Position numbers and translations under genes: made by a program
Shown here: positions 1 through 64,000 of the stretch, piece by piece
Position numbering within the stretch: position 1 is the stretch's first letter
Layout of the letters: the number at the start of each line of letters is the position of its first letter
The notes under the pieces: model-generated
What the model saw: the letters and a program-made list of their open reading frames with translations, nothing else
Told to the model about the DNA's origin: nothing
Database searches by the model: none
Virus record (IMG/VR): IMGVR_UViG_3300006735_000030
Coordinates: 4,803-68,802 of that record
Source: a virus
Direction: 5' to 3' (one strand)
DNA: 64,000 bases

Positions 1-40
1 GGCCACACCATGTAGCTGTAAAGTACTTAGCTGTTTTCAT
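1..40 (-). CDS. Thioredoxin, N-terminus only (truncated by window edge)
   Basis: ATG at 40 after GGAG RBS translates MKTAKYFTATWCG..., the F-x-A-x-WCG(PC) thioredoxin motif. Confidence 0.75.
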   Translation of the reverse strand, partial: MKTAKYFTATWCG

Positions 41-49
41 CTTTGTCTC

Positions 50-571
50 CTAATCTAATACAATTTGAACTTCTCCTTCGTTCAGATTACTTGAATAATC
101 TCTATATGTGTAACTAATTGTCATAGTGTCTCCAATCATACTTTGAACTGGTGCTATCATATTATTTACTTCTCCATCTGAATTACTATAACTACAACAA
201 TTTGTTGTTGGTACTTCTGAACCATTGAACCAAGTAACATAGTTTGTGTCGTAACTTACATACTCTAAGTCATCCGTTAATCCGAACTCTACAACATAAC
301 CAAGTGTGTCACCTATGTACCAATAGTGTGAACTATACCAATTAAATCTTATTAATTCCACTGGACCTTCTTCTACATAAACACTACCACTTATTCTATG
401 TAGTGTTTGCCAACCACTTCTATCCATTTGTAAATGGTAGTAACCATTTTCGTCCAATGGTAATCTTACATCTATGTCAAAAAACACCTCATCGTAGTCT
501 GGTCCATATCGAGTATCACATCCTACGACAAGTAAAAAACTACCTACTACTACGCTTTTTATTAAACCCAT
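50..571 (-). CDS. Putative lipoprotein
   Basis: From internal ATG: MGLIKSVVVGSFLLVVGC, a hydrophobic signal with lipobox-like LVVG|C; ORF track start is 589. Confidence 0.6.
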   Translation of the reverse strand: MGLIKSVVVGSFLLVVGCDTRYGPDYDEVFFDIDVRLPLDENGYYHLQMDRSGWQTLHRISGSVYVEEGPVELIRFNWYSSHYWYIGDTLGYVVEFGLTDDLEYVSYDTNYVTWFNGSEVPTTNCCSYSNSDGEVNNMIAPVQSMIGDTMTISYTYRDYSSNLNEGEVQIVLD

Positions 572-710
572 TATTTCGTTTATTCTCACGTTTTGTTTTA
601 GCCTCCTTCCAAGACTTTTTTGGTTTCTTTGTTTTCAGAGATTTTGTATTCTCTTCGAACATTTCCTCTTCGAGAGCTTCGTAGTCATCCCAATTATACT
701 TAGACATCAT
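540..710 (-). CDS. Small charged hypothetical protein (56 aa, not in ORF track)
   Basis: MMSKYNWDDYEALEEEMFEENTKSLKTKKPKKSWKEAKTKRENKRNNGFNKKRSSR; GGGAG RBS and promoter directly upstream. Confidence 0.7.
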   Translation of the reverse strand: MMSKYNWDDYEALEEEMFEENTKSLKTKKPKKSWKEAKTKRENKRNNGFNKKRSSR

Positions 711-724
711 CTTTCTCCCTATGT

Positions 725-753
725 ATATTACGAAATAAATTCATAAATGTCAA
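725..753 (-). promoter_or_regulatory. sigma70-like promoter
   Basis: TTGACA-17 nt-TAATAT on minus strand, upstream of RBS and ATG at 710. Confidence 0.7.
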
Positions 754-995
754 GTGTTTTTTTGTATTTTTAGTTTTTCTATTGTGTCGAAAAATTTAGT
801 GAGTGTTAGTTCTTTACCCATATCTGTTAATATTTTACTATCTGTAAGTGACTCTGGGTCATTGTGAATAATTTTATATAACGCTTCAAATCCATGTGAT
901 GGATAAAATTTACCAAAACTCTCTTCTCCTAAAACGTTTGATTCGGATATTAAATCCTTTTTCGTATCACCTTTCAATAATAAATAGTAAACCAA
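750..995 (-). CDS. Hypothetical protein
   Basis: 81-aa ORF tiling with neighbours. Confidence 0.55.
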   Translation of the reverse strand: MVYYLLLKGDTKKDLISESNVLGEESFGKFYPSHGFEALYKIIHNDPESLTDSKILTDMGKELTLTKFFDTIEKLKIQKNT

Positions 996-998
996 AAC

Positions 999-1904
999 TC
1001 ATTCCACGTAAGATTTTTTTATAAATTCAACTAAATCTTTGTTTGGTTTCCAACCAAGTAACTCATGAGCTTTAGTATCAGTACATAATGTGTTTCTCAT
1101 TTCTCCTGGTCTCTTTTCAATATACTCTCTTGGGTAGTCACCAAACGCATCAGCTACTTCATTTATAGAGTAGTTATTTCCAGTACCCAATTCGAACTCT
1201 TCACCACTAACCTTTGCATTATATGCATTAGGAATCCACAACGATTTACCACATCTAACAAATCCATCAACAATATCGTCAACGTGAGTAAAATCTCTTC
1301 TTTGTTCTCCATCCCAAGTTATGGTTAATGGTTTACCATTCTTAAATTGTCTTTCAAATATACCAACAACTGTACAATACTCCCCCTCAGTTAATTGATG
1401 TGGGCCATACACATTATAAAATCTACATATAGCAGTTGGTGTATCATATATCTTATTATACATCTTAGTTAGTTCTTCACCTTGATACTTTGTGAATGTA
1501 TATGGATTAGCATATATGTCACCATGTGATGAAGAAGAACCAGCATAAACTACAGGTATATTTCCATACTTTCTTGAGTACTCTAAAATATTTTGTGTAC
1601 CAACAACATTTGTTCTAAATGTTTCTGATGGTTTGTCAAATGATGGTTGTATCCTGGCTAAAGCTGCAAGATGAAATATTACATCAAATTTTGGTATCTG
1701 ATTTGCTACTCTTATTGCATCTAAAGATTCTATAGAAACTTTATCTGATAACTCAACTTCATAATACTTACATCCATCTAAATGATTGGTTTTAAATCCA
1801 GTAGAATAATTGTCTAATGAAACAACTTTCCACCCATCACTCAATAATCTTTTAATTAGGTTTGTACCGATAAATCCGGCTCCACCTGTTACTAATGCTC
1901 GCAT
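999..1904 (-). CDS. NAD-dependent nucleotide-sugar epimerase/dehydratase (extended SDR)
   Basis: TGGAGFIG Rossmann motif, HLAA, YxxxK (YTFTK), RFYNVYGP, RDFTHVDD. Confidence 0.92.
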   Translation of the reverse strand: MRALVTGGAGFIGTNLIKRLLSDGWKVVSLDNYSTGFKTNHLDGCKYYEVELSDKVSIESLDAIRVANQIPKFDVIFHLAALARIQPSFDKPSETFRTNVVGTQNILEYSRKYGNIPVVYAGSSSSHGDIYANPYTFTKYQGEELTKMYNKIYDTPTAICRFYNVYGPHQLTEGEYCTVVGIFERQFKNGKPLTITWDGEQRRDFTHVDDIVDGFVRCGKSLWIPNAYNAKVSGEEFELGTGNNYSINEVADAFGDYPREYIEKRPGEMRNTLCTDTKAHELLGWKPNKDLVEFIKKSYVE

Positions 1905-3097
1905 ACTATCAATTCCTTTTCATATGTGTTTAACGATTTAATCCAAAACTTAAATATTTCAAGTTCCATTTCTCCTACCTCACCACTATCTCGAAGTATC
2001 TTTGGTAAGTTAGTTAGTATTTGAAAATTGTGCATTGTTAAATCATTACAATCAAACTCCACACAAATATCATGTAGTTCTGATATTTTACTATGTCCAT
2101 ACAATTTTATTTTTTCATCTAAGTCAATTATTGTATTCGGTTGTTCTTCTTTTTTATATTCACCAATACAATCTGAATCACTCAAGTCTAAATATATTTT
2201 ACTACACCAAGGTTCTAATTGACCCAATAATGATTTAGTACAATTATAAGCTACAAAAGCTATATCATACTTTGGTGTTACTATTGGTAACATATATTCA
2301 TCATGTTGTACCATTGTTCCCCATTTACGAGTAAAATTTCTCATGTTCTTATGATTGGTCATTTGCCATTCTGGTGAGTCTTTACCAATATCACCACCAG
2401 AATATTTGTTATATCTACTACCACGACTCGTAAAATGATATACAAATGATTCCCAAGATTGTATCAAGTCATAACCCTTCAATAAAAATCTATTGAATAA
2501 ATCTGAATCTTCTCTTGATTGTGGAGCAAATAATTCATCATGTCCACCTACAGCTAAGTAATCTTCTTTGTACATACACCAAGGAGCAAATATACCATTG
2601 GTTCTATCATTACCACTATCTTTAGGGCCGTATCTACCTTGTAATTCTTTAACTTTATCTTGAAACTTATCATTGTTAAAACTCTCTGGTTCTACACCAC
2701 AATCTAATATAACTTTTTCAACTCCCTCTGGATGTAATGGTGGTTCTATTCTTGTAGCACAAACTACTTTACCCTTTTCCAAGTATTGTAAAATGTGTAC
2801 ATCCAAACGACTACCAGCTACCATATCAGCATGAAAGGCAAATATGATGTCTGTTGATGCCATTTCAATTCCTTTGTCAAACATTCCAACAATACCAACT
2901 CTATCTGGTCCAGGATTTGTGTAGACGTGTAGGTTCTTATCTTCTAAACTCTTCAACCACTCTTCTGTACCATCAACACTAGCATCATTTAGTACAAGTA
3001 TGTGGTGGTCATTACCTAAGTCCTTAATAGACTTATAACATAACTTTAGTAGTTCAAGATTATTTCTACTTGGTATAACAAATGTTATTTGTTTCAT
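1892..3097 (-). CDS. GT2-family glycosyltransferase
   Basis: FVIPSRN...NDASVDGT, HADM, GGHDELF...EDSD motifs. Confidence 0.85.
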   Translation of the reverse strand: MKQITFVIPSRNNLELLKLCYKSIKDLGNDHHILVLNDASVDGTEEWLKSLEDKNLHVYTNPGPDRVGIVGMFDKGIEMASTDIIFAFHADMVAGSRLDVHILQYLEKGKVVCATRIEPPLHPEGVEKVILDCGVEPESFNNDKFQDKVKELQGRYGPKDSGNDRTNGIFAPWCMYKEDYLAVGGHDELFAPQSREDSDLFNRFLLKGYDLIQSWESFVYHFTSRGSRYNKYSGGDIGKDSPEWQMTNHKNMRNFTRKWGTMVQHDEYMLPIVTPKYDIAFVAYNCTKSLLGQLEPWCSKIYLDLSDSDCIGEYKKEEQPNTIIDLDEKIKLYGHSKISELHDICVEFDCNDLTMHNFQILTNLPKILRDSGEVGEMELEIFKFWIKSLNTYEKELIVCEH

Positions 3098-4047
3098 AAC
3101 GACTCCAATATTTTCATTGTCTTTTCGACAAATACTTTCTCTGAGTATTTTTGTTCAAACAATCTTCTTGTCTCTCTTGAACATTGTTCGTAAAATGCTA
3201 CATCCTCTTTTAGTCTAATAGCTAACTCAATACCTTTGTTTAGGTCTCCCTCTTCAATAGTAGTTTGTGGATGTAAATCTTTTTGTGGATTAACTTGGTC
3301 ATAACCAATACAAGGTATTCCATGAAATGATAGGTTAAGATTAAATGTTCCCGCCGATGGTGTTCCTAATTGAACTCCCATATAAAATTTAGATATTACG
3401 TGAATCCATTGATACCATTGCATCCAATCGAGATGAGTTATATCAAGTTGTCTCTCTTCTGGCTTCATTCGACCAGTAGTTGGAGCATAAATTGGTAGTC
3501 CTACTTGTTTACCAACTATGTAAGAATCGAACCCACGATAAGCACTAACAAAGTTACCACCAATAATTACACCATCTTTACTACCACCACCGCAAGATGG
3601 TACTGAATCATTTCCATCTAAGTTATCTGTAATCATAACACTTTGTAATAACTCACATCTCCTTTGAGTTAGTCCACGATAATATTTTAAATCAACATCA
3701 TTGTGACAAAATATCAAATCTGCTTGTAGTAAACAATTATAGTACCAAACTTGTGTACCAATCTCATCATCTTGCCAATAGGAATAAGTACTCTCTTGCA
3801 TTATACATACTTTTTTACATACTCTTTTCAACTCTTCCATCATATTGAATTGTTGAACAACCATTTTGTTTTTAGGTATTATAACAATACCAACATCAAA
3901 TGTATCTTTCTTGACTTCCCTAACTAATGGAAGTGGTACGTGTTCTGCTCCAAGTGCACAAACCCAAGCTACATCTGTTCTCATATTTGGATGATTTCGT
4001 GGTACACCACCTTGGTAACCAGCTTCAGAAAAAAACCCTATTTTCAT
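3094..4047 (-). CDS. Putative GT-B fold glycosyltransferase
   Basis: MKIGFF start, C-terminal GIPCIG motif typical of GT-B; glycan cluster context. Confidence 0.55.
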   Translation of the reverse strand: MKIGFFSEAGYQGGVPRNHPNMRTDVAWVCALGAEHVPLPLVREVKKDTFDVGIVIIPKNKMVVQQFNMMEELKRVCKKVCIMQESTYSYWQDDEIGTQVWYYNCLLQADLIFCHNDVDLKYYRGLTQRRCELLQSVMITDNLDGNDSVPSCGGGSKDGVIIGGNFVSAYRGFDSYIVGKQVGLPIYAPTTGRMKPEERQLDITHLDWMQWYQWIHVISKFYMGVQLGTPSAGTFNLNLSFHGIPCIGYDQVNPQKDLHPQTTIEEGDLNKGIELAIRLKEDVAFYEQCSRETRRLFEQKYSEKVFVEKTMKILESL

Positions 4048-4496
4048 TCTTTATTTCCTAAATTATTATCTCTTTCAAACTCTTCTACACTCTCCCACAC
4101 TTCTGTTTGACTATCTCCTGGTAATACTCTATAAGAATCTGAATCTTCATGATGTGTAGATACTTCAAATATTCTACCATCTGTTAAAGCTTCTAATTGA
4201 TGTGGTTGACCAGGATATTGTCTAACTACCCAACCAGGTTCTAATGTTATTGTGGTTGGTAATGCATTTTCAGTATCAATAAACGTGTACCTAAACTGAC
4301 CTTCTTCTACCCACCAAGTTTCATCTTTTTTCATGTGGTAGTGCATTGAAAATTTACAACCCTTGTTAAATACTAATATCTTTCCACAATACAATTCATT
4401 GTTCTCTATGATTATTTCTTTACCCCAACCCTTTGGAATGTGACAAGCCTCTTCCATGAAGACTGGTGTTTTTATATCCCCATGTCTTAATGTCAT
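4044..4496 (-). CDS. Cupin-fold sugar isomerase-like protein
   Basis: PKGWG.E, SMHYHxxKDETW, PGQPHQL, EVST cupin metal motifs. Confidence 0.8.
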   Translation of the reverse strand: MTLRHGDIKTPVFMEEACHIPKGWGKEIIIENNELYCGKILVFNKGCKFSMHYHMKKDETWWVEEGQFRYTFIDTENALPTTITLEPGWVVRQYPGQPHQLEALTDGRIFEVSTHHEDSDSYRVLPGDSQTEVWESVEEFERDNNLGNKE

Positions 4497-5122
4497 CCGT
4501 ATAATCTCTCTATTCTAAATTGTTCTACATAACCAACACCAACTTTTGAACATTGGTAATTGGTATGAAATGATTTAATACTCTGTTCTTGAAAATACAA
4601 CTTATCTTTTTGTGAAGAGAATCCATCTCTAAGGTCTCGTATCTTAGAGTCCAATAACAAATCATCTATTTCAACATAGTAATTTGGAATCCACTCTTCT
4701 AATGTTGATGGTGTTCTATATGTTATTAGACCAGTACTAATTCCTCTCAACATAGCTTTTGATATGTGATTAACCATTCTATGTTCAAAGTGTGAATCGT
4801 GTTTTGGTAGAGATAATATAGCATCATAACCTTTTATATCAAAATTGTTTTCAAGATGATTAACCCAAAAATCTTCTGGACTATCTTTTACACAAGTAAA
4901 TTCTAAACAAGTACCATTAACATTAGTTAGTTTATCCCAAATCCATTGACATTCACCAAATCTCGAATTACCAGTAGTAACATCAAAGTCACCACCATTT
5001 GATAAAACTACTACATCAAATTGTGTATCACCACAACTTATCATAGAACCCAACACACCATATTCAGTATCATCTGGATGAGCTGATAGACATAAAACCT
5101 TATTTAAATTTAAAAACTTCAT
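4493..5122 (-). CDS. PIG-L/LmbE-family deacetylase
   Basis: SAHPDDTE and DSHFEH motifs. Confidence 0.85.
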   Translation of the reverse strand: MKFLNLNKVLCLSAHPDDTEYGVLGSMISCGDTQFDVVVLSNGGDFDVTTGNSRFGECQWIWDKLTNVNGTCLEFTCVKDSPEDFWVNHLENNFDIKGYDAILSLPKHDSHFEHRMVNHISKAMLRGISTGLITYRTPSTLEEWIPNYYVEIDDLLLDSKIRDLRDGFSSQKDKLYFQEQSIKSFHTNYQCSKVGVGYVEQFRIERLYG

Positions 5123-5649
5123 TTATACAAATTTATATTATACTTTTGCTTTCTCGGTGAAATGGAATCAACCAAAGTCATATCTTTTATCTTAGTTTTT
5201 GGTCTTCCATTTGTTAGTAAATATCCTGCATTGTTTTTACACCAAGTAATAAAACTATCTTTAGGATTACTTTGTCTACCTGGCCAAATAGACTCGTGGA
5301 TATTAAACATAATTGCAACATCAAATTTATATGACTCTAATTGTAATACTTGTGAGACATCTTTATTGTAAAACTTTATTGTGTCATCACTCCAAGTATC
5401 ATAAGCTATAGTATTAATACCTAACATTTCTGTACTCGTGAATGATGATTTTATTTTCTTTAGTACCTCACCTTTACCACAAAAGAAATCTATATAACTA
5501 CCACTATGTAGATTATTATTTTCTAATATGGTTTTTATAGAATCTAAAAAGAATTGACTTGATGTATCAAACTCATTATAATTTTCTGTTATTAGAGCAC
5601 TTGGTTCTGATAAATTATTTATGTTTGTACAAAGTTCTGTGTAGTTCAT
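5119..5649 (-). CDS. Putative class I SAM-dependent methyltransferase
   Basis: YIDFFCGKG motif I, KFDVAI motif. Confidence 0.55.
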   Translation of the reverse strand: MNYTELCTNINNLSEPSALITENYNEFDTSSQFFLDSIKTILENNNLHSGSYIDFFCGKGEVLKKIKSSFTSTEMLGINTIAYDTWSDDTIKFYNKDVSQVLQLESYKFDVAIMFNIHESIWPGRQSNPKDSFITWCKNNAGYLLTNGRPKTKIKDMTLVDSISPRKQKYNINLYK

Positions 5650-6452
5650 ATTGATTTAAAAACCTTACCATTATATATTTTTATTCCACGTCTACGAAGA
5701 TAGTCTCTTAAATCTTCAGCTACTATATTATCACTACCTTCCATAGTTTTGTCTATTATATTATAAATAGTCTCATCACCATTATAATTCAAAAAAATAT
5801 TTGGTTTCTCGTATCTTATTTTAGTATCTAAAAAATTGACACCCATGTCTGTTGTATTTATTTTGTGTTCCATTAACTCTGTCCAATCGTCAATGATATT
5901 CCAAACCATACTTCTTAACCCATCATCACTAACTTCTCTTGGATAAACATTTTCTTTAATCACTTTACAAGGTGAACCAGCTGAGAAAGAACCACTTGGT
6001 AGACTTCTATTGATAATTGAATTGATTCCTATAACTACGTTATCACCAATAGTTACGTTAGGTAAAACAATACTCCTTGCTGGTAACCACACATTCTTAC
6101 CTATTGAAACTGGTCCAAAGTCTGCTGGAAATCCTTGTGTTATATCTAACCAAGCTCCATGAGTCCATATCTGAACATCACAACCTATACCAGTATTGTC
6201 TCCTATTGTAACTGGTGAGTTTGGATTTATAATAGTATTCTCAAATATACCAACATTATCTCCAATCGTTACATTTGAATGAACACCATTACATCCACCT
6301 CTACCAACTTCAACTCCTTCTGTCATATAAAGATAATCACCAGCAATAAACTTACGACAAGTTATCTTTACATTAGGCCCTATGTAAGAATTTTTTCCTA
6401 CTACAAATTCTTCACAATCTATAACAGCCGATTTACTTAATGAAACGCTCAT
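5646..6452 (-). CDS. Hexapeptide-repeat (LbH) acyltransferase
   Basis: Repeated VTIGDN hexapeptides, IWTHG, GSPCKVIK. Confidence 0.88.
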   Translation of the reverse strand: MSVSLSKSAVIDCEEFVVGKNSYIGPNVKITCRKFIAGDYLYMTEGVEVGRGGCNGVHSNVTIGDNVGIFENTIINPNSPVTIGDNTGIGCDVQIWTHGAWLDITQGFPADFGPVSIGKNVWLPARSIVLPNVTIGDNVVIGINSIINRSLPSGSFSAGSPCKVIKENVYPREVSDDGLRSMVWNIIDDWTELMEHKINTTDMGVNFLDTKIRYEKPNIFLNYNGDETIYNIIDKTMEGSDNIVAEDLRDYLRRRGIKIYNGKVFKSI

Positions 6453-7011
6453 AAAACTCTTCCATTGTTTTTACTCTATTGTGTGTATCAACATTTTGAT
6501 TATGTGGTGTATCCATTAATACAAATCCATTGTCTCTACGACCTATAGTCCAAGCATCATAATTTTCTGGTGAGTCATCTAATAAAAAGTCAACGTCTTG
6601 TTTCCATTTTTCTTCACCTCTTACAAAACGAACTTCTTCAAAATTTAATTGTTGATTACCCAACCACTTTAGAGTATAGTGTCTAGCGTGTTTTTTCTGT
6701 GAACTGATACAATAGAATTGGTGTTCTGTATTTTCCATCATCCATCTTAGAAATTCAACATTACCACTAAATGATTTACCATTACCAAATAGTTCATCAA
6801 CGTGTCTGTACCAATAAATCTCTTTTAGTTCATCTCTTGTTGCATTAAAACACTTTTCCATATCCCATTCTGTTATTACATCAACACCAGGTTTTAACCA
6901 TTGTGGTCGTTCTCGTTTTACCACTTCATATAAATCACCAGAGAAATCTCTGAGAACTCCATCAACATCTATACCTATTTTTTTAATGTCCGACATATTA
7001 CTGCCTCCCAA
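6433..7011 (-). CDS. HAD-family 5'(3')-deoxyribonucleotidase-like protein
   Basis: IGIDVDGVLRDF, LLDDSPEN, PHNQ motifs; true start probably MSDIKK. Confidence 0.8.
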   Translation of the reverse strand: MGGSNMSDIKKIGIDVDGVLRDFSGDLYEVVKRERPQWLKPGVDVITEWDMEKCFNATRDELKEIYWYRHVDELFGNGKSFSGNVEFLRWMMENTEHQFYCISSQKKHARHYTLKWLGNQQLNFEEVRFVRGEEKWKQDVDFLLDDSPENYDAWTIGRRDNGFVLMDTPHNQNVDTHNRVKTMEEFYERFIK

Positions 7012-7604
7012 TCATTATATTTCATTGTTCCATGTTGTGTTCCAGCTGGATAACCGATACCTTTTACTATTTCCATGTGTCCAAACCAACAAACTTCATC
7101 TACCGCTTGTTTAACACCTTCAAACTTTTCATTTCCATAATCTTCTATGATGATGTATTTTTCTTGTTTAGGTTTTAGTTCGAGTGAATTAGCTATATCT
7201 GTTTTTACTTTTTCGTACTCTCTTAGACAATCAATAAAAATAACTTCTACACCCCTAAATTTTTCTTCAATCTCTTCATTCCAAAAACCAGCTATACCTC
7301 TTCCTGGCCATGGTCTGTTACTATACGAATCATTCACAAAGTATGTTATGTTTTTATCTTCCTCTTGAGTAGGAATCCAATCATCACCTTTGTCGTTTAT
7401 GTTCATAGTAATTACCTTGTCAAACAAATGAGACATTAATTTAGTGGTGTGTCCTCTATGAGTACCAATTTCCATCGCTTTAACACCCCTAAATTTACTA
7501 TCAGAAAAGTAATTATACAAGTCTTTTTTAAACTTTTTTGATGTTGTATTTGGATACTCACTTTTATCAGGTATATCCTTTAGTATTTCATCTATACTAA
7601 TCAT
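6975..7604 (-). CDS. SAM-dependent methyltransferase (Methyltransf_24-like)
   Basis: MEIGTHRGHTT, IFIDC, IIIEDY...GVKQAVDE. Confidence 0.75.
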   Translation of the reverse strand: MISIDEILKDIPDKSEYPNTTSKKFKKDLYNYFSDSKFRGVKAMEIGTHRGHTTKLMSHLFDKVITMNINDKGDDWIPTQEEDKNITYFVNDSYSNRPWPGRGIAGFWNEEIEEKFRGVEVIFIDCLREYEKVKTDIANSLELKPKQEKYIIIEDYGNEKFEGVKQAVDEVCWFGHMEIVKGIGYPAGTQHGTMKYNDWEAVICRTLKK

Positions 7605-8001
7605 CCCAACTTACCTCCCAGTCTTTAAATTCTGCGGCTATACAATCAACTTTATAATCTTTTCTACCACCTTCTTCAAGTGAATCTTGTATGATATTTT
7701 TAGCAGTATTTCTTATACCATTTAGTCCATGAGTCAATCCGAGATTACCATCACCTTCACCAGCTCGATATTTAGTTTCATTGTGCCATATGTGTAGATT
7801 CATTTGAGCTAATACTACAATGGCTCTTATCATCTCACCACTTGGTTTTTCCCAATTCATTAGTTCATTTAAATCATGAACTATATCTTTAATCTCTTTA
7901 GCATATTCTTCTTTATGTTCTGGTATAAAAACCTCTTTCAATTGAACGATAGATAATCTATCTATCAGTTCTGCTATTGTTGGTAGATATTTTCTAGCCA
8001 T
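7597..8001 (-). CDS. Hypothetical helical protein of glycan cluster
   Basis: AELIDRLSIVQLK...NLHIWHNE...NGIRN pattern resembles DUF6165-like proteins. Confidence 0.5.
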   Translation of the reverse strand: MARKYLPTIAELIDRLSIVQLKEVFIPEHKEEYAKEIKDIVHDLNELMNWEKPSGEMIRAIVVLAQMNLHIWHNETKYRAGEGDGNLGLTHGLNGIRNTAKNIIQDSLEEGGRKDYKVDCIAAEFKDWEVSWDD

Positions 8002-8998
8002 CTATTTCTATCCTATCTTTGAATGGTTGTTGGTTGTCACCAAGTATTGTTAAATTGTGTTCACAAATACTATGGTTATTCATCCATTTACTATTAGACT
8101 TTCTCTTTTCTTTATTACTTTTCATATCCACTTCTCCTTGGACATACTCTCTTTTCTTTGGATGATTTCTATTATGTACTTTCAGTATGTTTTTTACTAC
8201 AAATTGTCTGAAATTTTTACCCATCATTCTCATAGTTAAGTTTTGAAAGGCTGTATCTTCTCCACACGCCCAAACACCAGGTGGTACATTACAACCATTA
8301 AGAACTAAGTCTGATGATATAACTAAACCACTACCATCGAATCTTGGATAATCTATAACTCTAACATCCATGTCTTCTGACATATTGTTTATCTTATCCA
8401 TTTCTGAACTATCCATAGAATACCAAATACTTGACGGGTCATCTTTCCATTTTTCTGGTTCATGCATTTCGTGGTACTCTTTACCTTCTACAAAAGGGTG
8501 TTCTAACACTTCCCAACTTTTATCCCACATCTTTCTGATACCAAATGTTAATACAAATTTATTTATACCTTGTTCTCTAGCATACTTATCAACATTTTCA
8601 AGAACTACAAATTGTTCTCGTGGCATTAAACAATCACTTTCACCCCATATCAGTAAATCTCGGTCAACACAATAATTGGAATTGAATTGTCTTCTATAGT
8701 CACCAATAAAATATGGTCTTTCATCATCATCATATATAAAGTATTCTACATTAGCTCCTTGTTGTCTCATATCATCAATGTAATTTTCAAATCTTCTTAT
8801 GAGAAGTTTTTTACTTGTTTGTTCAGTATCTATCTTCTCAAAGTATTGTGATATATTAAAACAAAAATCAATGGTAACATTCTCTTTGTTCTCGATTGGT
8901 TCTATTGAAGCTAGTACACTATCCATATAATCTGGAACCATGTCTATTTCATAGAACATCACGTGACATCCTATAGCATATGTGTTACTTAGTTTCAT
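7994..8998 (-). CDS. Putative GT-A fold glycosyltransferase
   Basis: WGESDCL (DxD-like) and GEDTAF motifs; context. Confidence 0.5.
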   Translation of the reverse strand: MKLSNTYAIGCHVMFYEIDMVPDYMDSVLASIEPIENKENVTIDFCFNISQYFEKIDTEQTSKKLLIRRFENYIDDMRQQGANVEYFIYDDDERPYFIGDYRRQFNSNYCVDRDLLIWGESDCLMPREQFVVLENVDKYAREQGINKFVLTFGIRKMWDKSWEVLEHPFVEGKEYHEMHEPEKWKDDPSSIWYSMDSSEMDKINNMSEDMDVRVIDYPRFDGSGLVISSDLVLNGCNVPPGVWACGEDTAFQNLTMRMMGKNFRQFVVKNILKVHNRNHPKKREYVQGEVDMKSNKEKRKSNSKWMNNHSICEHNLTILGDNQQPFKDRIEIDG

Positions 8999-10109
8999 AG
9001 ACTTCTTCTGCCCATTTGTTACACCAATAAATTACGTAATCAATATCCTCTTCAACCATTCTGTTATGAACTGGTAAAGATATCAACTTCAACCATTCCG
9101 TATCTGCTACTGGATATTCTCTATTTTGTTCCAATGGTGTATACTTATGAAGTGGTTTGAAATGTACTGATGTGTGTACCTTTTTGTCTGCTAGGTAATC
9201 AATCAAATCATCTCTTGTAAGTTCATTTTTAGGTGTAATCCTTGGACAATAATATTGTACGGTTTCTGTATGTGGTGGTCTTTCAAATATAGGATTTAGT
9301 TCTTCGTTGTATCTTTTTTGTACGTGTCTACGAAACTCTAAATTAGATGGTAACTTTTTCATCTGTTCTAAACAAATAGCGGCCATTATATCAATCATAT
9401 AATATTTGTAACCAAGTAAGTCCACTTGATAATCCCAAGCATAACCTGGTTTACCACTAGCACCACTAGCTCTACTCCAAGTAGATGATACTCCAAACCA
9501 AGTCATCTCTCTACACTTTTCAATTAATTCTTTATCATTACTTGTAATCATTCCACCATCACCACACGGCATTGTCTTGACTGCTTGAAATGACCAAACA
9601 GCTACATCACCACCTTGACCAGCTCCTGGTGTCCAACAACTATGTGCACAATCCTCAAGAATAAATCCACCAAAAACCTTTCTCAGTGCTTCGTAATCGG
9701 CTGGAACACCAGCTTCATTTACTGCTATCATAACTTCACTATTAGGTTTCTTATACCTTTCAACATCTTCTGGGTCTATACACAATGTGTCTCTTTTAAC
9801 ATCAACTATATTTGATGTATAGTCATTCCACAACGGAATCATTGCTGTAGCTATAAAAGATATTGTTGGATTGATAACATCAATACCTTTAAATCCCATA
9901 GCTTTCATAACCAAGTCTTGACCATGTGAAGCACTTGTTACAGCACAAGCATATTTATGTCCGACCATTTCTGCGAACTTCTCTTCAAACTCTGCTACTT
10001 TAGGGCCTTTACCCCACCATCCACTCTCTATTACTTGAGTAAGAGCTTCTATCTCTTCTTTTCCACCTTTGGGGCCTAAGACTGGTAACATTGTATCTCT
10101 AATTTCCAT
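8985..10109 (-). CDS. DegT/DnrJ/EryC1/StrS PLP-dependent sugar aminotransferase
   Basis: EDCAHS, SFQAVK (PLP lysine), GDGGMI, ISLPVH. Confidence 0.93.
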   Translation of the reverse strand: MEIRDTMLPVLGPKGGKEEIEALTQVIESGWWGKGPKVAEFEEKFAEMVGHKYACAVTSASHGQDLVMKAMGFKGIDVINPTISFIATAMIPLWNDYTSNIVDVKRDTLCIDPEDVERYKKPNSEVMIAVNEAGVPADYEALRKVFGGFILEDCAHSCWTPGAGQGGDVAVWSFQAVKTMPCGDGGMITSNDKELIEKCREMTWFGVSSTWSRASGASGKPGYAWDYQVDLLGYKYYMIDIMAAICLEQMKKLPSNLEFRRHVQKRYNEELNPIFERPPHTETVQYYCPRITPKNELTRDDLIDYLADKKVHTSVHFKPLHKYTPLEQNREYPVADTEWLKLISLPVHNRMVEEDIDYVIYWCNKWAEEVYETK

Positions 10110-10326
10110 TATCTTCCTCCGAAAATACTTCTACCATTAAAACATTATTATCATTTATCATTATATAACGACCATCTTTACACTTAAATTTAGTAAATTG
10201 TCCTTGTTCTATTGACAACGTATCTATTCCATGTATGGTCTTTCTATAACCTTCTTTAAAATGAACTATTTGTGTAACATATCTACCTTCGTGTGCAACT
10301 GAAGATAGTAAATTCTTTTTACTCAT
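10099..10326 (-). CDS. Hypothetical protein
   Basis: 75-aa ORF overlapping both neighbours. Confidence 0.55.
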   Translation of the reverse strand: MSKKNLLSSVAHEGRYVTQIVHFKEGYRKTIHGIDTLSIEQGQFTKFKCKDGRYIMINDNNVLMVEVFSEEDNGN

Positions 10327-11107
10327 ATTCCCTCATTGGATGCATTTCTGAAACTTCTCCACGTTGACATTCATATATGTATTTTGAATCAACGTATGTA
10401 CCACTTAAATAGGTTATCTTATCAGTACCAAATACAACATTCATTTTATAACACACTAATGCTGGAAATAGATTACCAAAAGAACCTAAACCTTTTGTAC
10501 CTCTGTAATGTGGTTCATCAGTAGGACACCACTCATCAGCTTTAGTTAGTGGTGGAATATATGCTTCTTGTCTTGGTTCAAAACCACCCATCTCTTTTAC
10601 ACTACCAGCAGTCATACAAATAAAAGATGGTCTAACTTTAGCTATAGGTCGTTGTTTATCAAACATATGTTGATTTTCTTCTTTGACATAATCTTTGAAG
10701 TAAGCTCCATCAAACTGCTCTGTTATACCAATCTCTGTTTTTTTGAATGGGTCAAAATTATCACCATAGTCTCTACCATTACCAATAACCTTATAACCAC
10801 TTGCTAAAGCGTCAACACAAATTTGTATAAACTCAAAATCTTTTATGATTAAATCATCGTGTAAAAAGAAACAAACTACTTCTTCATCCAAATCAAGAAA
10901 GTCTACGGCTTGGTCAAAAGCTCCACACTCTTCACCACCATTAAAAAATACTCTATAATCAAATCTACCTTTGATTGATTCTGGTGGTTCTCTATGACAA
11001 GACCAAAAGACATTAACGTCTTCATTCATCTCTTTTAAATCATATAGAGCTTGTATTGTATTTTCTTGATTGAAATGCCATCCTGTAACTATAAATTGTA
11101 TTTTCAT
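10319..11107 (-). CDS. Putative GT-A fold glycosyltransferase
   Basis: FFLHDDL motif, EMGGFE. Confidence 0.55.
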   Translation of the reverse strand: MKIQFIVTGWHFNQENTIQALYDLKEMNEDVNVFWSCHREPPESIKGRFDYRVFFNGGEECGAFDQAVDFLDLDEEVVCFFLHDDLIIKDFEFIQICVDALASGYKVIGNGRDYGDNFDPFKKTEIGITEQFDGAYFKDYVKEENQHMFDKQRPIAKVRPSFICMTAGSVKEMGGFEPRQEAYIPPLTKADEWCPTDEPHYRGTKGLGSFGNLFPALVCYKMNVVFGTDKITYLSGTYVDSKYIYECQRGEVSEMHPMREYE

Positions 11108-11142
11108 AAGATAACCTTTATTATAAGTATATTCTGATATTG

Positions 11143-13662
11143 CTAAACGTTCAACTTTTCTTCACACAATCTAATATTTTGTCGAACATTTTCTTGGTCA
11201 ACACCCATTGGATTTTCTAACAACTTATTAGCGTAATCAATACCCTCTTGATATTTTCCAGCGTAATAACAATTAACTATGTGACAATCGTATGCTTTAA
11301 ATGATTTGTCTGGGTAAATTTCAAAATGTAGTATGTAACTTCTGTTTGGGAATGGAAACTTATTTTTAACTATTATCTTAGACCAACGATAAGATATGTC
11401 ATGTTCACCAGTATTGTAATAGTGTTGAACTATTTCCCATAAGGTTTCATTTCTGTCTGGACAATAATGGTAACCTTTAACTAACCACTTCATAGCTTCA
11501 TCCCAATCTTCTCTATCTTGGTAAGTCAATCCAAGTAGATAACAACAATAAAAGTTAAGTTCGGCGTGTTCTGATTTTTCCATGAATTTTTTTAAATACC
11601 AAATCATACGTTCTTGGTAATGTTCATTTTGTTTTTCACCATATGGTAATTTATCACCAAAACTTCTACCAATCGAATCAAAATAAGATTTACCAATATG
11701 ATACAAGTGATACATATCATCTGGACTTTCTAACATTTGTTTTTCTAACTCTAAAGCATCTTTGATAAATTTATAGTCTTCTGTCCAAGTATCTCCACCA
11801 GGTAGTAATACGTGTCTGAAAGATTCTGGTAAATTATCATAGTATGGTTCTTGATTATCACAATGTATAGTTTCATGTCTTTTATCTAATGCGAAATACC
11901 AATCTAATTTTGCACTCCACAACCAAGTTCTACTATATCTTACATTACCAGAAAATGTTGGTACATTCCAAGCGTCAGCTGTTTTCATTATGTTCCAATC
12001 AAAATCTTCATCTACTTCTAATATCTCATCTGCATCCATTCTCAGTATAAAGTCACATCCATGATTTATTGATAAACATTTTTGTAATGTATCATTTCTA
12101 TTCCAACCTGGATACTTCCACTCTGTTTCATAAACAAGTCCAGGTATACCAGTTTCTTTAGCCCATCTTTCGACTTTACTTTTTGTATCATCACCACCAT
12201 TACATTGAATAACAAAATAATCAATGTATGGTGTTACCGAATCTAACATTCTTCTGATAACTTTTGTTTCGTTACCAAACATACAATTCATTACTATTTT
12301 TACATCTTTAGGTACTTTGTTTACATCAATAACTTCTATCTCTTCACCAACACGAGAAATATAATTTACGTAACCCTCTTCGTCACCATATTTTGGAGAT
12401 AATTCGGTGGTGTCCTCATCATAATCTGGGTTAGCACCAAAGTAAAAGTTGATGTTGCTGCATCCCGTATCATCATTCCAAGTCCAGTCTTTAACTCCAA
12501 GCTCTTCAAACCTATCTTTAATCTTTTTATCATAATACTCCTGCATTAATCTAACGTGTCTTTGAACGTCATAAGCTCTTCTACCAGGTTTCTCACCAAA
12601 ACTATCTTTTGGTTTTATTGAACAATCTAATTGTACATAATGAAATTTTGGTATATGAATCATTTTTGTTTCTAAAAACGTTCTAACTATTATATCATAA
12701 TCATCTGTAGCACAATAATGTGGATTATGTCCACCTATTTTCATGTAAACATCTTTTCTCCAAGCTTTAGGATGGTTTAGACTACTCCACAATTTTCTGA
12801 TTGATAATGGATTTACATTTGGTGCTCCATGTACCCACACACCATCAACATCATATCGTTTACCATAACCAAATCCCCATCCTTCTCCATAATCCTTATA
12901 TTCACCAGTCTCTTCTACTTGTTCTACCCAATCAGAGAATGCAAATCCAGCGTCTGGAAACTCATTGAAAGCATATACGTAATCTTCAAGACATTTTGGA
13001 AGTAACATATCATCATCGTCTAACTCAAGAATATACTCTCCATGACAATTAGAGGCGGCTACAAATTTATTGTGACCTATACTTGAAGTCTTATGTTTTT
13101 TGTAACTACGATATAATCTAACTCTAAAATCTTTGTCTGCTATATCTGTTAATATATCCCACGTTTCATTGTCTGTCGAATCATCATATATTACCCATTC
13201 CCAATTTCTGTATGTTTGTTCTTTTAGTGAGTTGTAAGCATTAAATATATTAGTCTTTATGTTGTAAGTTGATGTAAATACTGATATTAACTTATTTTTT
13301 GTAACATTTGAACTTACCTTTATGTAGTGTTTAGCTAAAATATTTCCCATCTCTTCAGTAACTTCATTGAAGTGTAAACATTTTTCTCTCCAATACCTTG
13401 GTAAATTTTTTACGTTTTTAAAATTATCTTCTGAACCAATACAACATATAACATCTGGATTTTCTTTTGTTATAATCTCATCAACTTTAGAATCATCAAG
13501 ATTACAAATAGTATCTATCATACTCATTTCACCATAACGATGATTTGTTATCGTTTTTAACTCTAATTCTTCTAAACCAAATACAGCTACTGTAATTATT
13601 CTATCATTTAATTTAGTTTCATCGTAAGTATAAAAGATACCTCTATGTTCAAACTCTGCCAT
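11143..13662 (-). CDS. Multidomain glycosyltransferase: GT2 + GT2 + TPR
   Basis: ISVFTSTYN...YDDSTD...ELDDDD; second domain LRMDADE...RHE; C-terminal TPR-like helices. Confidence 0.85.
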   Translation of the reverse strand: MAEFEHRGIFYTYDETKLNDRIITVAVFGLEELELKTITNHRYGEMSMIDTICNLDDSKVDEIITKENPDVICCIGSEDNFKNVKNLPRYWREKCLHFNEVTEEMGNILAKHYIKVSSNVTKNKLISVFTSTYNIKTNIFNAYNSLKEQTYRNWEWVIYDDSTDNETWDILTDIADKDFRVRLYRSYKKHKTSSIGHNKFVAASNCHGEYILELDDDDMLLPKCLEDYVYAFNEFPDAGFAFSDWVEQVEETGEYKDYGEGWGFGYGKRYDVDGVWVHGAPNVNPLSIRKLWSSLNHPKAWRKDVYMKIGGHNPHYCATDDYDIIVRTFLETKMIHIPKFHYVQLDCSIKPKDSFGEKPGRRAYDVQRHVRLMQEYYDKKIKDRFEELGVKDWTWNDDTGCSNINFYFGANPDYDEDTTELSPKYGDEEGYVNYISRVGEEIEVIDVNKVPKDVKIVMNCMFGNETKVIRRMLDSVTPYIDYFVIQCNGGDDTKSKVERWAKETGIPGLVYETEWKYPGWNRNDTLQKCLSINHGCDFILRMDADEILEVDEDFDWNIMKTADAWNVPTFSGNVRYSRTWLWSAKLDWYFALDKRHETIHCDNQEPYYDNLPESFRHVLLPGGDTWTEDYKFIKDALELEKQMLESPDDMYHLYHIGKSYFDSIGRSFGDKLPYGEKQNEHYQERMIWYLKKFMEKSEHAELNFYCCYLLGLTYQDREDWDEAMKWLVKGYHYCPDRNETLWEIVQHYYNTGEHDISYRWSKIIVKNKFPFPNRSYILHFEIYPDKSFKAYDCHIVNCYYAGKYQEGIDYANKLLENPMGVDQENVRQNIRLCEEKLNV

Positions 13663-15152
13663 TATATAAACTCCAATCTACTTATACCAATTCCAAGTTC
13701 ACCCTTTAATGAATACAATAAGTAATCATCGTAAATACACGGGTCTCTAAGTTCTTTTACAGCTCCACCACCATAAACAGTAGATGAACCTGGTTTAGAT
13801 GTTGTCAATGGTAAATTACCACCTTCCCATTCTTCTGTTGGTTTTACAAGAACTTCAAGTCTTTTTGGCTCCCACGTGTCTAAATCAAGTTCTAAAACTT
13901 TAATTGATTCTGGTGTATCTCCAATTGTGGTGTAAAATAAAAATAAAATATTTTCCTTGACAAGACAAGCTGTATGTCGTATATTTGGTAGTAAGTTAAA
14001 CATTGGTTTAAATTCACCTTCCCAACTATCAGATTCATAAACTATACCATCAATGTTTTTGTTTTTAGCTATAGAATAAAACTTGTCTTTGTATTTAAAT
14101 ACTCTGAAATAAAATTCACCTAATACTTTATTATCCGTTTCAAAATTTATACCATCATTTGACCAACTGATAAATGATTTTTGACCACCTTCTATGTCTC
14201 CATGATAATACATAATTATTCTTTTTGACTCTTCATCAATGTGTACGTCTGGACTAGCGATATGTGATATACAATTTGTTTGGTCTTTTTGTAATGTACC
14301 TGGATGATGTACTTTGTATGGCCCTTCTACATTATCAGAATAAGCTAGTCTTATATACTGACCACCATGATGTCCAAAATATAGATAGTATTTACCAAGT
14401 GGATTTTCTACCCAATCTGGAACTTTGATTAATGATGGGCCATTTATATTGTTTCCTTGGTTAAGTTCCATCATGTGCGGTTCTATAATTGGATGTAGTT
14501 TTTTAACATTAAATCTAGCATTAAATGTATAACCATGATATTGTATATCTTCTCTAAAGAAATTTGTAATTCTCTCTATGGTATCTTCGTCATTGTAAAA
14601 TGTACTATAATGTTTTTTCTTTCTGAATCCACTTTTTTTATTGGACAACGGGGTAGTTGGTATATTTAACTTGTTACAAATGTATTCATAATCTTGTTGT
14701 AAGTTTTCATACCTACCAACAAAGTCAAGTTGACTTTTACCATCTCCAAGATAGATGTAAGGTTTATCTGTGATTTCCATATCACCTTTTGTCCACTCTG
14801 TAAAATCTTCTACTGAAGTATCTTTACCTCTTTTATTCCAATGGTAACGTGATACAGCTATATCATATGGATTTCTAACGAAACCAAATTTAAAATAATC
14901 CAACCAAGTATCCCATCCATAGTTATCAATAAACCATTGGTGTGTTTCACGTAAAGGTGGATGTGGATGGTTGGTAAAAAACTTATCCATATTTAGACCA
15001 GTAGAATGTGTCTCGTCATCTATACCATCTTGATACTGACCAGTTATAATATCATCTTCACCACAATGTTTTGCTAAAGTAACTTGAATACTTGAACCAG
15101 CAGTCTTTTTACTTTTAAAGAAAATAAACTTGTGTTTATGTGAGATAATCAT
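13662..15152 (-). CDS. Sulfotransferase fused to glycosidase-like beta-propeller
   Basis: KTAGSS and FVRNPYD..VSRY PAPS-binding motifs; C-terminal NGPSLIKVPDW...YYLYF, ASPDV, LRDP propeller motifs. Confidence 0.75.
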   Translation of the reverse strand: MIISHKHKFIFFKSKKTAGSSIQVTLAKHCGEDDIITGQYQDGIDDETHSTGLNMDKFFTNHPHPPLRETHQWFIDNYGWDTWLDYFKFGFVRNPYDIAVSRYHWNKRGKDTSVEDFTEWTKGDMEITDKPYIYLGDGKSQLDFVGRYENLQQDYEYICNKLNIPTTPLSNKKSGFRKKKHYSTFYNDEDTIERITNFFREDIQYHGYTFNARFNVKKLHPIIEPHMMELNQGNNINGPSLIKVPDWVENPLGKYYLYFGHHGGQYIRLAYSDNVEGPYKVHHPGTLQKDQTNCISHIASPDVHIDEESKRIIMYYHGDIEGGQKSFISWSNDGINFETDNKVLGEFYFRVFKYKDKFYSIAKNKNIDGIVYESDSWEGEFKPMFNLLPNIRHTACLVKENILFLFYTTIGDTPESIKVLELDLDTWEPKRLEVLVKPTEEWEGGNLPLTTSKPGSSTVYGGGAVKELRDPCIYDDYLLYSLKGELGIGISRLEFI

Positions 15153-15153
15153 A

Positions 15154-16500
15154 CTAAAATTTATGTTCTAACTTATATACAAATTTGTTATCAACTTTTA
15201 TTTCTTCAAACCCAAGTGATTTACATAGATTTCTTGAACCATCGTTATAGTCATTCGTTCTAGCAAAATGAAAAATATTTCTGTCTGGCCAATAAGTATC
15301 ACTTCTTGTCATACTTCTAAAATCAACAAGATGTGTCATTGGACGACCTTCCTTGTCAAAGAAAGAATTAACTTGTGTTAAAAAATCCATATTCATTTTC
15401 AAGAACTTTTTAGCTATACCCATCTTCTGATAATCTTTTCTTACAACATAATTGTGTATAAAAGATATAGTACCATCGTAGGTATCTTCTTCAAAAAGTT
15501 CAAGAGTAACACCTATAGCTTTGTAATTAGATAAGAATGAGGCTATAACTTGATTGTCTTTCTTGGATAGTAAAAATATTGGTGGTGAAAGTCCATCACA
15601 TTGTTGTGACATTTGTTCGGCATATTCTTCCTCACTAAGAGCTTGTCTGTCTGGTTTCCAAGTTTCAAGTTCTTCGTCAAGTGATGATAAAAATTGTGTC
15701 CACATATCGGCACTTATTTTATTTGTCATTACGTATGGTGAATCTGAAAAATACAACTTTGTTTTCTCTAACCAATACCAAGTCTTGTAAGAGTTACTAT
15801 TTACTGGTATTGCATTAAAGTGATAAACCCAACCCAACTTTGTAAACAACATATCCTCTCTCAATATTTCTTTTCTATGTAAATCTTGCATATTCCATTT
15901 GTAAGGTAGTAACTTCAAATCAACATTGTTTTTTTGTACAAAGAAGTTTATCATTGGTTGGTCTGTACCAACACCATAATTTTTCTGAATACCACTTACG
16001 AGCTCCTGGTTTGTCAAGTAAAATTCAAGTATATCTTTGAACAAAGTTTTATGTTCCTTGTTTACAACCATTACACCAGAATTAAAATACTCAGACCAAT
16101 CAAACATATAACCTTCAAATACGTGTTTAGAGTAAGTTTCCATACTTCTCATTACCCAATCATAACTACCATCATTATGTACGGCACAAAATTTATTATC
16201 TGTTTCTTCAAATATATTTGGAGCATCTGGGTGTATGTATGTATCAGAATCAACTATTAAAACTTGGTCATATTCTATACCACTATTTTCTAACAAATCA
16301 AATACAAGTAATTTGTGCCAATTTGGATTCATAACTTTTTTGTCATAAACCCATTGGTCTAATATAAAAACTTCACAATCATTCTTTTTTGCCCATACTT
16401 TCCAACTATCTATTGATACTTGATATGGTTTACATCTTCTTGGATTATCTGGATTTTCTATATTTACTGTAAAAACTATATTAGACATATTGACCTCCAA
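15154..16500 (-). CDS. GT8/GT34-like glycosyltransferase with C-terminal GNAT-like domain
   Basis: VDSD, YFNSGV, TDQ, WNMQ, HF motifs; VRKDYQKMGIA acetyl-CoA motif and LGFE. Confidence 0.75.
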   Translation of the reverse strand: MEVNMSNIVFTVNIENPDNPRRCKPYQVSIDSWKVWAKKNDCEVFILDQWVYDKKVMNPNWHKLLVFDLLENSGIEYDQVLIVDSDTYIHPDAPNIFEETDNKFCAVHNDGSYDWVMRSMETYSKHVFEGYMFDWSEYFNSGVMVVNKEHKTLFKDILEFYLTNQELVSGIQKNYGVGTDQPMINFFVQKNNVDLKLLPYKWNMQDLHRKEILREDMLFTKLGWVYHFNAIPVNSNSYKTWYWLEKTKLYFSDSPYVMTNKISADMWTQFLSSLDEELETWKPDRQALSEEEYAEQMSQQCDGLSPPIFLLSKKDNQVIASFLSNYKAIGVTLELFEEDTYDGTISFIHNYVVRKDYQKMGIAKKFLKMNMDFLTQVNSFFDKEGRPMTHLVDFRSMTRSDTYWPDRNIFHFARTNDYNDGSRNLCKSLGFEEIKVDNKFVYKLEHKF

Positions 16501-17230
16501 ATCTTTCCCAAGTTATTCTCATCAGTTCTATTCTATCTTGTACACTTATACCAGTAAAGTGCCATATGTTACCATACTTTACAAAAAATGGTGTTGGGTC
16601 TTCTATTATTTGCCAATTACCAGCTAACATTTCTTTTTTATGCATTGAAAATAGATTCCACGTTGGTGGTAACAACTTTGGTGTTATATTATTTTTGACC
16701 AAATGATAGTTTAAAATTGTTTGTTCTTTACCACCACCCTTATTCCAATTGTCAAGTTCTTCTTGATTGTCAAAGTAGAAATCCAATATCTCTTTGAATA
16801 TGTGTAAATGTTTTTTATGAAAAAATAGGACACCAGCATTAATATACTGATAGTAATCAATCTCCAAGTTTGGAAAGAACTTACCATACGCTTTTATACT
16901 ATCGTCCATCCACGTCATATTAGCTATATCATTTACTCCACAAAAATCTTCATCGAATAAATCAAATGGATTGGGTGAATCCCATTTCACCATTGTGTCC
17001 GAATCTACAAGACCTATTTTATCGTAACCTTCAGCTCTTTCATAGATTAGTTCTTTATTCCAAATAGGTTTACCAAATCTTTCATCATGTTCGGTGATAA
17101 CTTGTAAGTCTACGTTGTTTTTCTCACACCAATATTTCCAAGTGTTTAAACAATATTGACTATAACTACTATTTTTATATGTTGAACTTGGGTGGTCTAT
17201 TGTAACTATGTAAATTAAATTTTTACCCAT
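16481..17230 (-). CDS. GT8/GT34-like glycosyltransferase
   Basis: VDSD, YINAGV, EQTILN, WN, WHF; paralog of downstream gene. Confidence 0.8.
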   Translation of the reverse strand: MGKNLIYIVTIDHPSSTYKNSSYSQYCLNTWKYWCEKNNVDLQVITEHDERFGKPIWNKELIYERAEGYDKIGLVDSDTMVKWDSPNPFDLFDEDFCGVNDIANMTWMDDSIKAYGKFFPNLEIDYYQYINAGVLFFHKKHLHIFKEILDFYFDNQEELDNWNKGGGKEQTILNYHLVKNNITPKLLPPTWNLFSMHKKEMLAGNWQIIEDPTPFFVKYGNIWHFTGISVQDRIELMRITWERFGGQYV

Positions 17231-17882
17231 TTTTCCTCACTAATAAGTCTCTACTGAAATTATCCATGTAGAATTTGTTTTGTTGTTCTTGTTTTTCTTT
17301 TGTCTTTGGATGATACAAACTCAATTCCTCTTGTGGTGGTAAGTGAGCATATGTTTTAGCACCAGTAATCAATTCGTGTAATGGTCTTACCCATTTTATA
17401 TCTTCATGATTACGAAATACTCTAGCTTGATAGTCTGGATAATTTACCCATCCTTGTTCTGTAACTCTCCAACCCCATTTTTGTACATCTTGTTCTGTAA
17501 AACCATCAACAGTATTTACTCGTGGTATCCATATCAAATCTACGTCATTAATATCTAATATTGTTTTTAATTGTAGTAATAATATTTCATGTGGATACTC
17601 ATCTGCATCAATGTGGAAAATATAGTCACCAGTTGAATTTTCAATAACCGAGTTTTTGTGAGCTGCAAAATCACCATCAAGTTTTCGTTGGTACACTTTT
17701 ATCATCTTAGAGTCAGCATATTGTTGAGTCCAAGATTGTAAAACCATATCAACCGCATCATCTTTCCCATCAACACAGATTACTATCTCGTCTTCTGGGT
17801 CTGTCTTATGTACTAATATTTCTAATAACCTATTTAACTCATCGGATTCATTATGAACCGTGATACCATAACTAATTTTCAA
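17223..17882 (-). CDS. GT2-family glycosyltransferase
   Basis: DFAAHKN, HIDADE, PDYQAR, W...LHE. Confidence 0.88.
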   Translation of the reverse strand: MKISYGITVHNESDELNRLLEILVHKTDPEDEIVICVDGKDDAVDMVLQSWTQQYADSKMIKVYQRKLDGDFAAHKNSVIENSTGDYIFHIDADEYPHEILLLQLKTILDINDVDLIWIPRVNTVDGFTEQDVQKWGWRVTEQGWVNYPDYQARVFRNHEDIKWVRPLHELITGAKTYAHLPPQEELSLYHPKTKEKQEQQNKFYMDNFSRDLLVRKNG

Positions 17883-18574
17883 GTTAATTTTCCTTGTGCT
17901 TTTCTTCTTAATAATTTTTCTTTTTCGACACCGAGTTTGTCAAGTTCTACTCGTAATTTTTTAGCTGAATCTTCACCAAGTTCTTCATTCATCAATTGTT
18001 GTTCTACGTCATCCATTTTTTCTTCTACATCATTTAATTTATCTAAGACAGTAACTCTTGGTGGTAAATCTTTTTCATTGAAAATACTACCATAGTCAAA
18101 GTCAACTAAATTTATTTCTTTGTAATTTTTTAAGGTATATGTTTTCCAAACTCCCTTAACTTCTTGGATAAAATCTCTGATGTATTTATTGAACGTAATT
18201 GAACCATCTCGTATACCTTCTCCCATCTTGACTCTCATATAAGTAAACTCACCAGTATTGGTAAATTCAAGTCCACCGACTTTTCTAATCAATCTCTTTA
18301 AAACTTGTGGATATAAATTATCCAAATCAAATACATACAATTTTCTTTCTTGAATAGCACCTCTAAATGGCACCCAATCCAATACCAAAGAAACTTTATA
18401 TTTTATTTTACCAGTACTTTGTGATTTATACTTTCCTATAATCATATCACCTCTACGAATCATATTTCTTCGTATTAGTTCTCTTTTTAGGAATTTTGTT
18501 CTATACGATGCCGCTAGCCCCACTATTAGTCTCCAAGTTTTGTTTGACAAGACCCATATCTGTACAAGCTTCAA
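17879..18574 (-). CDS. Hypothetical basic protein
   Basis: 231-aa ORF; start uncertain because it overlaps the upstream gene. Confidence 0.5.
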   Translation of the reverse strand: MKLVQIWVLSNKTWRLIVGLAASYRTKFLKRELIRRNMIRRGDMIIGKYKSQSTGKIKYKVSLVLDWVPFRGAIQERKLYVFDLDNLYPQVLKRLIRKVGGLEFTNTGEFTYMRVKMGEGIRDGSITFNKYIRDFIQEVKGVWKTYTLKNYKEINLVDFDYGSIFNEKDLPPRVTVLDKLNDVEEKMDDVEQQLMNEELGEDSAKKLRVELDKLGVEKEKLLRRKAQGKLT

Positions 18575-19010
18575 GAAACTCGAATTGACCGAATCTCTTA
18601 GCTCCTTCGGTATCTAATCGTGATTCATAGAACTCACCATCTTTACCTGGTACAGGATAATTTTTTCTATCTTCCTCTGGTATAAATATCACTTTAGCGT
18701 ATCTCCAGTACCATTCTTCTCTTGTTCCTTCTGGAAATATTATACCTCTTGGCCCCATATTGATAACTGATGGATACCAATATATTTGTCGTTCTTCATC
18801 AAAAAATTCTAAATCTTTGACTATATCTGCGGTTGTCTCTAATTGTTGAGCTCTTTGTTTAGATTCTTTTGTGTAATATGAGTTTGATGTAAACCCACAA
18901 TGGAAACATAAATAACTTTTAAAATCATCTTCTTCTTTTCGTTCTACAGTCTCTTCAAAACATTTTTCTTCAGAAAAACAATTAGGACATTTTATCTTAA
19001 TTTCTGCCAT
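18501..19010 (-). CDS. Zn-finger-containing hypothetical protein
   Basis: CPNC...CFHCG. Confidence 0.6.
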   Translation of the reverse strand: MAEIKIKCPNCFSEEKCFEETVERKEEDDFKSYLCFHCGFTSNSYYTKESKQRAQQLETTADIVKDLEFFDEERQIYWYPSVINMGPRGIIFPEGTREEWYWRYAKVIFIPEEDRKNYPVPGKDGEFYESRLDTEGAKRFGQFEFLEACTDMGLVKQNLETNSGASGIV

Positions 19011-19011
19011 A

Positions 19012-20349
19012 TTACACCTTTGTTAATTTTGGTAATTTAATATCTAAACCACTTGGTTTTGTATCTTCAACTTTTTTCAATTGTGGTAGTTTTAGATTTA
19101 CTTGTTGTGGTTGTTCTTCAAACTTTGGTAAATACTTATCAAGTATTAAACTCAACTCTTTTGTCATGTTTTCTAAACTAAAACTCTTACTATGTAGAGA
19201 TTGTTTTTTAGCTCCTATCAAGTATTTAGCATAGTTTTTAAAAATATCCATCATAACTCTACAAGCATTAGGATAGTTTGTAGTAAACCACTGCATTCCT
19301 TCAACAAACATACCTTCTGGAAAACCCGCAGTTGGTACACTACTCATACTACCTGGTAACAATACAGACATATCCTTTTCTAAGAAATCTGTATGACCAC
19401 TCCAATTTGGAGCTATAACTGGTTTTTCACTCAAACTAGCTTCCAACAATGGTCTACCAAATCCTTCACCATGTGTTAATGAAACATGAGCTTTTACTTT
19501 TGGATGATTATATAATTGATTCATCTCATCATCAGTAAAATCACCATGTAGTACATATATGTTTGGTAGTTCACCATATACGGTTTTACGTATATCTCTA
19601 ATCTTTGAAAGAATCTCTTCTCTATCAATCACAGAAAATGTAGCTCCACTTGTCTTCATTATAAGACCTGGTGCGTTTTTGACGTTCTTAAATGTTTCCA
19701 AAAACGTTTTAACTAACATACCAGTATCTTTTCTATCTTCACCAATATTACCTTGTAACCAATGACCAGTATACAAGAAGTTAAATTTTTCTGGTATCTG
19801 TTCAAACTCCGAAACAATCTCTGGACTAAACTCATTAGTCTTTTTGTAAATGTTTAAATCGGCTCCTTCAAATAAGACTTCTATTGCTTTTTCCAATCTC
19901 AAGTCTGGTCCTTTTTGACCAGTTTGTTGGTCTACTCTTGAAAATGTAGTATTGATAAAACCTTGTTTAGTAAAGCTTGATGGAACTAATAATAAGTCCA
20001 TTCTATTAGCACCTTCTAACCAAGTCTGATGAACTACAGTTGATTCTATACCAGCTGTTATTCCAATGTTATATTTAGCATTAACCATAAATTCATTTGG
20101 TACTACAATATGAAAGTGTATGTCTGGTTGTCTTGGTAACCTTGGTTCTGTCATCAACCTATCAATAATTCTTTTATCTCTTTCGTCATGTTCATCTAAC
20201 GCATTCATTGAACAATTACCCCAACGAACAGACATTATCTTAATGTCAAATTTGTCCATATCAATTAACGAATGAACTATATCTCTACTATGTGAACCAT
20301 AACCACTTCTTGTGGCTACTGGTGCAGTAACTAATACTAATGGTTTCAT
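19012..20349 (-). CDS. GT4-family glycosyltransferase
   Basis: SGYG, EDRKD, HGEGFGRPLLEA...KPVIA. Confidence 0.9.
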   Translation of the reverse strand: MKPLVLVTAPVATRSGYGSHSRDIVHSLIDMDKFDIKIMSVRWGNCSMNALDEHDERDKRIIDRLMTEPRLPRQPDIHFHIVVPNEFMVNAKYNIGITAGIESTVVHQTWLEGANRMDLLLVPSSFTKQGFINTTFSRVDQQTGQKGPDLRLEKAIEVLFEGADLNIYKKTNEFSPEIVSEFEQIPEKFNFLYTGHWLQGNIGEDRKDTGMLVKTFLETFKNVKNAPGLIMKTSGATFSVIDREEILSKIRDIRKTVYGELPNIYVLHGDFTDDEMNQLYNHPKVKAHVSLTHGEGFGRPLLEASLSEKPVIAPNWSGHTDFLEKDMSVLLPGSMSSVPTAGFPEGMFVEGMQWFTTNYPNACRVMMDIFKNYAKYLIGAKKQSLHSKSFSLENMTKELSLILDKYLPKFEEQPQQVNLKLPQLKKVEDTKPSGLDIKLPKLTKV

Positions 20350-20541
20350 TTATCCCCCATATTCCTTTATCATTTCTTCAGCTCTTTCGTATTGTCCATC
20401 ATAACTATTCATATTAAGATACCAACCCTTTTTTCCATTGATACCAACTTTTATATGAGCTACAATTAGTTTAGCTAAATCCTCACTTGGTAAATTTTTT
20501 CTTCGATATTTTTCTATTACATCTTTAATTAATTTTTCCAT
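20350..20541 (-). CDS. Hypothetical protein
   Basis: 63-aa ORF with GGAG RBS. Confidence 0.55.
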   Translation of the reverse strand: MEKLIKDVIEKYRRKNLPSEDLAKLIVAHIKVGINGKKGWYLNMNSYDGQYERAEEMIKEYGG

Positions 20542-20549
20542 GTTAACTC

Positions 20550-21944
20550 CTATGCTTTGTAAACACTAAAACGTTTTCTTGGTTTCCAAGTCTCAAAAAC
20601 TTTATCCATATGTTCAATAAAATTATTACACATTGATTCTCCACTCATCATAGAATCATCACCTATTGCCCATTCATGTCCAACCATACCACATCTTTTT
20701 CTTTCTTCTCTACCAACATCATACCAATCTTTTACTCTATCGGCTACATCATTCCAATCACATCTGTCATCGAAAATATATGGCGTTGGAACTGAACCCA
20801 TTAGTGAACGAGTCCTTGGCCATACTGGTTTTACCCAATCTCCATGAGTTAATCTATCATTATTTTCCCATTTCCTATAATCATGAAACGAGTGTACTTC
20901 TGAATAATCTTTGTATGTGACGTAGTTACCATCTAATTTAAATCCACATTGGTCTTGCATTCCACCAGTAACATTTAAAATAACTGGTGTTCCACACATA
21001 ATAGATTCTGCACCAGACAACCCAAAACCCTCATTTGATGAAATCAACAATGTACAATCTGCTATATTATACAGATAGTTTAGAGCTTCATCAGATAACT
21101 TTTGGTCTGAAAAGGCTACATCTCCATTTGGACATAACTCTTTCACAACATTTGGTAAGTGTGTACCATTGTTATCAATTGGTGTTGTATGCATAATCAG
21201 AAGACATTTGTCAGCTTTTTCTTTTGGTAACATACCACAAAACTTATTGTAAGACAAAATAATATCACCTACCATTTTACGTTTGATATTACGAGCATTA
21301 TAAAATAGAATAAAATCTCTATCTACACCCTTTACTGCATTTTTCTTGAAATCTATATATTTTTCGTCTTGTTTCTGTTCTTTAGTCATTGGAAAAAAAC
21401 TTTTATGATTTATACCATGTGGTATATATGTAGAATCAATATCAGTTCTTGGTTTATGTTGACAAACATTTTGAACAATATTATGAGTTTGTTTTGAAAT
21501 ATTCATAATCAAATCACAAGACTCGTAGTAATTTTCATTCCATCTTGGATAAGGTAAGTCATCCCAAATATTATAATAAAATATAGGAATCTCTTGTCGT
21601 ATCTCATGTTCCATTTGAAATAACCAAACCCAAAATCGTGGGTCTGTATAAATCATGATAGCGTCTGGTTTTTCTATACTCATTATTTCACGTAACATAT
21701 CTGGGTTTCCATAACCACTTGTTGGATAAACCTTCAAATAAGGTGTTACTTCAAGTTTTAACTCTTTCTTAACATCGGCCGATAAATCGAATACCTTCCC
21801 TTCGTCTGGGTGTTTTATAGCTCCACCAATCTGAACCCAATCATAATGGTTTAACGTTCCCTTGACAAATTCCCTTGACATTGTACCGACACCAGAAGAC
21901 ATACGTAAGTCATCTGACAACAACAATATTTTCTTTTTTGACAT
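20550..21944 (-). CDS. GT4-family glycosyltransferase
   Basis: SGVG, IPHG, NARNIKRK, NEGFGLSGAESIMCGTPVI. Confidence 0.9.
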   Translation of the reverse strand: MSKKKILLLSDDLRMSSGVGTMSREFVKGTLNHYDWVQIGGAIKHPDEGKVFDLSADVKKELKLEVTPYLKVYPTSGYGNPDMLREIMSIEKPDAIMIYTDPRFWVWLFQMEHEIRQEIPIFYYNIWDDLPYPRWNENYYESCDLIMNISKQTHNIVQNVCQHKPRTDIDSTYIPHGINHKSFFPMTKEQKQDEKYIDFKKNAVKGVDRDFILFYNARNIKRKMVGDIILSYNKFCGMLPKEKADKCLLIMHTTPIDNNGTHLPNVVKELCPNGDVAFSDQKLSDEALNYLYNIADCTLLISSNEGFGLSGAESIMCGTPVILNVTGGMQDQCGFKLDGNYVTYKDYSEVHSFHDYRKWENNDRLTHGDWVKPVWPRTRSLMGSVPTPYIFDDRCDWNDVADRVKDWYDVGREERKRCGMVGHEWAIGDDSMMSGESMCNNFIEHMDKVFETWKPRKRFSVYKA

Positions 21945-21962
21945 TATAACCTCTTTAAATTT

Positions 21963-22214
21963 TTAATCGTTCAATAATTCCCGTTTAGTAATGGGTGTAT
22001 CTTTATAATCCATAAAATACTTTTTTAAAACCGATAACTTATCATCATACTCGGCTATGATAGCTAGTTCCTTCTCAATAGTTTCCATCACATCTGGATG
22101 TTCTGCTACACCAACTCCATTTTCTAACAGAACTTCAACATTCATTCTATGTTTTTCTATAAGTGCTTCAAATTGAAGCTTACTAACTTTAATTAAATCA
22201 TCTCTTAACTGCAT
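21963..22214 (-). CDS. Hypothetical protein
   Basis: 83-aa ORF, GVGVAEHPD motif, coupled to upstream gene. Confidence 0.6.
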   Translation of the reverse strand: MQLRDDLIKVSKLQFEALIEKHRMNVEVLLENGVGVAEHPDVMETIEKELAIIAEYDDKLSVLKKYFMDYKDTPITKRELLND

Positions 22215-22411
22215 TAAAACTGACTCCCTGATACTTGTAAGTTTTCGTGTTCATGGATTCTTTTCCTAAAATCCTCATCTGATACATATCTATGTAAGCA
22301 TCTATTAATTAATTTCTGTAGGGTGAACTCTGTCACTAAACTTTCTTGTTTAAATGATTTATACAAATCACTCAATAGTTTTACAGAAGTTAACTTAACT
22401 TTATCTTCCAT
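22214..22411 (-). CDS. Small putative ribbon-helix-helix DNA-binding protein
   Basis: KLTSVKL strand followed by two amphipathic helices; GGAG RBS. Confidence 0.45.
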   Translation of the reverse strand: MEDKVKLTSVKLLSDLYKSFKQESLVTEFTLQKLINRCLHRYVSDEDFRKRIHEHENLQVSGSQF

Positions 22412-22444
22412 TATTTCTCTCCGTATATACGTATATATATATAA

Positions 22445-22846
22445 TTAGTTAATAATAACTACTTTCTTACCAACTTTTTTCGCTTCTTTTATGGTACTGA
22501 AAGTTCCTTTGGACACCACGTCCTTTGGTATGAACGCAACAATTTTATCTGAGTATTCTACTATCTGTTTATTACGTTTATGGTAGTGCCATGTAGCATA
22601 TTGTTTACCATACTCAAATCTTGGTCTAACACAATGTACATTGTAGGGATAATGTGTTGGTGGAAATTCCGCATATTTCATATCAAACTCTAATGCATAC
22701 TTTTTAGCGTATCCATCGGCTCCTTCTTTTTGTCCACCACTTACTATCTCAATATTCTCTCCAAACTTTTCTTTTAGTGCAAATACAAACTCTTTGATTC
22801 TTCTTTTATTAGAATATTGTCTCGAACCTACTATTCCTATTTTCAT
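22445..22846 (-). CDS. SLOG-family (YspA/DprA-like) nucleotide-binding protein
   Basis: IVGSR, IVSGG..GAD, RNKQIVEYSD, SKGT. Confidence 0.8.
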   Translation of the reverse strand: MKIGIVGSRQYSNKRRIKEFVFALKEKFGENIEIVSGGQKEGADGYAKKYALEFDMKYAEFPPTHYPYNVHCVRPRFEYGKQYATWHYHKRNKQIVEYSDKIVAFIPKDVVSKGTFSTIKEAKKVGKKVVIIN

Positions 22847-23286
22847 AAATCATTCCGTTTTTGTTTACGTTCTACCTTTTTTTCTTTGGGTGGTTTTTCT
22901 TTGAAGAATTTTATTGCTTCAGAGAACTTACTTAACCCAGTTGCTATTTGTGATGGTTCATGGTATCTATATTGAAATCTGAAGTTACCATTTAGTGTAT
23001 TTAAATCTTCTACACATCTGATATCGAACCAAGCATAGTCACTATCTTTCATCTTGGATATAGCTTTTATACTTGTTTTCCAATGATGAGCTTCGTTCAT
23101 AGATTCAAGTATTTTACCTAAATCAAAACTATTATCTTTTGCATCATCGAACCACAATTGTAATTCTACTACACCACTTGAAATTTTTTGAATATTTTCT
23201 AATTCTCGTAAAATTTCTTTTTCTACCTGTTCATTCGTGAAATCATCTAATTTCATTCTTATACTAATTTTTCCAAGATGATTCAT
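22843..23286 (-). CDS. Hypothetical protein
   Basis: 147-aa ORF tiling with neighbours. Confidence 0.55.
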   Translation of the reverse strand: MNHLGKISIRMKLDDFTNEQVEKEILRELENIQKISSGVVELQLWFDDAKDNSFDLGKILESMNEAHHWKTSIKAISKMKDSDYAWFDIRCVEDLNTLNGNFRFQYRYHEPSQIATGLSKFSEAIKFFKEKPPKEKKVERKQKRNDL

Positions 23287-23288
23287 AA

Positions 23289-24161
23289 TTACCTCTTCCT
23301 ATCACATAGTTCTGGTTTGTTCTTGAACTCACAATATTTACAATTCTTTTGTGAAGGCTCTTTTCTATAAATAGTATCCTGAAGATATTCTCCCTTCTCA
23401 TCGAAACATTCTGCTAAAAAATTATTCAAGTTCAAAAGTACCCTATTAATACTTGGTTTACCAGAAGCAGGTACTACTTTCTGAACCCTCTTTTGTGGAA
23501 AGTCAACATTTTCCCATAACTTACGTTTTACAATGAAGAACTCAACATCTATCTTGTCAATCGGAACATTCATCTGAGCTGAATAAAATTGTTTGTATAA
23601 TAACAACTGGTCTGTCTTATTTTTGTCCTTCTTCTGCCATTTGTTCCAACCTTTTGTTGAAGTCTTAATGTCGTAGATGATATACTTGTCTCTAACTGTA
23701 TCGTGGATTACGAGGTCAATATACCCCTTAAACACCACGTTACTCTTCATTTTATAATTTAGTTCTGTTTCAATACCAACAAGTTCATATCCCTTCTTAC
23801 TGAAATATTGAGCTCTTCTTTTCTTGAACCAGTCTAAAATAACACACCCATCATTGTAAAACTCTACCATATCATTTTCAGTACAAAAAACCTCACCACC
23901 ATTAGCTTTCATTATTCTTTCATAATGATATTGCATTCTTTGTCTTAATAGGTCTTCTACATCAATTGAATCTGCTTCTTTAGCAGTCTGATTATACATT
24001 ACGTGTAAATAAAATTGTAGTACTTCATGCATTGATGTACCAAACATTGTGTGAATACTATCTGTAAACTCACGAAGACCATCTACATATAATAATTTCC
24101 ACCTATGTGGACATTGTGACCATAAATTATATTGACTATACGATACTGATTTCAAAACCAA
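23289..24161 (-). CDS. PD-(D/E)XK Cas4/AddB-like exonuclease
   Basis: SYSQ...CP, FGTSMH, GYIDL...DIKT, QLLLY, C-terminal CKYC...C. Confidence 0.88.
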   Translation of the reverse strand: MVLKSVSYSQYNLWSQCPHRWKLLYVDGLREFTDSIHTMFGTSMHEVLQFYLHVMYNQTAKEADSIDVEDLLRQRMQYHYERIMKANGGEVFCTENDMVEFYNDGCVILDWFKKRRAQYFSKKGYELVGIETELNYKMKSNVVFKGYIDLVIHDTVRDKYIIYDIKTSTKGWNKWQKKDKNKTDQLLLYKQFYSAQMNVPIDKIDVEFFIVKRKLWENVDFPQKRVQKVVPASGKPSINRVLLNLNNFLAECFDEKGEYLQDTIYRKEPSQKNCKYCEFKNKPELCDRKR

Positions 24162-25549
24162 GACACCTCTTTATCTACTGAACTTAACTTCTTACGTTTA
24201 TTTACTTTTAAATCTAATTCTACACTACTCAAACATTCATCAATCAACTCTTGGTCAATATTACTTTTAGACAAATCGTAATTAGTGTATGGTGTTTTTG
24301 GATTGTCTCTAACACCTTTACTTAGTAACCACCTACGAATGTACTGCCATGTTGAATTAGCTGCTAGATGTGGTTGAACTTGTTCTGTTATGTGACTTTT
24401 TTGTGTCACTCCATTTAATATACAATATAACCAATTCATAGCATCTTGTGGTAACTTGGGTCTAGCACGAGAAATGATTTCCTGCATGGTATTCCTCAAG
24501 TTCTCCCTAAAAGTTAACTCAAAATTATCTAAATTCCAAGAGCTTTTTTCAGGTATTTTTCGTATCATATTCTGAAACTCTTCTTTGGTTTTAAATGTGT
24601 ATGGATAATTTTCTCCTACAACTTTACTCATTTGTGGATTGTCATACACCAAAACTGGTTTATCAACTTGTATACCATCTTGTACCGATAGATTCCAAGT
24701 CATATAACCATCAACAAAACTTACACTACAATGAGAGTTTTCTAACAAGTATCTATATTGACCTCTGTTTAATTTAGAAGCTACATACTCTTTTGGAGCT
24801 TGCCAATCAGTACTCCATATCATATACTCGTCTTCCAATCCTTCGAAATATTCTAACAACCTATTTACACCAGTAGTTTGACCCCACCTATGATTGAATA
24901 CAACAATCTTCTTATCTGTTGGTAAGTCTATAGGTTCTGCTGGTGGTAACGGGTCTGAAGCTAGTGGCATAGTTTTTGTCTTATTCTTGATATAATTCAT
25001 ATCAATAGAAACTGGTTGTCCTTTTGTAAAGTTTCTAGCTAACCAATCATTCGATATATCAGTATGAAAGAATGCATTATCAGCCATACCTATTGATTCT
25101 ATTTGTCTCATAAATGGTGGTGGTGTTGCTGAAGATACTCTACTACCTGGACAATCAACCCAGTGAAAGAATAAAAATCTACTTACAACTTGTCCATATC
25201 TCTTATCACTCATAGCTACAAAGATATTATACAACATCTCTGGTTGGTGACAAAATACGAAATCAATGTCTTGTGTTTTAAAGTCTATGATATTTCTAAA
25301 AACAGAATCATGGAAAGCTGAACGATTAGATAGAGCGTTTCTATAGTATGGATATTTTATAAGAGTAACATTTGGTCTGTCATCAGGCATAGTATGTTTT
25401 TCTGGTACTAAAACATAATGATGACATTCTGGTAAGAATGATATTGTCTTTTCTAATACTTTATAATTAGAATCAAACTGATGTTGAAATACTCCACTAC
25501 TATCAAATCTTACTGGACTACCATAATGTAATATTCTTAATCCATCCAT
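24152..25549 (-). CDS. GT-B fold glycosyltransferase-like protein, paralog A (candidate DNA glycosyltransferase)
   Basis: Shares SPVR, DSNYKV, CHHYVLVP, HQPE, FFHWVDC, VFNHRW, YMTWNLSVQD with 32780..34231; GT-B-like second domain. Confidence 0.65.
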   Translation of the reverse strand: MDGLRILHYGSPVRFDSSGVFQHQFDSNYKVLEKTISFLPECHHYVLVPEKHTMPDDRPNVTLIKYPYYRNALSNRSAFHDSVFRNIIDFKTQDIDFVFCHQPEMLYNIFVAMSDKRYGQVVSRFLFFHWVDCPGSRVSSATPPPFMRQIESIGMADNAFFHTDISNDWLARNFTKGQPVSIDMNYIKNKTKTMPLASDPLPPAEPIDLPTDKKIVVFNHRWGQTTGVNRLLEYFEGLEDEYMIWSTDWQAPKEYVASKLNRGQYRYLLENSHCSVSFVDGYMTWNLSVQDGIQVDKPVLVYDNPQMSKVVGENYPYTFKTKEEFQNMIRKIPEKSSWNLDNFELTFRENLRNTMQEIISRARPKLPQDAMNWLYCILNGVTQKSHITEQVQPHLAANSTWQYIRRWLLSKGVRDNPKTPYTNYDLSKSNIDQELIDECLSSVELDLKVNKRKKLSSVDKEVSWF

Positions 25550-25656
25550 TTACCATGCTCCTTTAAGTGCCATAATCTATGTGTGAACATTTCCCAAACT
25601 AAACCAAATAGTGTATCTGATTCATACACTCCAGCTTTACATTCATATTTATACAT
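25537..25656 (-). CDS. Small hypothetical protein (39 aa, not in ORF track)
   Basis: MYKYECKAGVYESDTLFGLVWEMFTHRLWHLKEHGKWMD; fills the gap and overlaps both neighbours. Confidence 0.55.
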   Translation of the reverse strand: MYKYECKAGVYESDTLFGLVWEMFTHRLWHLKEHGKWMD

Positions 25657-25774
25657 CTTTTTTACCCTTAGTATCTCTTAACCAATTTATGTAATGTCTA
25701 ATCTTACCACCCAATTCCATATCATTAGGTGTTTCTTTAACCATTCTTTCTATAATCTTCAATGGTGATTTCAT
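25649..25774 (-). CDS. Small hypothetical protein (41 aa, not in ORF track)
   Basis: MKSPLKIIERMVKETPNDMELGGKIRHYINWLRDTKGKKDV; TAATG coupling to upstream stop. Confidence 0.6.
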   Translation of the reverse strand: MKSPLKIIERMVKETPNDMELGGKIRHYINWLRDTKGKKDV

Positions 25775-26196
25775 TACTTACCCCATTTACCATTTTTAAC
25801 AATGGTTGCCATAATTCCATAATTACTAACATCTAAATAAGCATCTTCCATTGGTTCACCTTCTACAGCATTTCCTCTCTTACCCATTAATAAAGTTTTT
25901 AACCTTTGTATCTTATCATTCATCCTAAACCATAAACCAGTAAGTGACAAATGTATCTCGTCATCTGTTATTAATTGAGTACCAACCGAAATATTACCTG
26001 GGCCATAATCATGTTGTTTATGACAGAATAATTCGTATTGTTCTCTCTGTAGTTTTTTGAACTCTTGTGTCATTTCTGGCCATTCTTTTTCCATTTGTTC
26101 AACAATTGTTCCAGGTGAATCAACACCTGTTGGTGTGTCTTTTATAGTTTTCATAACTTTTCCTCTTTTTAAGTCTAATAAACTCGGTTCACTCAA
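25774..26196 (-). CDS. DUF1599 / nucleotide-modification-associated domain protein
   Basis: KQHDYG..N, RMNDKIQRL, EDAYLDVSNYGIM. Confidence 0.8.
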   Translation of the reverse strand: MSEPSLLDLKRGKVMKTIKDTPTGVDSPGTIVEQMEKEWPEMTQEFKKLQREQYELFCHKQHDYGPGNISVGTQLITDDEIHLSLTGLWFRMNDKIQRLKTLLMGKRGNAVEGEPMEDAYLDVSNYGIMATIVKNGKWGK

Positions 26197-26197
26197 T

Positions 26198-26770
26198 TTA
26201 CACTACCTCGTCTACGACACCATACTCCAAACATTCACTAGCTGTTAGATAGGTATCTTGTTTAGAAACTCCTTCCCAAAACTCCGAAGATTTCTTTGTT
26301 ACATCTCCAAGAATATTACAAATTGTTTTTTGTAATAGTTTTAAATGGTCAGCTCCTTTTAGTACATCCGATGTTTTTCCAGCTTCAAACGCGGAACCTT
26401 CATGAACCATCACGGTTGAATTTTGAGTCATCGTTCTTTTACCAGTTCCACTAGCAAGTAAAACTGCTGCGGCCGACATACAAGCTCCAAGGCAGTGAGT
26501 GTTAACTTTAACTGGTAGACTTCTTATATAATCTATCATACCTAACATAGTATATACATCCCCACCATAGGAGCTTATAATCATATTTAGTGCTCTTCGT
26601 GGGTCTTTTTGGTGTCTTAATAGATTATCTATTTTTGTAACGATTGTATAAAGATTGTCCATATCAAAATCATATGCCATATAGACTGTATTTGTTTCTG
26701 TATTTACACCCCATTCTAACTCTTTCATTAAAATGGCGTGTTCGATATTTCTCTCTTCAAGATTAGTCAT
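26198..26770 (-). CDS. clpP: ClpP-like serine protease
   Basis: ISSYGGDV, CMSAA (Ser), MVHE (His), QDTYLTA.E..EYGVVD (Asp). Confidence 0.88.
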   Translation of the reverse strand: MTNLEERNIEHAILMKELEWGVNTETNTVYMAYDFDMDNLYTIVTKIDNLLRHQKDPRRALNMIISSYGGDVYTMLGMIDYIRSLPVKVNTHCLGACMSAAAVLLASGTGKRTMTQNSTVMVHEGSAFEAGKTSDVLKGADHLKLLQKTICNILGDVTKKSSEFWEGVSKQDTYLTASECLEYGVVDEVV

Positions 26771-26779
26771 TGTAAACTC

Positions 26780-27259
26780 CTATTGTAAACTAAATGGTAA
26801 ATCCTTCCACATCTTTGGCTCTATGCCATATTTCTGTAGAACTTCTCTAATTTCATACATTCCTTGTTCTGTTAATATAAGTGTTTCTACAGCGTTACCT
26901 ACTTCTGATGTAGAACACTCATAGTGTTTGGTCATAATTTCAATAAACCACTTTGGTAAATTCATGTCGTTCTTCCCTTTTACGTATTTCAAAAATTGTT
27001 TTCCTTTTGGTAGAACATCACAATATATTTTATAATGTTCTCTTGGTGTTAAGACATCCCAATACTTTTGAACGTCATTAACGAAATCAACCCATTCCAT
27101 CTTCATTGATAGAAAACGATTGACCATGTAATCCGAATATGTTTTTTTATCCTCTGTTGAAAGAGTATCCCAATAATCTGGGTTCTGATATTGCGTTACA
27201 GCATTTAAATGGTCGAATAGACCCTTTTTCTTAATTGTCTGTTTCTTCTTCTTTGACAC
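26780..27259 (-). CDS. Clamp loader small subunit (T4 gp62-like)
   Basis: LFDHLNAV...YMVNRFLSM...LPKGKQFLKY; near large subunit and clamp. Confidence 0.75.
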   Translation of the reverse strand: MSKKKKQTIKKKGLFDHLNAVTQYQNPDYWDTLSTEDKKTYSDYMVNRFLSMKMEWVDFVNDVQKYWDVLTPREHYKIYCDVLPKGKQFLKYVKGKNDMNLPKWFIEIMTKHYECSTSEVGNAVETLILTEQGMYEIREVLQKYGIEPKMWKDLPFSLQ

Positions 27260-27506
27260 TTAGACCACTACTCTCTAAAAGTTGTTTTGGTACTTGACCA
27301 CAATTACCACAACTATAAACTTGAACTGGAACCAAACCAGCTTGTCCTGTTGGTGAGACGATAGCTGATATTTTCTTAATAACAAATGATGTTATAAATA
27401 AATAGTTTCCACAATTGTCACATTTCATAGTTTCTTGGTCTTCAAGATTAATTTTTACTTCACTTTTTGGTGCACCTGGAAAAGGTTTCATTGGTTTTGT
27501 ACTCAT
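27231..27506 (-). CDS. Zn-ribbon hypothetical protein
   Basis: CDNCG...CGNCG. Confidence 0.65.
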   Translation of the reverse strand: MSTKPMKPFPGAPKSEVKINLEDQETMKCDNCGNYLFITSFVIKKISAIVSPTGQAGLVPVQVYSCGNCGQVPKQLLESSGLSVKEEETDN

Positions 27507-28288
27507 TCTATTTCTCCTATACTAACTGTTGCGACTCCATGTTTTTGTACAACCAATGTCGTACACTTTTGAGCTAATTCAATACCTCGTTCTATATTTC
27601 CTGTTTGTAAGTAACCACGAACCAATCCTGCTAAAAAAGTATCACCAGCTCCACTAACATCTCTAACTGGTACTGAATCTACTGGAAACTCTATGTCATT
27701 CCATCTACATCCCTTACTACCCAAAGTAACAATAAGTTTGTCTTCAAATCCTTCATCTGATAATAACTCGTGGTTTTTCTTATACTCTAATTCATTTATT
27801 TTTATAAAGTCTGCATTCTTAATCCAAGTACCAAGTTTCTTTTTTGTATCAACAAATACATTTTTATTATTGTCACAAATCCACTTGATATCATCTTCGT
27901 GTAAGAAACCTTTACAATAATCTGATATAATAATAGCATCAACTTCAACTTTACCACTCATTGATATATAACATTCATTATTCTGAATTGTTGATAGTAG
28001 TATGTCTTCTATTCTATCACAATAATCATGTTCATCAACTCTTAAAACCATTTGACCACTACGATTATCAACGTATCTTTTTTTAACAATACTATTCTGA
28101 TTAGTAATTGTATGAATACCCATATCTAACGATTCAACATTATTTGAAACATTTCTAGCCATACCATCATTCGATTCTTCACGTGTAGGTACAAATACTG
28201 GGATAGGAGCTTCTGGACTTATTCTTTCGATATCTCCATAAATAAAAACATCTTTACAACTATCTCCAACGACTAAGACTTTTTTCAT
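27503..28288 (-). CDS. PfkB-family kinase, RfaE/HldE heptose-7-phosphate kinase-like
   Basis: VVGD...D, RISPEAPIPV, ISDYCKG, DVSGAGDTF. Confidence 0.85.
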   Translation of the reverse strand: MKKVLVVGDSCKDVFIYGDIERISPEAPIPVFVPTREESNDGMARNVSNNVESLDMGIHTITNQNSIVKKRYVDNRSGQMVLRVDEHDYCDRIEDILLSTIQNNECYISMSGKVEVDAIIISDYCKGFLHEDDIKWICDNNKNVFVDTKKKLGTWIKNADFIKINELEYKKNHELLSDEGFEDKLIVTLGSKGCRWNDIEFPVDSVPVRDVSGAGDTFLAGLVRGYLQTGNIERGIELAQKCTTLVVQKHGVATVSIGEIE

Positions 28289-29211
28289 TTTACAACTCCC
28301 AATAACTCTATTATCATAGACATTGCATTTATCTCCTTATCAACCACAATAGCATCAGATTGTTGATATTTAGCTAAGGTCAAGATACATTCTGCTACAT
28401 GACCTTTACCCCAATCATCTACCTCATCATATAATAATCTAAACAACTCTGAATAATCCTTTACTTCACTATCTAATAACAATTGTCTTATGTTCTTAAA
28501 TGCATTTCTTTTATCTTGGTTCTTCAAGATATCAAGTACTTTCATCTTGTAATCATTCTGAATGATACTTGTTTTATCCAACTCAAGATTACCATCAACA
28601 GATTGTCTTTGTGCAGAATTTAAAACTCTACGAATATCTGGATAACAACTATTGATGATAAAAGCTATATCTTCGTTTTTATACGTAACATTTTCATTAT
28701 CAAGTATTTTACCAAGATGTATAGCTACTTCTTTTTTTGATGGTGGTGTTAGATTATACGCTTGACATCTACTTTGGATTGGGTCTATAATACGCTCAAC
28801 AAAATTACAAGTTAAGATAAATCTACAATGATTAGAATATGTTTCCATTATGTTACGAAGAGCCGCTTGACTTGTTGGTGTGATATAATCAACCTCATCA
28901 AGTATAACGATTTTCATATTAGCGAAACCAAGAGAACCAGCGAAAGGTCTGATTTTATCTATGACCTCGACTCTTCTTTCATCCGATGCATTAATGTATA
29001 GATATTCACAATCAATGTTCTTAACAAGTAATTTAGCGAGAGTGGTCTTACCTGTACCAGCCTTCCCATATAGTAAAAGATGTGGTAAGTCTCCACTCTC
29101 TATAGCGTCTTCTATCTTAGTCTTTAGGTGTTTGTTACCTATGTAAGATTCGAGACTTGTAGGCCGATACTTTTCTACCCATAGAGTGTTTTTATCGTTT
29201 GTAACTAACAT
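28285..29211 (-). CDS. Clamp loader large subunit (RFC / T4 gp44-like AAA+)
   Basis: WVEKYRP, GKAGTGKTT, INASDE, LDEVD, SRC. Confidence 0.95.
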   Translation of the reverse strand: MLVTNDKNTLWVEKYRPTSLESYIGNKHLKTKIEDAIESGDLPHLLLYGKAGTGKTTLAKLLVKNIDCEYLYINASDERRVEVIDKIRPFAGSLGFANMKIVILDEVDYITPTSQAALRNIMETYSNHCRFILTCNFVERIIDPIQSRCQAYNLTPPSKKEVAIHLGKILDNENVTYKNEDIAFIINSCYPDIRRVLNSAQRQSVDGNLELDKTSIIQNDYKMKVLDILKNQDKRNAFKNIRQLLLDSEVKDYSELFRLLYDEVDDWGKGHVAECILTLAKYQQSDAIVVDKEINAMSMIIELLGVVK

Positions 29212-29216
29212 TCAAA

Positions 29217-29975
29217 TTATATAGCTGTACGTGATTGTAAAAAGTAAACTGCTGAATAATCATCAATGTTGAAAGACAACTTTACAAGTGGTCTATCTCC
29301 ACCAACCATTTCAAAAGTACCAGTTTCACATTCTTTATTTACATTCAATATTTCAGACATAACATCACTATTGAAGTAAAATTTATCAACATCAGCATAC
29401 TTTGTTGTTGTTACTGGTATTTCCAATCTGTTAGAGTGTGTTGTTCTCCAACCAATACAAACTGAAGTTTTTTCATTTTCAGTTAATACTGTAAATGTAT
29501 CTATTTCATCTCCAAGTGCTGATTTACCACTTGTAAATTTTTGAATGAAATTAGAATCCATTGTAAAAGATACTTCCCACTCTTGTTGAAAAAGAGTCTT
29601 CAATATCTCATCACTAGCTTTAGGTACGACACTTGTGTCGTGTAACATATATTTCGCTTTATTACCAAAATCATCTTTACAATTTACCTCAACCGCTTTC
29701 TTCTCACCATCTCTATCAATGCTAGTAACATCAAAAGATATTTCTGAACCAAGTGATTGTAATAAATTACTTAACTTTGAAATATCACCAACACCAATAG
29801 TAGCTTCTTGCATCGGTGACTTTTCCATTTTCAAAACAACCAAACAATCTTTATTATCTGTTGCAACAGCAGAATGAGTATTACCATTATGTGTTGTTAT
29901 TTGTGTTTGTGTTATTTTGTTTCCAAGACGTATTTTGTCAAGGTAGCGAGTAAGTTTCGCTTTTTCCATAACCAT
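29217..29975 (-). CDS. DNA sliding clamp (gp45/PCNA-like)
   Basis: ~250 aa, two-domain beta-rich pattern ending ...AVYFL; lies between PolB and clamp loader. Confidence 0.65.
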   Translation of the reverse strand: MVMEKAKLTRYLDKIRLGNKITQTQITTHNGNTHSAVATDNKDCLVVLKMEKSPMQEATIGVGDISKLSNLLQSLGSEISFDVTSIDRDGEKKAVEVNCKDDFGNKAKYMLHDTSVVPKASDEILKTLFQQEWEVSFTMDSNFIQKFTSGKSALGDEIDTFTVLTENEKTSVCIGWRTTHSNRLEIPVTTTKYADVDKFYFNSDVMSEILNVNKECETGTFEMVGGDRPLVKLSFNIDDYSAVYFLQSRTAI

Positions 29976-30030
29976 TTTCTCCTATTATTATATGAGTTAT
30001 ATATACATATATATGACTCGTTCAAAACCA

Positions 30031-30282
30031 TCAATTTATTTTTAATAAATCCTTAAATTTTTTTAATTGTTGTTCATTCAACCAACCATTGAAGTAATTA
30101 CCACTAATATTCATTATTGGATACGTCAATTTATCAGAATTTGTTTTCTTATAGAGTTTTTCCTCTAATTTTTTGTTCTCAAAAACTCTGACTTCCATAA
30201 AGTTTACACCATTGTTTCTTAACCAAGTTTTAGCTTCTTTACAATATGGACACTTAGGAATTGTGTACAATACTAAAACCAT
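30031..30282 (-). CDS. Glutaredoxin (NrdH-like)
   Basis: CPYC active site, TYP. Confidence 0.9.
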   Translation of the reverse strand: MVLVLYTIPKCPYCKEAKTWLRNNGVNFMEVRVFENKKLEEKLYKKTNSDKLTYPIMNISGNYFNGWLNEQQLKKFKDLLKIN

Positions 30283-32780
30283 GCGTTTTCATTCTTTACT
30301 TGTGGTTCACTCCAATCTAATGCACCATAAAACATATTTAGTTTTTTGGTCATAGCTTGTTCATACATCTTATCATAATCAATGTACTCTTTAATAAAAT
30401 CCATTATCTCTTTTGGGTCTTCATATCCCTTATAAGCAACAACGTCTAATTTCAATGGATTATCTTTCAAATACACCCATCTGATTTTAGAGTCGCTAAC
30501 AATTGGTTCATAACTTTTTTTCTTAAAATACTTTAACAAATCATTATAGTATATTGAAGACTTAACATGAACTGGTGTACCAGTCATAATGGCTGTTTTT
30601 GCTCCAACGTTACTGAATCCATCGTCTTTTTTTGGTGTATACTTTTCTATGTTCTTTACACCAACTGGATTTGCTATATCATCTACACTCAATTGTCTTA
30701 TCTTAGATTTAAAGTCTAATATTCTTTCATCAACTTTATCCTTTGGAACATAATTCAATATATCATCAAGTACACTCTTTAGTAAATGTTTCATAGCTGG
30801 TGGGAATGTACTTCGAACTGTATCTAAACCTTTTACGTGAACCTTATTTACTTTTACCCCATTGTCATTGATAATTCTCATCCCATATCGTTTCTTAACA
30901 ACGAAGAAACCAGCTCTTGCTATAATCTCTTGTTTAATCTCAAATCTATGTTTAGAAATATTACAAAACTTTTTAGCAAAGTAATCATAAGACTTGTTCA
31001 TATAACCTTGAACTTCTGTGGCTATCTCTGAAATCTTTTGTGTTTTCATAACATCAGAAAGTTCTTGATTTGGAAATCTCTTTTCAAGAAGTGGTACTGC
31101 AGAATAAAATACTGAATCGGTATCAATATAAATACAATAGTCTTTGTCATCTTCAAGTTCTTTATTATAAAAGTGATTACCAATCTTCTTTGTAAACTTA
31201 ATTAGAGATTGACCAGTCAACGTTGTTGCTTCGGCGTTATCTAAATCATAAAACCTAAATACTGATAGACCTAATACACCATACAATGAATTTAAAACAA
31301 CTTTCTGAATGTATTGTTTCCTATTAAAATATTGATATTTCTCATCATCACCTTCGTCAGCAAACTTTTTAGCTAGTTTTCTAAACTCTACCCTTGTATT
31401 AAACCATTGTTCCAATAGAGCGGGAATCAAACCTTTTTTATCTGTTTTATAAATTATACCATTGGATGAAATAGAGACTTGATTATCATTAAAATAAGTT
31501 TGTAACTCTTCGTGTGTAACCTTACCTTGTTCCTTACCACCCATTTTTACTGTATAAGTTTTTGGTACTTTTTGAACATACTCTTCTGGATTCCAACCAA
31601 CTATTTCACCTATCTTTGTTTCTGGCGATATATTCAATGACATAATAATTGATGGATACATTGAAGTAATATCTAAATCATATATCCATTCGTGTCTACC
31701 TTTTTGTGGGTCTTGTACATAAGCACCAGAGAACTTGTTCTCTTCAAATAAATCTTTTCTACCATCTTTCTTTTTGTTTGGTGCAACAATACCAAGTTTC
31801 TTTAAGTAAACTAATACGGCTCCTTCAAGATATCTCGAAGACCATTCTACTTCTTCGTATGGTACATGACCAACATGAGCAATACCTCGACACACATCTA
31901 TAAAATCTAACTTATCATTTAACATCTTAACAAGTCTAACGTCATGAATGTTATATTCTACGAATTTATTTAAATCATTGTCATACAAATCATTTAGTGT
32001 TCCTTCATACTCAACTTTTTTCTCACCAAGTTCATCTTCTGCTATAGCATCTAATCTGTAAGATGTCTTTTGAGTATATGTAAAATTTTTATATAGTGAC
32101 AAGTAATCTAATTGAGATAGTCCAGCTATTTTATATCTATTTTGGTACTCACTCCAATTAACTCTTCTGATTGGAGAAAGACAATCTGCTATTTCAGAAC
32201 CAAGTACGTTTGTAGCTCTATTGTAAAGATATGGCATATCGAATCTCAAACTATTCCAACCAGTCAATATTGTAGGTCTTAACTGAAGAAATAATGCATA
32301 AAATCTATTTAATAACTCACCTTCTTCTTGAAAAGCTTCTATCTCAATATCATCTTTAGTTTCAAGAGTTAGTCTGTTATCTGGGTCAAGAACAAGACAA
32401 AAATATTTGTCCACTCCACTATCGTAATAAGCTATTGAAGTTATTTTGTTTTCTGCTTTTTGAACGTCTGGAAATCCTTGTGTAACCTCAACCTCGATAT
32501 CAATAATACCAATTCTTATGTCTGAAGATATATCATCTGAATCTGTATACATATCAACAAGTGTTCTTGTCTCTGGATTAACATCAGATTCCCAAAGGTT
32601 TTTAGTCTTCTTATCGAACTTATATACTTTTTTTAGTTTATCTCCATATAGAGATACATAAGTTCCATAATTGTCTTTTACGTAAGCGTATTTTTTATAT
32701 GGTAGGACGAGATAACCTTTTTCGTCATCCCAAATGTGTATCTTGTTTTTGAAGTTATCATAAAATATATTCTGATACAT
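30273..32780 (-). CDS. Family B DNA polymerase with 3'-5' exonuclease
   Basis: DIEVE, GWNSLRFD, DITSMYPS, KVVLNSLYG, YIDTDS, KKRY; likely ATG at 32780 (track start 32789). Confidence 0.97.
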   Translation of the reverse strand: MYQNIFYDNFKNKIHIWDDEKGYLVLPYKKYAYVKDNYGTYVSLYGDKLKKVYKFDKKTKNLWESDVNPETRTLVDMYTDSDDISSDIRIGIIDIEVEVTQGFPDVQKAENKITSIAYYDSGVDKYFCLVLDPDNRLTLETKDDIEIEAFQEEGELLNRFYALFLQLRPTILTGWNSLRFDMPYLYNRATNVLGSEIADCLSPIRRVNWSEYQNRYKIAGLSQLDYLSLYKNFTYTQKTSYRLDAIAEDELGEKKVEYEGTLNDLYDNDLNKFVEYNIHDVRLVKMLNDKLDFIDVCRGIAHVGHVPYEEVEWSSRYLEGAVLVYLKKLGIVAPNKKKDGRKDLFEENKFSGAYVQDPQKGRHEWIYDLDITSMYPSIIMSLNISPETKIGEIVGWNPEEYVQKVPKTYTVKMGGKEQGKVTHEELQTYFNDNQVSISSNGIIYKTDKKGLIPALLEQWFNTRVEFRKLAKKFADEGDDEKYQYFNRKQYIQKVVLNSLYGVLGLSVFRFYDLDNAEATTLTGQSLIKFTKKIGNHFYNKELEDDKDYCIYIDTDSVFYSAVPLLEKRFPNQELSDVMKTQKISEIATEVQGYMNKSYDYFAKKFCNISKHRFEIKQEIIARAGFFVVKKRYGMRIINDNGVKVNKVHVKGLDTVRSTFPPAMKHLLKSVLDDILNYVPKDKVDERILDFKSKIRQLSVDDIANPVGVKNIEKYTPKKDDGFSNVGAKTAIMTGTPVHVKSSIYYNDLLKYFKKKSYEPIVSDSKIRWVYLKDNPLKLDVVAYKGYEDPKEIMDFIKEYIDYDKMYEQAMTKKLNMFYGALDWSEPQVKNENAWF

Positions 32781-34231
32781 TAAAACCAACTATCATCTTT
32801 ATTGATTGTCTTGAACTTTGGGTCTACTTTAGACTCACCAAATGTCAATTCAGAATCATCAACGAGTTTTTGTATCTCATCTCGTTTATCATCTGGAACA
32901 AATAACTTTGTATACTCATAATTTGGGTCATCTTTTATTCCTTTGGATATACACCAAAGTCTTATCTTCTCCCACGTGTTACTCAAATACAAATTAGGAT
33001 GACTATTGTATAATAAATTTTTCTTGAAACCATTACCTTTTAGAATATGGTATAACCACTCAATTCCAGCACTTGGTGTTTTTACAGTACGTTTCTTTTT
33101 ACCATCACAAGCTTCACTCAAATCATTAATTAGATTTTCTTTAAATCTTTCATCGTGTGGTGGTAAATCCCATTGGAAATCTTTTGGTGTATTATCTAAC
33201 AACTCAAGAAAAGACTTTTTATCTGTAAAATATAATGGATAATCTTTACCTAAAACGTGTTCTTGTGTAGGATGTTTGAATGTTAAACTTGGTCTATTAG
33301 CTTTTATAGCATCTTGTACTGATAAATTCCAAGTCATATAATCGTTCACTATACAAATACTAGCATAACAATTATCTATCAAGTATCTATATTGACCACC
33401 ACTTGGTAAGTTTTGAACTTTCATCCAATCTGGTGCAGGTTTACCAGCTTTTGGTTTTTTAGCATCATCATCGGTAATCCAAACTAACCACTCATCTCTA
33501 TCAAGGTCTTTCGTCCACTCTATAAGTTTTTTTATACCAGTAGATTGATTCCATCTGTGATTGAATACCAATATTTTTTTGTCTGGTAATGGAAATGGTT
33601 CTGGGTCAGGTAAGTCACCAACACCAAGTGGAAAGTAATTAATTTTTTCTTTCATGACGTTGTCATCAACACCTTGTGCTGTATGTGGCATCTTATCCCA
33701 ATTGGATTTCATATAGTCCAAACTAACTGGACAATGAAAATAAGATTTTGTAGATAAATCAATAGCTTCTAATTGTCTGAAGAAACCAACTGGATAACCA
33801 CCAGTAGGTCTACTCTTTTCACAATCAACCCAATGGAAAAAATTGTAACTATCTACAGTCATTCCATACCTATCGGTCAGGATTGCGTTGTAAACATTGT
33901 ACAATAATTCTGGTTGGTGATTAAAGATAAAGTCAACATCAAGTCTTTGAAAGTCAACTTTTTTCAATAGAGCTTTACTATCGAAGAAACCACGATTAAA
34001 TAATACACTACCAGCATATGGAAACTTTATCATTGTGACATTATCTCCAAGATGTGGGATTGTATTGTTTGGTGGAACTAAAACATAATGATGACACATA
34101 GGTAACCACTTTATAGTTTTAACCATTACTTTATAATTGGAATCTGCTTGATGCATAAATTTGGTTGAACGCCATCTTACAGGTGACATAACGTGTAAGA
34201 CTCTTCTACCATATAACTTGTGATTTATCAT
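32780..34231 (-). CDS. GT-B fold glycosyltransferase-like protein, paralog B (candidate DNA glycosyltransferase)
   Basis: Same motifs as 24152..25549; stop overlaps PolB start (TAATG). Confidence 0.65.
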   Translation of the reverse strand: MINHKLYGRRVLHVMSPVRWRSTKFMHQADSNYKVMVKTIKWLPMCHHYVLVPPNNTIPHLGDNVTMIKFPYAGSVLFNRGFFDSKALLKKVDFQRLDVDFIFNHQPELLYNVYNAILTDRYGMTVDSYNFFHWVDCEKSRPTGGYPVGFFRQLEAIDLSTKSYFHCPVSLDYMKSNWDKMPHTAQGVDDNVMKEKINYFPLGVGDLPDPEPFPLPDKKILVFNHRWNQSTGIKKLIEWTKDLDRDEWLVWITDDDAKKPKAGKPAPDWMKVQNLPSGGQYRYLIDNCYASICIVNDYMTWNLSVQDAIKANRPSLTFKHPTQEHVLGKDYPLYFTDKKSFLELLDNTPKDFQWDLPPHDERFKENLINDLSEACDGKKKRTVKTPSAGIEWLYHILKGNGFKKNLLYNSHPNLYLSNTWEKIRLWCISKGIKDDPNYEYTKLFVPDDKRDEIQKLVDDSELTFGESKVDPKFKTINKDDSWF

Positions 34232-34295
34232 TTAATAACCTTATTTTATAGAAATAAATAGTCACCCCAAAATCGAAAGGGTCAATATTTTTTTG

Positions 34296-34325
34296 GTAAA
34301 ATGGGGGGATAAAATCCCCCCAAAT
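34296..34325 (-). terminator. Hairpin terminator after TonB-dependent receptor gene
   Basis: TGGGGGGAT-TTT-ATCCCCCCA followed by TTTT on minus strand. Confidence 0.7.
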
Positions 34326-34334
34326 TGAACCATT

Positions 34335-37091
34335 TTAGAAATTAACAGTAAGTCCTAAATTAAAACTTCTTGGTGTTCCAAGAAATACTTCAGCGTTATG
34401 AGCTAAGTGCATCTTATCACCATACCCATTGTACTTACTATTGTCAACGGCATCTTGAACATAAACATCGTCAAGTGCGTTAAATAAATGACCATGTAAA
34501 GTCATATCAAGTCCTGCCATTTTAGGTAACCTATAAGCTACGTGTATGTCCATCTTACCATAAGACGGGGTTTTCCATACTTGTGCTCTGTCAGCATCAC
34601 CTTCAACTTCACGACTATCTGGACTCCAATCAGAATAATGATTGTCGTACCATCTATATAGACCTTGGACACTCAATCCTTCAATTGGTTTGATTGTTAA
34701 ACCACCAACATAAGATGTCTGTGGCATATCACCAACTTTTAGATTGTTTAAAGCGTATTCATACTCAGTAGATGTTTGTCCAATGATTTGATTATCATCA
34801 TTGTATTCCATCTCTGTGTAGTCACCTTTAGCATCTCCATCAAAATACCAATCTCCAATACTAACGGCAACATCCAAGTCAACCATTTCATGTAGAGCGA
34901 CTTTAGACTCAATCTCGAAACCACTATGACTTTGGTTTACACCAGTCAAATAAATGATGTCTGTGTCACCTGAGTCACCTTGACCAGTCGTAACTGACTT
35001 TGTAAGGTTTCTGTCTTTCCATTGAGTGTTATAGTAACTACCTTTGATAGCAACTTTGTCACTTCTATATTCTCCACCAACTTCTGTAGATATGAATTTC
35101 TCATTGTCTGGGTTTGTGGATACATTCCCATCATAATCAATTACATTATCTAAGATTGGTGGTTTCTGTACGTAACCAGCATTAGCAAATGCAGATAATC
35201 TGTCATCAAGATTATATCTAGCTCCACCCTTTGCTTGAAAGGTTGTGATAGCAGGAGCTTCAACAAAATTATCAATCTTGTTTCCATCCTCATCTACATT
35301 AAGAGCGAAATGGTCTTCGTAAGTATATCCAATTGTAGATATACCACCCATACCATATAGATTTATCTTTTCAGTATCATATTTACCTTGTAGAAAAGCT
35401 CCTAACCAATTTACAGTAGTTTCGTTATGATACGCAATAATATCACCTAAACGAACAACTTTACCATCGGCCATATTGTCATCAGCGTAGTCTACATAGT
35501 AGTCTCCACCAAGTAAATCACGAACTTCTCTAGCGTGTTCTATACCAGCAGTTCTCCAATCAATACCAACTTGAACTTCAAGTTCATCTGAAACATCATA
35601 GTTCAATTTAGAAATTAAACCATAAGTATCTTGTCTATTGATTGAGTTTCTAAGGATACCTGTGGAACGATTTTCAACATCAGAGAACGCAGAATCTACA
35701 TTAGCAGAGTTCTGAGCTATCTCAGCATTCCAATCCCAAGTCCAAGGTGAACTTGCATACCAAGGGTTTCCTTCTATCGCGGGTGTCCTACTTACGCTAC
35801 CATAAGTACCAGTTCCTCCACCAGAACCACCACTCCAATATAGTACTGAACTTAACCTCATGTCTTCATTGATATCATAAAAATGATTCAAGTTAACAAG
35901 TGGTTTATGAAAGAAGTTTTCTCTTTCATTTAGGAAGTTAGAACTATACCTATCGGTTGTACGAGCTCCGTACATATACCAATATTGTTGACCTTTATAA
36001 TCTGGGTCAATTGGTGCAACGTTTTGGTTAAGGAATCTACCAGCCTCGTGTTCGAACTTTTCTCCTTCAACATAAGCAGAATCGTTGTATCCATCAATAC
36101 TACCTGCTAACTCTTGTGAATAAGTTGCGATATTCTGTTTATATAGATTCTGACCATGACGCTGTGGAGCACCAACAGCATACAACTCAAGTCTATGGTC
36201 ATCGTTCATCTGATAACTTGTTCCAAGATAGTAAGCCCAAGCGTCTGTCCATGTTCCATCTATAAAACCATCACCAGTTTTACGAACAATCGTTCCACTT
36301 ATTGCTAACTTATCATTTAACATAAGTCCTGAGTTATAATTCAAAGTAGATTTAAGGAATCCACCTTCACCTACTTCTTGTTTTACTTTACCACCCTTCT
36401 CGTGTTGAGCTGGGTCGGTAATTATGTTCATAGTTCCACCAATAGATGGTGTAGCTAGATTAACAGCTGAAAGACCTCTTTGCATCTGAATTGAGGTTGT
36501 AGCATCACCTACTCCATCCCAATTAGACCAATAGACCCATCCGTTCTCCATATCATTTTGGGGAACACCATTTATCATCACGGCCACGTTTCTTTGGTTA
36601 AATCCACGAACATTGATACGAGCATCACCCGCACCACCACCTTGACCAGTCGCATATACACTTGGTGTAGTATTAAGAATCATTGGAATATCTTGTGAAC
36701 CAAGACGTAATTCCATTTCTTCTTTATCTACAGTAGTGTAAGCAACAGGTGTCGTTTCATCAGCTCTTGAAGCAAGAACCTCAAGTGCTGACATTGCAAC
36801 GACATCAGTTTCTAAAGTGAAACTAACACTCGCTACAATATCCCCAACACTAACAGATTTAGTCTGGGTTATGTAACCAATGTAAGAAGCTGTCACATCA
36901 AAAGTACCAGTGCCAGTCTCAATAGTAAATTTACCTTCACTATCCGAGACCCCGCCTAAGTCTGTACCTTCAATAGTAACATTAGCTCCTACAAGTGGTT
37001 TATCGCCTTTACCAACGAATCCTGTAACGACTTGTCCGAAAACAAATCCGCTCATCATCACCAGTAAAGACATGAGATTACGATAATTCAT
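34335..37091 (-). CDS. TonB-dependent outer-membrane receptor with N-terminal carboxypeptidase-regulatory-like domain
   Basis: Signal peptide; PLVGANV...SYIGY; plug motif INVRGF...INGVP; C-terminal NALD..Y and PRSFNLGLTVNF (terminal Phe). Confidence 0.93.
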   Translation of the reverse strand: MNYRNLMSLLVMMSGFVFGQVVTGFVGKGDKPLVGANVTIEGTDLGGVSDSEGKFTIETGTGTFDVTASYIGYITQTKSVSVGDIVASVSFTLETDVVAMSALEVLASRADETTPVAYTTVDKEEMELRLGSQDIPMILNTTPSVYATGQGGGAGDARINVRGFNQRNVAVMINGVPQNDMENGWVYWSNWDGVGDATTSIQMQRGLSAVNLATPSIGGTMNIITDPAQHEKGGKVKQEVGEGGFLKSTLNYNSGLMLNDKLAISGTIVRKTGDGFIDGTWTDAWAYYLGTSYQMNDDHRLELYAVGAPQRHGQNLYKQNIATYSQELAGSIDGYNDSAYVEGEKFEHEAGRFLNQNVAPIDPDYKGQQYWYMYGARTTDRYSSNFLNERENFFHKPLVNLNHFYDINEDMRLSSVLYWSGGSGGGTGTYGSVSRTPAIEGNPWYASSPWTWDWNAEIAQNSANVDSAFSDVENRSTGILRNSINRQDTYGLISKLNYDVSDELEVQVGIDWRTAGIEHAREVRDLLGGDYYVDYADDNMADGKVVRLGDIIAYHNETTVNWLGAFLQGKYDTEKINLYGMGGISTIGYTYEDHFALNVDEDGNKIDNFVEAPAITTFQAKGGARYNLDDRLSAFANAGYVQKPPILDNVIDYDGNVSTNPDNEKFISTEVGGEYRSDKVAIKGSYYNTQWKDRNLTKSVTTGQGDSGDTDIIYLTGVNQSHSGFEIESKVALHEMVDLDVAVSIGDWYFDGDAKGDYTEMEYNDDNQIIGQTSTEYEYALNNLKVGDMPQTSYVGGLTIKPIEGLSVQGLYRWYDNHYSDWSPDSREVEGDADRAQVWKTPSYGKMDIHVAYRLPKMAGLDMTLHGHLFNALDDVYVQDAVDNSKYNGYGDKMHLAHNAEVFLGTPRSFNLGLTVNF

Positions 37092-37123
37092 AATCTTTCT
37101 CCTTGCTTATTATTCATATGAAT

Positions 37124-37157
37124 GACGCATTTTTCTACAGGTGCGTCGTCTGCCTGT
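37124..37157 (-). promoter_or_regulatory. H-type pseudoknot in leader of the TBDR gene
   Basis: ACAGG-CAGAC-GACGCA-CCUGU-AGAAAAA-UGCGUC: two perfectly interleaved stems. Confidence 0.6.
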
Positions 37158-37180
37158 CCGCTTTTTTTGTATGTGAAGTC

Positions 37181-39187
37181 TTAATTAGCATAGTCTTGGT
37201 CGTCATTATCACCAGTCATGGGTACTACTTCACAAACGTCATTGTTACAAAATTTATCTACATCAGCTTCTTCGTGTTTGATTGTACCAAAAGAAAGTTT
37301 ACCAAGTTTCTTAACTTGTTTATTGTATTCTTTTTCATCAATAGACTCATACGGCATTTGTGGATATGCTCCGTAATCATGTCTTGGAAGAAGTGAGATT
37401 CCCTTTAAATGATACTGATAATAATTTAAGACTTGTGGTATAACCGAACCCTCTGTTTCTGGGTCGAATGTTACTGTACAACTAACTTGATTGTCTGCCC
37501 AATGTCTTTGAAGAAAAGCGGCTAAACTGAATTGTTCCCAAATCGAAAGTTCAGCCGCTGTCCTAATCCCCTCACCGACATCTACAGGTACTTCAACAAC
37601 CATTGTTGTATCTTCAGAACCAAATGCAGGTTCTACTTTGTATTTTGCTTTTTTCAATGGTTCTAACAATTCTGAATGTTTTGAAACACGTATTCTCCTA
37701 ATGTAAAAACGACTCTCAGGGTAATGTAATCCTGGAGTCGCTCCCGCTAATAGTGAAACTGTACCTGATGGCTTTACTGATGTAGTTTTTACACTACGTG
37801 GTACTGCCATCCAATCTGAATATTGTTTATCCCAAGTCTGAATAACATCATATCCACCATTCAACCAATTCTTTAGTTCGTCTAATCCACGATTTGTAAT
37901 AAATTGTGCGACACCACTAACACTACAACCAATTCTTCTGTTTCTTAACATTACACGATTTGTATCAGACCAATGAGTTTTACCAAGTGTTACAGTTTTC
38001 GCATAAAGATAAGCATATTTTAATGTTCTAGCATAATCTTCAAACGAATCGTGATTATTTGGAAATGTTTCTACTAAACAACATAACTCGTATGATTCCA
38101 ATGATTGTTCCAAACAAGGATTACCACCCATTACTCTGTGGTCTTTGTTGTCTCCACCATTTTTCATACGAGAGTATTTTCTCATATTGTCTAACCAAGC
38201 TAAACCTGGTTCACCATTGTCTACAATTCTTTTTGATACTTCAGTATAATCCATACCCAATTCTGCAAATATACTATTATTGGATGTCCAACCATATTGG
38301 TCTCTATGTGGATTTACTTTATAATTTTTTAAATCTAAATATTCTTCATCATGTGGGTCTCCAAATACAATCTCAGCAGTTCTTCTTACATTACCAGCAA
38401 CAACACACTTACCAATCAAATTCATTATGTCTACGATTGTAGTGATTGTGATTGGTTCTCCACTATTTTTATCAAGAACTTTTCTAATTGCTTCGTGTAC
38501 TTCTTGTAATGGTTCATGTCCACTCGATACACCACCAAAACCCGCTATAGGAGCTCCCGCAGGTCTTATCTTTGTGTAATCAAACTCCATTGGTGCTTGT
38601 CCATGAAAGTAACTTTCTAATAGTAGTCTTAAAGATTCTACCCAACCTTCACGAGTATCTGGTATTTCATATACTTGTTCGTCTCTATCTTTTTGAACAC
38701 CTTTAACTACTATCTCTCCAGCACCTTTGGTATCGAATCCTACACCAACACCTAACATACTTGCATCCATAAGGAAACAGAAAGGTTTAGCATAGTCTTC
38801 TTTTAGTGTTTTCGTAGATACGAAAGCACAATTGTTTAGGGCGGCATATAATCCCTTTTTTTCTGTGATAGCTGTTCCCATAGCCCACAGTCCGCGACCA
38901 GGGGGCAAGAATTTCATATTGAAAATTCGCTCATACATATCTTGAGCTGACTTTTGTGCTTGCCACGGATTCCACCCTAATTGATGTGAGTCTATCCAAT
39001 TCATTTGCATTGAATAAGTTCCCTCTACGACTCGTTGTACAGTTTCCCACCATCTTTCGTTTTTACCATCTTCTTTAATTCTTGAATAGGTTCTCATATA
39101 AACTAATTCACCTAATCCATTAAAACCAAAAGGAGCTTTCTTCCTTTTATACTTACTTATAAAATTTTCTGATAACTTAAAATTCAT
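37181..39187 (-). CDS. nrdJ: Adenosylcobalamin-dependent (class II, RTPR-type) ribonucleotide reductase
   Basis: RTYSR, PPGRGLW, LNNC, GNVRRTA, NPCLEQ, VKPSGTVS, C-terminal CNNDVC. Confidence 0.93.
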   Translation of the reverse strand: MNFKLSENFISKYKRKKAPFGFNGLGELVYMRTYSRIKEDGKNERWWETVQRVVEGTYSMQMNWIDSHQLGWNPWQAQKSAQDMYERIFNMKFLPPGRGLWAMGTAITEKKGLYAALNNCAFVSTKTLKEDYAKPFCFLMDASMLGVGVGFDTKGAGEIVVKGVQKDRDEQVYEIPDTREGWVESLRLLLESYFHGQAPMEFDYTKIRPAGAPIAGFGGVSSGHEPLQEVHEAIRKVLDKNSGEPITITTIVDIMNLIGKCVVAGNVRRTAEIVFGDPHDEEYLDLKNYKVNPHRDQYGWTSNNSIFAELGMDYTEVSKRIVDNGEPGLAWLDNMRKYSRMKNGGDNKDHRVMGGNPCLEQSLESYELCCLVETFPNNHDSFEDYARTLKYAYLYAKTVTLGKTHWSDTNRVMLRNRRIGCSVSGVAQFITNRGLDELKNWLNGGYDVIQTWDKQYSDWMAVPRSVKTTSVKPSGTVSLLAGATPGLHYPESRFYIRRIRVSKHSELLEPLKKAKYKVEPAFGSEDTTMVVEVPVDVGEGIRTAAELSIWEQFSLAAFLQRHWADNQVSCTVTFDPETEGSVIPQVLNYYQYHLKGISLLPRHDYGAYPQMPYESIDEKEYNKQVKKLGKLSFGTIKHEEADVDKFCNNDVCEVVPMTGDNDDQDYAN

Positions 39188-39234
39188 ATTATTTTTTCCT
39201 CATAAACTTTCGTGTATACTGATTCCATATATAA

Positions 39235-40611
39235 TTATTCAAACCCTTCCATTTTGCCATCATCAGTTTTAAAATCGTCATATTTATTTTTGGCTAATTT
39301 TCTCAAATACTCATCTGAACTATCCATCTTCTTCTGTTGTGATTTACCACCAACAGAATTTGATTCGTGAATCTCTATCTTACCAATATTAGTATTCATC
39401 ATCATTGGATATGTCATACCATCAACTCCAAATCTATTCTTGATAACGTGACAACGAGCAGTATTAGATATTTTATCTTCTACCTTACGACTTATTGACA
39501 TTACAAAATCAGATGTCATAACCTTAGAATAATCTTCAGATACTTTTGTAGCATCAATTACTTCCTCTTCAAGAGCACTTCTATTAGCTTGTGAAGCTGT
39601 CCATACGGGAATTTCAAACTCACCCGCTAACTCTCTAAGTCTTTCGTAATTATCTCCAATAGAATGTCTCTTTTCTCTGAATGTACCAAGTGGTTTTACA
39701 ATATCAGCATAATCACATACAACTAAATCTGGTTTTATACCTTGAATTAGTAATTGTTGTAAATGTGAATTTAACGTCTGAACTGTAGCCGAACGAGTAG
39801 GATAATATTTTATGTATAAATCACCTTTAAGTGTGTCTATCTTCTTCTGTACGTCATCTTTATAAAACTTGATATTACCAGTAGTCACTCCACTAAACAC
39901 TGTATCGTATCTCAATCCAACATATGTCTGATTTAATTCTAAACTATAATGAACTACAGTTTTACCTCTAGCCATAGCATTAGCTCCAATAACTTGTAAC
40001 ATCCAAGTCTTACCAATACCAGCTGGTGCAACTATAACACCAAGTTCACCTGCACCAAGACCACCATCCATAACTTCGTCTATTATATCCCAACCAGTAG
40101 GTGTGGTATTTCTAACCGACTCTGTTAATCTTTCTTCTAAACTTGTTACGTACTCGTGACCCAAATCTCGTTCAGTACCAACCGACATAGACTTATCTAT
40201 AAGTGCTTTTATACCATCGTAATCTTGATTTTCTAATAGATTAACTGATTCTAATATTGCACCTTTTAAAACTTGATTTTTACAAAAATCTAAACACTTC
40301 TCTTTTACAAAATCTAAATCAGAAGACTCGATATGTTTCCAACACTCTCTTAAAGCATCTACTACAGCAACTTGTAATGTATCCGATTCTATGTCATTGA
40401 TTTTTATTTTTAAAACATCAAGTGTTGGTACATCTTTATGTTTCATAAAGTAATCAACTATCTCATCAGCTAACCAAGCATTAGAATCAGAATCAAATAT
40501 ATCACCATTCAATATATCCGAAGATGTTTGTAAAAACTTAACATCAGATAATAGAGATGATAAAACTTTTACTTGAAATGGTGTACCATATATTGATAAC
40601 TTATCGCTCAT
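39235..40611 (-). CDS. DnaB-like replicative helicase (gp41-like)
   Basis: APAGIGKT, SLEL, DYAD, WTASQANR, KNRFG. Confidence 0.93.
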   Translation of the reverse strand: MSDKLSIYGTPFQVKVLSSLLSDVKFLQTSSDILNGDIFDSDSNAWLADEIVDYFMKHKDVPTLDVLKIKINDIESDTLQVAVVDALRECWKHIESSDLDFVKEKCLDFCKNQVLKGAILESVNLLENQDYDGIKALIDKSMSVGTERDLGHEYVTSLEERLTESVRNTTPTGWDIIDEVMDGGLGAGELGVIVAPAGIGKTWMLQVIGANAMARGKTVVHYSLELNQTYVGLRYDTVFSGVTTGNIKFYKDDVQKKIDTLKGDLYIKYYPTRSATVQTLNSHLQQLLIQGIKPDLVVCDYADIVKPLGTFREKRHSIGDNYERLRELAGEFEIPVWTASQANRSALEEEVIDATKVSEDYSKVMTSDFVMSISRKVEDKISNTARCHVIKNRFGVDGMTYPMMMNTNIGKIEIHESNSVGGKSQQKKMDSSDEYLRKLAKNKYDDFKTDDGKMEGFE

Positions 40612-41662
40612 TACTTATCCCCGCATATTTGTTTAGAGTAGAGAATGTAGTCAATAACCAACTATCAACATTTGGTAATGATTGAAATAATTTGTCTCGT
40701 AAAAACATTTTTGTAAATTCAAACTTAGTTAATTGTTGAATTGGTTCATCAACAATGTCTTTTATTTTTAATTTAGCGTTACCACTAATATTAACATCAT
40801 TTAATTGCATTAAATCGTTGTTTAATTGTAATTGTTTTTGATTGTCTTCTGTCAACATAGACTTGACATTTTTTGTAACTTCATTGTCTTCAATGTATTT
40901 TAAAACTTCTTCTATACTAACTATCTGCTCATTTTGTAAAAGAGGTAAGCATTTTTGAATTGTTTTTAGTGCAACTCCTTTGATACCTGGAATATTATCT
41001 GATTTGTCACCATCAATTATTTTATACATCAAAAAGTTATGAGATGGTATACCAAACTCTTCTTGAACTTCATCTGGTGTATATTTCTTTTTCTTGGTTG
41101 GGCTCCAAACAGAGATTCTATTATCTACCAACTGAAGAAAATCTTTATCGGTAGACATTATTGTTATTTTAGAATCTGTTAAGATTTGTTTGGAGATGTA
41201 ACCAATAGCATCATCAGCTTCCATGTGGTTAGCAGATATAATAGTTAGAGGAAGTAATTGTAAATACTCCACCAACCGACTCATCTGAAACAACATAGAT
41301 TGGTGTTCATCTTCTGGTGTATTCCAATCATAAGCTCTATTCAAACGTATTTTTGTTCTACGTTTAGCTTTATAGTTTGGAAATATTTTACGACGGCGGT
41401 CAGAGCCTCCTTCTCCATCAAATACTATGATACACCTTGTTGGATTGTGCATCTTAATAGCGTAACCAACTGATTTTAAGAAACCAATTATTCCACCAAC
41501 GTGAGCACCATCATCATTGGTAATTGGTACAACGCTGAAAACTCTTATGAAAGTATTCAGGCCATCTATAATCAATACTTTATCGTTTGGATTATTATGC
41601 TCAACTTGACCGCCGTCTTTCTTGATTTGTTCTAATATAGAAAGGTATTTTTCATTACTCAC
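40601..41662 (-). CDS. 5'-3' exonuclease / flap endonuclease (T4 RNase H-like)
   Basis: IDGLN, VFDG, YKAKR, EADD, STDKDFLQL, GDKSDNIPG. Confidence 0.93.
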   Translation of the reverse strand: MSNEKYLSILEQIKKDGGQVEHNNPNDKVLIIDGLNTFIRVFSVVPITNDDGAHVGGIIGFLKSVGYAIKMHNPTRCIIVFDGEGGSDRRRKIFPNYKAKRRTKIRLNRAYDWNTPEDEHQSMLFQMSRLVEYLQLLPLTIISANHMEADDAIGYISKQILTDSKITIMSTDKDFLQLVDNRISVWSPTKKKKYTPDEVQEEFGIPSHNFLMYKIIDGDKSDNIPGIKGVALKTIQKCLPLLQNEQIVSIEEVLKYIEDNEVTKNVKSMLTEDNQKQLQLNNDLMQLNDVNISGNAKLKIKDIVDEPIQQLTKFEFTKMFLRDKLFQSLPNVDSWLLTTFSTLNKYAGISNER

Positions 41663-42776
41663 TAATCACCTCATCTGTCATTTCTACATCATCAATACCT
41701 AAATCATCTTTTGTGTACTTTAATATAACCTTGTCACAAATCAAGTTATAACAATAGTCTCGTAGTTCTTTATCTTCTAACATACTTGACCAATCTTTAG
41801 ATTGAAACTTCTTCTCATCTGTAACTTCACCAGTTTCCATATCAATAATTGGAAGTGTGTACCAAGCTCCTGCAACTTTTACAATTTTATGTTCTTTCAT
41901 TATGGTCAACCAACTACCATCATCATCAATACCACTTTCAAAATAAAGTGGAAACTCACAATGTCGTAGTGGTGGCCCTAATCTGTTCTTAACAACTTGA
42001 GCTTGTATATTCATTCCAATCGTATTCTTTTTAGTGTCTTTTATTTGACCTTTATTCTTCAATCGAATACGAGTAGAAGCATGAAATGGTAACGCTTTTC
42101 CACCACTTGTTGTCCAAGGGTCTCCAAACATTACACCCAATTTTTGTCTTAACTGATTAGTGAACACAAGAGCAACCTTACGTCTTCCAATCATTTGTGT
42201 AATCTTTCTCATCGCTTTTGAGATGATAATTGCTTTACTGGTAGCCCATCCATCTTTTTCGAAGTCAGCTTCCATCTCTACTTTGGTAGAAGCACCAGCT
42301 AAACTATCAACTAAAATAGTAACTAATCTTGTGTTATCTTCTTCTCTAACCTTAGTAACTATCTTTTCTATAGCTTCAAATATTTCTTCTACAGTTTCTA
42401 AGTGGACATATAACATATTGTCTATATCAACACCGATAACCTCAAGAAATTCTCTACTAACTGCAGTTTCAGTATCTATATAGACGGCTACACCACCCTT
42501 CTTTTGTGTGGAAGCTAATAAATGAGCTCCAACCAAGGATTTACCACTTGATTCAAGACCATTTATTTCTGTAATTCTACCAACGGCAATTCCACCATCT
42601 GGTCTATTTGATATAGCCAAATCCAACATGGAACTACCAGTGGATATAAAATCCGTAATATCTGTTGGTGTGTCATCAGTACCATCAAGAAAATATGCGA
42701 CTTTGGGATAATCTTTTTTAAATTGTTTATTTAGACTTGTGGATAAAACCGAAGCCAATTCGTCTCTTGCAGACAT
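41655..42776 (-). CDS. recA: RecA/UvsX recombinase
   Basis: STGS..LD, GLESSGKS, VDSLA, NQLRQK, TTSGGKALPF, KNR. Confidence 0.93.
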   Translation of the reverse strand: MSARDELASVLSTSLNKQFKKDYPKVAYFLDGTDDTPTDITDFISTGSSMLDLAISNRPDGGIAVGRITEINGLESSGKSLVGAHLLASTQKKGGVAVYIDTETAVSREFLEVIGVDIDNMLYVHLETVEEIFEAIEKIVTKVREEDNTRLVTILVDSLAGASTKVEMEADFEKDGWATSKAIIISKAMRKITQMIGRRKVALVFTNQLRQKLGVMFGDPWTTSGGKALPFHASTRIRLKNKGQIKDTKKNTIGMNIQAQVVKNRLGPPLRHCEFPLYFESGIDDDGSWLTIMKEHKIVKVAGAWYTLPIIDMETGEVTDEKKFQSKDWSSMLEDKELRDYCYNLICDKVILKYTKDDLGIDDVEMTDEVISE

Positions 42777-42790
42777 ATAATTCTCCTATG

Positions 42791-42863
42791 AAAAAAAGTG
42801 GGTGGTTCCAGAAAGCGGAGTGTTCCTCTATCTTAACAGTGGCTCTTAACCTTAGCCACCCAC
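42791..42863 (-). terminator. Long-loop terminator / possible attenuator between SSB and recA
   Basis: GUGGGUGG...CCACCCAC followed by U7. Confidence 0.55.
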
Positions 42864-42876
42864 AATGTTATCTTAT

Positions 42877-43641
42877 TTACCGATTAAATAACTCGTCAAA
42901 TGCAGATGAAGCATCATCAACAGTAGTAGTTTCTTTCAGAGTCTTTTTAGTCTCTGTAGTTTCTACTGTTTCTTCTTCTCCACCTTCTTTGTTTTCTGGG
43001 TTTAACCACTCATTAAGAACGTTAGTAAGTTCATCATAACCAAGTTCGTTATAAACTTCGTTAAGATTAACTTGGTTCTCCAAGCTGTTTTCCATCAATT
43101 TAGAATCCTCTGATATAGGTGTTTGATTTGGTTTAACACGAATACCAGTGGTAGGAAATGATTTACCAGTTTCTTCTGCGGTCTTAAACTCTACAACAAC
43201 ATCACGACCATTGGTTGCATCTGAAATGTCACCATAGTCTGGGTCAGCGATTATAGATAGAAGTTCTTGGTATACAGTTTTACCAAAACCCCAAAATTTA
43301 ATACCATCGTTCTCGGCTCCACGAACTAATACGGGTGCAAAAGTTCTCATCTTAGCTTCCAACTTTTTACCAAGTCTCCAATCGTCACGATTACCACTTG
43401 ATTTCAATTTGTCGGCAAACTCTTCGATAGGGTCTGGTCTTCCAAAAGAAATTGGTGATAAGTAAGTACGTCCACCTAAGTCATAATGAAAATACAACTC
43501 AATAAAGGGTGTAGATTTATTATACTTGAATGGTACTATTCTTACGATTTGTTTTCCTGGTGATGGTTTCCAAAGATTATTGGAACGTTGATTAGTAGTT
43601 TGTAACTGGTCTAAACGTTTACGTATTGCATCAATATCCAT
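42877..43641 (-). CDS. Single-stranded DNA-binding protein (gp32-like)
   Basis: WKP..G...VRIVP, PF..L.FHY, WGFGKTVY, acidic tail ending AFDELF; replication context. Confidence 0.78.
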   Translation of the reverse strand: MDIDAIRKRLDQLQTTNQRSNNLWKPSPGKQIVRIVPFKYNKSTPFIELYFHYDLGGRTYLSPISFGRPDPIEEFADKLKSSGNRDDWRLGKKLEAKMRTFAPVLVRGAENDGIKFWGFGKTVYQELLSIIADPDYGDISDATNGRDVVVEFKTAEETGKSFPTTGIRVKPNQTPISEDSKLMENSLENQVNLNEVYNELGYDELTNVLNEWLNPENKEGGEEETVETTETKKTLKETTTVDDASSAFDELFNR

Positions 43642-43705
43642 TTTATATTCTCCTAATTTATTATTTGTTAATTATTAATCAAAGATGTAACCTTGATTTA
43701 TAATA

Positions 43706-43734
43706 TATATAACCTTGTTAATTAAAACGTTCAA
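43706..43734 (-). promoter_or_regulatory. sigma70-like promoter of SSB operon
   Basis: TTGAAC-17 nt-TATATA; 19-bp AAAATAGCTTGAACGTTTT identical to the promoter at 44269-44297. Confidence 0.6.
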
Positions 43735-43753
43735 GCTATTTTATGTTGGCAAT

Positions 43754-43823
43754 AAAAAAAGGGTTCGGTAGTTTTTTAAGTTTTAATATAGTGGAAACTA
43801 AAAATCGGTTGAACCCTTTTTTT
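43754..43823 (-). terminator. Terminator downstream of large ncRNA
   Basis: A7-GGGUUC...GAACCC-U7 inverted repeat with inner UAGUUU/AAACUA stem. Confidence 0.65.
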
Positions 43824-43828
43824 AAAAT

Positions 43829-44242
43829 TTGAAAATTTGGGGATGTGAGATTAACGATTACTCACAACTTTCAGCTTAGATTTTTTTTACCTTGTACCTA
43901 ACACTCATCAGTTACGATGATTCTTCTCAAAGTGGTTAACTTCATTGAAGTGAGTACAACCTCTGTGTTATTACCTTATCTCTCTAAGATTAGATTATTC
44001 GGTCATGAAGTTGGATTTCAGTTTTACCCTTACCAACAACAAGGTCAAAGAATCGTGTTCTTTATTTATTCTGAAAGTACATTCCGAGTCATATGTCTAT
44101 GAATCACTTACAACCCACAATATCTAGCAGGTGGATAGTCACCACAACTTCTCGGTAGATTACCTTATGAGCTTCAATGGTCACTCATTATTCGGTCAAT
44201 CCCATAAAGAGTTAATTACTCTCTTTACTTTCTAATTTTCAA
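43829..44242 (-). ncRNA. Large structured non-coding RNA, ROOL-like
   Basis: No credible ORF; own promoter and terminator; closing stem UUGAAAAUU/AAUUUUCAA, UGGGAU/AUCCC pairing, several hairpins; duplicated UGACCGAAUA...AAGGUAA module. Confidence 0.7.
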
Positions 44243-44268
44243 TTTGTCAATAAACTTGTATATATATA

Positions 44269-44297
44269 TGTATACACTAAAAAACCAAAACGTTCAA
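44269..44297 (-). promoter_or_regulatory. sigma70-like promoter of large ncRNA
   Basis: TTGAAC-17 nt-TATACA. Confidence 0.6.
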
Positions 44298-44308
44298 GCT
44301 ATTTTTAA

Positions 44309-44644
44309 TTATTTAAATAATATTGGTAATTGGTAGTTTACTTTTACTGGTATTCCATTTTGTTTAGCTGGTTCGAATTTAATTGCCATAACTCTGTCTA
44401 TTATAGCATCATTTAGAGCTATATTAAATGTATCCATAATGTATGGTTCTACAATTCTACCATTTTCATCTACTGTAAATTTTACTAAAACCTTTCCTCT
44501 AAGTTCAGAAGTATCTATTTTTGAAATATGGTCATAACTTAAATGAAATGGTTTTTTCATTATTGGTCGTTGTTGATTCCCACCCGTTGGTAAGTCTTGG
44601 GCTACCAACAAGCCCATTAGTAATAAACACAAAAGGTGCCTCAT
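44309..44644 (-). CDS. TonB C-terminal domain protein (secreted or anchored)
   Basis: GGAG RBS then MRHLLCLLLMGLLVA signal; GKVLVKFTVDENGRI...KFEPAKQNGIPVKV...PILF. Confidence 0.82.
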   Translation of the reverse strand: MRHLLCLLLMGLLVAQDLPTGGNQQRPIMKKPFHLSYDHISKIDTSELRGKVLVKFTVDENGRIVEPYIMDTFNIALNDAIIDRVMAIKFEPAKQNGIPVKVNYQLPILFK

Positions 44645-44714
44645 ATTGTTCTCCGCAATTGATTGATTAACTCCTTTCGTCTTCAAAAATATATATAAAC
44701 ATTTTTTAAAAAAT

Positions 44715-45341
44715 TTAGGTATTTTTCATCTTTATTTCTAATTGTGAAAGCAAATTATTAATTTTTTCTAATTTAGGATGGTCTGGGTCTGTCTCAATAA
44801 GTTTGTCTTTTGTATTCATCAACTTACCATATGCTTTTTGTAAATCAATTAGAGCAATTCCTTTCATACTTCGTCTATAATATAAATGATGTAATGCTTC
44901 ATCCTCTGCTTCTGCACCTCGAACACCTGCTACCGCCGTAATCTGTTCTACTTCTCCATATATAGTATCTTCTATATCTGTTATCTCAACCCAAACCGTA
45001 TTATCCCACATAGCATCTAAATCAAAATCCATGTCTTCTATTTCTGCCATCTCAATACTATCTTGTTTTGCCTTTTCTATCTTTCTTAGTCTATCTCTTT
45101 CGGCAAATTCTCTATTTAAATTTACTGTACGAATTGAATCACATTCAGATATCCATCCACCATAACCTTTCCAAGCAGGTGAACCTTTGTAATCTCTGTA
45201 TTCTGTATCATCACAATCTTGTCCGTAGGCTTTACCTCGTTTAAATTCAGATGTTCTTGTGATACCTTGGTCTGCAAAAACTTGTTCGTCTACTTGTGAA
45301 TATATAACACTTATTGATAATAAAAGTGTTAGGTACTTCAT
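44715..45341 (-). CDS. Secreted hypothetical protein
   Basis: Signal peptide MKYLTLLLSISVIYS; TAVAGVRGAE motif. Confidence 0.65.
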   Translation of the reverse strand: MKYLTLLLSISVIYSQVDEQVFADQGITRTSEFKRGKAYGQDCDDTEYRDYKGSPAWKGYGGWISECDSIRTVNLNREFAERDRLRKIEKAKQDSIEMAEIEDMDFDLDAMWDNTVWVEITDIEDTIYGEVEQITAVAGVRGAEAEDEALHHLYYRRSMKGIALIDLQKAYGKLMNTKDKLIETDPDHPKLEKINNLLSQLEIKMKNT

Positions 45342-45763
45342 AATACTTCTATCTCTGTACCTATACCTCTTTTATCGTGGTCTGTTCCAACTACTATTGT
45401 ATAGTATCCTGGGTCTACATCAGATGTCCATTCAGTTCTGTAAAGTTTCCAAACATATGTTTCTGTTCGTTCTCTACCATCACGAAATCTATCTAATGCT
45501 AGTGGTGTTTGGTGAACTAATTTACCATTGAAATCAAACATATATAATCTTGTTTTATCCCTCTGTACTTTGTATCTAATCTTTACACAAGGGCCACCTT
45601 TTCTGTCATAAGCTCTCCAAGCTACTATCGGTGTTTCATCAAAATATTCCATTGATGGTGGTTTTACTTTTGGTATTTCATTTGGGTCTGGTCTGAAAAA
45701 CACATACCCAAAACATAAAGCTATTCCAATGTATAGTAAGTATTCTTTTATTTGTTCATTCAT
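45338..45763 (-). CDS. Membrane-anchored protein with FlgD-like Ig domain
   Basis: N-terminal TM helix; LYMFDFNGKLV...W...VDPGYYTIVV pattern. Confidence 0.5.
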   Translation of the reverse strand: MNEQIKEYLLYIGIALCFGYVFFRPDPNEIPKVKPPSMEYFDETPIVAWRAYDRKGGPCVKIRYKVQRDKTRLYMFDFNGKLVHQTPLALDRFRDGRERTETYVWKLYRTEWTSDVDPGYYTIVVGTDHDKRGIGTEIEVL

Positions 45764-46203
45764 TATTGTGCTATATACCTCACTGGTTCTTCTGCTAATT
45801 CAAATGATGTAGAGTCATATGTGTAATAATAAATCTCATCGTCAGGTCTTTGATGAAAGATAGCAGGTTCTCCTGCATCAATCAAACTAAACTGCCATTC
45901 ATTATCTTCATCAGGTACACCCAACTCTAAATTTATTTTCAAATTACGGGTTCTACCAAATGTTGTTAATGGATTGAATGGCCAATTTTCAGTTCCAGTC
46001 TCTAATAGTTTATCACTTGCATATTGTTCACATCCTGCCCATATTGTGTTTACTGTAGTCTTTTCAGCTCTTACTGACGCTTTATGTAATACATGAGTCA
46101 TCTTAGGTACTGCAACAGCGGCTAATATTCCTAAGATGACCATAACCATTACTAATTCTACTAAAGAAAAACCTTCATTCATTTTCTCTTTCAGTATTTT
46201 CAT
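45763..46203 (-). CDS. Type IV pilin / pseudopilin-like protein
   Basis: G|FSLVELVMVMVILGILAAVAVP class III signal with E5. Confidence 0.9.
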   Translation of the reverse strand: MKILKEKMNEGFSLVELVMVMVILGILAAVAVPKMTHVLHKASVRAEKTTVNTIWAGCEQYASDKLLETGTENWPFNPLTTFGRTRNLKINLELGVPDEDNEWQFSLIDAGEPAIFHQRPDDEIYYYTYDSTSFELAEEPVRYIAQ

Positions 46204-46214
46204 TATTCTTTATC

Positions 46215-46679
46215 CTAATCCAAATCAGGTCTATATACTACCTGGTCTGGTTGATATGGTGGATTGGAATACCCAATCTCACCTGTTGTTGAATTATAAG
46301 TCCATATTGCTAGACTATCTTCTTTTCTTCTATGAACAATTCGATTTTTGAAATCATTACTCTTATCAGCAGTAAATATCCAATCACTATCGTCCATTTC
46401 TTTCATCATAACGGTTCCACTTTTGTCGTAATATTGTGGTACTTTATTTAAAGCATCAAAAGGATTATCTGGCCACTTCATAACACCATTGTCAATAAAC
46501 TCTTCTTGACTATAAGTATCTAAAGCGGCGACTAAATTAACAAGTACTCCTTGTTCAGAAGCCGCTTCAGATTGTCTTACGATATTAGTGAATCTCGGAA
46601 TGGAGACTGCGGCTAATATACCAATGATTACCATTACCATAATAAGTTCAACTAAGGTAAATCCGTTTTTATTGTCCAC
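46215..46679 (-). CDS. Type IV pilin / pseudopilin-like protein
   Basis: G|FTLVELIMVMVIIGILAAVSIP. Confidence 0.9.
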   Translation of the reverse strand: MDNKNGFTLVELIMVMVIIGILAAVSIPRFTNIVRQSEAASEQGVLVNLVAALDTYSQEEFIDNGVMKWPDNPFDALNKVPQYYDKSGTVMMKEMDDSDWIFTADKSNDFKNRIVHRRKEDSLAIWTYNSTTGEIGYSNPPYQPDQVVYRPDLD

Positions 46680-47121
46680 TTACCAGACTTTCTCTACTGC
46701 CTAATGTACCAGTAGTATCTGTGTCTGTTCCTGTGTTGATTCCAGCATCATATTCCCACTTCCACCTCGTGTTATCAGAACGTTGGTGAGTAATATATGC
46801 GGGGTCACCATCCACAAATGTCCACTCATTGTCGGTATCAGCATTTGTACCATCAGTTGTGTATGTTTGTGGTTTGTCCTTTAAAGCGTCAAATGGATTA
46901 TCTGGCCATATAGCTCTTCCACTATCTATGAGTTTATGAACTCCGTAGTTTTCAAGTGCTACACTAATATTACTTATGACTGCATCTTCGGAAGCTTCTT
47001 CAGCTTTCTCGATAGTCTCTAAGTATCGTGGAATTGCAACAGCTGATAATACTCCTAAGATTATCATCACCATTATCAATTCGATTAATGTAAAACCATC
47101 ATTTGATTTTTTTATTTTCAT
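46669..47121 (-). CDS. Type IV pilin / pseudopilin-like protein
   Basis: G|FTLIELIMVMIILGVLSAVAIP. Confidence 0.9.
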   Translation of the reverse strand: MKIKKSNDGFTLIELIMVMIILGVLSAVAIPRYLETIEKAEEASEDAVISNISVALENYGVHKLIDSGRAIWPDNPFDALKDKPQTYTTDGTNADTDNEWTFVDGDPAYITHQRSDNTRWKWEYDAGINTGTDTDTTGTLGSRESLVSGQ

Positions 47122-47158
47122 TGTGTTTCTCTTTCCGAACTTTCGTTCTGTTTTTTGG

Positions 47159-47800
47159 TTAAGGTACTAAAGTTTTATTTAGTTCTGCGGGATTCTCTGT
47201 GTCTATTACGACAAGAGCAGGTGCTTGAGCATCTGTACCACTACCACTACCTGGTATTACTAAGTAAGCGTATGAACCATCCTGGAATGGGGATGATATT
47301 CCGTTGTTACCAAAGTCTTTTTTGAAGTCTAATGCTCCATCAGTATCAAATACTACTGAAGTTTCAAGGTTCATCCAATTACCTTGTAAAGCGTCATCGT
47401 CATCTGAAGCAGTTGAGAATATGTAAACAAACTCACCTAAATCTGATTCATAGTTTTCTTTAGAATCAAGAATAGTTTCCATGTAGATTTCTAAAGCTTC
47501 ATCTGTAAGTTGTCCTTCAGACAATGTAACACCACCAACTGGTTGGTCATATTTTGATTGTCCAGGAAATCTTCCCTTACCCTCTTCGGATAATGTTTGG
47601 TTATAAAAATTGTTAGCAACTGTTACAATCTTGTCAATGTTTGCTATAGTTTTCTTTTCTTTAGCACCAGCACCGATTTGTCCAAATTTTGGAGCGGCTG
47701 TTGTAGCAAGTGTTGCCATCATAGCGGTAGTAACAGCAAATTCAGCAAGTGAATTACCTTTGTTACTCTTTATTCTTTTAAATAATTTTGTGAACTTCAT
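47159..47800 (-). CDS. Atypical type IV pilin-like protein
   Basis: Basic leader then G|NSLAEFAVTTAMMATLATTAAP, with E5 and P22 conserved. Confidence 0.7.
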   Translation of the reverse strand: MKFTKLFKRIKSNKGNSLAEFAVTTAMMATLATTAAPKFGQIGAGAKEKKTIANIDKIVTVANNFYNQTLSEEGKGRFPGQSKYDQPVGGVTLSEGQLTDEALEIYMETILDSKENYESDLGEFVYIFSTASDDDDALQGNWMNLETSVVFDTDGALDFKKDFGNNGISSPFQDGSYAYLVIPGSGSGTDAQAPALVVIDTENPAELNKTLVP

Positions 47801-47864
47801 TTCTTGTTCCTTTTACGTTTATTTATGGATTTGTCCTTTTGACTCTTCCCTTTACCTATATAGT

Positions 47865-47881
47865 TACAAGCATCGTACCAA
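47865..47881 (-). promoter_or_regulatory. sigma54 (RpoN) -24/-12-like promoter of pilin cluster
   Basis: TTGGTACGATGCTTGTA versus consensus YTGGCACGNNNNTTGCW; GG-N10-G spacing is exact. Confidence 0.55.
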
Positions 47882-47959
47882 AGTACCCTATTTTTGAAAA
47901 AAAAATTATTTTTTTTTAAAGTCAAATATTACTAAAGATAGAAGTTCGTGTTTTTAGCT

Positions 47960-47990
47960 AAAAAAAAACTACTCGTATGAGTAGTTTTTC
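47960..47990 (-). terminator. Intrinsic terminator
   Basis: AAAAACTACTC-ATAC-GAGTAGTTTTTTTTT on minus strand. Confidence 0.75.
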
Positions 47991-48004
47991 TATGTGTATT
48001 ATTT

Positions 48005-48044
48005 TGTTACCTATAGTGTAACATTTTGTTTTAGTATGTTACAC
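48005..48044. promoter_or_regulatory. Interlocked inverted repeats (possible activator binding site)
   Basis: TGTTAC-N7-GTAACA (48005-48023) and GTGTAACAT-N11-ATGTTACAC (48016-48044). Confidence 0.4.
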
Positions 48045-48221
48045 TTTGATACTCACTTCCTCTTTTTTGAGTTTAATCATCAAATCCTCTACTAAACCTT
48101 TACCTTGGTCTATGTAATATAATGAATCACTATTAATCTCACCTTCATGTCCAGTGTTGTAAGCATCTGTCAAAGAATCTTCTATTTCTTTTAGTAATTC
48201 TATTATTTGTTCTTTAGTCAT
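48039..48221 (-). CDS. Hypothetical protein
   Basis: 60-aa ORF with GGAGGA RBS. Confidence 0.65.
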   Translation of the reverse strand: MTKEQIIELLKEIEDSLTDAYNTGHEGEINSDSLYYIDQGKGLVEDLMIKLKKEEVSIKV

Positions 48222-48557
48222 TTATCCTCCGATTGTTTGTTCTAATTCACCCCACATAAGAATACTACAATATAGTATCTCATCATTCAAAGACCAATCT
48301 CTACCACTTGGTGTATCTACATCATCAAAGTCATCTTCCCAATATATTTCACCAGTATCGTGGTTGTAGATTTGTTCTATCTGAAGTTCACCATGATATT
48401 CTTTCCATACAACTGCAAAATTATCACATTCACTTCTTGTATAGTCTTTACAGAACTCTAACATAAGATTGTCAAATGTAACCTCTCTGAATGGTGGGTC
48501 TAATTCTTCCACACCCATTGTTTGGTTTTTGTGGTAAATAGTTTCATTAAACCCCAT
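48222..48557 (-). CDS. Hypothetical acidic protein
   Basis: 111-aa ORF coupled to neighbours. Confidence 0.6.
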   Translation of the reverse strand: MGFNETIYHKNQTMGVEELDPPFREVTFDNLMLEFCKDYTRSECDNFAVVWKEYHGELQIEQIYNHDTGEIYWEDDFDDVDTPSGRDWSLNDEILYCSILMWGELEQTIGG

Positions 48558-48765
48558 AATGAACCTCGGCTTTCATTTCCCAAAACTCAGACTCAGATAA
48601 GTCATTAGCTCCACAACCATCACCTGGTTCAGAAAACTCACAAATAGTACAACACTTCTCAGGTTCTGGTAAATGGTCGGTAATAACATCTACCTCATCA
48701 GGGTCTTTTTGAATTTCAAAATAATCTATCATATCTTTTCTTGTTTTAAACGTTGTTGATTTCAT
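48547..48765 (-). CDS. Hypothetical acidic, Cys-containing protein
   Basis: AAGGAG RBS; CCTIC...C; promoter upstream. Confidence 0.65.
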   Translation of the reverse strand: MKSTTFKTRKDMIDYFEIQKDPDEVDVITDHLPEPEKCCTICEFSEPGDGCGANDLSESEFWEMKAEVHYGV

Positions 48766-48791
48766 TCTTTTACTCCTTTAACTTACCCCTA

Positions 48792-48821
48792 AAGGTACTA
48801 AAAAACCAGTATACGGGTCAA
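48792..48821 (-). promoter_or_regulatory. sigma70-like early promoter
   Basis: AGCTC-TTGACC-18 nt-TACCTT. Confidence 0.5.
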
Positions 48822-48829
48822 GAGCTATT

Positions 48830-49120
48830 TTTAAAAATCTTTGGTGGTGGGAAAACAACAAAATAATAAGGATTAAAACAAAACCCACCACCATGTGTAG
48901 AAGTGGTGGTTTTCTTTTTGGGGAGTGTGTCACCACCAAAGACACTCGCTTTAGAGAATAGGTGGGGATTCGAACCCCACAGCTCCTCAAACAATTTACT
49001 CAAGTAATCAACTGTTTCAATCTCAGAACACCATTAGACTCAAGAGGTGATTAGTCTCTCTCAACATCCTTCTATCCGTTGTTGATTATCCGTTTTTAAA
49101 AGTACTCATCTCAATCAACA
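48830..49120 (-). ncRNA. Putative structured non-coding transcript with tRNA-like T-arm
   Basis: Starts just after a promoter; UGUUGAUU/AAUCAACA stem; GUGGGG-UUCGAAU-CCCCAC arm (48962-48980); multiple GGUGGU/ACCACC pairings. Confidence 0.5.
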
Positions 49121-49124
49121 CCTT

Positions 49125-49153
49125 AACTTACGAATAAAAATCGTAAAAGTCAA
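49125..49153 (-). promoter_or_regulatory. sigma70-like early promoter
   Basis: AGCTC-TTGACT-17 nt-TAAGTT. Confidence 0.65.
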
Positions 49154-49172
49154 GAGCTATTTTAAACTTTTT

Positions 49173-49277
49173 TTAATGAAATGGAGCTCCATCCAAAGTA
49201 AACATTATAACGGCCCAAATGTATAACATTATAACCAATACTATACTACCAAGTATTTCTTTTATTTTTTCACTCAT
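49173..49277 (-). CDS. Small membrane peptide (34 aa, not in ORF track)
   Basis: GGAG RBS; MSEKIKEILGSIVLVIMLYIWAVIMFTLDGAPFH. Confidence 0.65.
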   Translation of the reverse strand: MSEKIKEILGSIVLVIMLYIWAVIMFTLDGAPFH

Positions 49278-49285
49278 TTTAACTC

Positions 49286-49690
49286 CTATATTATATAGTT
49301 TGGACCAGTCCAATGAAACCAAGTCTGATTGTCATCAAATATTGAACCCCTTGCCCATTTAGCAGGAGCTCTCCAACCAGCGGCTTTAAAGACATCACCT
49401 TTCTTATGTGGTATTCCTTTGTGAACTCCATCAGTTTTAGCGATAAAACCCCAAACAGAACCACCTTGTATAACTTTGTCATATTTTTTACCACTCTTGA
49501 TATCTAAACCTTTATTGAACTCGTCAATCATTTTAAGTCTAATATCTTTTTGTTGTGGTGTTATATCATCCATTGAATTACCACCCCAACTAGCGTAGTC
49601 TTTTTTGATACCATCCATTAATTTACCGATAGCATCATAATAATCTATTGTTGAATTTTTGTCTAACATTGTTGTATCTCCCATTCTCAT
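49286..49690 (-). CDS. Conserved-looking phage hypothetical protein
   Basis: GKKYDKV...SVWGFI...KGDVFKAAGWRAPAK.ARG motif, which I recognise from large phages. Confidence 0.7.
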   Translation of the reverse strand: MRMGDTTMLDKNSTIDYYDAIGKLMDGIKKDYASWGGNSMDDITPQQKDIRLKMIDEFNKGLDIKSGKKYDKVIQGGSVWGFIAKTDGVHKGIPHKKGDVFKAAGWRAPAKWARGSIFDDNQTWFHWTGPNYII

Positions 49691-49698
49691 TTCACTTA

Positions 49699-49727
49699 AA
49701 TATACGAAGAAAAAGGATACAAGTCAA
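49699..49727 (-). promoter_or_regulatory. sigma70-like early promoter
   Basis: AGCTC-TTGACT-17 nt-TATATT. Confidence 0.7.
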
Positions 49728-49735
49728 GAGCTTTT

Positions 49736-50305
49736 TTATATTTTATTGAAGAAAAATGTTTGGAATAATCTTCCAGTGTATTTGTCGAAACCAAAGTATT
49801 CTATACTTGAATGAAACATATTACCAGGATATACTATTGCACGATTGAATACATTACCAACCCTATCTACAATATCCCACTTTGTGTAATCTCTACCATC
49901 TGATAATAACCTTTCACACAAATCTTCATTTTCTGGTTTCTCTGTTATTCCAGTTGTTTTGTGTCTGAATATAGCTGTACCAGTATGTAATGGAGCATCT
50001 GGTGTAAGATAGATAACACAAGCATAATCATTCCAATTGTCATAGTGTATCCAAGATTTTTCCCAAGCTACAGCGTGTTGATAACAACCTTGATAAGAAC
50101 CCTCGTGTGTTGGAAAATCTACATCACCACCCCAATTACCTTTTACTATAGATGTCAACTTTTCTCTAGCTTCATCGTTTATAAGGCTTTCTGTTCTATG
50201 TCCAGGATAATTACCAGTTATATTAAAATCTTGCTTTAGTGCAAAATTTCTTATTTCATTTGGATTATCGTAGAAATCGTCAACAACTACGATTGATTTT
50301 TTCAT
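49736..50305 (-). CDS. 2OG-Fe(II) oxygenase-like protein (DUF6445-like)
   Basis: VVDDFY.NP, NYPG.R, IHYD (HxD), YLTP, FNR, FHS, RLFQ. Confidence 0.78.
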   Translation of the reverse strand: MKKSIVVVDDFYDNPNEIRNFALKQDFNITGNYPGHRTESLINDEAREKLTSIVKGNWGGDVDFPTHEGSYQGCYQHAVAWEKSWIHYDNWNDYACVIYLTPDAPLHTGTAIFRHKTTGITEKPENEDLCERLLSDGRDYTKWDIVDRVGNVFNRAIVYPGNMFHSSIEYFGFDKYTGRLFQTFFFNKI

Positions 50306-50724
50306 AACTTTCTATCTCGTTTCCAAGTTTCTATATCTACTATCGAATAAATTCGTGTAGGTATAACGTTTAAATCATTTTCATTAGTTAATAATAATGA
50401 ATTTCTATACTCATCCCAAGGTATGATAAATTTTTTATCAAGTATACCATTGTTTTTTTGTCTAATGATTGTATTGATTGCATTTATTGTATATAATGTG
50501 TTTGTTTGTTTTTTTCTATGTAAAGAGATTGTATCTCTTGTATCAGCTCCAGCAAAATCATAATCACCCGTAATATTATATGTGGTTATTAATTCATGAT
50601 GGTCGTTTTCATTTGTGAAAACATAAATCTTATTAAATAGTATATCATGGCAAGCAATAATAATATCTATAGTATCATAGAGTTTATTCCTTTTCGTGAA
50701 TGTACATAGTAATTGAGACCTCAT
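50302..50724 (-). CDS. Hypothetical protein
   Basis: 140-aa ORF, HRKKQTNTLYTINA motif; coupled to neighbours. Confidence 0.65.
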   Translation of the reverse strand: MRSQLLCTFTKRNKLYDTIDIIIACHDILFNKIYVFTNENDHHELITTYNITGDYDFAGADTRDTISLHRKKQTNTLYTINAINTIIRQKNNGILDKKFIIPWDEYRNSLLLTNENDLNVIPTRIYSIVDIETWKRDRKL

Positions 50725-52532
50725 TAAACTATCTCACTTAACTTTTCATCAATATCAAATGGCCCTAACACAGCTTGTCCTTCAAAAACAAATGTTATTC
50801 TACTTGAAGAATTAGTACCAGTTCTAATCTTAACATAGAACTTTCCAGTATCTGTGATTTCTTGTAACAAGTAACAAGTTATTACATAATAAGGATTTTT
50901 TGAATGTGGATGTATTTTAGTACCCATTAACTCTATATTAACATCTTCTGCGTCTAATTTCTGTTCTGTTGTTTTAGCTGTACCCAAGTAGGAATAAGCT
51001 TTATCACCAGAAGACATCTTACCATAAACTTTGTATAGTGGTTGGTTTGTAGCACCAAATAACATCTCAGTAACTAAATCTGCTATTATCTTCTTTAATT
51101 GTCCACTCTTACTTGCTAAATCATTTATTGTTTCTAACGTTGCTATATTAGATATTAGAGTTAAAACAACACTTGCACCTGGAACTTTCTCACCACTTGT
51201 TGTAGGTATCTTTTTTGGAGATGTTAACTTTACTATATCACCATAACCCAAGTCACCAAGAGTTTTTATTTTACTTTCGACAACTTTGACTTCTTTAGCT
51301 AAGTTAGAATACGCTTTCGATGGTTTATCGAATATAGCTTTAATTGTAGCTTTGGTATTATCTGTCATCTTTCCTTCTAACAACAAATCACAATCAGCTT
51401 GTGTCCATTCTTTAATTGTATAACCCTTTGTTAATTTATTAATAGTCTTTGGTTTTATCTTTGCACCATCTTTAAATGATTTAGAAAATAGTCCTTTTAA
51501 TGTTGATAAACCTTTATTAACTAAGTTTTTAGCTTTTTTGAAAACAGAAGATACTGTATCTTTTACTTTATCCCAAAGACCCTCGTATATTAAGTTTTCA
51601 ATTTCATTACGTTCTTCTTGTAAGTAATCAGATGCTTCTTGATTAGTCATACCAAGATTGTAAGTACCCCTTATCAATTTAGTAAACTTACCCATTTGTG
51701 AAGCACCAACACCCTTTTTAAGAGAAGTTTGAATGTAAGTTATATCTTTTCCCAGAGATACAGTTCCATCAGTTTCATTCCCTACAATTTCATTGGTATC
51801 GTCTTTTAGAGCTTTTAATAAAGTACTAGCATCTACATTTGATATTATAGCATCTGGTGTAGCCGCTTTAGAACCTACTCTCGTGATACCTCTGTTAATT
51901 TCTGCTTTGTAAAAATCCATAATCTTAGAATGAATAAATTGTGGTGAAGAAAAAGTTACTTTTTCTGATACAAATACTGACATACCCCACGCTAAACCAC
52001 CACAAACGGCGATTGTTTGTAAACCATTTTCATAAAAAACTGGAACACCATCTTCTATCTTTAACTCTGGTAAAACAGTACCTTTTATTATAGAAACTCC
52101 ATTACTATTCCAATCTCCTGGTTTACCCAACCCCTTTATCAATTCTTTTCTAGCATCACTACACAACTTTACTATTTCTTTACATTGTTTTTTAAAATCT
52201 TCTATATCATCTTTTTTGGTGACTTTAATTTTCTTGAATACTTTTGGTGAATCTAATAAATCAATAAATGGTTGAATTGAACCACCAGTAGTTCCTATTA
52301 ATGCGGCGGTTTCCATCATATCTGTATTGTCTGTAGCTTCTTCTCTTTTACCTTCTAATACAACTCTTGGTTTGGTAATTGGTTGAAAACCATCCACTAA
52401 TTCTAAAGGATAACCAAAATCTTTCATAACATCACGTAAAACTGACTTGTGATATCTATTAGTATAAATTGGTTCTCTACCACTCATCCTATCAGACCAC
52501 TCTTTTACTAATTTGTCGTAATTAATTTCCAT
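50724..52532 (-). CDS. Hypothetical protein
   Basis: 602-aa ORF, no motif recognised. Confidence 0.65.
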   Translation of the reverse strand: MEINYDKLVKEWSDRMSGREPIYTNRYHKSVLRDVMKDFGYPLELVDGFQPITKPRVVLEGKREEATDNTDMMETAALIGTTGGSIQPFIDLLDSPKVFKKIKVTKKDDIEDFKKQCKEIVKLCSDARKELIKGLGKPGDWNSNGVSIIKGTVLPELKIEDGVPVFYENGLQTIAVCGGLAWGMSVFVSEKVTFSSPQFIHSKIMDFYKAEINRGITRVGSKAATPDAIISNVDASTLLKALKDDTNEIVGNETDGTVSLGKDITYIQTSLKKGVGASQMGKFTKLIRGTYNLGMTNQEASDYLQEERNEIENLIYEGLWDKVKDTVSSVFKKAKNLVNKGLSTLKGLFSKSFKDGAKIKPKTINKLTKGYTIKEWTQADCDLLLEGKMTDNTKATIKAIFDKPSKAYSNLAKEVKVVESKIKTLGDLGYGDIVKLTSPKKIPTTSGEKVPGASVVLTLISNIATLETINDLASKSGQLKKIIADLVTEMLFGATNQPLYKVYGKMSSGDKAYSYLGTAKTTEQKLDAEDVNIELMGTKIHPHSKNPYYVITCYLLQEITDTGKFYVKIRTGTNSSSRITFVFEGQAVLGPFDIDEKLSEIV

Positions 52533-53823
52533 TAAATTTTCCTGTTATATCATCCATCTCATGATAATTTTTTCCCTTTGCTATCTTGACTGGGTATGTA
52601 CCACCTTGTTCTAATGTCTCCTTTACCATACCAATAAAGTCCAACCCGTCACTAATCTTAAAGTCAAATAGGAAAGAATCATAACTATAGAGAATTAATT
52701 TACTCTTGTACCCTTTTAGTTTGGGAATTAAATCTGAAAGAGCTCTCATATTATTCTCTGTTTCCATTAACTGAATAAGATAATTGAACACTTTATTCTT
52801 ATTCATATCAATTAGATTTTCCCTATATATTTCCTTATTATAAATATCAGATGTAATAAAATTACCACTTTTATACTCTTGCCATTTTTTGTTAATGTAA
52901 CCATCAACTTTCTTAAAGAATGGATTTATATCAATCACTTCTTGTGGTATATGACCATACAAATATTGAAAAGACAACTTCTTACTTTCTTCATAACTAC
53001 ATTTATAAAATTTAGACATATGTTCGTGTACCGAACCATTTGGAAATTTGTAACCAACGATTTTACCAATCAACCTCAAATGGTAAGCATCAAAATCCAT
53101 CTCAACCAACATACCATCTTTGTATCTACTAACAAATTGTTGTCTACTACCATCTTTCTTATTTAGAGCTGCAAAATTGATACCACCAAATCTGTTACTT
53201 GGTCTTCCAGTACTTGTGTATGGATTGTATTCTGAATAAACCAATCCATTATTCTTTGTCATCAAACCAAATTGTTCTATGTATTGTAGATTTTCTAACA
53301 CTTCAAAATTGTACGTATCATAACAATCTTGTTTCTTACCAAATACAACCATAGCTATTTTCTTGACAACTTCCCTACACCACTCAACGTGTTTTAGAAG
53401 TGGTACTACACAATTTATGTTATCAAACTTACGAAAGTATGTGTAAAAATGTTGATGTGAATTTGTAGTAATCTCATCAATTGATAATGGGTCATTTTTA
53501 CGTAAGTAATGTATCATCTGTAAATCAAATACATTATCCCATTTCAAAAAATGTAGTAATACTTTTTTATCGTGTGTATAAACATTCTTTGATGTTCTAA
53601 TCTTGTTGATGTATTTTAAGTCTAAATTTAAAGAATCAGAGTGTCTAAAAGGCAGTACATACTCTTTTGTATCATCATCTAATAATCTAATATATAGAAG
53701 ACACAATTTTGTATCTACTGGATGTTTATTTACATCACATTGAATAGGAACTACAACAGAGTCATGTTTTTTAAACTCTCTTATAAACTTATCCCATTCT
53801 CTACTTGATTCTACTATGACCAA
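52522..53823 (-). CDS. Compact family A DNA polymerase-like protein
   Basis: TSTGRPS, motif A EMDFDAYHLRL, motif B KKLSFQYLYG, motif C YSYDSFLFD. Confidence 0.78.
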   Translation of the reverse strand: MVIVESSREWDKFIREFKKHDSVVVPIQCDVNKHPVDTKLCLLYIRLLDDDTKEYVLPFRHSDSLNLDLKYINKIRTSKNVYTHDKKVLLHFLKWDNVFDLQMIHYLRKNDPLSIDEITTNSHQHFYTYFRKFDNINCVVPLLKHVEWCREVVKKIAMVVFGKKQDCYDTYNFEVLENLQYIEQFGLMTKNNGLVYSEYNPYTSTGRPSNRFGGINFAALNKKDGSRQQFVSRYKDGMLVEMDFDAYHLRLIGKIVGYKFPNGSVHEHMSKFYKCSYEESKKLSFQYLYGHIPQEVIDINPFFKKVDGYINKKWQEYKSGNFITSDIYNKEIYRENLIDMNKNKVFNYLIQLMETENNMRALSDLIPKLKGYKSKLILYSYDSFLFDFKISDGLDFIGMVKETLEQGGTYPVKIAKGKNYHEMDDITGKFNGN

Positions 53824-54512
53824 TTGTGTGCTTCACTCCATAGTTCTGTTGTTTTAGGGTATACTTCTTTCATTTGTTCCAATAACACTTTAGCATATTC
53901 TTGTATTTCCCATTGAGAAGTTTTCTCATTTCTTAACTCTATGAAATTCATAATAGCTTGAAACGATGCTGTCCAATATACTTCGGTGTATTGATTCAAT
54001 GGAAGTATTGCTCTTGCTTGTTCTTTACCAACTCCCATGTCTAATAACTTTTGATATTGTTGGTTAGCATGAAACATAGCAGTTTCCCAATGATGTTTTG
54101 CTACATCTTGTTCCTCAACTGCTCCTTCTGTTGCTTGTTTGTTATCTTCTGATTGTTGTCTGAATACTTCTGGTGTGTAGAAGTCTTCAACTACAACATA
54201 CCTACCACTAATCTCATTCCAAGCATGGTCTTTGGTGGAAGAGTTAGATGTTGTCTCTATTCCAACTACGTGTTTATACCATTGTCTCATTACGAACTCT
54301 GGTGCTTTAATATGAAATTGAACTTGTAAGTGTCTGAATGGGGAGTAGTGTTTGTATTTAGCAAGATAACGAACTAATCGTTCATCTGACTTATCGAACT
54401 TCTCTTTTCTCTTACCGAATGATACACGAGCAGAATTAACCACAGTTAGGTCACTTCCGAGCGAATCTATAACTTCGATAAAACCTTTGTCTAATACTTG
54501 GGATTTTAACAT
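53814..54512 (-). CDS. thyX: FAD-dependent thymidylate synthase
   Basis: NSARVSF, HYSPF, FVMRQW.KH, NEISGRY, EQARAILP, QWEI. Confidence 0.95.
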   Translation of the reverse strand: MLKSQVLDKGFIEVIDSLGSDLTVVNSARVSFGKRKEKFDKSDERLVRYLAKYKHYSPFRHLQVQFHIKAPEFVMRQWYKHVVGIETTSNSSTKDHAWNEISGRYVVVEDFYTPEVFRQQSEDNKQATEGAVEEQDVAKHHWETAMFHANQQYQKLLDMGVGKEQARAILPLNQYTEVYWTASFQAIMNFIELRNEKTSQWEIQEYAKVLLEQMKEVYPKTTELWSEAHNWS

Positions 54513-54540
54513 ATATAACCTTTATTTAAATATAAGTAGT

Positions 54541-55170
54541 TTAGTAAATGTCCATCCTATCAAGCTTTTTTTGCAATTCTATCATTTCTTTATCTTTTTC
54601 TGATGGTTGATACCCGTCTAATAAACCAAGAGTTAATGCTGTTAGATTTTTGAAGTCTCGTTCGGCTTTTTCCAAAACATTAACGTTATGTGTTTTGATA
54701 TCATCTTCTTTACCAGTTATTTTCCATTTAATTTTTATTTTTTTATATGTTGGTGGAACACTCTTAAAAGCTGATGGTTTTATTTCGATTGGAACAGATT
54801 CTTCATTAGCGGCTATTCTAACAAAAGCTCTATCTACAAAACCTTTTTTAGCATCAGTAAGTCTTGTTTTAAAACTAAATGGTTTTGGTGTATAAAAAGG
54901 TGGTACTTTATCTTTAGCTCTTACATACTCTTTATAATCTGTCTCACCTTTCTGTCTCATTATTACTTCTGATTTATTTTCATCAAAGTCTACTTCAGTA
55001 ACATATATTTCTGTACCATCACTTTGATACATAATATGATATGGTATTTCAGGACTTACAAATTCTCCATCAAGATATTTGAAATCATTTACACCAGTTT
55101 TTCCAGCGTAAGTTTCTATTCTATTAGATTTTGTTATTAATTGTTGTATGTATACTGTATCTTCTGGCAT
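54541..55170 (-). CDS. Hypothetical protein of tail/baseplate module
   Basis: 209-aa ORF at end of structural gene run. Confidence 0.55.
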   Translation of the reverse strand: MPEDTVYIQQLITKSNRIETYAGKTGVNDFKYLDGEFVSPEIPYHIMYQSDGTEIYVTEVDFDENKSEVIMRQKGETDYKEYVRAKDKVPPFYTPKPFSFKTRLTDAKKGFVDRAFVRIAANEESVPIEIKPSAFKSVPPTYKKIKIKWKITGKEDDIKTHNVNVLEKAERDFKNLTALTLGLLDGYQPSEKDKEMIELQKKLDRMDIY

Positions 55171-55176
55171 TTTATT

Positions 55177-58100
55177 CTACTTCTGAAGTTTTGTTTGTCC
55201 ATATGGTTGTGGTGGTTCTATATTATTATCCCAAAATTTCTTTCTAACTGAAAATGGTACTGGTTGTTTTGGTGACTCACCAAAGTAAGATGTATTCTTA
55301 CTACCACCAGCTTTTGGTGGTCTCCACTTTGGCATCCTCACATATACATATAAGTCATTTTGTTTATGTGTTCCAGAATATGTGGATTCAAGTGGTAATT
55401 GTTTTTTAACCTTTTTCCCTTTTGGTTTTTGTTTTTCTTTTTGTTTTCTCTTTCTTTCTGCTTCTTTTCTTTTTCTTTCTTGTTCTTGTTTTTTCTTTCT
55501 ATTAGCCGCATCTCTTTCAGCTTTAATTCTTTCGGCTTCTTTTCTCTTCTCTTCCTCTGGGTCAGGGTCTTTTGGTTGTGGTTGTTTTGGCCCTACAAAA
55601 CCATCGTCTGATGGTGGTGATAAAGAACCTGGTGGTAATGGTAAACCTAAAGCTTTCATCTTTTCTGCTTTTGTTAAACTCTTTTCGTAGTTCTCATTTT
55701 GTACTATCTTTATTTTTTGTTCTTCAGATAGTGCAATTGCTTCTGAGTCTGTTGTACTAGCACATCTCATCAAACCTTTTATTCCAGTAACCCAACCATC
55801 AGTTCCTATATTATGTGAAATATCAGTAGCTTGAAAACATACCAAATCATCATACATTTCTGGTAAGTAACTCGTAAGAAAAGCATTACCAGGAACTATA
55901 CCACCAATCCCAGTAACTTCTATATCAATTTCTAATGGAACTAATATGTCTCTTCTTGAGTTACTACTCCCTTCACCAGTAGTTAATATTGATTTCATAA
56001 TCTCTTGATAATTTATAGTACCTTTTGTTTTCAATATACCAAATTGGTTATATATTTTTCTATCATCATCGTCTATTTCGAAGACTGGTTTTTTTTCATC
56101 ACCAAAGGATTGAACTTCCTCTTTTTTACCTTTTGTTTGTAATGCAGTAACAAACACTTTTTCTTTTTCTTGTAGTTCAAAAGCGGCTCTTAGAGCGGCG
56201 TTTTTTGCTTTTACGGCTTCATCTTCTGAATTGTCATCTTCTTTATCTTTTTCTGCTTCTTCTGATGGTTTTATAGCTATTTCTGGACCAGAATCTAAAG
56301 TTAGTTCACCTCTATTTGCATTTGGGTCTTCTGGATTCTCACTACCAAAGTTAAGTCTCTCCCACGCCATTTTCATATCACCAATAGAGTCATCTTTAGT
56401 TTGTCCAGATAATTTACCAAGTCTTATAGCTCCTGGATTACCAGCGGTAGATGGAGCTTCACCACTCGTATTGGCTCCGAACATAGCCGCTGTCTGCATT
56501 GAACTTGGTAGTTTAGCTGTAAGATTGTGTGTTTTTACAATACTTCTTTCATTCATTACATTGAATATGTATAATAATCCATCAACTTTACTACCATCAT
56601 AAGTACTTGGGCTTTCAATTAAATCTTTAACACTCTGGTGTGTATAATGTTCATCAATGACACTACATCTACCATCTTTACCAGTATTACTTGTGGTGAT
56701 TTTTAAATTCCAAATACCATATCGTGCATTTAATTTGTTAAAAATATTGGTCATTCCAGCTTCTATTGTTAAAACATCTTTGAAAGCTTGTTTTATCACA
56801 TCAAAGTGAATTAGAATATTTCTTAGTCTACCTTTATTTGCATCTCCTGGGGCTGCAAAATCTGGAAAGACATCTTTTCTTTCAACCAACATATTATAAA
56901 ATTTCAATACTTTTTCACTATCACCGCCCCAATCATCGTCTCCATTAGCAGTTAATGGCCATTGTCCAGGAAAAATAAACTCTGAAATATCTGCAGTAAC
57001 TAAACTTTCATGGTTTGATATTAAAACAGATTCAAAGTCATCTAATTGTGGTATACCATCTTTCATCTTTGGTATTATACTTCTAAAATCAGAAAATACC
57101 CTTTCCTCTGGATTTGAACCACCACTTGTATTAATTTTTCCTAAGAACTTACTTATGATATTGTCTTCCATCCAACCCCAAGTTATGTAAGGGCCAAATT
57201 GAGTATCACCATACCACTTTTGAACTTCAAACGCTACCAAACCATTTGGTTGTTCTCCTGGTGGTAGAAAAGAATTACCAAACCATTTGCCAGAAGAACA
57301 TAAAGCTTGTATTTCTTTTTCTAATTGATTTATGAACTCTGGTAAAGTTGGTATAGTTCGAGACTTTGGTGTTTCTTCATCACTTTCATCGGAAGAATGT
57401 TTTGAAGCAGTACTTCCTTTTATTTCTTGACCCAAAGTATTTACACCCAAAGAAGTTATTTCTGTTGTACAATCAAAACCACCATCTTCACGAGTTTTCC
57501 ACTCAAAGTTTTTAATCAAACCAGCCATAGCGTCGTACTTACCTTTTAGTGACCATATCTGTTCTTGTATTTGTTTATACGCGTCACCATTAGATATTGC
57601 GTCTATATCCATAAATCTAATATCTGATAAATCTTTTAGTGATGAGAATCCCCATTCCAAAACTACTGGTTTACCATGAGCTAAAAAATGTGGTGTTAAT
57701 CTTGATATGTCTTCAAATGAAAAACAAGTCCAACTAATTGTAGCGTTTCTTATAGCTTTCATTGAACCAGCAAATTCTACACTAATAGAAGTCACACCTG
57801 GTAATGGTCTATATCTATCAGCTAACTTACCATCTCTTGTATTGGTAGCATTTAAAGTATCCCATCTTCCCATGTCGTACATATCTCTAAAACCATCTGC
57901 GTTAACAAAGTTTCCATTGTCATCTTTTGCTAACTCACCACCCATTATAGAAACAAATTTCATACCACCATTTCTATTTCTAACAAAAACTGGTTTCTTT
58001 TTATTTTCATCTGAATAAACTAACTTTCCCTCTTCATCTTTTTTCTGTACCAAAGTACTATCTACTGGAGAAAACATTCTAATGAATGTAGATTTAGCAT

Positions 58101-58227
58101 AAATGTCTTTTATTTTTTGACCAACACCCGCTTGTGGTGTATTTGGCGAAATATCCCTAACCATTGCATTCTCAATTTCATGCAACGTTTTTCTAACGTC
58201 TGGATGTATTTCTGATAAGTTTAACAA
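55177..58227 (-). CDS. Putative baseplate hub / tail-associated protein
   Basis: RPLPGVTSI, LEWG, GLIKNFEW...GGFDC, GIGGIVPGNAF...SHNI...W.T; follows LysM-like wedge gene. Confidence 0.55.
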   Translation of the reverse strand: MLNLSEIHPDVRKTLHEIENAMVRDISPNTPQAGVGQKIKDIYAKSTFIRMFSPVDSTLVQKKDEEGKLVYSDENKKKPVFVRNRNGGMKFVSIMGGELAKDDNGNFVNADGFRDMYDMGRWDTLNATNTRDGKLADRYRPLPGVTSISVEFAGSMKAIRNATISWTCFSFEDISRLTPHFLAHGKPVVLEWGFSSLKDLSDIRFMDIDAISNGDAYKQIQEQIWSLKGKYDAMAGLIKNFEWKTREDGGFDCTTEITSLGVNTLGQEIKGSTASKHSSDESDEETPKSRTIPTLPEFINQLEKEIQALCSSGKWFGNSFLPPGEQPNGLVAFEVQKWYGDTQFGPYITWGWMEDNIISKFLGKINTSGGSNPEERVFSDFRSIIPKMKDGIPQLDDFESVLISNHESLVTADISEFIFPGQWPLTANGDDDWGGDSEKVLKFYNMLVERKDVFPDFAAPGDANKGRLRNILIHFDVIKQAFKDVLTIEAGMTNIFNKLNARYGIWNLKITTSNTGKDGRCSVIDEHYTHQSVKDLIESPSTYDGSKVDGLLYIFNVMNERSIVKTHNLTAKLPSSMQTAAMFGANTSGEAPSTAGNPGAIRLGKLSGQTKDDSIGDMKMAWERLNFGSENPEDPNANRGELTLDSGPEIAIKPSEEAEKDKEDDNSEDEAVKAKNAALRAAFELQEKEKVFVTALQTKGKKEEVQSFGDEKKPVFEIDDDDRKIYNQFGILKTKGTINYQEIMKSILTTGEGSSNSRRDILVPLEIDIEVTGIGGIVPGNAFLTSYLPEMYDDLVCFQATDISHNIGTDGWVTGIKGLMRCASTTDSEAIALSEEQKIKIVQNENYEKSLTKAEKMKALGLPLPPGSLSPPSDDGFVGPKQPQPKDPDPEEEKRKEAERIKAERDAANRKKKQEQERKRKEAERKRKQKEKQKPKGKKVKKQLPLESTYSGTHKQNDLYVYVRMPKWRPPKAGGSKNTSYFGESPKQPVPFSVRKKFWDNNIEPPQPYGQTKLQK

Positions 58228-58238
58228 CTTACAACCCT

Positions 58239-58538
58239 CTATCGTTTAGTATTGATTCTTTTAAATTCGTCTAATATGACACTTATATTTCTTGGTATAC
58301 GAATCCTATCACCTGGTTTTGGTCTTGATTCATGTGAGTAACCATTGGCTTTTGCTAAAATCCACCACAATGTTGAATCTTGATAGTATTTATACGCTAA
58401 CCAATCAAATCTTTCAAAGTCACGAGCAAAATGAAATGTATCTGTATCTTGAATTGGAATCTCTGGGAACAATGTTATACCAAATGAACGTTTTCCATTT
58501 TTGTCTATTTTTTCTTTACTATATTTGTATCTTTCCAT
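58239..58538 (-). CDS. LysM-like baseplate wedge / tail X protein
   Basis: ERFDWLAYKYYQDSTLWWILAKAN...PGDRIRIP. Confidence 0.8.
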   Translation of the reverse strand: MERYKYSKEKIDKNGKRSFGITLFPEIPIQDTDTFHFARDFERFDWLAYKYYQDSTLWWILAKANGYSHESRPKPGDRIRIPRNISVILDEFKRINTKR

Positions 58539-61500
58539 TAACTACCCCTACCTGAGTTTTGTATTGCTTCATAAGTCCTATCTGGGTCAATTCTAACTGG
58601 GTCTTGTGGTTCATTATTTGTTGGGTCTGTAGCAAAAGTTCCAAATTCTTCAGTACCACTTAACCAAGGTAAATCAAAATGTTTACCAGTCATTGATAAT
58701 GCGTATTGACCAATAAACTTAAATCCAATTTGTACAGTCACAAATTTTGGTAACTGCATTGGTACATCAATATCCCAAGGGCTTCCGTCTTCTATTGTTA
58801 AAGAAATATTATCAATTAATCCTGGTGTATTTTTATATAAATTACCAATAGTCAATTCTATAAATGGTGGTGTCATTAATCTACCACCAGTTTCACCAGC
58901 AGATTTAAATTGTGGATAACCAAGACCAACAAGATAATTTAATTTTTCCCACATAGGAATCATCTCTTGTTTTGACATTGGATAAACTTTGAAACCAAAT
59001 CCTATGGCTCTATCTGCACCAGTGTAAGTATAAACTTTGTCTGGTCTACCTATATATTGAGTCTCATTCCAACCTGGTGTTATTGTATCACTAATTCCTT
59101 CTAAGGTTGCTCTAAATACTATGAACTTATTATTAACTAAGTCCTTAAATTTAAATGGAATAAAATCCATATCTGAATTATCAGAACCATATGGTGTCAT
59201 GTTAACTTTGTCTGTTAATTCATTACTAAAACTATTAGTATCACCCTTCTTTATCAGACCAAGTTTAGTATCTTCTACTGGTTTCATACCAGGTTTTCCT
59301 GGTGTTCCTAAAGCGTATACTTTCTTTCTACCTTCTTGTCTTCTAACAACTTCGTTCTCTAAATTTTTTAATTCTTCAACTACTTCTGGTGTATTCAATC
59401 CACTTTTAGCTACTTCGGAAGAACCTTGTAATGTTTGTTGATATTTTTGATTAATATCTCCTGGTATTTGACCATAGGACATAAGTGCATATCTTTTAAC
59501 AATATCATCATCTGTCTTAATTGTTGGTGGTAACATAATATCAACACCATTATCACCATTTGCAAAATCTCTACCTATGTTTCTATGATGTATCATTTCA
59601 GCTAGTGGTGAGTCTGTTAATTTATAGAATCTAGCTTTTTGTGGTTCTATCGCTGGATGTCTATCCATTCTACCACTCGATAAATTACTTGTCTCAGAAC
59701 TTTGTTTCCACATTATACCACGATGTAACCATAATATTGGTGTACCATCACCAGCTACATCGAAATTAGATTTTAATTCTTTAGTATGTACTGGTAAACC
59801 TAATTCTGTGTATTTAGAAGAAAGACCATATAACATAGCATTTAAATGTATTTTTCTCTCTTCTCCTTCATTACCCAACATACTTGGGATTGCTATTCTT
59901 GAATCAGCACTACCTGGTACTATACCAGCTCCTTCTGCTTTAGATTTCCAAATTACCATTAAACTATCTTGGTGTCTTGAATGTGTACCACCAGATAATT
60001 GACTTCTCATATAATCCATTACTGGATCGCTAGTAAGATGAGCTATCTGACCTCTGGCCCAATATAAAGCAGTTTTACCTGCATCTAAGGCTCCTTGTGC
60101 TAAATCTGTAGTTGTATTACCAATCTTGATAGCAGATGTTTTTACCTTCTCCCACACATCCTTACTTACATCTCTAACTTTATCCCAATCAATACCTTTA
60201 TTTGGAGACTCAACTACTGGTGCTCCCTCAGTTACTTTTGGTTCTGCTTGTGGGAAATAATGTTTGTATTTATCGAGTAGTGGTGCAACAATTTGTTGTC
60301 CTTTTTGAAAATTTACACCTGCCCAATCTACAACTTTTCCACCAAATGTCCAAACATCTTGAGCTCCTTCACCAATTAAATCGGCTAGTTTACCAACTAC
60401 TTCAGTACCCTTATTAGCTAAACCTTCTATATAAGGTTGCATCTTTTCTGCTACTGGTCCAACTACAACCGAACCTGGTTTTCCATGTGTAGGTATATGA
60501 ACCATTGGAACTATTGAAAACAAACTTTCTGGATTCCATTGTCTTGTATGTGGAAACGTATTCATCTTATGAAAGAACCATTGTTTAGCACCAAACATAA
60601 TACCTTGTGGTGTTAATAAAAATTTACCGATTCTAAATACATCATCAGTAGCTCTACCCATCATTGTACTAATCATACCAAGACCAGGTACACTACTTAC
60701 AGCATCAATTCCCGCTTTACTACCAATATCCTTTATAATAAAAGGTTGGTCAAATCCTATTACATTATTATCTCTATAAGGTAACTTATCATATTGTCCT
60801 TCGGTTGATAATTCTGTTGGTGGTATTCTTCCATTAGCATTATAAGAGTCAAATGATGGTGGTGTTTCTAAACTTGGAAAATTAAAAGGTTGTCTTGGAC
60901 TTCTTTCAGCTAAAGGGCTGTTGTCTATCGAAATCTGAAACCAATCAATTAATTCTGGTGCTTGAAATGAAGTTATATTAGATTGTTCAAATGGATTTGT
61001 ATTTTGTTGAACGGAAGTTACATCAGATTGTAAAAATGGATTTAAACCACTAAGTTCAGAGTTTATAGTAGTTAAATCTCCTTGTATAAATGGTGCGGTA
61101 TCTGATTGAAACGAAGTAACATCTGATTGTTGAAATGGTGTCGTTTCTTGTTGAAATGTAGTTACGTCTGATATTTCAAATGGTTGAGTATCTTGTGTAA
61201 ACGTACTTACATCCGATTGTGGAAATTGTATAAGTTCTTGTTGAAAAGAAGTTACATCAGATTGAACAAATGGTTGAGTATTTTGTGTAAACATCGTTAC
61301 ACTTGATTGTTGAAATTGAATTAATTGTGGTGTTTCTAAACCAGTTATATCCGATACATTAAATGCTTGTATATCCATTCCTGCGGTATGTCTACCAATT
61401 GGATTTGAATCAACTACCTCTGGAACACCATTCAATGTGAACAATGAAGCTGGCCCATTGAAATTCATTGTAAATCCAGTAGCGTGTAGATTTGGAAAAT

Positions 61501-61609
61501 AGTCTACTGCTTGTGGTGCTGTTGATGAACCTATACTATTACCAGTAGGTGAACCCATTGGTTGTCCAGCTCCAACTGCTAGTTTACTTTTTAATTCAAG
61601 TAATCCCAT
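58538..61609 (-). CDS. Baseplate / tail-tube-initiator-like protein with long N-terminal extension
   Basis: C-terminal FRATL.GISD...W....YIGR....YTY.G..R...F, PFIELTIG tube-like domain; between tape measure and LysM gene. Confidence 0.6.
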   Translation of the reverse strand: MGLLELKSKLAVGAGQPMGSPTGNSIGSSTAPQAVDYFPNLHATGFTMNFNGPASLFTLNGVPEVVDSNPIGRHTAGMDIQAFNVSDITGLETPQLIQFQQSSVTMFTQNTQPFVQSDVTSFQQELIQFPQSDVSTFTQDTQPFEISDVTTFQQETTPFQQSDVTSFQSDTAPFIQGDLTTINSELSGLNPFLQSDVTSVQQNTNPFEQSNITSFQAPELIDWFQISIDNSPLAERSPRQPFNFPSLETPPSFDSYNANGRIPPTELSTEGQYDKLPYRDNNVIGFDQPFIIKDIGSKAGIDAVSSVPGLGMISTMMGRATDDVFRIGKFLLTPQGIMFGAKQWFFHKMNTFPHTRQWNPESLFSIVPMVHIPTHGKPGSVVVGPVAEKMQPYIEGLANKGTEVVGKLADLIGEGAQDVWTFGGKVVDWAGVNFQKGQQIVAPLLDKYKHYFPQAEPKVTEGAPVVESPNKGIDWDKVRDVSKDVWEKVKTSAIKIGNTTTDLAQGALDAGKTALYWARGQIAHLTSDPVMDYMRSQLSGGTHSRHQDSLMVIWKSKAEGAGIVPGSADSRIAIPSMLGNEGEERKIHLNAMLYGLSSKYTELGLPVHTKELKSNFDVAGDGTPILWLHRGIMWKQSSETSNLSSGRMDRHPAIEPQKARFYKLTDSPLAEMIHHRNIGRDFANGDNGVDIMLPPTIKTDDDIVKRYALMSYGQIPGDINQKYQQTLQGSSEVAKSGLNTPEVVEELKNLENEVVRRQEGRKKVYALGTPGKPGMKPVEDTKLGLIKKGDTNSFSNELTDKVNMTPYGSDNSDMDFIPFKFKDLVNNKFIVFRATLEGISDTITPGWNETQYIGRPDKVYTYTGADRAIGFGFKVYPMSKQEMIPMWEKLNYLVGLGYPQFKSAGETGGRLMTPPFIELTIGNLYKNTPGLIDNISLTIEDGSPWDIDVPMQLPKFVTVQIGFKFIGQYALSMTGKHFDLPWLSGTEEFGTFATDPTNNEPQDPVRIDPDRTYEAIQNSGRGS
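60929..61363 (-). repeat. Degenerate ~45-bp (15-aa) tandem coding repeat
   Basis: About 8-9 units like FQQSDVTSFQQDTQP. Confidence 0.8.
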
Positions 61610-61610
61610 A

Positions 61611-64000
61611 CTATACCTCCGCTAAACCTTTGATTCCACGATTCATTGTTGTTAATAATTCTCTATTTGTTGATTCTAATGCATGTACGGCACTTATAAC
61701 ACCATCTAATTTTTCTTCGGTAACTGACATATCAGTAACTACCATTGGTTCTGATTCTGCAACATCTGAATTACCACCACCTGCTAACGCCATACCTAAC
61801 ATACCAATTCCCGATAATGCTAGTAATACAGGAAGAGCTGGTAGTAATGCAAGAGCTCCAATGGCTAACGCACCCATTCCAATTCCTAAAGCTCCAAACG
61901 CTCCAGCTAAAACAAATATTCCACTAGCTAATGGAACTAATGTAGTTAGTATTGGTGTAAATGAACTTATACCTTCCGATAACATTGAGAAACCACTTCC
62001 TATGGCTTGTATAGCAACCCCTAACACGAGTAAAGCTGCGGCTATGACCAACATTGCGGCCGCTCCTGCAAGAATAGCAACAGCACCAACACCACTCGTC
62101 ATTAGAGCTCCTATAGCAACTAATACTAATGTTAGTCCAAGTAAAGCTACACCAGCCTTAACCAAGTCACTAAACTCAACCTTTGTAAATTCTTGTAGAG
62201 CTTTAGCTGTTACAAATAATGCCGCGGACACGATTAACATAGCGGCTGCTCCGGCTAATAATTTAGCTGGGTTTAACTTTTCTACAAAATCAAGTCCACT
62301 ACCCCCTCTTCGTCTTCTACGAGTACCACCATCTCCACTACCAGAACCACTACTTACCTTATCAAGTAGGGCTGACTTCTTTTTCAGAATATAATCTTTA
62401 AGACTAATGGCATATCCTTTTATTGACGCCAACAGACCTTCTTTAGCTGTTAACTTAGTCATCAGATAGATTGATGTTGCTATACCTAATAAGGGAGTCA
62501 AGTAACCACCAGAAATATCATCTAAGTAGGTAATCCAACTAGCAAGAATACTAAGTCCTTTAACTAATAAGAAAACTATACCACCAATAGGTGCTAAAGC
62601 TATCATAAATATTGGTTTTAACATCTTCCAAATATCAACTAAATCTGCACTCAATCCACGTACTTCTTTCATTATCATAGCCATAAAAGCAATATTAGCA
62701 TTTTGAGTATCCGTCTGTTTATTTATATTACCTTGATTAGCTACCATCTTCGATAACTCTGTTACACTAATACCAATAGATTGTGCTAGAGCTCTTCTTT
62801 GAAGAACGTTCATTGCATTAAATTCTGATTCTGAACCTACATTCTTTAATACTTCTCTTTGTAAACCCTCTATATCACCAGACAGAGCTAGTTGACGAGC
62901 TTTATCAAGATTTAATTGTCTACCAAGTAAAATCTCAGCTTCCATTTGTTGTTGTATACTTGATTCGAAATCTAATAAGTTATCTGCTATCTTTACTGCA
63001 GTATCAAAGTTTATACCAAGTTTTTTAGCTTCTATCGCGGCTCTAGCGACATTCATACCACCATCTTTGGCGAATCCAGCAAAAGCTTCAGTATTATTAG
63101 CTATGTCTTGCATTACTTGACCTGGTGCTACACCTTCAGCTTGAGCTAGTGAAGCAACATTTTTGGCCATAGCGAAAGCGGCTTGTTCGGAACCAGCTCC
63201 TATAGCTTTCATCGTGACCATTAGAGCTCCAGCGGCTTGACCACTAACACCAAAGTCAGCTTTCAATTGACCCATACTCATTAATAACTCGGTTGAAGAT
63301 GCGGCTACACCACCAAAATTGTTTATTAAGGCCATCTGAGCTTCTGCTACATCAGCACTTTCAACTCCTGCCGCTTTCATAGACATAGATACTTCAGATA
63401 TCTGCATTTGTAGACCTACAGCGGCCTCATCACTAATACCTAATTCTGTTTTAAGACTTTGAGCACCCTTGAATAAATCGAACATTTGTTTAGCGGCTAA
63501 ACCTAAACCAGCAACAAGAGCGAGTGCTGGATTAGCAAATACAGCTTTCATCATACCACCCAACTCAGCGGCTTTATTCTTAATGTCTTCCATTGGTTGC
63601 ATTAATTGTTTGGTAGCATTTTGTTGCATATCTTGAGCTTTAGATATCTTCTTTTGTACGTTTAATCTGTCTTGTGCGATATCTAATAATTCGAGAGCGT
63701 AGTCAACCTCTGCTTTTGATAAATCTGTTTGACCAGTTTGTAACATTAAACGTTGTTCTGCTATTTCAGTTTGTTGTGCTCCTAAATCTACTTGTTTAAA
63801 AGCTTCAGTTCCTATAGCCGCTTGATTTTGTTGTAGTACATTGGTAGTCTGTTGTTGTTCCATCAATATCTTAGATATATCTGTTTGGTAATCTACATTT
63901 GTACCAACTACATTGTTTATGGTCTGTGATTGTTCAGTTATTTGTTCTTGTGTAAAAAGTTGTTTAGCACCAAGTTTGTTTAAACTATTATGTATGTTTA
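61611..64000 (-). CDS. Tail tape measure protein (5' end beyond window)
   Basis: Long helical Ala/Gln-rich ORF, LLDFESSI..QMEA..LLGRQLNLDKARQLAL, hydrophobic repeats; frame stays open to 64000. Confidence 0.8.
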   Translation of the reverse strand, partial: NIHNSLNKLGAKQLFTQEQITEQSQTINNVVGTNVDYQTDISKILMEQQQTTNVLQQNQAAIGTEAFKQVDLGAQQTEIAEQRLMLQTGQTDLSKAEVDYALELLDIAQDRLNVQKKISKAQDMQQNATKQLMQPMEDIKNKAAELGGMMKAVFANPALALVAGLGLAAKQMFDLFKGAQSLKTELGISDEAAVGLQMQISEVSMSMKAAGVESADVAEAQMALINNFGGVAASSTELLMSMGQLKADFGVSGQAAGALMVTMKAIGAGSEQAAFAMAKNVASLAQAEGVAPGQVMQDIANNTEAFAGFAKDGGMNVARAAIEAKKLGINFDTAVKIADNLLDFESSIQQQMEAEILLGRQLNLDKARQLALSGDIEGLQREVLKNVGSESEFNAMNVLQRRALAQSIGISVTELSKMVANQGNINKQTDTQNANIAFMAMIMKEVRGLSADLVDIWKMLKPIFMIALAPIGGIVFLLVKGLSILASWITYLDDISGGYLTPLLGIATSIYLMTKLTAKEGLLASIKGYAISLKDYILKKKSALLDKVSSGSGSGDGGTRRRRRGGSGLDFVEKLNPAKLLAGAAAMLIVSAALFVTAKALQEFTKVEFSDLVKAGVALLGLTLVLVAIGALMTSGVGAVAILAGAAAMLVIAAALLVLGVAIQAIGSGFSMLSEGISSFTPILTTLVPLASGIFVLAGAFGALGIGMGALAIGALALLPALPVLLALSGIGMLGMALAGGGNSDVAESEPMVVTDMSVTEEKLDGVISAVHALESTNRELLTTMNRGIKGLAEV

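What the first reader, a model, noticed from the sequence alone, without database searches (positions are those of the whole stretch)
24152..34231. Two paralogous GT-B proteins bracket the replisome genes and share the polymerase's C-terminal WF tail: candidate clamp-tethered DNA glycosylation system
Seen: 24152..25549 and 32780..34231 are clear paralogs (SPVR, DSNYKV, CHHYVLVP, FFHWVDC, VFNHRW, YMTWNLSVQD). They sit in the replication block, not in the glycan island, and one is TAATG-coupled to PolB. Both have an extra C-terminal helical domain (WLY.IL.G...TW..IR.W..SKG..D.P). They end ...DKEVSWF and ...NKDDSWF, and PolB ends ...KNENAWF; no other ORF in the window ends this way. Known: T4 DNA glucosyltransferases are GT-B enzymes, and T4/RB69 gp43, gp33 and gp55 bind the sliding clamp through a C-terminal hydrophobic peptide. 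Inference: two sugar transferases ride the clamp and modify nascent DNA, perhaps sequentially, as an anti-restriction or anti-CRISPR modification. Caveat: the TGGTTT codons overlap or abut the downstream gene starts, which could constrain them.
Basis: partly seen in the sequence, partly recalled or inferred. Interest (0 to 1): 0.85.

Follow-up and report, generated by a model that had tools for sequence, protein, structure and literature searches.

The report
Clamp-tailed sugar transferases in phage replisome
An uncultured marine T4-like phage carries two related sugar-transferring enzymes beside its DNA-replication genes, and both end in the same short peptide as its DNA polymerase, so they probably ride the sliding clamp and decorate newly copied DNA, though what they modify is not shown.

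Summary
ORFs 24152-25549 and 32780-34231 (both on the minus strand) are 40% identical paralogs (E 3e-121). Both end in SWF, the family B polymerase ends in AWF, and no other ORF of 67 ends in an aromatic pair.

- **Fold:** the AlphaFold model (pLDDT 92) is a GT-B fold close to retaining GT4 enzymes (Z 22.8). It has an extra C-terminal domain, a loose linker and the tail. The family matches no Pfam or PHROG model and is not related in sequence to the T4 alpha- or beta-glucosyltransferases.
- **Tail:** it is kept in 112 of 120 homologs with varying codons, so gene overlap does not explain it.
- **Specificity:** across the window and 76 related phage loci, 55 of 63 distinct tails in four families carry it, against 12 of 651 elsewhere. 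The four families are the polymerase, these transferases, N6/N4 DNA methylases and a small SAM methyltransferase.
- **Clamp:** ORF 29217-29975 folds as PCNA. Co-folding gave only weak support for binding (0.49; best control 0.01).
- **Acceptor:** DNA glycosylation is inferred. No hydroxymethylase or TET was found.

T4 alpha-glucosyltransferase is already known to bind gp45. This scan has noted clamp-like tails on DNA-modifying enzymes in at least 17 other genomes.

The parts
32780..34231 (-). GTb: 483-aa GT-B (GT4-like) glycosyltransferase paralog, TAATG-coupled to PolB
   Evidence: ORF. AF2 model pLDDT 92.4, pTM 0.91. 454 PDB chains at Foldseek E<=0.001, all listed ones GT-B. VIA Z 22.8 to 6kih, 22.2 to BshA, 21.8 to MshA. 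No Pfam, PHROG or PDB sequence hit.
33092..34213 (-). GTb residues 7-380: the two Rossmann-like halves of the GT-B core
   Evidence: Structural matches span model residues 7-381. Invariant polar residues across 59 homologs: H47, H48, N79, R80, E108, R121, H133, H166, K196, R226, W301, N302, D307.
32852..33091 (-). GTb residues 381-460: extra C-terminal domain (three helices, a beta-hairpin, one helix), basic
   Evidence: DSSP of the model. Not covered by any GT-B match. Conserved block W..IL.G...K....P.L..SN.W..IR.W...G..D.P in 38 sequences. pI of the last 105 aa is 8.9 in GTb and 9.2 in GTa. No PDB sequence relative (best E 0.48). A winged-helix-like topology is my inference only.
32804..32851 (-). 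GTb residues 461-476: variable, low-confidence linker
   Evidence: Coil in DSSP. Mean pLDDT by 10-residue block falls from 94 (461-470) to 71 (471-480) to 44 (481-483). Length and sequence vary in the alignment.
32783..32803 (-). GTb C-terminal tail NKDDSWF: putative clamp-docking peptide
   Evidence: 112 of 120 homologs keep an aromatic pair in the last 10 residues. Co-fold with the clamp trimer gave weak support, 0.49 against a best control of 0.01.
24152..25549 (-). GTa: 465-aa paralog of GTb, same architecture. Its last codons overlap the TTG start of the nuclease gene
   Evidence: 40% identity to GTb over the full length, E 3e-121. GTa-type orthologs occur in relatives, often directly between clamp and clamp loader.
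24155..24175 (-). GTa C-terminal tail DKEVSWF
   Evidence: orthologs end KEESWF, KHDFF, NHGFF, KHNWF, NKFFDLE.
30273..32780 (-). Family B DNA polymerase of the T4/RB69 gp43 type (835 aa from the ATG in TAATG)
   Evidence: Pfam DNA_pol_B 2.6e-34 and exonuclease domain 2.5e-22. RB69 polymerase 1clq E 2.5e-67, with the alignment ending about 15 residues before both C-termini. 33% identity to T4-like cyanophage and Vibrio phage gp43, 45% to Microcystis phage Mel-JY01.
30276..30296 (-). PolB C-terminal tail KNENAWF
   Evidence: 119 of 120 closest PolB homologs end in an aromatic pair (S-[IM]-E-[RK]-F-F, or N-[AS]-W-F). T4 gp43 ends KASLDFLFG and gp55 ends SLDFLYEAND.
29217..29975 (-). Sliding clamp (PCNA/gp45 fold), the proposed docking partner
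   Evidence: AF2 pLDDT 93.5. Foldseek: at least 500 PDB chains at E<=0.001, top PCNA 1.8e-12, TM 0.70. Sequence evidence is weak only.
28285..29211 (-). Clamp-loader large subunit (RFC/gp44-like AAA+)
   Evidence: Pfam AAA 5.8e-17, DNA_pol3_delta2 5.4e-11.
26780..27259 (-). Clamp-loader small subunit (gp62-like)
   Evidence: PHROG 225 'clamp loader of DNA polymerase' 4.4e-17.
27503..28288 (-). PfkB-family sugar kinase between the clamp-loader genes (possible donor-sugar supply; membership in the system uncertain)
   Evidence: Pfam PfkB 2.4e-17. PHROG 8133 2.8e-84. Found only in the window's near clade, L003-L016.
25774..26196 (-). DUF1599 ('nucleotide modification associated domain 1') gene upstream of GTa (membership uncertain)
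   Evidence: Pfam PF07659 2.1e-6, 28.4 bits against a cut-off of 25. Also present in relatives G003 and G004.
23289..24161 (-). PD-(D/E)XK nuclease gene coupled to the end of GTa
   Evidence: Pfam PDDEXK_1 2.2e-24. Syntenic downstream of GTa in relatives.

Best explanation
GTa and GTb are two anciently duplicated, phage-specific glycosyltransferases. Each consists of a GT-B (GT4-like, probably retaining) core, a small basic C-terminal domain, a flexible linker and a terminal [K/N/D]-x-[F/W]-[F/W] peptide. They belong to the replication module of an uncultured marine T4-like phage, probably of Flavobacteriales.

The terminal peptide is of the same class as the one that closes the phage's gp43-type polymerase. 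I read it as a docking peptide for the PCNA-fold sliding clamp (29217-29975). Docking would hold the enzymes on freshly replicated DNA, where they transfer a sugar to DNA (base unknown) as a masking modification.

**Shown:** paralogy, fold, conservation and specificity of the tail, replisome synteny, and the clamp fold.

**Inferred:** clamp binding (by analogy to T4/RB69 gp43 and gp55, plus a weak co-fold), DNA as acceptor, and the protective role.
For: **Fold.** AF2 pLDDT 92.4. Foldseek finds 454 PDB chains at E<=0.001, all listed ones GT-B, including the phage HY126 glycosyltransferase 9ir0 at 1.3e-7. VIA gives Z 22.8 to 6kih and 21.8 to MshA 3c4q. These are the same PDB entries that PMC13326640 (passages read) lists as best matches of the RB69 and DLP3 DNA arabinosyltransferases.

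**Tail conserved.** 112 of 120 homologs have an aromatic pair in the last 10 residues, 74 of them at the very end. Six of the 8 exceptions end in [LM]F-like pairs. Codons and junctions vary.

**Tail specific.** In 1307 ORFs of the window plus 76 loci, 55 of 63 distinct tails carry it in four families: GT, PolB, N6_N4 DNA methylase and a class-I SAM methyltransferase. In all other families the figure is 12 of 651. It is 0 of 16 for the clamp and 0 of 17 for the clamp loader.

**DNA methylases carry it.**
- All 38 N6_N4_Mtase ORF rows (not dereplicated) in 12 loci of this phage group carry it. Ten of those 12 loci also hold PolB, clamp or clamp loader.
- Two more methylases in a 292-kb relative end NKFFE and NKFFEIE.
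- Homologs that are 65-74% identical, in four other contigs, lack it (0 of 4).

**PolB.** It belongs to the RB69 gp43 family. 119 of 120 PolB homologs end in an aromatic pair. The cultured relative Mel-JY01 ends SKFFNFK. T4 gp43 and gp55 share SLDFL[FY], which is the established gp45-binding epitope (recalled).

**Synteny.** 47 of 76 loci hold the GT within the fetched flank of PolB, clamp or clamp loader, often directly between clamp and loader. T4 itself has b-gt and a-gt bracketing genes 42-43-62-44-45-46-47.

**Clamp.** PCNA fold.

**Co-fold.** Clamp x3 with GTb residues 436-483 gave weak support: ipSAE 0.49 (three runs 0.55, 0.49, 0.49) against a best control of 0.01.
- In the tool's calibration the mark was reached by 58 of 80 solved complexes and 2 of 110 mismatched pairs.
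- At 0.60 or under it was reached by only 7 of those 80 and by both mismatches.
- The runs agree in at least 34% of their contacts, and partner pLDDT was 41-47.

**Precedent.** T4 alpha-GT co-purifies with gp45 and beta-GT does not (PMC13216743, passages).

**Phage-specific family.** Only 4 of 185,579 species genomes hold a relative, all on short MAG contigs with clamp or loader next door.
Against: - No binding was measured, and the co-fold pass is of the weak class, which the tool says is more often wrong than right without a strong prior.
- No acceptor-making enzyme was found. Thymidylat_synt is absent from 4 of 5 related records. The one hit (G003, 94% complete) keeps the LPPCH and RSxDxFLGLPFN motifs of an ordinary ThyA (E. 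coli numbering recalled).
- ThyX is present only in the window's own record.
- Tet_JBP gave 0 of 5, but that search's control rang nowhere, so it is uninformative.
- 29 of 76 loci show no replisome gene in the flank. Twenty-three of these are a clade whose GTb ends in WW. There the gene sits among RimK, NT5C, UvdE, deformylase and baseplate genes, and its PolB could not be found.
- Tail flavour tracks PolB only partly. The WF-ending PolB clade has WF or AW.F on its GTs and methyltransferase, but phages whose PolB ends ERFF have GTa ending KHNWF.
- Distant family members mostly lack the pair (12 of 57 have it).
- The first Glu of the GT4 EX7E motif is not conserved.
- The fold alone does not separate DNA glycosyltransferases from lipid or small-molecule ones.
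- T4 alpha-GT, the one proven clamp-binding GT, has no such tail.
Confidence: 0.5

Rival explanations
1. The enzymes dock on the clamp or replisome, but the acceptor is not DNA. They might glycosylate a protein at the fork (phage or host), an RNA primer, or a nucleotide precursor. The tail would only localise or time the activity.
For: No hydroxymethylase or TET-type enzyme was found that would create a hydroxyl acceptor on a base. The closest structures (BshA, MshA, SenB, sucrose-phosphate synthase) act on small molecules. The top viral structural neighbours over the full length are Arthrobacter phage glycosyltransferases of unknown acceptor.
Against: The other enzymes that carry the tail are DNA methylases, whose substrate is DNA. 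Known DNA arabinosyltransferases share the same best PDB matches. An extra basic C-terminal domain is present. The T4 alpha-GT precedent applies.
Confidence: 0.2
2. The aromatic tail binds a replisome hub other than the clamp, such as the clamp loader, the helicase or the gp32-like ssDNA-binding protein, as the C-terminal Phe tails of T7 gp4 and gp2.5 bind T7 polymerase (recalled).
For: Binding to the clamp is not measured, and the co-fold is only weak. The tails are not canonical PIP boxes.
Against: PolB is of the gp43 type, and the C-terminal tail of gp43 is the clamp-binding element in T4 and RB69 (knowledge recalled). The co-fold controls scored 0.00-0.01 against 0.49. The GT gene often lies directly between the clamp and clamp-loader genes.
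Confidence: 0.12
3. The tail is not a docking peptide. It would be a turnover tag (non-polar C-termini are protease signals, and a ClpP gene lies in the same block) or a by-product of overlapping gene junctions. The GTs would then serve the neighbouring glycan and sugar island, not DNA.
For: In the window all three WF codon pairs overlap or abut the next start codon. A ClpP-like gene lies at 26198-26770, and two GT4 genes plus a large sugar island lie 2-24 kb away.
Against: In relatives the tail persists with other codons at non-overlapping junctions. It is confined to PolB and three families of modifying enzymes: 55 of 63 distinct tails against 12 of 651 elsewhere. The two neighbouring GT4 genes and the island's GT2 genes lack it. 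A degradation tag on the replicative polymerase is implausible (inference).
Confidence: 0.08
4. The proteins are catalytically dead GT-B scaffolds that serve a structural role in the replisome.
For: They match no Pfam GT model. The first Glu of EX7E is replaced.
Against: Twenty-eight invariant columns, mostly polar (H47, H48, E108, H133, H166, R226, D307...), are kept across 59 sequences that fall to 38% identity with GTb. That pattern fits an active site (inference).
Confidence: 0.04

Closest known systems
Bacteriophage T4 alpha-glucosyltransferase (PF11440, GT72) and its interaction with the gp45 clamp (Sommer et al. 2004, seen only as a citation; re-tested by pull-down in PMC13216743, passages read)
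   Same: A GT-B DNA sugar transferase of a T4-type phage that binds the sliding clamp. T4 also has a second GT, and its two GT genes bracket the 42-43-62-44-45-46-47 replication genes, as GTa and GTb bracket the replisome here.
   Different: No sequence relationship (no Pfam hit; hhalign probability 0.4%). T4 alpha-GT ends ...FKEQFDIITK, unlike the polymerase tail. Here both paralogs carry the tail, whereas T4 beta-GT does not bind gp45. T4 has gp42 to make 5hmC, and no such enzyme was found here.
C-terminal gp45-binding epitopes of T4/RB69 gp43 and of the T4 late-transcription proteins gp55 and gp33 (function recalled; T4 sequences read)
   Same: A short hydrophobic or aromatic peptide at the extreme C-terminus, behind a flexible stretch, shared by the polymerase and by unrelated proteins that must use the clamp. 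The PolB consensus here, S-[IM]-E-[RK]-F-F, resembles T4 S-L-D-F-L-F.
   Different: The carriers here are DNA-modifying enzymes (glycosyltransferases and methyltransferases), not transcription factors. The motif is [K/N]-x-[FW][FW], and binding is not measured.
5-hydroxycytosine arabinosyltransferases of RB69, DLP3 and HY126 (PMC13326640, passages read; PDB 9ir0/9iqz)
   Same: GT4-like GT-B enzymes of T4-like phages that act on DNA. Their best PDB matches (3c4q/3c4v MshA; 6kih, Z 18-18.9) are also the best matches of GTb (Z 21.8 and 22.8). 9ir0 is hit at E 1.3e-7.
   Different: About 12% identity only. Those are about 366 aa and lack the extra C-terminal domain and tail (length). Their pathway starts from a ThyA-homolog 5hodCMP synthase, which was not found here.
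Metavirome DNA glycosyltransferases associated with 5mYOX or ThyS (bioRxiv 10.1101/2023.12.21.572611, passages read)
   Same: Phage GT-A and GT-B enzymes that hypermodify DNA with hexose, HexNAc or heptose. The paper notes such GTs next to DNA polymerase, gp45 or clamp, methyltransferase and epimerase genes.
   Different: That work reports neighbourhood, not a shared clamp-type tail. I could not see its supplementary tables, so I cannot say whether this family is in its set.
Eukaryotic DNMT1 recruited to PCNA through a PIP box (recalled, not checked here)
   Same: A DNA-modifying enzyme tethered to the sliding clamp, so that modification follows replication.
   Different: Canonical PIP box (Qxx[LIVM]xx[FY][FY]), internal position, different enzyme and domain of life. 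The tails here lack the Q and the aliphatic position.

Membership tests
GT-B fold glycosyltransferases (GT4-like) | Two Rossmann-like domains with an interdomain cleft | tested here: met
   AF2 pLDDT 92.4. 454 PDB chains at E<=0.001. Z 22.8, rmsd 3.5 A, 341 residues aligned to 6kih; Z 22.2 to 5d01.
GT-B fold glycosyltransferases (GT4-like) | Sequence match to Pfam Glycos_transf_1 or related GT4 models | tested here: not met
   No GT family at E<=0.1 for either paralog. The neighbouring GT4 gene 20550-21944 does match. hhalign to it gives only 18.6% probability over 56 columns.
GT-B fold glycosyltransferases (GT4-like) | EX7E nucleotide-sugar motif in the C-terminal half | tested here: inconclusive
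   The block YMTWNLSVQD aligns to NEGFGLSGAE of the neighbouring GT4. D307, W301 and N302 are invariant, but the first Glu position is not acidic.
GT-B fold glycosyltransferases (GT4-like) | Sugar transfer from an NDP-sugar | not testable with these tools
   Needs an enzyme assay.
T4 alpha-glucosyltransferase (PF11440) | Sequence homology | tested here: not met
   No Pfam hit. hhalign probability 0.4%, E 0.15.
T4 beta-glucosyltransferase (PF09198) | Sequence homology | tested here: not met
   No Pfam hit. hhalign probability 0.05%.
gp43-type C-terminal clamp-binding peptide | Hydrophobic or aromatic peptide at the extreme C-terminus behind a flexible linker | tested here: met
   Tail at residues 477-483. 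Coil with pLDDT falling from 71 to 44. Variable linker.
gp43-type C-terminal clamp-binding peptide | Same motif class on the cognate replicative polymerase | tested here: met
   The window's PolB ends NAWF and its GTs end SWF. Relatives are tabulated. PolB homologs: 119 of 120.
gp43-type C-terminal clamp-binding peptide | Conserved across homologs independently of nucleotide context | tested here: met
   112 of 120 homologs. Varied codons and junctions.
gp43-type C-terminal clamp-binding peptide | Physical binding to the sliding clamp | tested here: inconclusive
   Co-fold gave weak support: 0.49 against a best control of 0.01. The mark was reached by 58 of 80 solved complexes and 2 of 110 mismatched pairs, but at 0.60 or under by only 7 of those 80 and by both mismatches. 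No measurement.
Canonical PIP box | Q-x-x-[LIVM]-x-x-[FY]-[FY] | tested here: not met
   GTb has I-N-K-D-D-S-W-F, GTa has V-D-K-E-V-S-W-F and PolB has V-K-N-E-N-A-W-F. None has Q at position 1 or an aliphatic residue at position 4. Only the aromatic pair is shared.
Pyrimidine hydroxymethyl/hydroxy-then-glycosyl DNA hypermodification pathways (T4, RB69, 5mYOX types) | A ThyA-homolog hydroxymethylase/hydroxylase or a TET/JBP dioxygenase that makes the acceptor hydroxyl | tested here: inconclusive
   PF00303: 1 of 5 related records (the window's own record was not among them), and that one looks like a canonical ThyA. PF02511: only the window's record. PF12851: 0 of 5, but the control rang nowhere. 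The window's record is only 37% complete.
PCNA/gp45 sliding clamp (for ORF 29217-29975) | Two-domain beta-clamp fold of about 250 aa | tested here: met
   pLDDT 93.5. At least 500 PDB chains at E<=0.001, top PCNA TM 0.70. Trimer state not tested.

The most novel reading that the evidence does not exclude
GTa and GTb are clamp-docked writers of a DNA glycosylation that does not start from 5-hydroxymethyl- or 5-hydroxy-pyrimidines. No ThyA-type hydroxymethylase or TET was found in two near-complete relatives. The sugar would therefore be placed on a canonical base, on a base first marked by the equally clamp-tailed methyltransferases, or on another new acceptor. The donor (heptose or amino-sugar) would be supplied by the PfkB kinase and the adjacent sugar island. 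Clamp-docking tails would then be a general toolbelt rule for DNA-modifying enzymes in T4-like phages.
Probability: 0.12. Interest if true: 0.9.

Novelty: new variant of a known kind. Interest (0 to 1): 0.6.

Why it matters
Phages that mask their DNA must finish the job before host nucleases see naked DNA. A docking peptide that hitches sugar and methyl transferases to the sliding clamp would explain how modification keeps pace with the fork. It would be the phage counterpart of DNMT1 on PCNA.

It would also extend the single, little-known case of T4 alpha-GT binding gp45 to a sequence rule that can be read from genomes. A tail matching the polymerase's would flag an enzyme as acting on DNA. 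Here that rule marks an uncharacterised, phage-only glycosyltransferase family (327 cluster representatives among 1.84 billion) in abundant marine phages as a candidate writer of an unknown DNA modification. The claim is directly testable with peptides, recombinant clamp and nucleoside mass spectrometry.

Tried and rejected
**Sequence searches that found nothing**
- Pfam, PHROGs and PDB by sequence for both paralogs.
- tblastn of GTb against 50,697 cultured phage records, no match at E<=1e-5.
- ESM Atlas features for residues 376-483, no usable hit.
- A profile of the C-terminal 108 residues (38 sequences) against PDB, best E 0.48, which is noise. The fold class of the extra domain is therefore untested.

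**Clamp by sequence.** Only hints: 3aix_B at E 1.3, and PCNA_C in 3 of 21 members. The question was settled by fold.

**Translational-coupling explanation of the tail.** Rejected on codon and junction variety in relatives.

**Test of whether the tail-less methylase homologs (L102-L105) lack this clamp and PolB.** Nothing was found in their contigs, but these are 13-49% complete and the searches had no positive control. Inconclusive.

**Test of whether the clade whose GTb ends in WW has a PolB ending in WW.**
- No PolB was found in five contigs that are 17-44% complete.
- None of the 120 best PolB homologs ends in WW.
- This remains untested.

**Gene next to GTb in that clade.** I considered that it is the ssDNA-binding protein. 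It was rejected: only the FDELF tail is shared with the window's gp32-like protein.

**Tet_JBP search.** The control rang nowhere, so it says nothing.

**Sequencing runs.** Twenty runs from 18 studies hold at least part of the stretch (20 of 23 listed). All are marine metagenomes kept as contigs only, with no raw or long reads, so nothing can be said on modification.

**T4 AGT and BGT structures.** They are not among the 50 rows shown by Foldseek or VIA. This is no evidence of a different fold.

**Literature.** Two searches looked for clamp tethering of phage DNA-modifying enzymes.
- One search returned 7 papers. One was read in passages (PMC13216743); the rest were seen as listing only.
- One search returned 4 papers, seen as listing only. 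By title they concern Mu late transcription, a clamp review and nucS.
- I found no paper describing polymerase-type tails on phage glycosyltransferases or methyltransferases.
- Supplementary files were not opened. The tables of bioRxiv 10.1101/2023.12.21.572611 and PMC13216743 might list this family or further gp45 data.

Full report
**What is there.**
- The window is part of a 68.8-kb IMG/VR virus record rated 37% complete. All genes lie on the minus strand and GC is about 32%.
- ORFs 24152-25549 (GTa, 465 aa) and 32780-34231 (GTb, 483 aa) are real.
- Between them, in order, lie:
  - a DUF1599 gene;
  - a ClpP-like gene;
  - a gp62-like small clamp-loader subunit;
  - a 91-aa ORF;
  - a PfkB sugar kinase;
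  - an RFC/gp44-like clamp loader;
  - ORF 29217-29975;
  - a glutaredoxin-like gene;
  - a family B polymerase.
- A PD-(D/E)XK nuclease gene follows GTa, and a TonB-dependent receptor gene precedes GTb.
- GTb's stop overlaps the polymerase ATG (TAATG). The polymerase is therefore 30273-32780, starting MYQNIF as in relatives.

**The tails in the window.**
- GTa ends DKEVSWF, GTb ends NKDDSWF and PolB ends KNENAWF.
- Of 67 minus-strand ORFs of 70 aa or more, these three end in WF, and none of the other 64 ends in any aromatic pair. The binomial P is 2.4e-5, or 1.4e-3 if the paralogs count once.
- All three WF codon pairs overlap or abut the next gene's start in the window.
- In relatives the pair is written TTCTTT, TTCTGG, TGGTGG, TTCTTC or TTTTTC at junctions with spacers. 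Selection is therefore on the protein.

**Fold.**
- Neither paralog matches Pfam (E<=0.1), PHROGs (E<=0.01) or any PDB sequence.
- An AlphaFold2 model of GTb built on 59 homologs has pLDDT 92.4 and pTM 0.91.
- Foldseek finds 454 PDB chains at E<=0.001. All listed ones are GT-B enzymes: SenB, MshA, BshA, OtsA, PglA and the phage HY126 glycosyltransferase 9ir0.
- VIA-align gives Z 22.8 to sucrose-phosphate synthase 6kih (rmsd 3.5 A, 341 residues), 22.2 to BshA and 21.8 to MshA, over model residues 7-381.
- These are retaining GT4-type enzymes. 6kih and MshA are also the entries that PMC13326640 (passages read) tabulates as best matches of the RB69 and DLP3 DNA arabinosyltransferases.
- There is no detectable sequence relationship to T4 alpha-GT or beta-GT (hhalign 0.4% and 0.05%).
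- Residues 381-460 form an extra small domain of three helices, a hairpin and a helix. It is basic (pI about 9), is not covered by any GT-B match and has no sequence relative in PDB.
- A variable, low-confidence linker and the tail follow.

**The family.**
- It is small and viral.
  - 173 proteins at E<=0.001 among 5.8 billion.
  - 327 representatives among 1.84 billion 50%-identity clusters, 61 of them at E<=1e-30.
  - 161 stretches in IMG/VR.
  - No match in 50,697 cultured phage records.
  - 4 of 185,579 species genomes. All are short MAG contigs (three Flavobacteriales, one Ignavibacteria), three of them with a clamp or clamp-loader gene in the same short contig, so they are probably mis-binned phage DNA.
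- Both paralog types occur together in several relatives whose PolB is only 45-55% identical to the window's. The duplication is therefore old.

**Is the tail conserved and specific?**
- Of the 120 listed homologs, 112 have an aromatic pair within the last 10 residues, 74 of them as the last two. Of the 8 exceptions, one is truncated, one ends in an unrelated tail, and six end in pairs such as MF, LF or FL.
- I pooled all coding-strand ORFs of 70 aa or more from the window and 76 related loci: 1307 ORFs with 721 distinct 8-residue tails. I asked which families end in an aromatic pair within the last five residues.
  - Four families account for 55 of their 63 distinct tails.
  - All other families together show 12 of 651.
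  - The clamp shows 0 of 16 and the clamp loader 0 of 17.
- The four families are the GTs, PolB, N6_N4_Mtase DNA methylases (PF01555, E 1e-36 to 1e-45) and a 204-aa class-I SAM methyltransferase.
- Three tandem methylases directly upstream of PolB in L039 end KHEFF, KKFFEWK and KEFFDY.
- A follow-up scan gave these results:
  - all 38 methylase ORF rows (not dereplicated) in 12 loci of this phage group carry the pair;
  - four contigs with 65-74% identical homologs do not (0 of 4);
  - nor do eight more distant ones (0 of 8);
  - two contigs at 77-80% identity end QYW.
- Two methylases in a 292-kb, 91%-complete relative end NKFFE and NKFFEIE.
- The small methyltransferase ends KKAW[TLV]F. in 15 loci of the window's clade. 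In relatives it ends NKFFSFD, DKFFKF, NIDEFF, NQFFDNE or QDFLL, and there it lies between PolB and the clamp.

**The polymerase and the clamp.**
- PolB belongs to the RB69/T4 gp43 family (1clq, E 2.5e-67). The alignment stops about 15 residues before both C-termini.
- Of its 120 closest homologs, 119 end in an aromatic pair. Most end S-[IM]-E-[RK]-F-F, and 9 end N-[AS]-W-F as in the window.
- The nearest cultured phage, Microcystis phage Mel-JY01, has the same module without the GT, and its PolB ends SKFFNFK.
- In T4 itself gp43 ends KASLDFLFG and gp55 ends SLDFLYEAND. That these are the gp45-binding epitopes is established knowledge that I recall; I did not test it.
- ORF 29217-29975 has no Pfam hit. 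Its model (pLDDT 93.5) matches PCNA, with at least 500 chains at E<=0.001 and TM 0.70.
- Co-folding three clamp copies with GTb residues 436-483 gave the tool's verdict 'weak support':
  - ipSAE 0.49 (runs 0.55, 0.49, 0.49) against a best control of 0.01;
  - the mark was reached by 58 of 80 solved complexes and 2 of 110 mismatches;
  - at 0.60 or under it was reached by only 7 of the 80 and by both mismatches;
  - contacts agree in at least 34%, and partner pLDDT was 41-47.

**Context and counter-evidence.**
- In 47 of 76 loci the GT lies within the fetched flank of PolB, clamp or clamp loader, often exactly between clamp and loader.
- In 29 it does not. Twenty-three of these form a clade (72-79% identical to GTb) whose GTb ends in WW. 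There the gene sits among RimK, NT5C, UvdE, deformylase and baseplate genes. Its polymerase could not be found.
- Tail flavour follows the polymerase only in part.
- Distant family members mostly lack the pair (12 of 57 have it).
- Nothing found would make the usual acceptor.
  - Thymidylat_synt is present in 1 of 5 related records (the window's own record was not among them). That protein keeps ordinary ThyA motifs (E. coli numbering recalled).
  - ThyX is present only in the window's record.
  - Tet_JBP was not found, but that search's control was silent.
- Public runs holding the stretch are marine metagenomes kept as contigs only, so they say nothing on modification.

**Comparison with what is known.**
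- Clamp tethering of a DNA glucosyltransferase is published for T4. Alpha-GT co-purifies with gp45 and beta-GT does not. The authors conclude that expression strength, not clamp binding, mainly sets the alpha/beta ratio (PMC13216743, abstract and passages; Sommer 2004 seen as a citation only).
- T4's b-gt and a-gt also bracket genes 42-43-62-44-45-46-47, a striking parallel to this window.
- A preprint notes metavirome DNA glycosyltransferases next to polymerase, gp45 or clamp, and methyltransferase genes (10.1101/2023.12.21.572611, passages).
- What differs here is:
  - an unrelated GT family;
  - an explicit polymerase-type terminal peptide on both paralogs;
  - the same peptide on DNA methylases.
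- My two literature searches found no paper describing this (mostly listings).
- This scan has noted the phenomenon before on other DNA: 21 notes in at least 17 genomes, three of them on this same GT family. Those are unchecked AI notes and I do not count them as evidence.

**Verdict.**
- The reading 'two clamp-docked DNA sugar transferases' is the best-supported explanation (about 0.5).
- Solid: the fold, the tail's conservation and its restriction to the polymerase plus DNA-modifying enzymes.
- Inferred: clamp binding and DNA as the acceptor.
- It is a new variant of a known kind.

Noticed in passing
window 34335-37091 (-); L005, L046-L051, L071-L075: A full-length TonB-dependent receptor gene (CarboxypepD_reg, Plug and barrel, ending in F) lies directly upstream of GTb. 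It is conserved at 66-88% identity in the same position in related phage contigs. Together with the MAG bins, it points to a Bacteroidota host.
   Followed up: partly
window 19012-20349 and 20550-21944 (-): Two further GT4-type genes lie just downstream of the replication block. One hits PF20706 'GT4 in conflict systems' at 3.9e-6. Both are conserved in relatives, with their own conserved non-aromatic tails (KLPKLKK. and KR[FY]S[IVM][FYW]K.).
   Followed up: partly
window 999-18574 (-): A large sugar-modification island holds an NAD epimerase/dehydratase, three GT2 genes (one 839 aa with a TPR), a cupin, a PIG-L deacetylase, a hexapeptide acyltransferase, a DegT aminotransferase, a sulfotransferase, a GNAT and an NT5C deoxynucleotidase. 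None has the aromatic tail.
   Followed up: partly
window 22445-22846 (-) and 26198-26770 (-): A small SLOG/YpsA/DprA-like protein and a ClpP-family protease are encoded inside the replication block. The SLOG gene is conserved next to the nuclease in relatives.
   Followed up: no
window 42877-43641 (-); L018:10929-11702, L059:11433-12248: The gp32-like ssDNA-binding protein (PF08804, 1.7e-10) ends ...SAFDELFNR. An unrelated protein with an HHDLGK motif, next to GTb in the clade whose GTb ends in WW, ends ...LFDELFGDK. This is a second, acidic-aromatic tail type shared by unrelated proteins.
   Followed up: partly
L067:12291-14695, L068:5032-8618, L135:4379-7965: PolB is split into two ORFs in some relatives. 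The pieces nearly abut in L067 and lie about 1 kb apart in L068 and L135. This suggests an inserted mobile element or intein. Only the C-terminal piece carries the KFF tail.
   Followed up: no
L123-type distant homologs P0123, P0127, P0128, P0130, P0187: Some distant GT family members end in DLFSQF, DLFSEL, RMLFH, EFSLF or EDLFE. These are closer to the T4 SLDFLF flavour than to the KFF flavour.
   Followed up: no
window 49736-50305 (-): A DUF6445 protein ends ...QTFFFNKI. It is the only other window ORF with an aromatic run near its end, and probably part of its fold rather than a tail.
   Followed up: no

Follow-up and report, generated by a model that had tools for sequence, protein, structure and literature searches.

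A nested double manA RNA as an apparent stand-alone gene in a large uncultured marine phage

ROOL and GOLLD are phage- or prophage-associated, stand-alone RNAs of several hundred nucleotides that are reported to form protein-free multimeric cages. Two homologous domains on one transcript are found in the tandem glycine riboswitch, in which the domains contact each other and serial aptamers are joined to one expression platform. In the permuted tmRNA and the permuted hammerhead types, the same helices occur in a different 5′-to-3′ order.

The manA RNA was described in 2010 as a marine phage and cyanophage riboswitch candidate (Weinberg et al. 2010, PMC2864571), and its structure was updated in Rfam release 14.3. 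For some manA RNAs, the R2R paper speaks of "modular structures" without specifying them, and S-CREM1 is described as having a single manA. According to a 2026 preprint (10.64898/2026.07.01.735769), manA RNAs of a single module, when folded in vitro in 10 mM Mg, form protein-free closed 60-mer, decameric, and octameric assemblies that are built from pentamers, with contacts made by the kissing loops L5-L7′ and L8-L9′ or by L3-L8′ together with a GNRA-receptor contact. No description of a double or nested manA was found in the manA literature searched, as far as these sources were available.

The window analyzed here (a stretch of 64,000 nt; all coordinates are window positions, and the RNA is read on the minus strand) belongs to a 68.8-kb IMG/VR record with a CheckV completeness estimate of 37%. 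Its source is a large (~216 kb) uncultured marine phage which, in contrast to the cyanophage setting of manA, is not a T4-like cyanophage. GC content was ~32-35%, and no tRNA genes were found in the 64-kb window. Between 43640 and 44340, the order on the minus strand was the TonB_C gene, a promoter-like block, the RNA, a hairpin with a U-run, a second promoter-like block, and gp32 (Table 1); past gp32 followed UvsX, a 5′-3′ exonuclease, DnaB, and a class II RNR (Pfam, PHROG). Approximately 430 nt of the minus strand between the first promoter-like block and the long hairpin were without a credible ORF. The initial annotation had called this interval ORF-free, which is accurate for credible ORFs, but the ORF list does contain short frames (61, 40, and 34 aa, all on the plus strand). 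We consider that the interval encodes a stand-alone noncoding RNA of the manA family (~390-410 nt) with an undescribed architecture, in which two cores share one nested fold; taken as a whole, this explanation has a probability of roughly 60%.

Table 1 Features of the double manA locus, in window positions
Feature	Position	Strand	Partner or note	Basis
Upstream gene, small protein with TonB C-terminal domain	44309..44686	-		Pfam TonB_C, E 3.9e-9
Putative promoter of the RNA, TTGAAC (44297-44292), 17-nt spacer, TATACA (44274-44269)	44269..44297	-		By eye
Whole structured RNA, leader strand to tail strand of the outer AU-rich pairing	43831..44240	-	~410 nt	Alignments of homologues, structure counts
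P0, 5′ hairpin, GUAAAGAG...CUCUUUAU	44204..44228	-	First hairpin in the manA model alignment	99.3% of cells paired; 4/8 pairs change on both sides
P1 5′ strand, GGGAU	44199..44203	-	Partner 43840-43844; encloses both modules	
Module A core: UGACCGAAUAA, P3 hairpin, UAAGGUAAU, P4 junction with P5 (loop UGUGGUG), P6, P7 (loop GACA)	44083..44198	-		Rfam manA alignment, 28.4 bits
Strand a, ACUUUCAG, 5′ strand of the lower P8 of module A	44071..44078	-	Partner 43867-43874	
Apical P8 hairpin of module A, loop L8 (CACGA)	44047..44063	-		cmscan alignment to the apical P8 hairpin of manA
Strand b, ACCUUGU	44039..44045	-	Partner 43889-43895; encloses module B	
Hairpin hpB0, GUUGG-18 nt-CCAAC, then 4-nt linker UUCA in the place of P1	44010..44037	-		82.7% paired
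Module B core: UGACCGAAUAA, P3, UAAGGUAAU, P4 junction with P5 (loop GUUGUA), P6 (loop UUAACCA), P7 (loop GUAACU)	43899..44005	-		Central part of the 73.4-bit match
Strand b′, ACAAGGU	43889..43895	-	Partner of strand b	Covarying helix b-b′
Strand a′, CUGAAAGU	43867..43874	-	Partner of strand a	Per-sequence duplex folding
Terminal hairpin P9, GUGAG-UAAUCGUUAAU-CUCAC, loop L9 UAAUCGUUAAU	43845..43865	-		100% paired; 3 pairs change on both sides
P1 3′ strand, AUCCC	43840..43844	-	Partner of GGGAU	
Intrinsic-terminator-like hairpin and U-run	43746..43824	-		-18.6 kcal/mol, z = -5.07
Second copy of the promoter block, TTGAAC-17-TATATA, before gp32	43706..43734	-		Sequence comparison within the window
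Downstream gene, gp32-type ssDNA-binding protein	42877..43641	-		Pfam gp32, E 1.7e-10; PHROG 1192, E 1.3e-15

When the window was scanned with cmscan against the 4227 families of Rfam 15, manA (RF01745) was the sole match at gathering score in the 64 kb (43840-44038, minus strand; 73.4 bits vs. a cut-off of 55.2, E = 9.1e-17). At relaxed thresholds, a second manA match covered the upstream half of the RNA, corresponding to module A, with 16.3 or 28.4 bits depending on how the region was bounded; even the higher value (E = 8.9e-6) is below the cut-off. The 73.4-bit match was without P1 and its local P8 was marked as noncanonical (vvvvv), as would be expected with the partner strands located upstream in a nested fold. 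This match is a chimera of hpB0, the core of module B, and the terminal hairpin of module A. The hairpin hpB0 was assigned variously by cmscan, either as P0 of the strong match or as the terminal hairpin of module A. A similarity to the DUF2693 RNA (19.4 bits, E 0.09-0.26) was not significant.

The strands UGAC.GAAUAA ... UAAGGU, which surround a hairpin in manA, occurred twice as exact repeats, and the 2- to 3-bp helix that closes them covaried in both modules (P2 of module A: AC/GU, CC/GG, GU/AC). The 12-nt exact repeat at 43994-44005 and 44187-44198 that the initial annotation had listed was found where it had been placed, together with a second exact repeat of 10 nt (43970-43979 and 44159-44168; AUAAGGUAAU in the RNA). 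The three-hairpin junction (P5-P7) with a GUGGUG-type first loop was present in both modules, L5 being UGUGGUG in module A and GUUGUA in module B. The closing helix P1 was present once, enclosing both modules, and module B had no P1 of its own. The P8 stem-loop and a P9 with complementary loops were found in module A; module B was without L8. Thus, the features common to manA and to this RNA are the junction strands, the three-hairpin junction with its GUGGUG-type loop, P1, P8, P9, the L8/L9 complementarity, and the marine phage setting. Known manA is a single module, whereas two cores share a ~390-nt fold here: the second core, which has neither P1 nor L8 and is apparently permuted, lies within both P1 and the lower P8 of the first. 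The annotation of manA as Cis-reg with a 5′ UTR position does not describe this locus either, where the RNA has its own terminator and is separated from gp32 by that terminator and by the promoter copy of the next gene. The 5′ UTR position is an annotation of context, not of fold.

Covariation was counted in 22 distinct homologues (after removal of duplicates) from uncultured marine phage contigs, aligned with MAFFT, using a hand-built structure of 113 pairs that includes a 4-bp loop-loop pairing. Paired letters filled 88.7% of the cells, vs. 37-47% when the partners were slid by 1-3 columns. Changes on both sides were observed in 67 of the 113 pairs (13-33 when slid), a count to be read with the two-group structure of the 22 sequences (two main groups and the intermediates L005, L025, L105, L122, and L197), by which many double changes are inherited from few events. 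None of 500 shuffles reached the observed value in four of the five measures; for further pair types, 20 of 500 did. All three hairpins named in the initial annotation exist and carry compensatory changes in the homologues: they are P0, P9, and CAUC-GUAACU-GAUG, which is P7 of module B. P4 of module B was paired in 99.2% of the cells, with five of six pairs changing on both sides. P4, P5, and P6 of module A were weaker (57-87% paired; 64% for P4 in the MAFFT alignment).

The helices that join the two modules were P1, a-a′, and b-b′, and all three covaried. P1 (5 bp) was paired in 100% of the cells in 22/22 sequences with two covarying pairs, its variants being GGGAU/AUCCC, GGAAU/AUUCC (one sequence), and GGGGU/ACCCC (nine sequences). 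The b-b′ helix (6-7 bp, 93.5% paired) changed on both sides in four of seven pairs and occurred as CCUUGU/ACAAGG, CUUCAC/GUGAAG, CCUCUU/AAGAGG, and CUUCAU/AUGAAG. RNAalifold, applied unprompted to the first alignment, predicted P1 (GGGAU/AUCCC) and the 6-bp helix CCUUGU/ACAAGG. The a-a′ helix (ACUUUCAG/CUGAAAGU) was added by eye; in per-sequence duplex folding within the chosen strand windows it formed an 8-bp duplex in all 22 sequences (two with one mismatch), in 11 sequence variants. In the MAFFT alignment it was paired in only 73.9% of the cells because the alignment offsets group 2. The single-sequence minimum free energy structure of the window sequence contained a-a′, b-b′, and the outer closure.

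Module A has all the canonical manA elements in order (P0, P1, junction strands, three-hairpin junction, P8, and P9), and module B lies inside its P8, after the apical hairpin and before the 3′ strand of the lower stem, and is closed by b-b′. The insertion between the apical P8 hairpin and a′ consists of strand b, a hairpin, the UUCA linker, a second full core, b′, and an A-rich linker. In the alignment, the A-rich linker contained an invariant AAAUC..AG and both junction cores were invariant. Strand b′ directly follows AGGU, as the 5′ strand of P8 follows gGu in the manA consensus, and strand b directly precedes "U + hairpin," as the 3′ strand of P8 precedes P9 in the consensus. Because of this placement, module B is probably a circularly permuted manA core, opened at the apex of P8 and closed where P1 would be, a reading taken from the order of the conserved strands. 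In the part of the 2010 alignment that was available, the counterpart of hpB0 is treated as P0-like, a name that could equally be used here. What sets this RNA apart from the known permuted RNAs is that its apparently permuted core sits inside an unpermuted version of one and the same fold. The tandem glycine riboswitch differs in that its aptamers are serial; here, a stem of module A accommodates module B, and there is no evident expression platform.

Transcription of the RNA apparently starts at a putative promoter of its own and stops at its own terminator, independently of gp32. The initial annotation had claimed both elements. The terminator is well supported by a hairpin with a 14-bp stem whose folding energy none of 200 shuffles equaled, and the simple terminator scan did not flag this hairpin (43824-43746), the loop being above the limit of the scan. 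The promoter was recognized by eye, and the consensus promoter scan listed nothing at the TTGAAC-17-TATACA site. The TTGAACGTT box was located directly upstream of the RNA in the loci of several relatives (L004, L006, L007, and L009-L012), and in the relatives' alignment a hairpin of differing sequence occupied the place of the terminator. The promoter regions of the RNA and of gp32 form a 40-nt direct repeat (78% identity, 563 bp spacing) that bounds the cassette of promoter, RNA, and terminator. This repeat includes the -35- and -10-like hexamers, so gp32 retains its own promoter copy. The exact 15-mer of the promoter box had only two sites in the window; with up to three mismatches it had seven matches, which is near chance (mean 2.6, maximum 7), and a phage-wide promoter motif was rejected for this reason. 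The "paired ends" of the initial annotation were partly recovered: an AU-rich pairing of leader and tail (5-9 bp) would be possible in most homologues, but approximately 80% of the cells pair and the register shifts, and this outer pairing is weak.

At least 598 gp32 relatives were found in IMG/VR. Among the best 80 of them, the RNA was present in 20 loci (nhmmer). A DNA pattern derived from the consensus of module B retrieved 29 stretches, all of which had the element (one of them cut off by a contig end). An earlier, looser DNA pattern was mostly unspecific: of its 89 stretches, the element was found in 3/80 loci and manA in 12/49 records. A CheckV-complete relative of 216 kb had one locus of the element and no other manA. 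The nearest cultured relatives by gp32 were Microcystis phage Mel-JY01 (53%) and the Flavobacterium immuto phages (40%), which have the same gp32-RecA-exonuclease-helicase order with ~110 nt upstream of gp32. No manA was found in the genomes of Mel-JY01 and one immuto phage (0/2), a weak result of a search that had no positive control, and blastn found no match to the locus in 50,697 phage records.

Parts of a 1061-nt stretch around the RNA were found in 24 sequencing runs, of which 21 were recorded as RNA (18 studies). In four marine metatranscriptome runs from four studies, chosen because they hold the sequence, contigs covered 43841-44224 in 4/4 runs with summed depths of ~70-500, vs. 0-25 in the flanks, and 44252-44323 had no contig cover in the four runs. 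Such contigs establish that the sequence occurs in RNA libraries but carry no information on strand, ends, or level, and carry-over of DNA is possible. Their many variant letters indicate that relatives were also present. Contig ends occurred at 43841, and adapter-joined ends at 44218, 43875, and 43882; these may be a hint of RNA ends or cleavage sites, which contigs cannot show.

In an automatic test, L8 and L9 of module A were complementary over 3-4 nt in 16 of 17 sequences (shuffled mean 2.4, maximum 7), and GCGA/UCGC was recognized by eye in the seventeenth (L105). The variants were ACGA/UCGU, GCGA/UCGC, AUGA/UCAU, and GCC/GGC. In a cross-class control, 64 of 210 cross pairs matched too, the CGAU/AUCG part being shared across classes, and thus the covarying L8/L9 positions are few. 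Ordinary manA RNAs show the same L8/L9 complementarity in the Rfam consensus and in the available seed rows of 2010. Module B has no L8 and a noncanonical L9. When L5 and L7 were compared by eye among the homologues, their complementarity was invariant or absent, so of the two pentamer contacts in the preprint only one finds support in this RNA. A cross-module pairing of L5 of module A (GUGGU) with L6 of module B (ACCAC) was considered and rejected, as it is possible in group 1 and not in group 2, the other loops being invariant. We infer that L8/L9 of module A corresponds to the contact that holds the manA cages together in the 2026 preprint. The loop numbers of the preprint were mapped to the consensus by us, on the grounds that L6 fits the GNRA loop in the second hairpin of the junction and that L8 and L9 are complementary.

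The description of the locus as a stand-alone, ornate noncoding RNA of ~410 nt that has a terminator and contains one structural module twice, given in the initial annotation, agrees with the repeats, the covarying fold, and the terminator hairpin on the minus strand. Its family label does not: the RNA had been taken for a compact member of the ROOL type, on the basis of a resemblance in motifs and of a size of several hundred nucleotides, with a new class as the fallback. ROOL, GOLLD, and OLE gave no match at gathering score in the whole window or, over 43600-44400, at E ≤ 10. Both fold and conserved motifs differ from those of ROOL and GOLLD, and every motif invoked is accounted for by manA, as UGACYGAAUA and the UAAUC..AAUC terminal loop are consensus features of RF01745 in the Rfam alignments. 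A ROOL-like RNA therefore has next to no probability, and in place of a new class we find a known family whose nested two-core architecture appears new. Scarcely more credible are two independent tandem manA RNAs, each folding alone. Such a pair is favored by the two adjacent full-length matches to the Rfam model at this locus, and among the first 50 records, 18 had manA matches (nine above the cut-off), of which five showed the same two adjacent matches. However, the strong match has a disrupted P8 and no P1, the weak match takes in the hairpin that follows, and the two units are connected by the covarying helices P1, a-a′, and b-b′. A cis-regulatory role, in which two tandem ligand-sensing aptamers control read-through of the terminator into gp32, would follow the proposal of manA as a 5′ UTR riboswitch candidate (PMC2864571, as far as available). 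The RNA indeed precedes gp32 on the same strand, a terminator separates the two, one metatranscriptome contig spans the RNA, the terminator, and the sequence up to 43640 (the start of gp32), and one subgroup (L013-L015, L033, and L035) has no recognizable terminator after the RNA. This role is nevertheless improbable. Past the terminator, gp32 has its own copy of the promoter block, and in relatives that lack the RNA, the gap upstream of gp32 is 84-132 nt (all 57 element-free loci with a measurable gap). Other genes follow the RNA in some relatives: in L010, it lies between two methyltransferase-like genes, 800 nt before gp32, and the next gene is a methyltransferase-like ORF of 204 aa; in L014, it is followed by ~240 nt and a 56-aa ORF. 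The 3′ end of the RNA is locked in P1 and the tail pairing, with no alternative pairing with the terminator. A ribosome-binding site with an ATG after the RNA in the subgroup (L013-L015) was rejected as a gene start, the frame being two codons long. The presence or absence of the cassette among related phages and its varying flanks argue against a riboswitch and are more in keeping with a mobile, self-contained RNA gene than with a riboswitch dedicated to one gene.

A monomeric mode of action, in which the folded phage RNA, made early in infection, serves as a protein- or RNA-binding scaffold, decoy, or sponge and forms multimers in vitro only, is unlikely but deserves more weight than these readings. 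All the evidence for structure and for the status of an independent gene is compatible with it, the case for a role of manA assemblies is structural only in the accessible part of the preprint, and the A-rich linker and the two invariant cores could be binding sites. The L8/L9 covariation, however, indicates pairing, which is intermolecular in the solved single-module RNAs according to the same source; an intramolecular L8-L9 pseudoknot in the double manA is possible.

Assembly into cages, which the initial annotation had brought in through ROOL, loses that basis but is kept alive by the protein-free manA assemblies of the preprint. By analogy with the single-module RNAs, the nested double manA may itself self-assemble, which we regard as a tentative reading at somewhat less than even odds. 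L8 and L9 of module A would then kiss between molecules to give closed homo-oligomers, and two cores per protomer would produce a geometry unlike that of the published 10- and 60-mers. More doubtful is the further proposal that the nested double manA would be a natural covalent dimer of a cage-forming RNA, with cores fused through P8 and a single L8-L9 pair, having a novel geometry and stoichiometry compared with the 8-, 10-, and 60-mers and being produced by the phage during infection to serve as a functional scaffold or compartment.

With its own terminator, patchy presence, and changing neighbors, the locus clearly exemplifies manA as an independent gene. The natural insertion of an apparently permuted core shows that the manA fold tolerates circular permutation and nesting, and the RNA offers a ready-made construct for how protomer valency sets the geometry of an RNA cage. 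Among the ~37 rows of the 2010 seed alignment that were examined (PMC2864571, supplement file 4, parts 119-120), five had a P1-less form, apparently a unit of ~200 nt, consisting of module B and the terminal hairpin; one half of the nested RNA has thus belonged to the manA seed since 2010. Judged from their sequences, these five rows look like the 3′ halves of such nested RNAs, which suggests that some of the ~200-nt P1-less seed entries are fragments of longer RNAs and bears on the building of the family model.

The region upstream of the gp32 gene is a variable gene-cassette site. In the related locus L010, two methyltransferase-like ORFs, one of which has an NPPF motif when read by eye, flank the nested double manA RNA (RF01745) in place of the genes for the TonB_C-domain protein and gp32. 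In the window, the cassette formed by the RNA and its terminator is bracketed by a 40-nt direct repeat (78% identity, spacing 563 bp), and promoter-like hexamers lie inside the repeat. This repeat looks like a promoter duplication produced by insertion or copying of the cassette.

The interior of the terminator hairpin, UUUUAGUUUCCAC, was conserved across group 1 and part of group 2 in the alignment (L048, L051, and L041), whereas the sequence of the outer stems differed between the two groups. Five loci (L013, L014, L015, L033, and L035) had no recognisable terminator after the RNA; instead, the RNA was followed by approximately 240 nt without an ORF of at least 40 aa, and then by a 56-aa Cys-rich ORF. 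The ORF-poor stretch could be a further RNA module.

Features of the variable site and envelope-like genes (window coordinates unless a locus is named)
Feature	Position	Strand	Remark
Methyltransferase-like ORFs	L010:156-1226 and L010:1803-2417		
40-nt direct repeat	43703-43742 and 44266-44305		
Terminator hairpin interior	43775-43800	(-)	
ORF-poor stretch 3′ of the RNA, ~240 nt	L014:2003-2242		same place in L013, L015, L033, L035
Host-envelope-like genes	34335-37091, 44309-44686, 45763-47121	(-)	
TonB_C-domain protein, 125 aa	44309-44686	(-)	
CarboxypepD_reg plus TonB-dependent-receptor Plug domain protein, 918 aa		(-)	among the envelope-like genes
Pilin-like proteins, three in a row		(-)	N-terminal methylation motifs; among the envelope-like genes

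Illumina adapter sequence was directly joined to metatranscriptome contigs at window positions 44218 (within the loop of P0, the 5′ hairpin of the RNA), 43875, and 43882 (both just 5′ of strand a′, the 3′ strand of the lower P8 of module A). These positions, taken from assembled contigs, may be frequent fragment ends, arising through cleavage or reverse-transcription stops.

In parts 119-120 of the manA seed alignment (PMC2864571, supplement file 4, manA.sto), five rows of approximately 200 nt each have a gap at the position of the 5′ strand of P1, the helix closing the whole RNA. Each of these rows looks like the 3′ half of a manA RNA of the nested double type; therefore, the seed, as represented in those parts, may contain truncated members.

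Several genes of this phage are host-envelope-like. Judged from sequence, the SusC-like domain pair in a phage protein hints at a Bacteroidota-type host.
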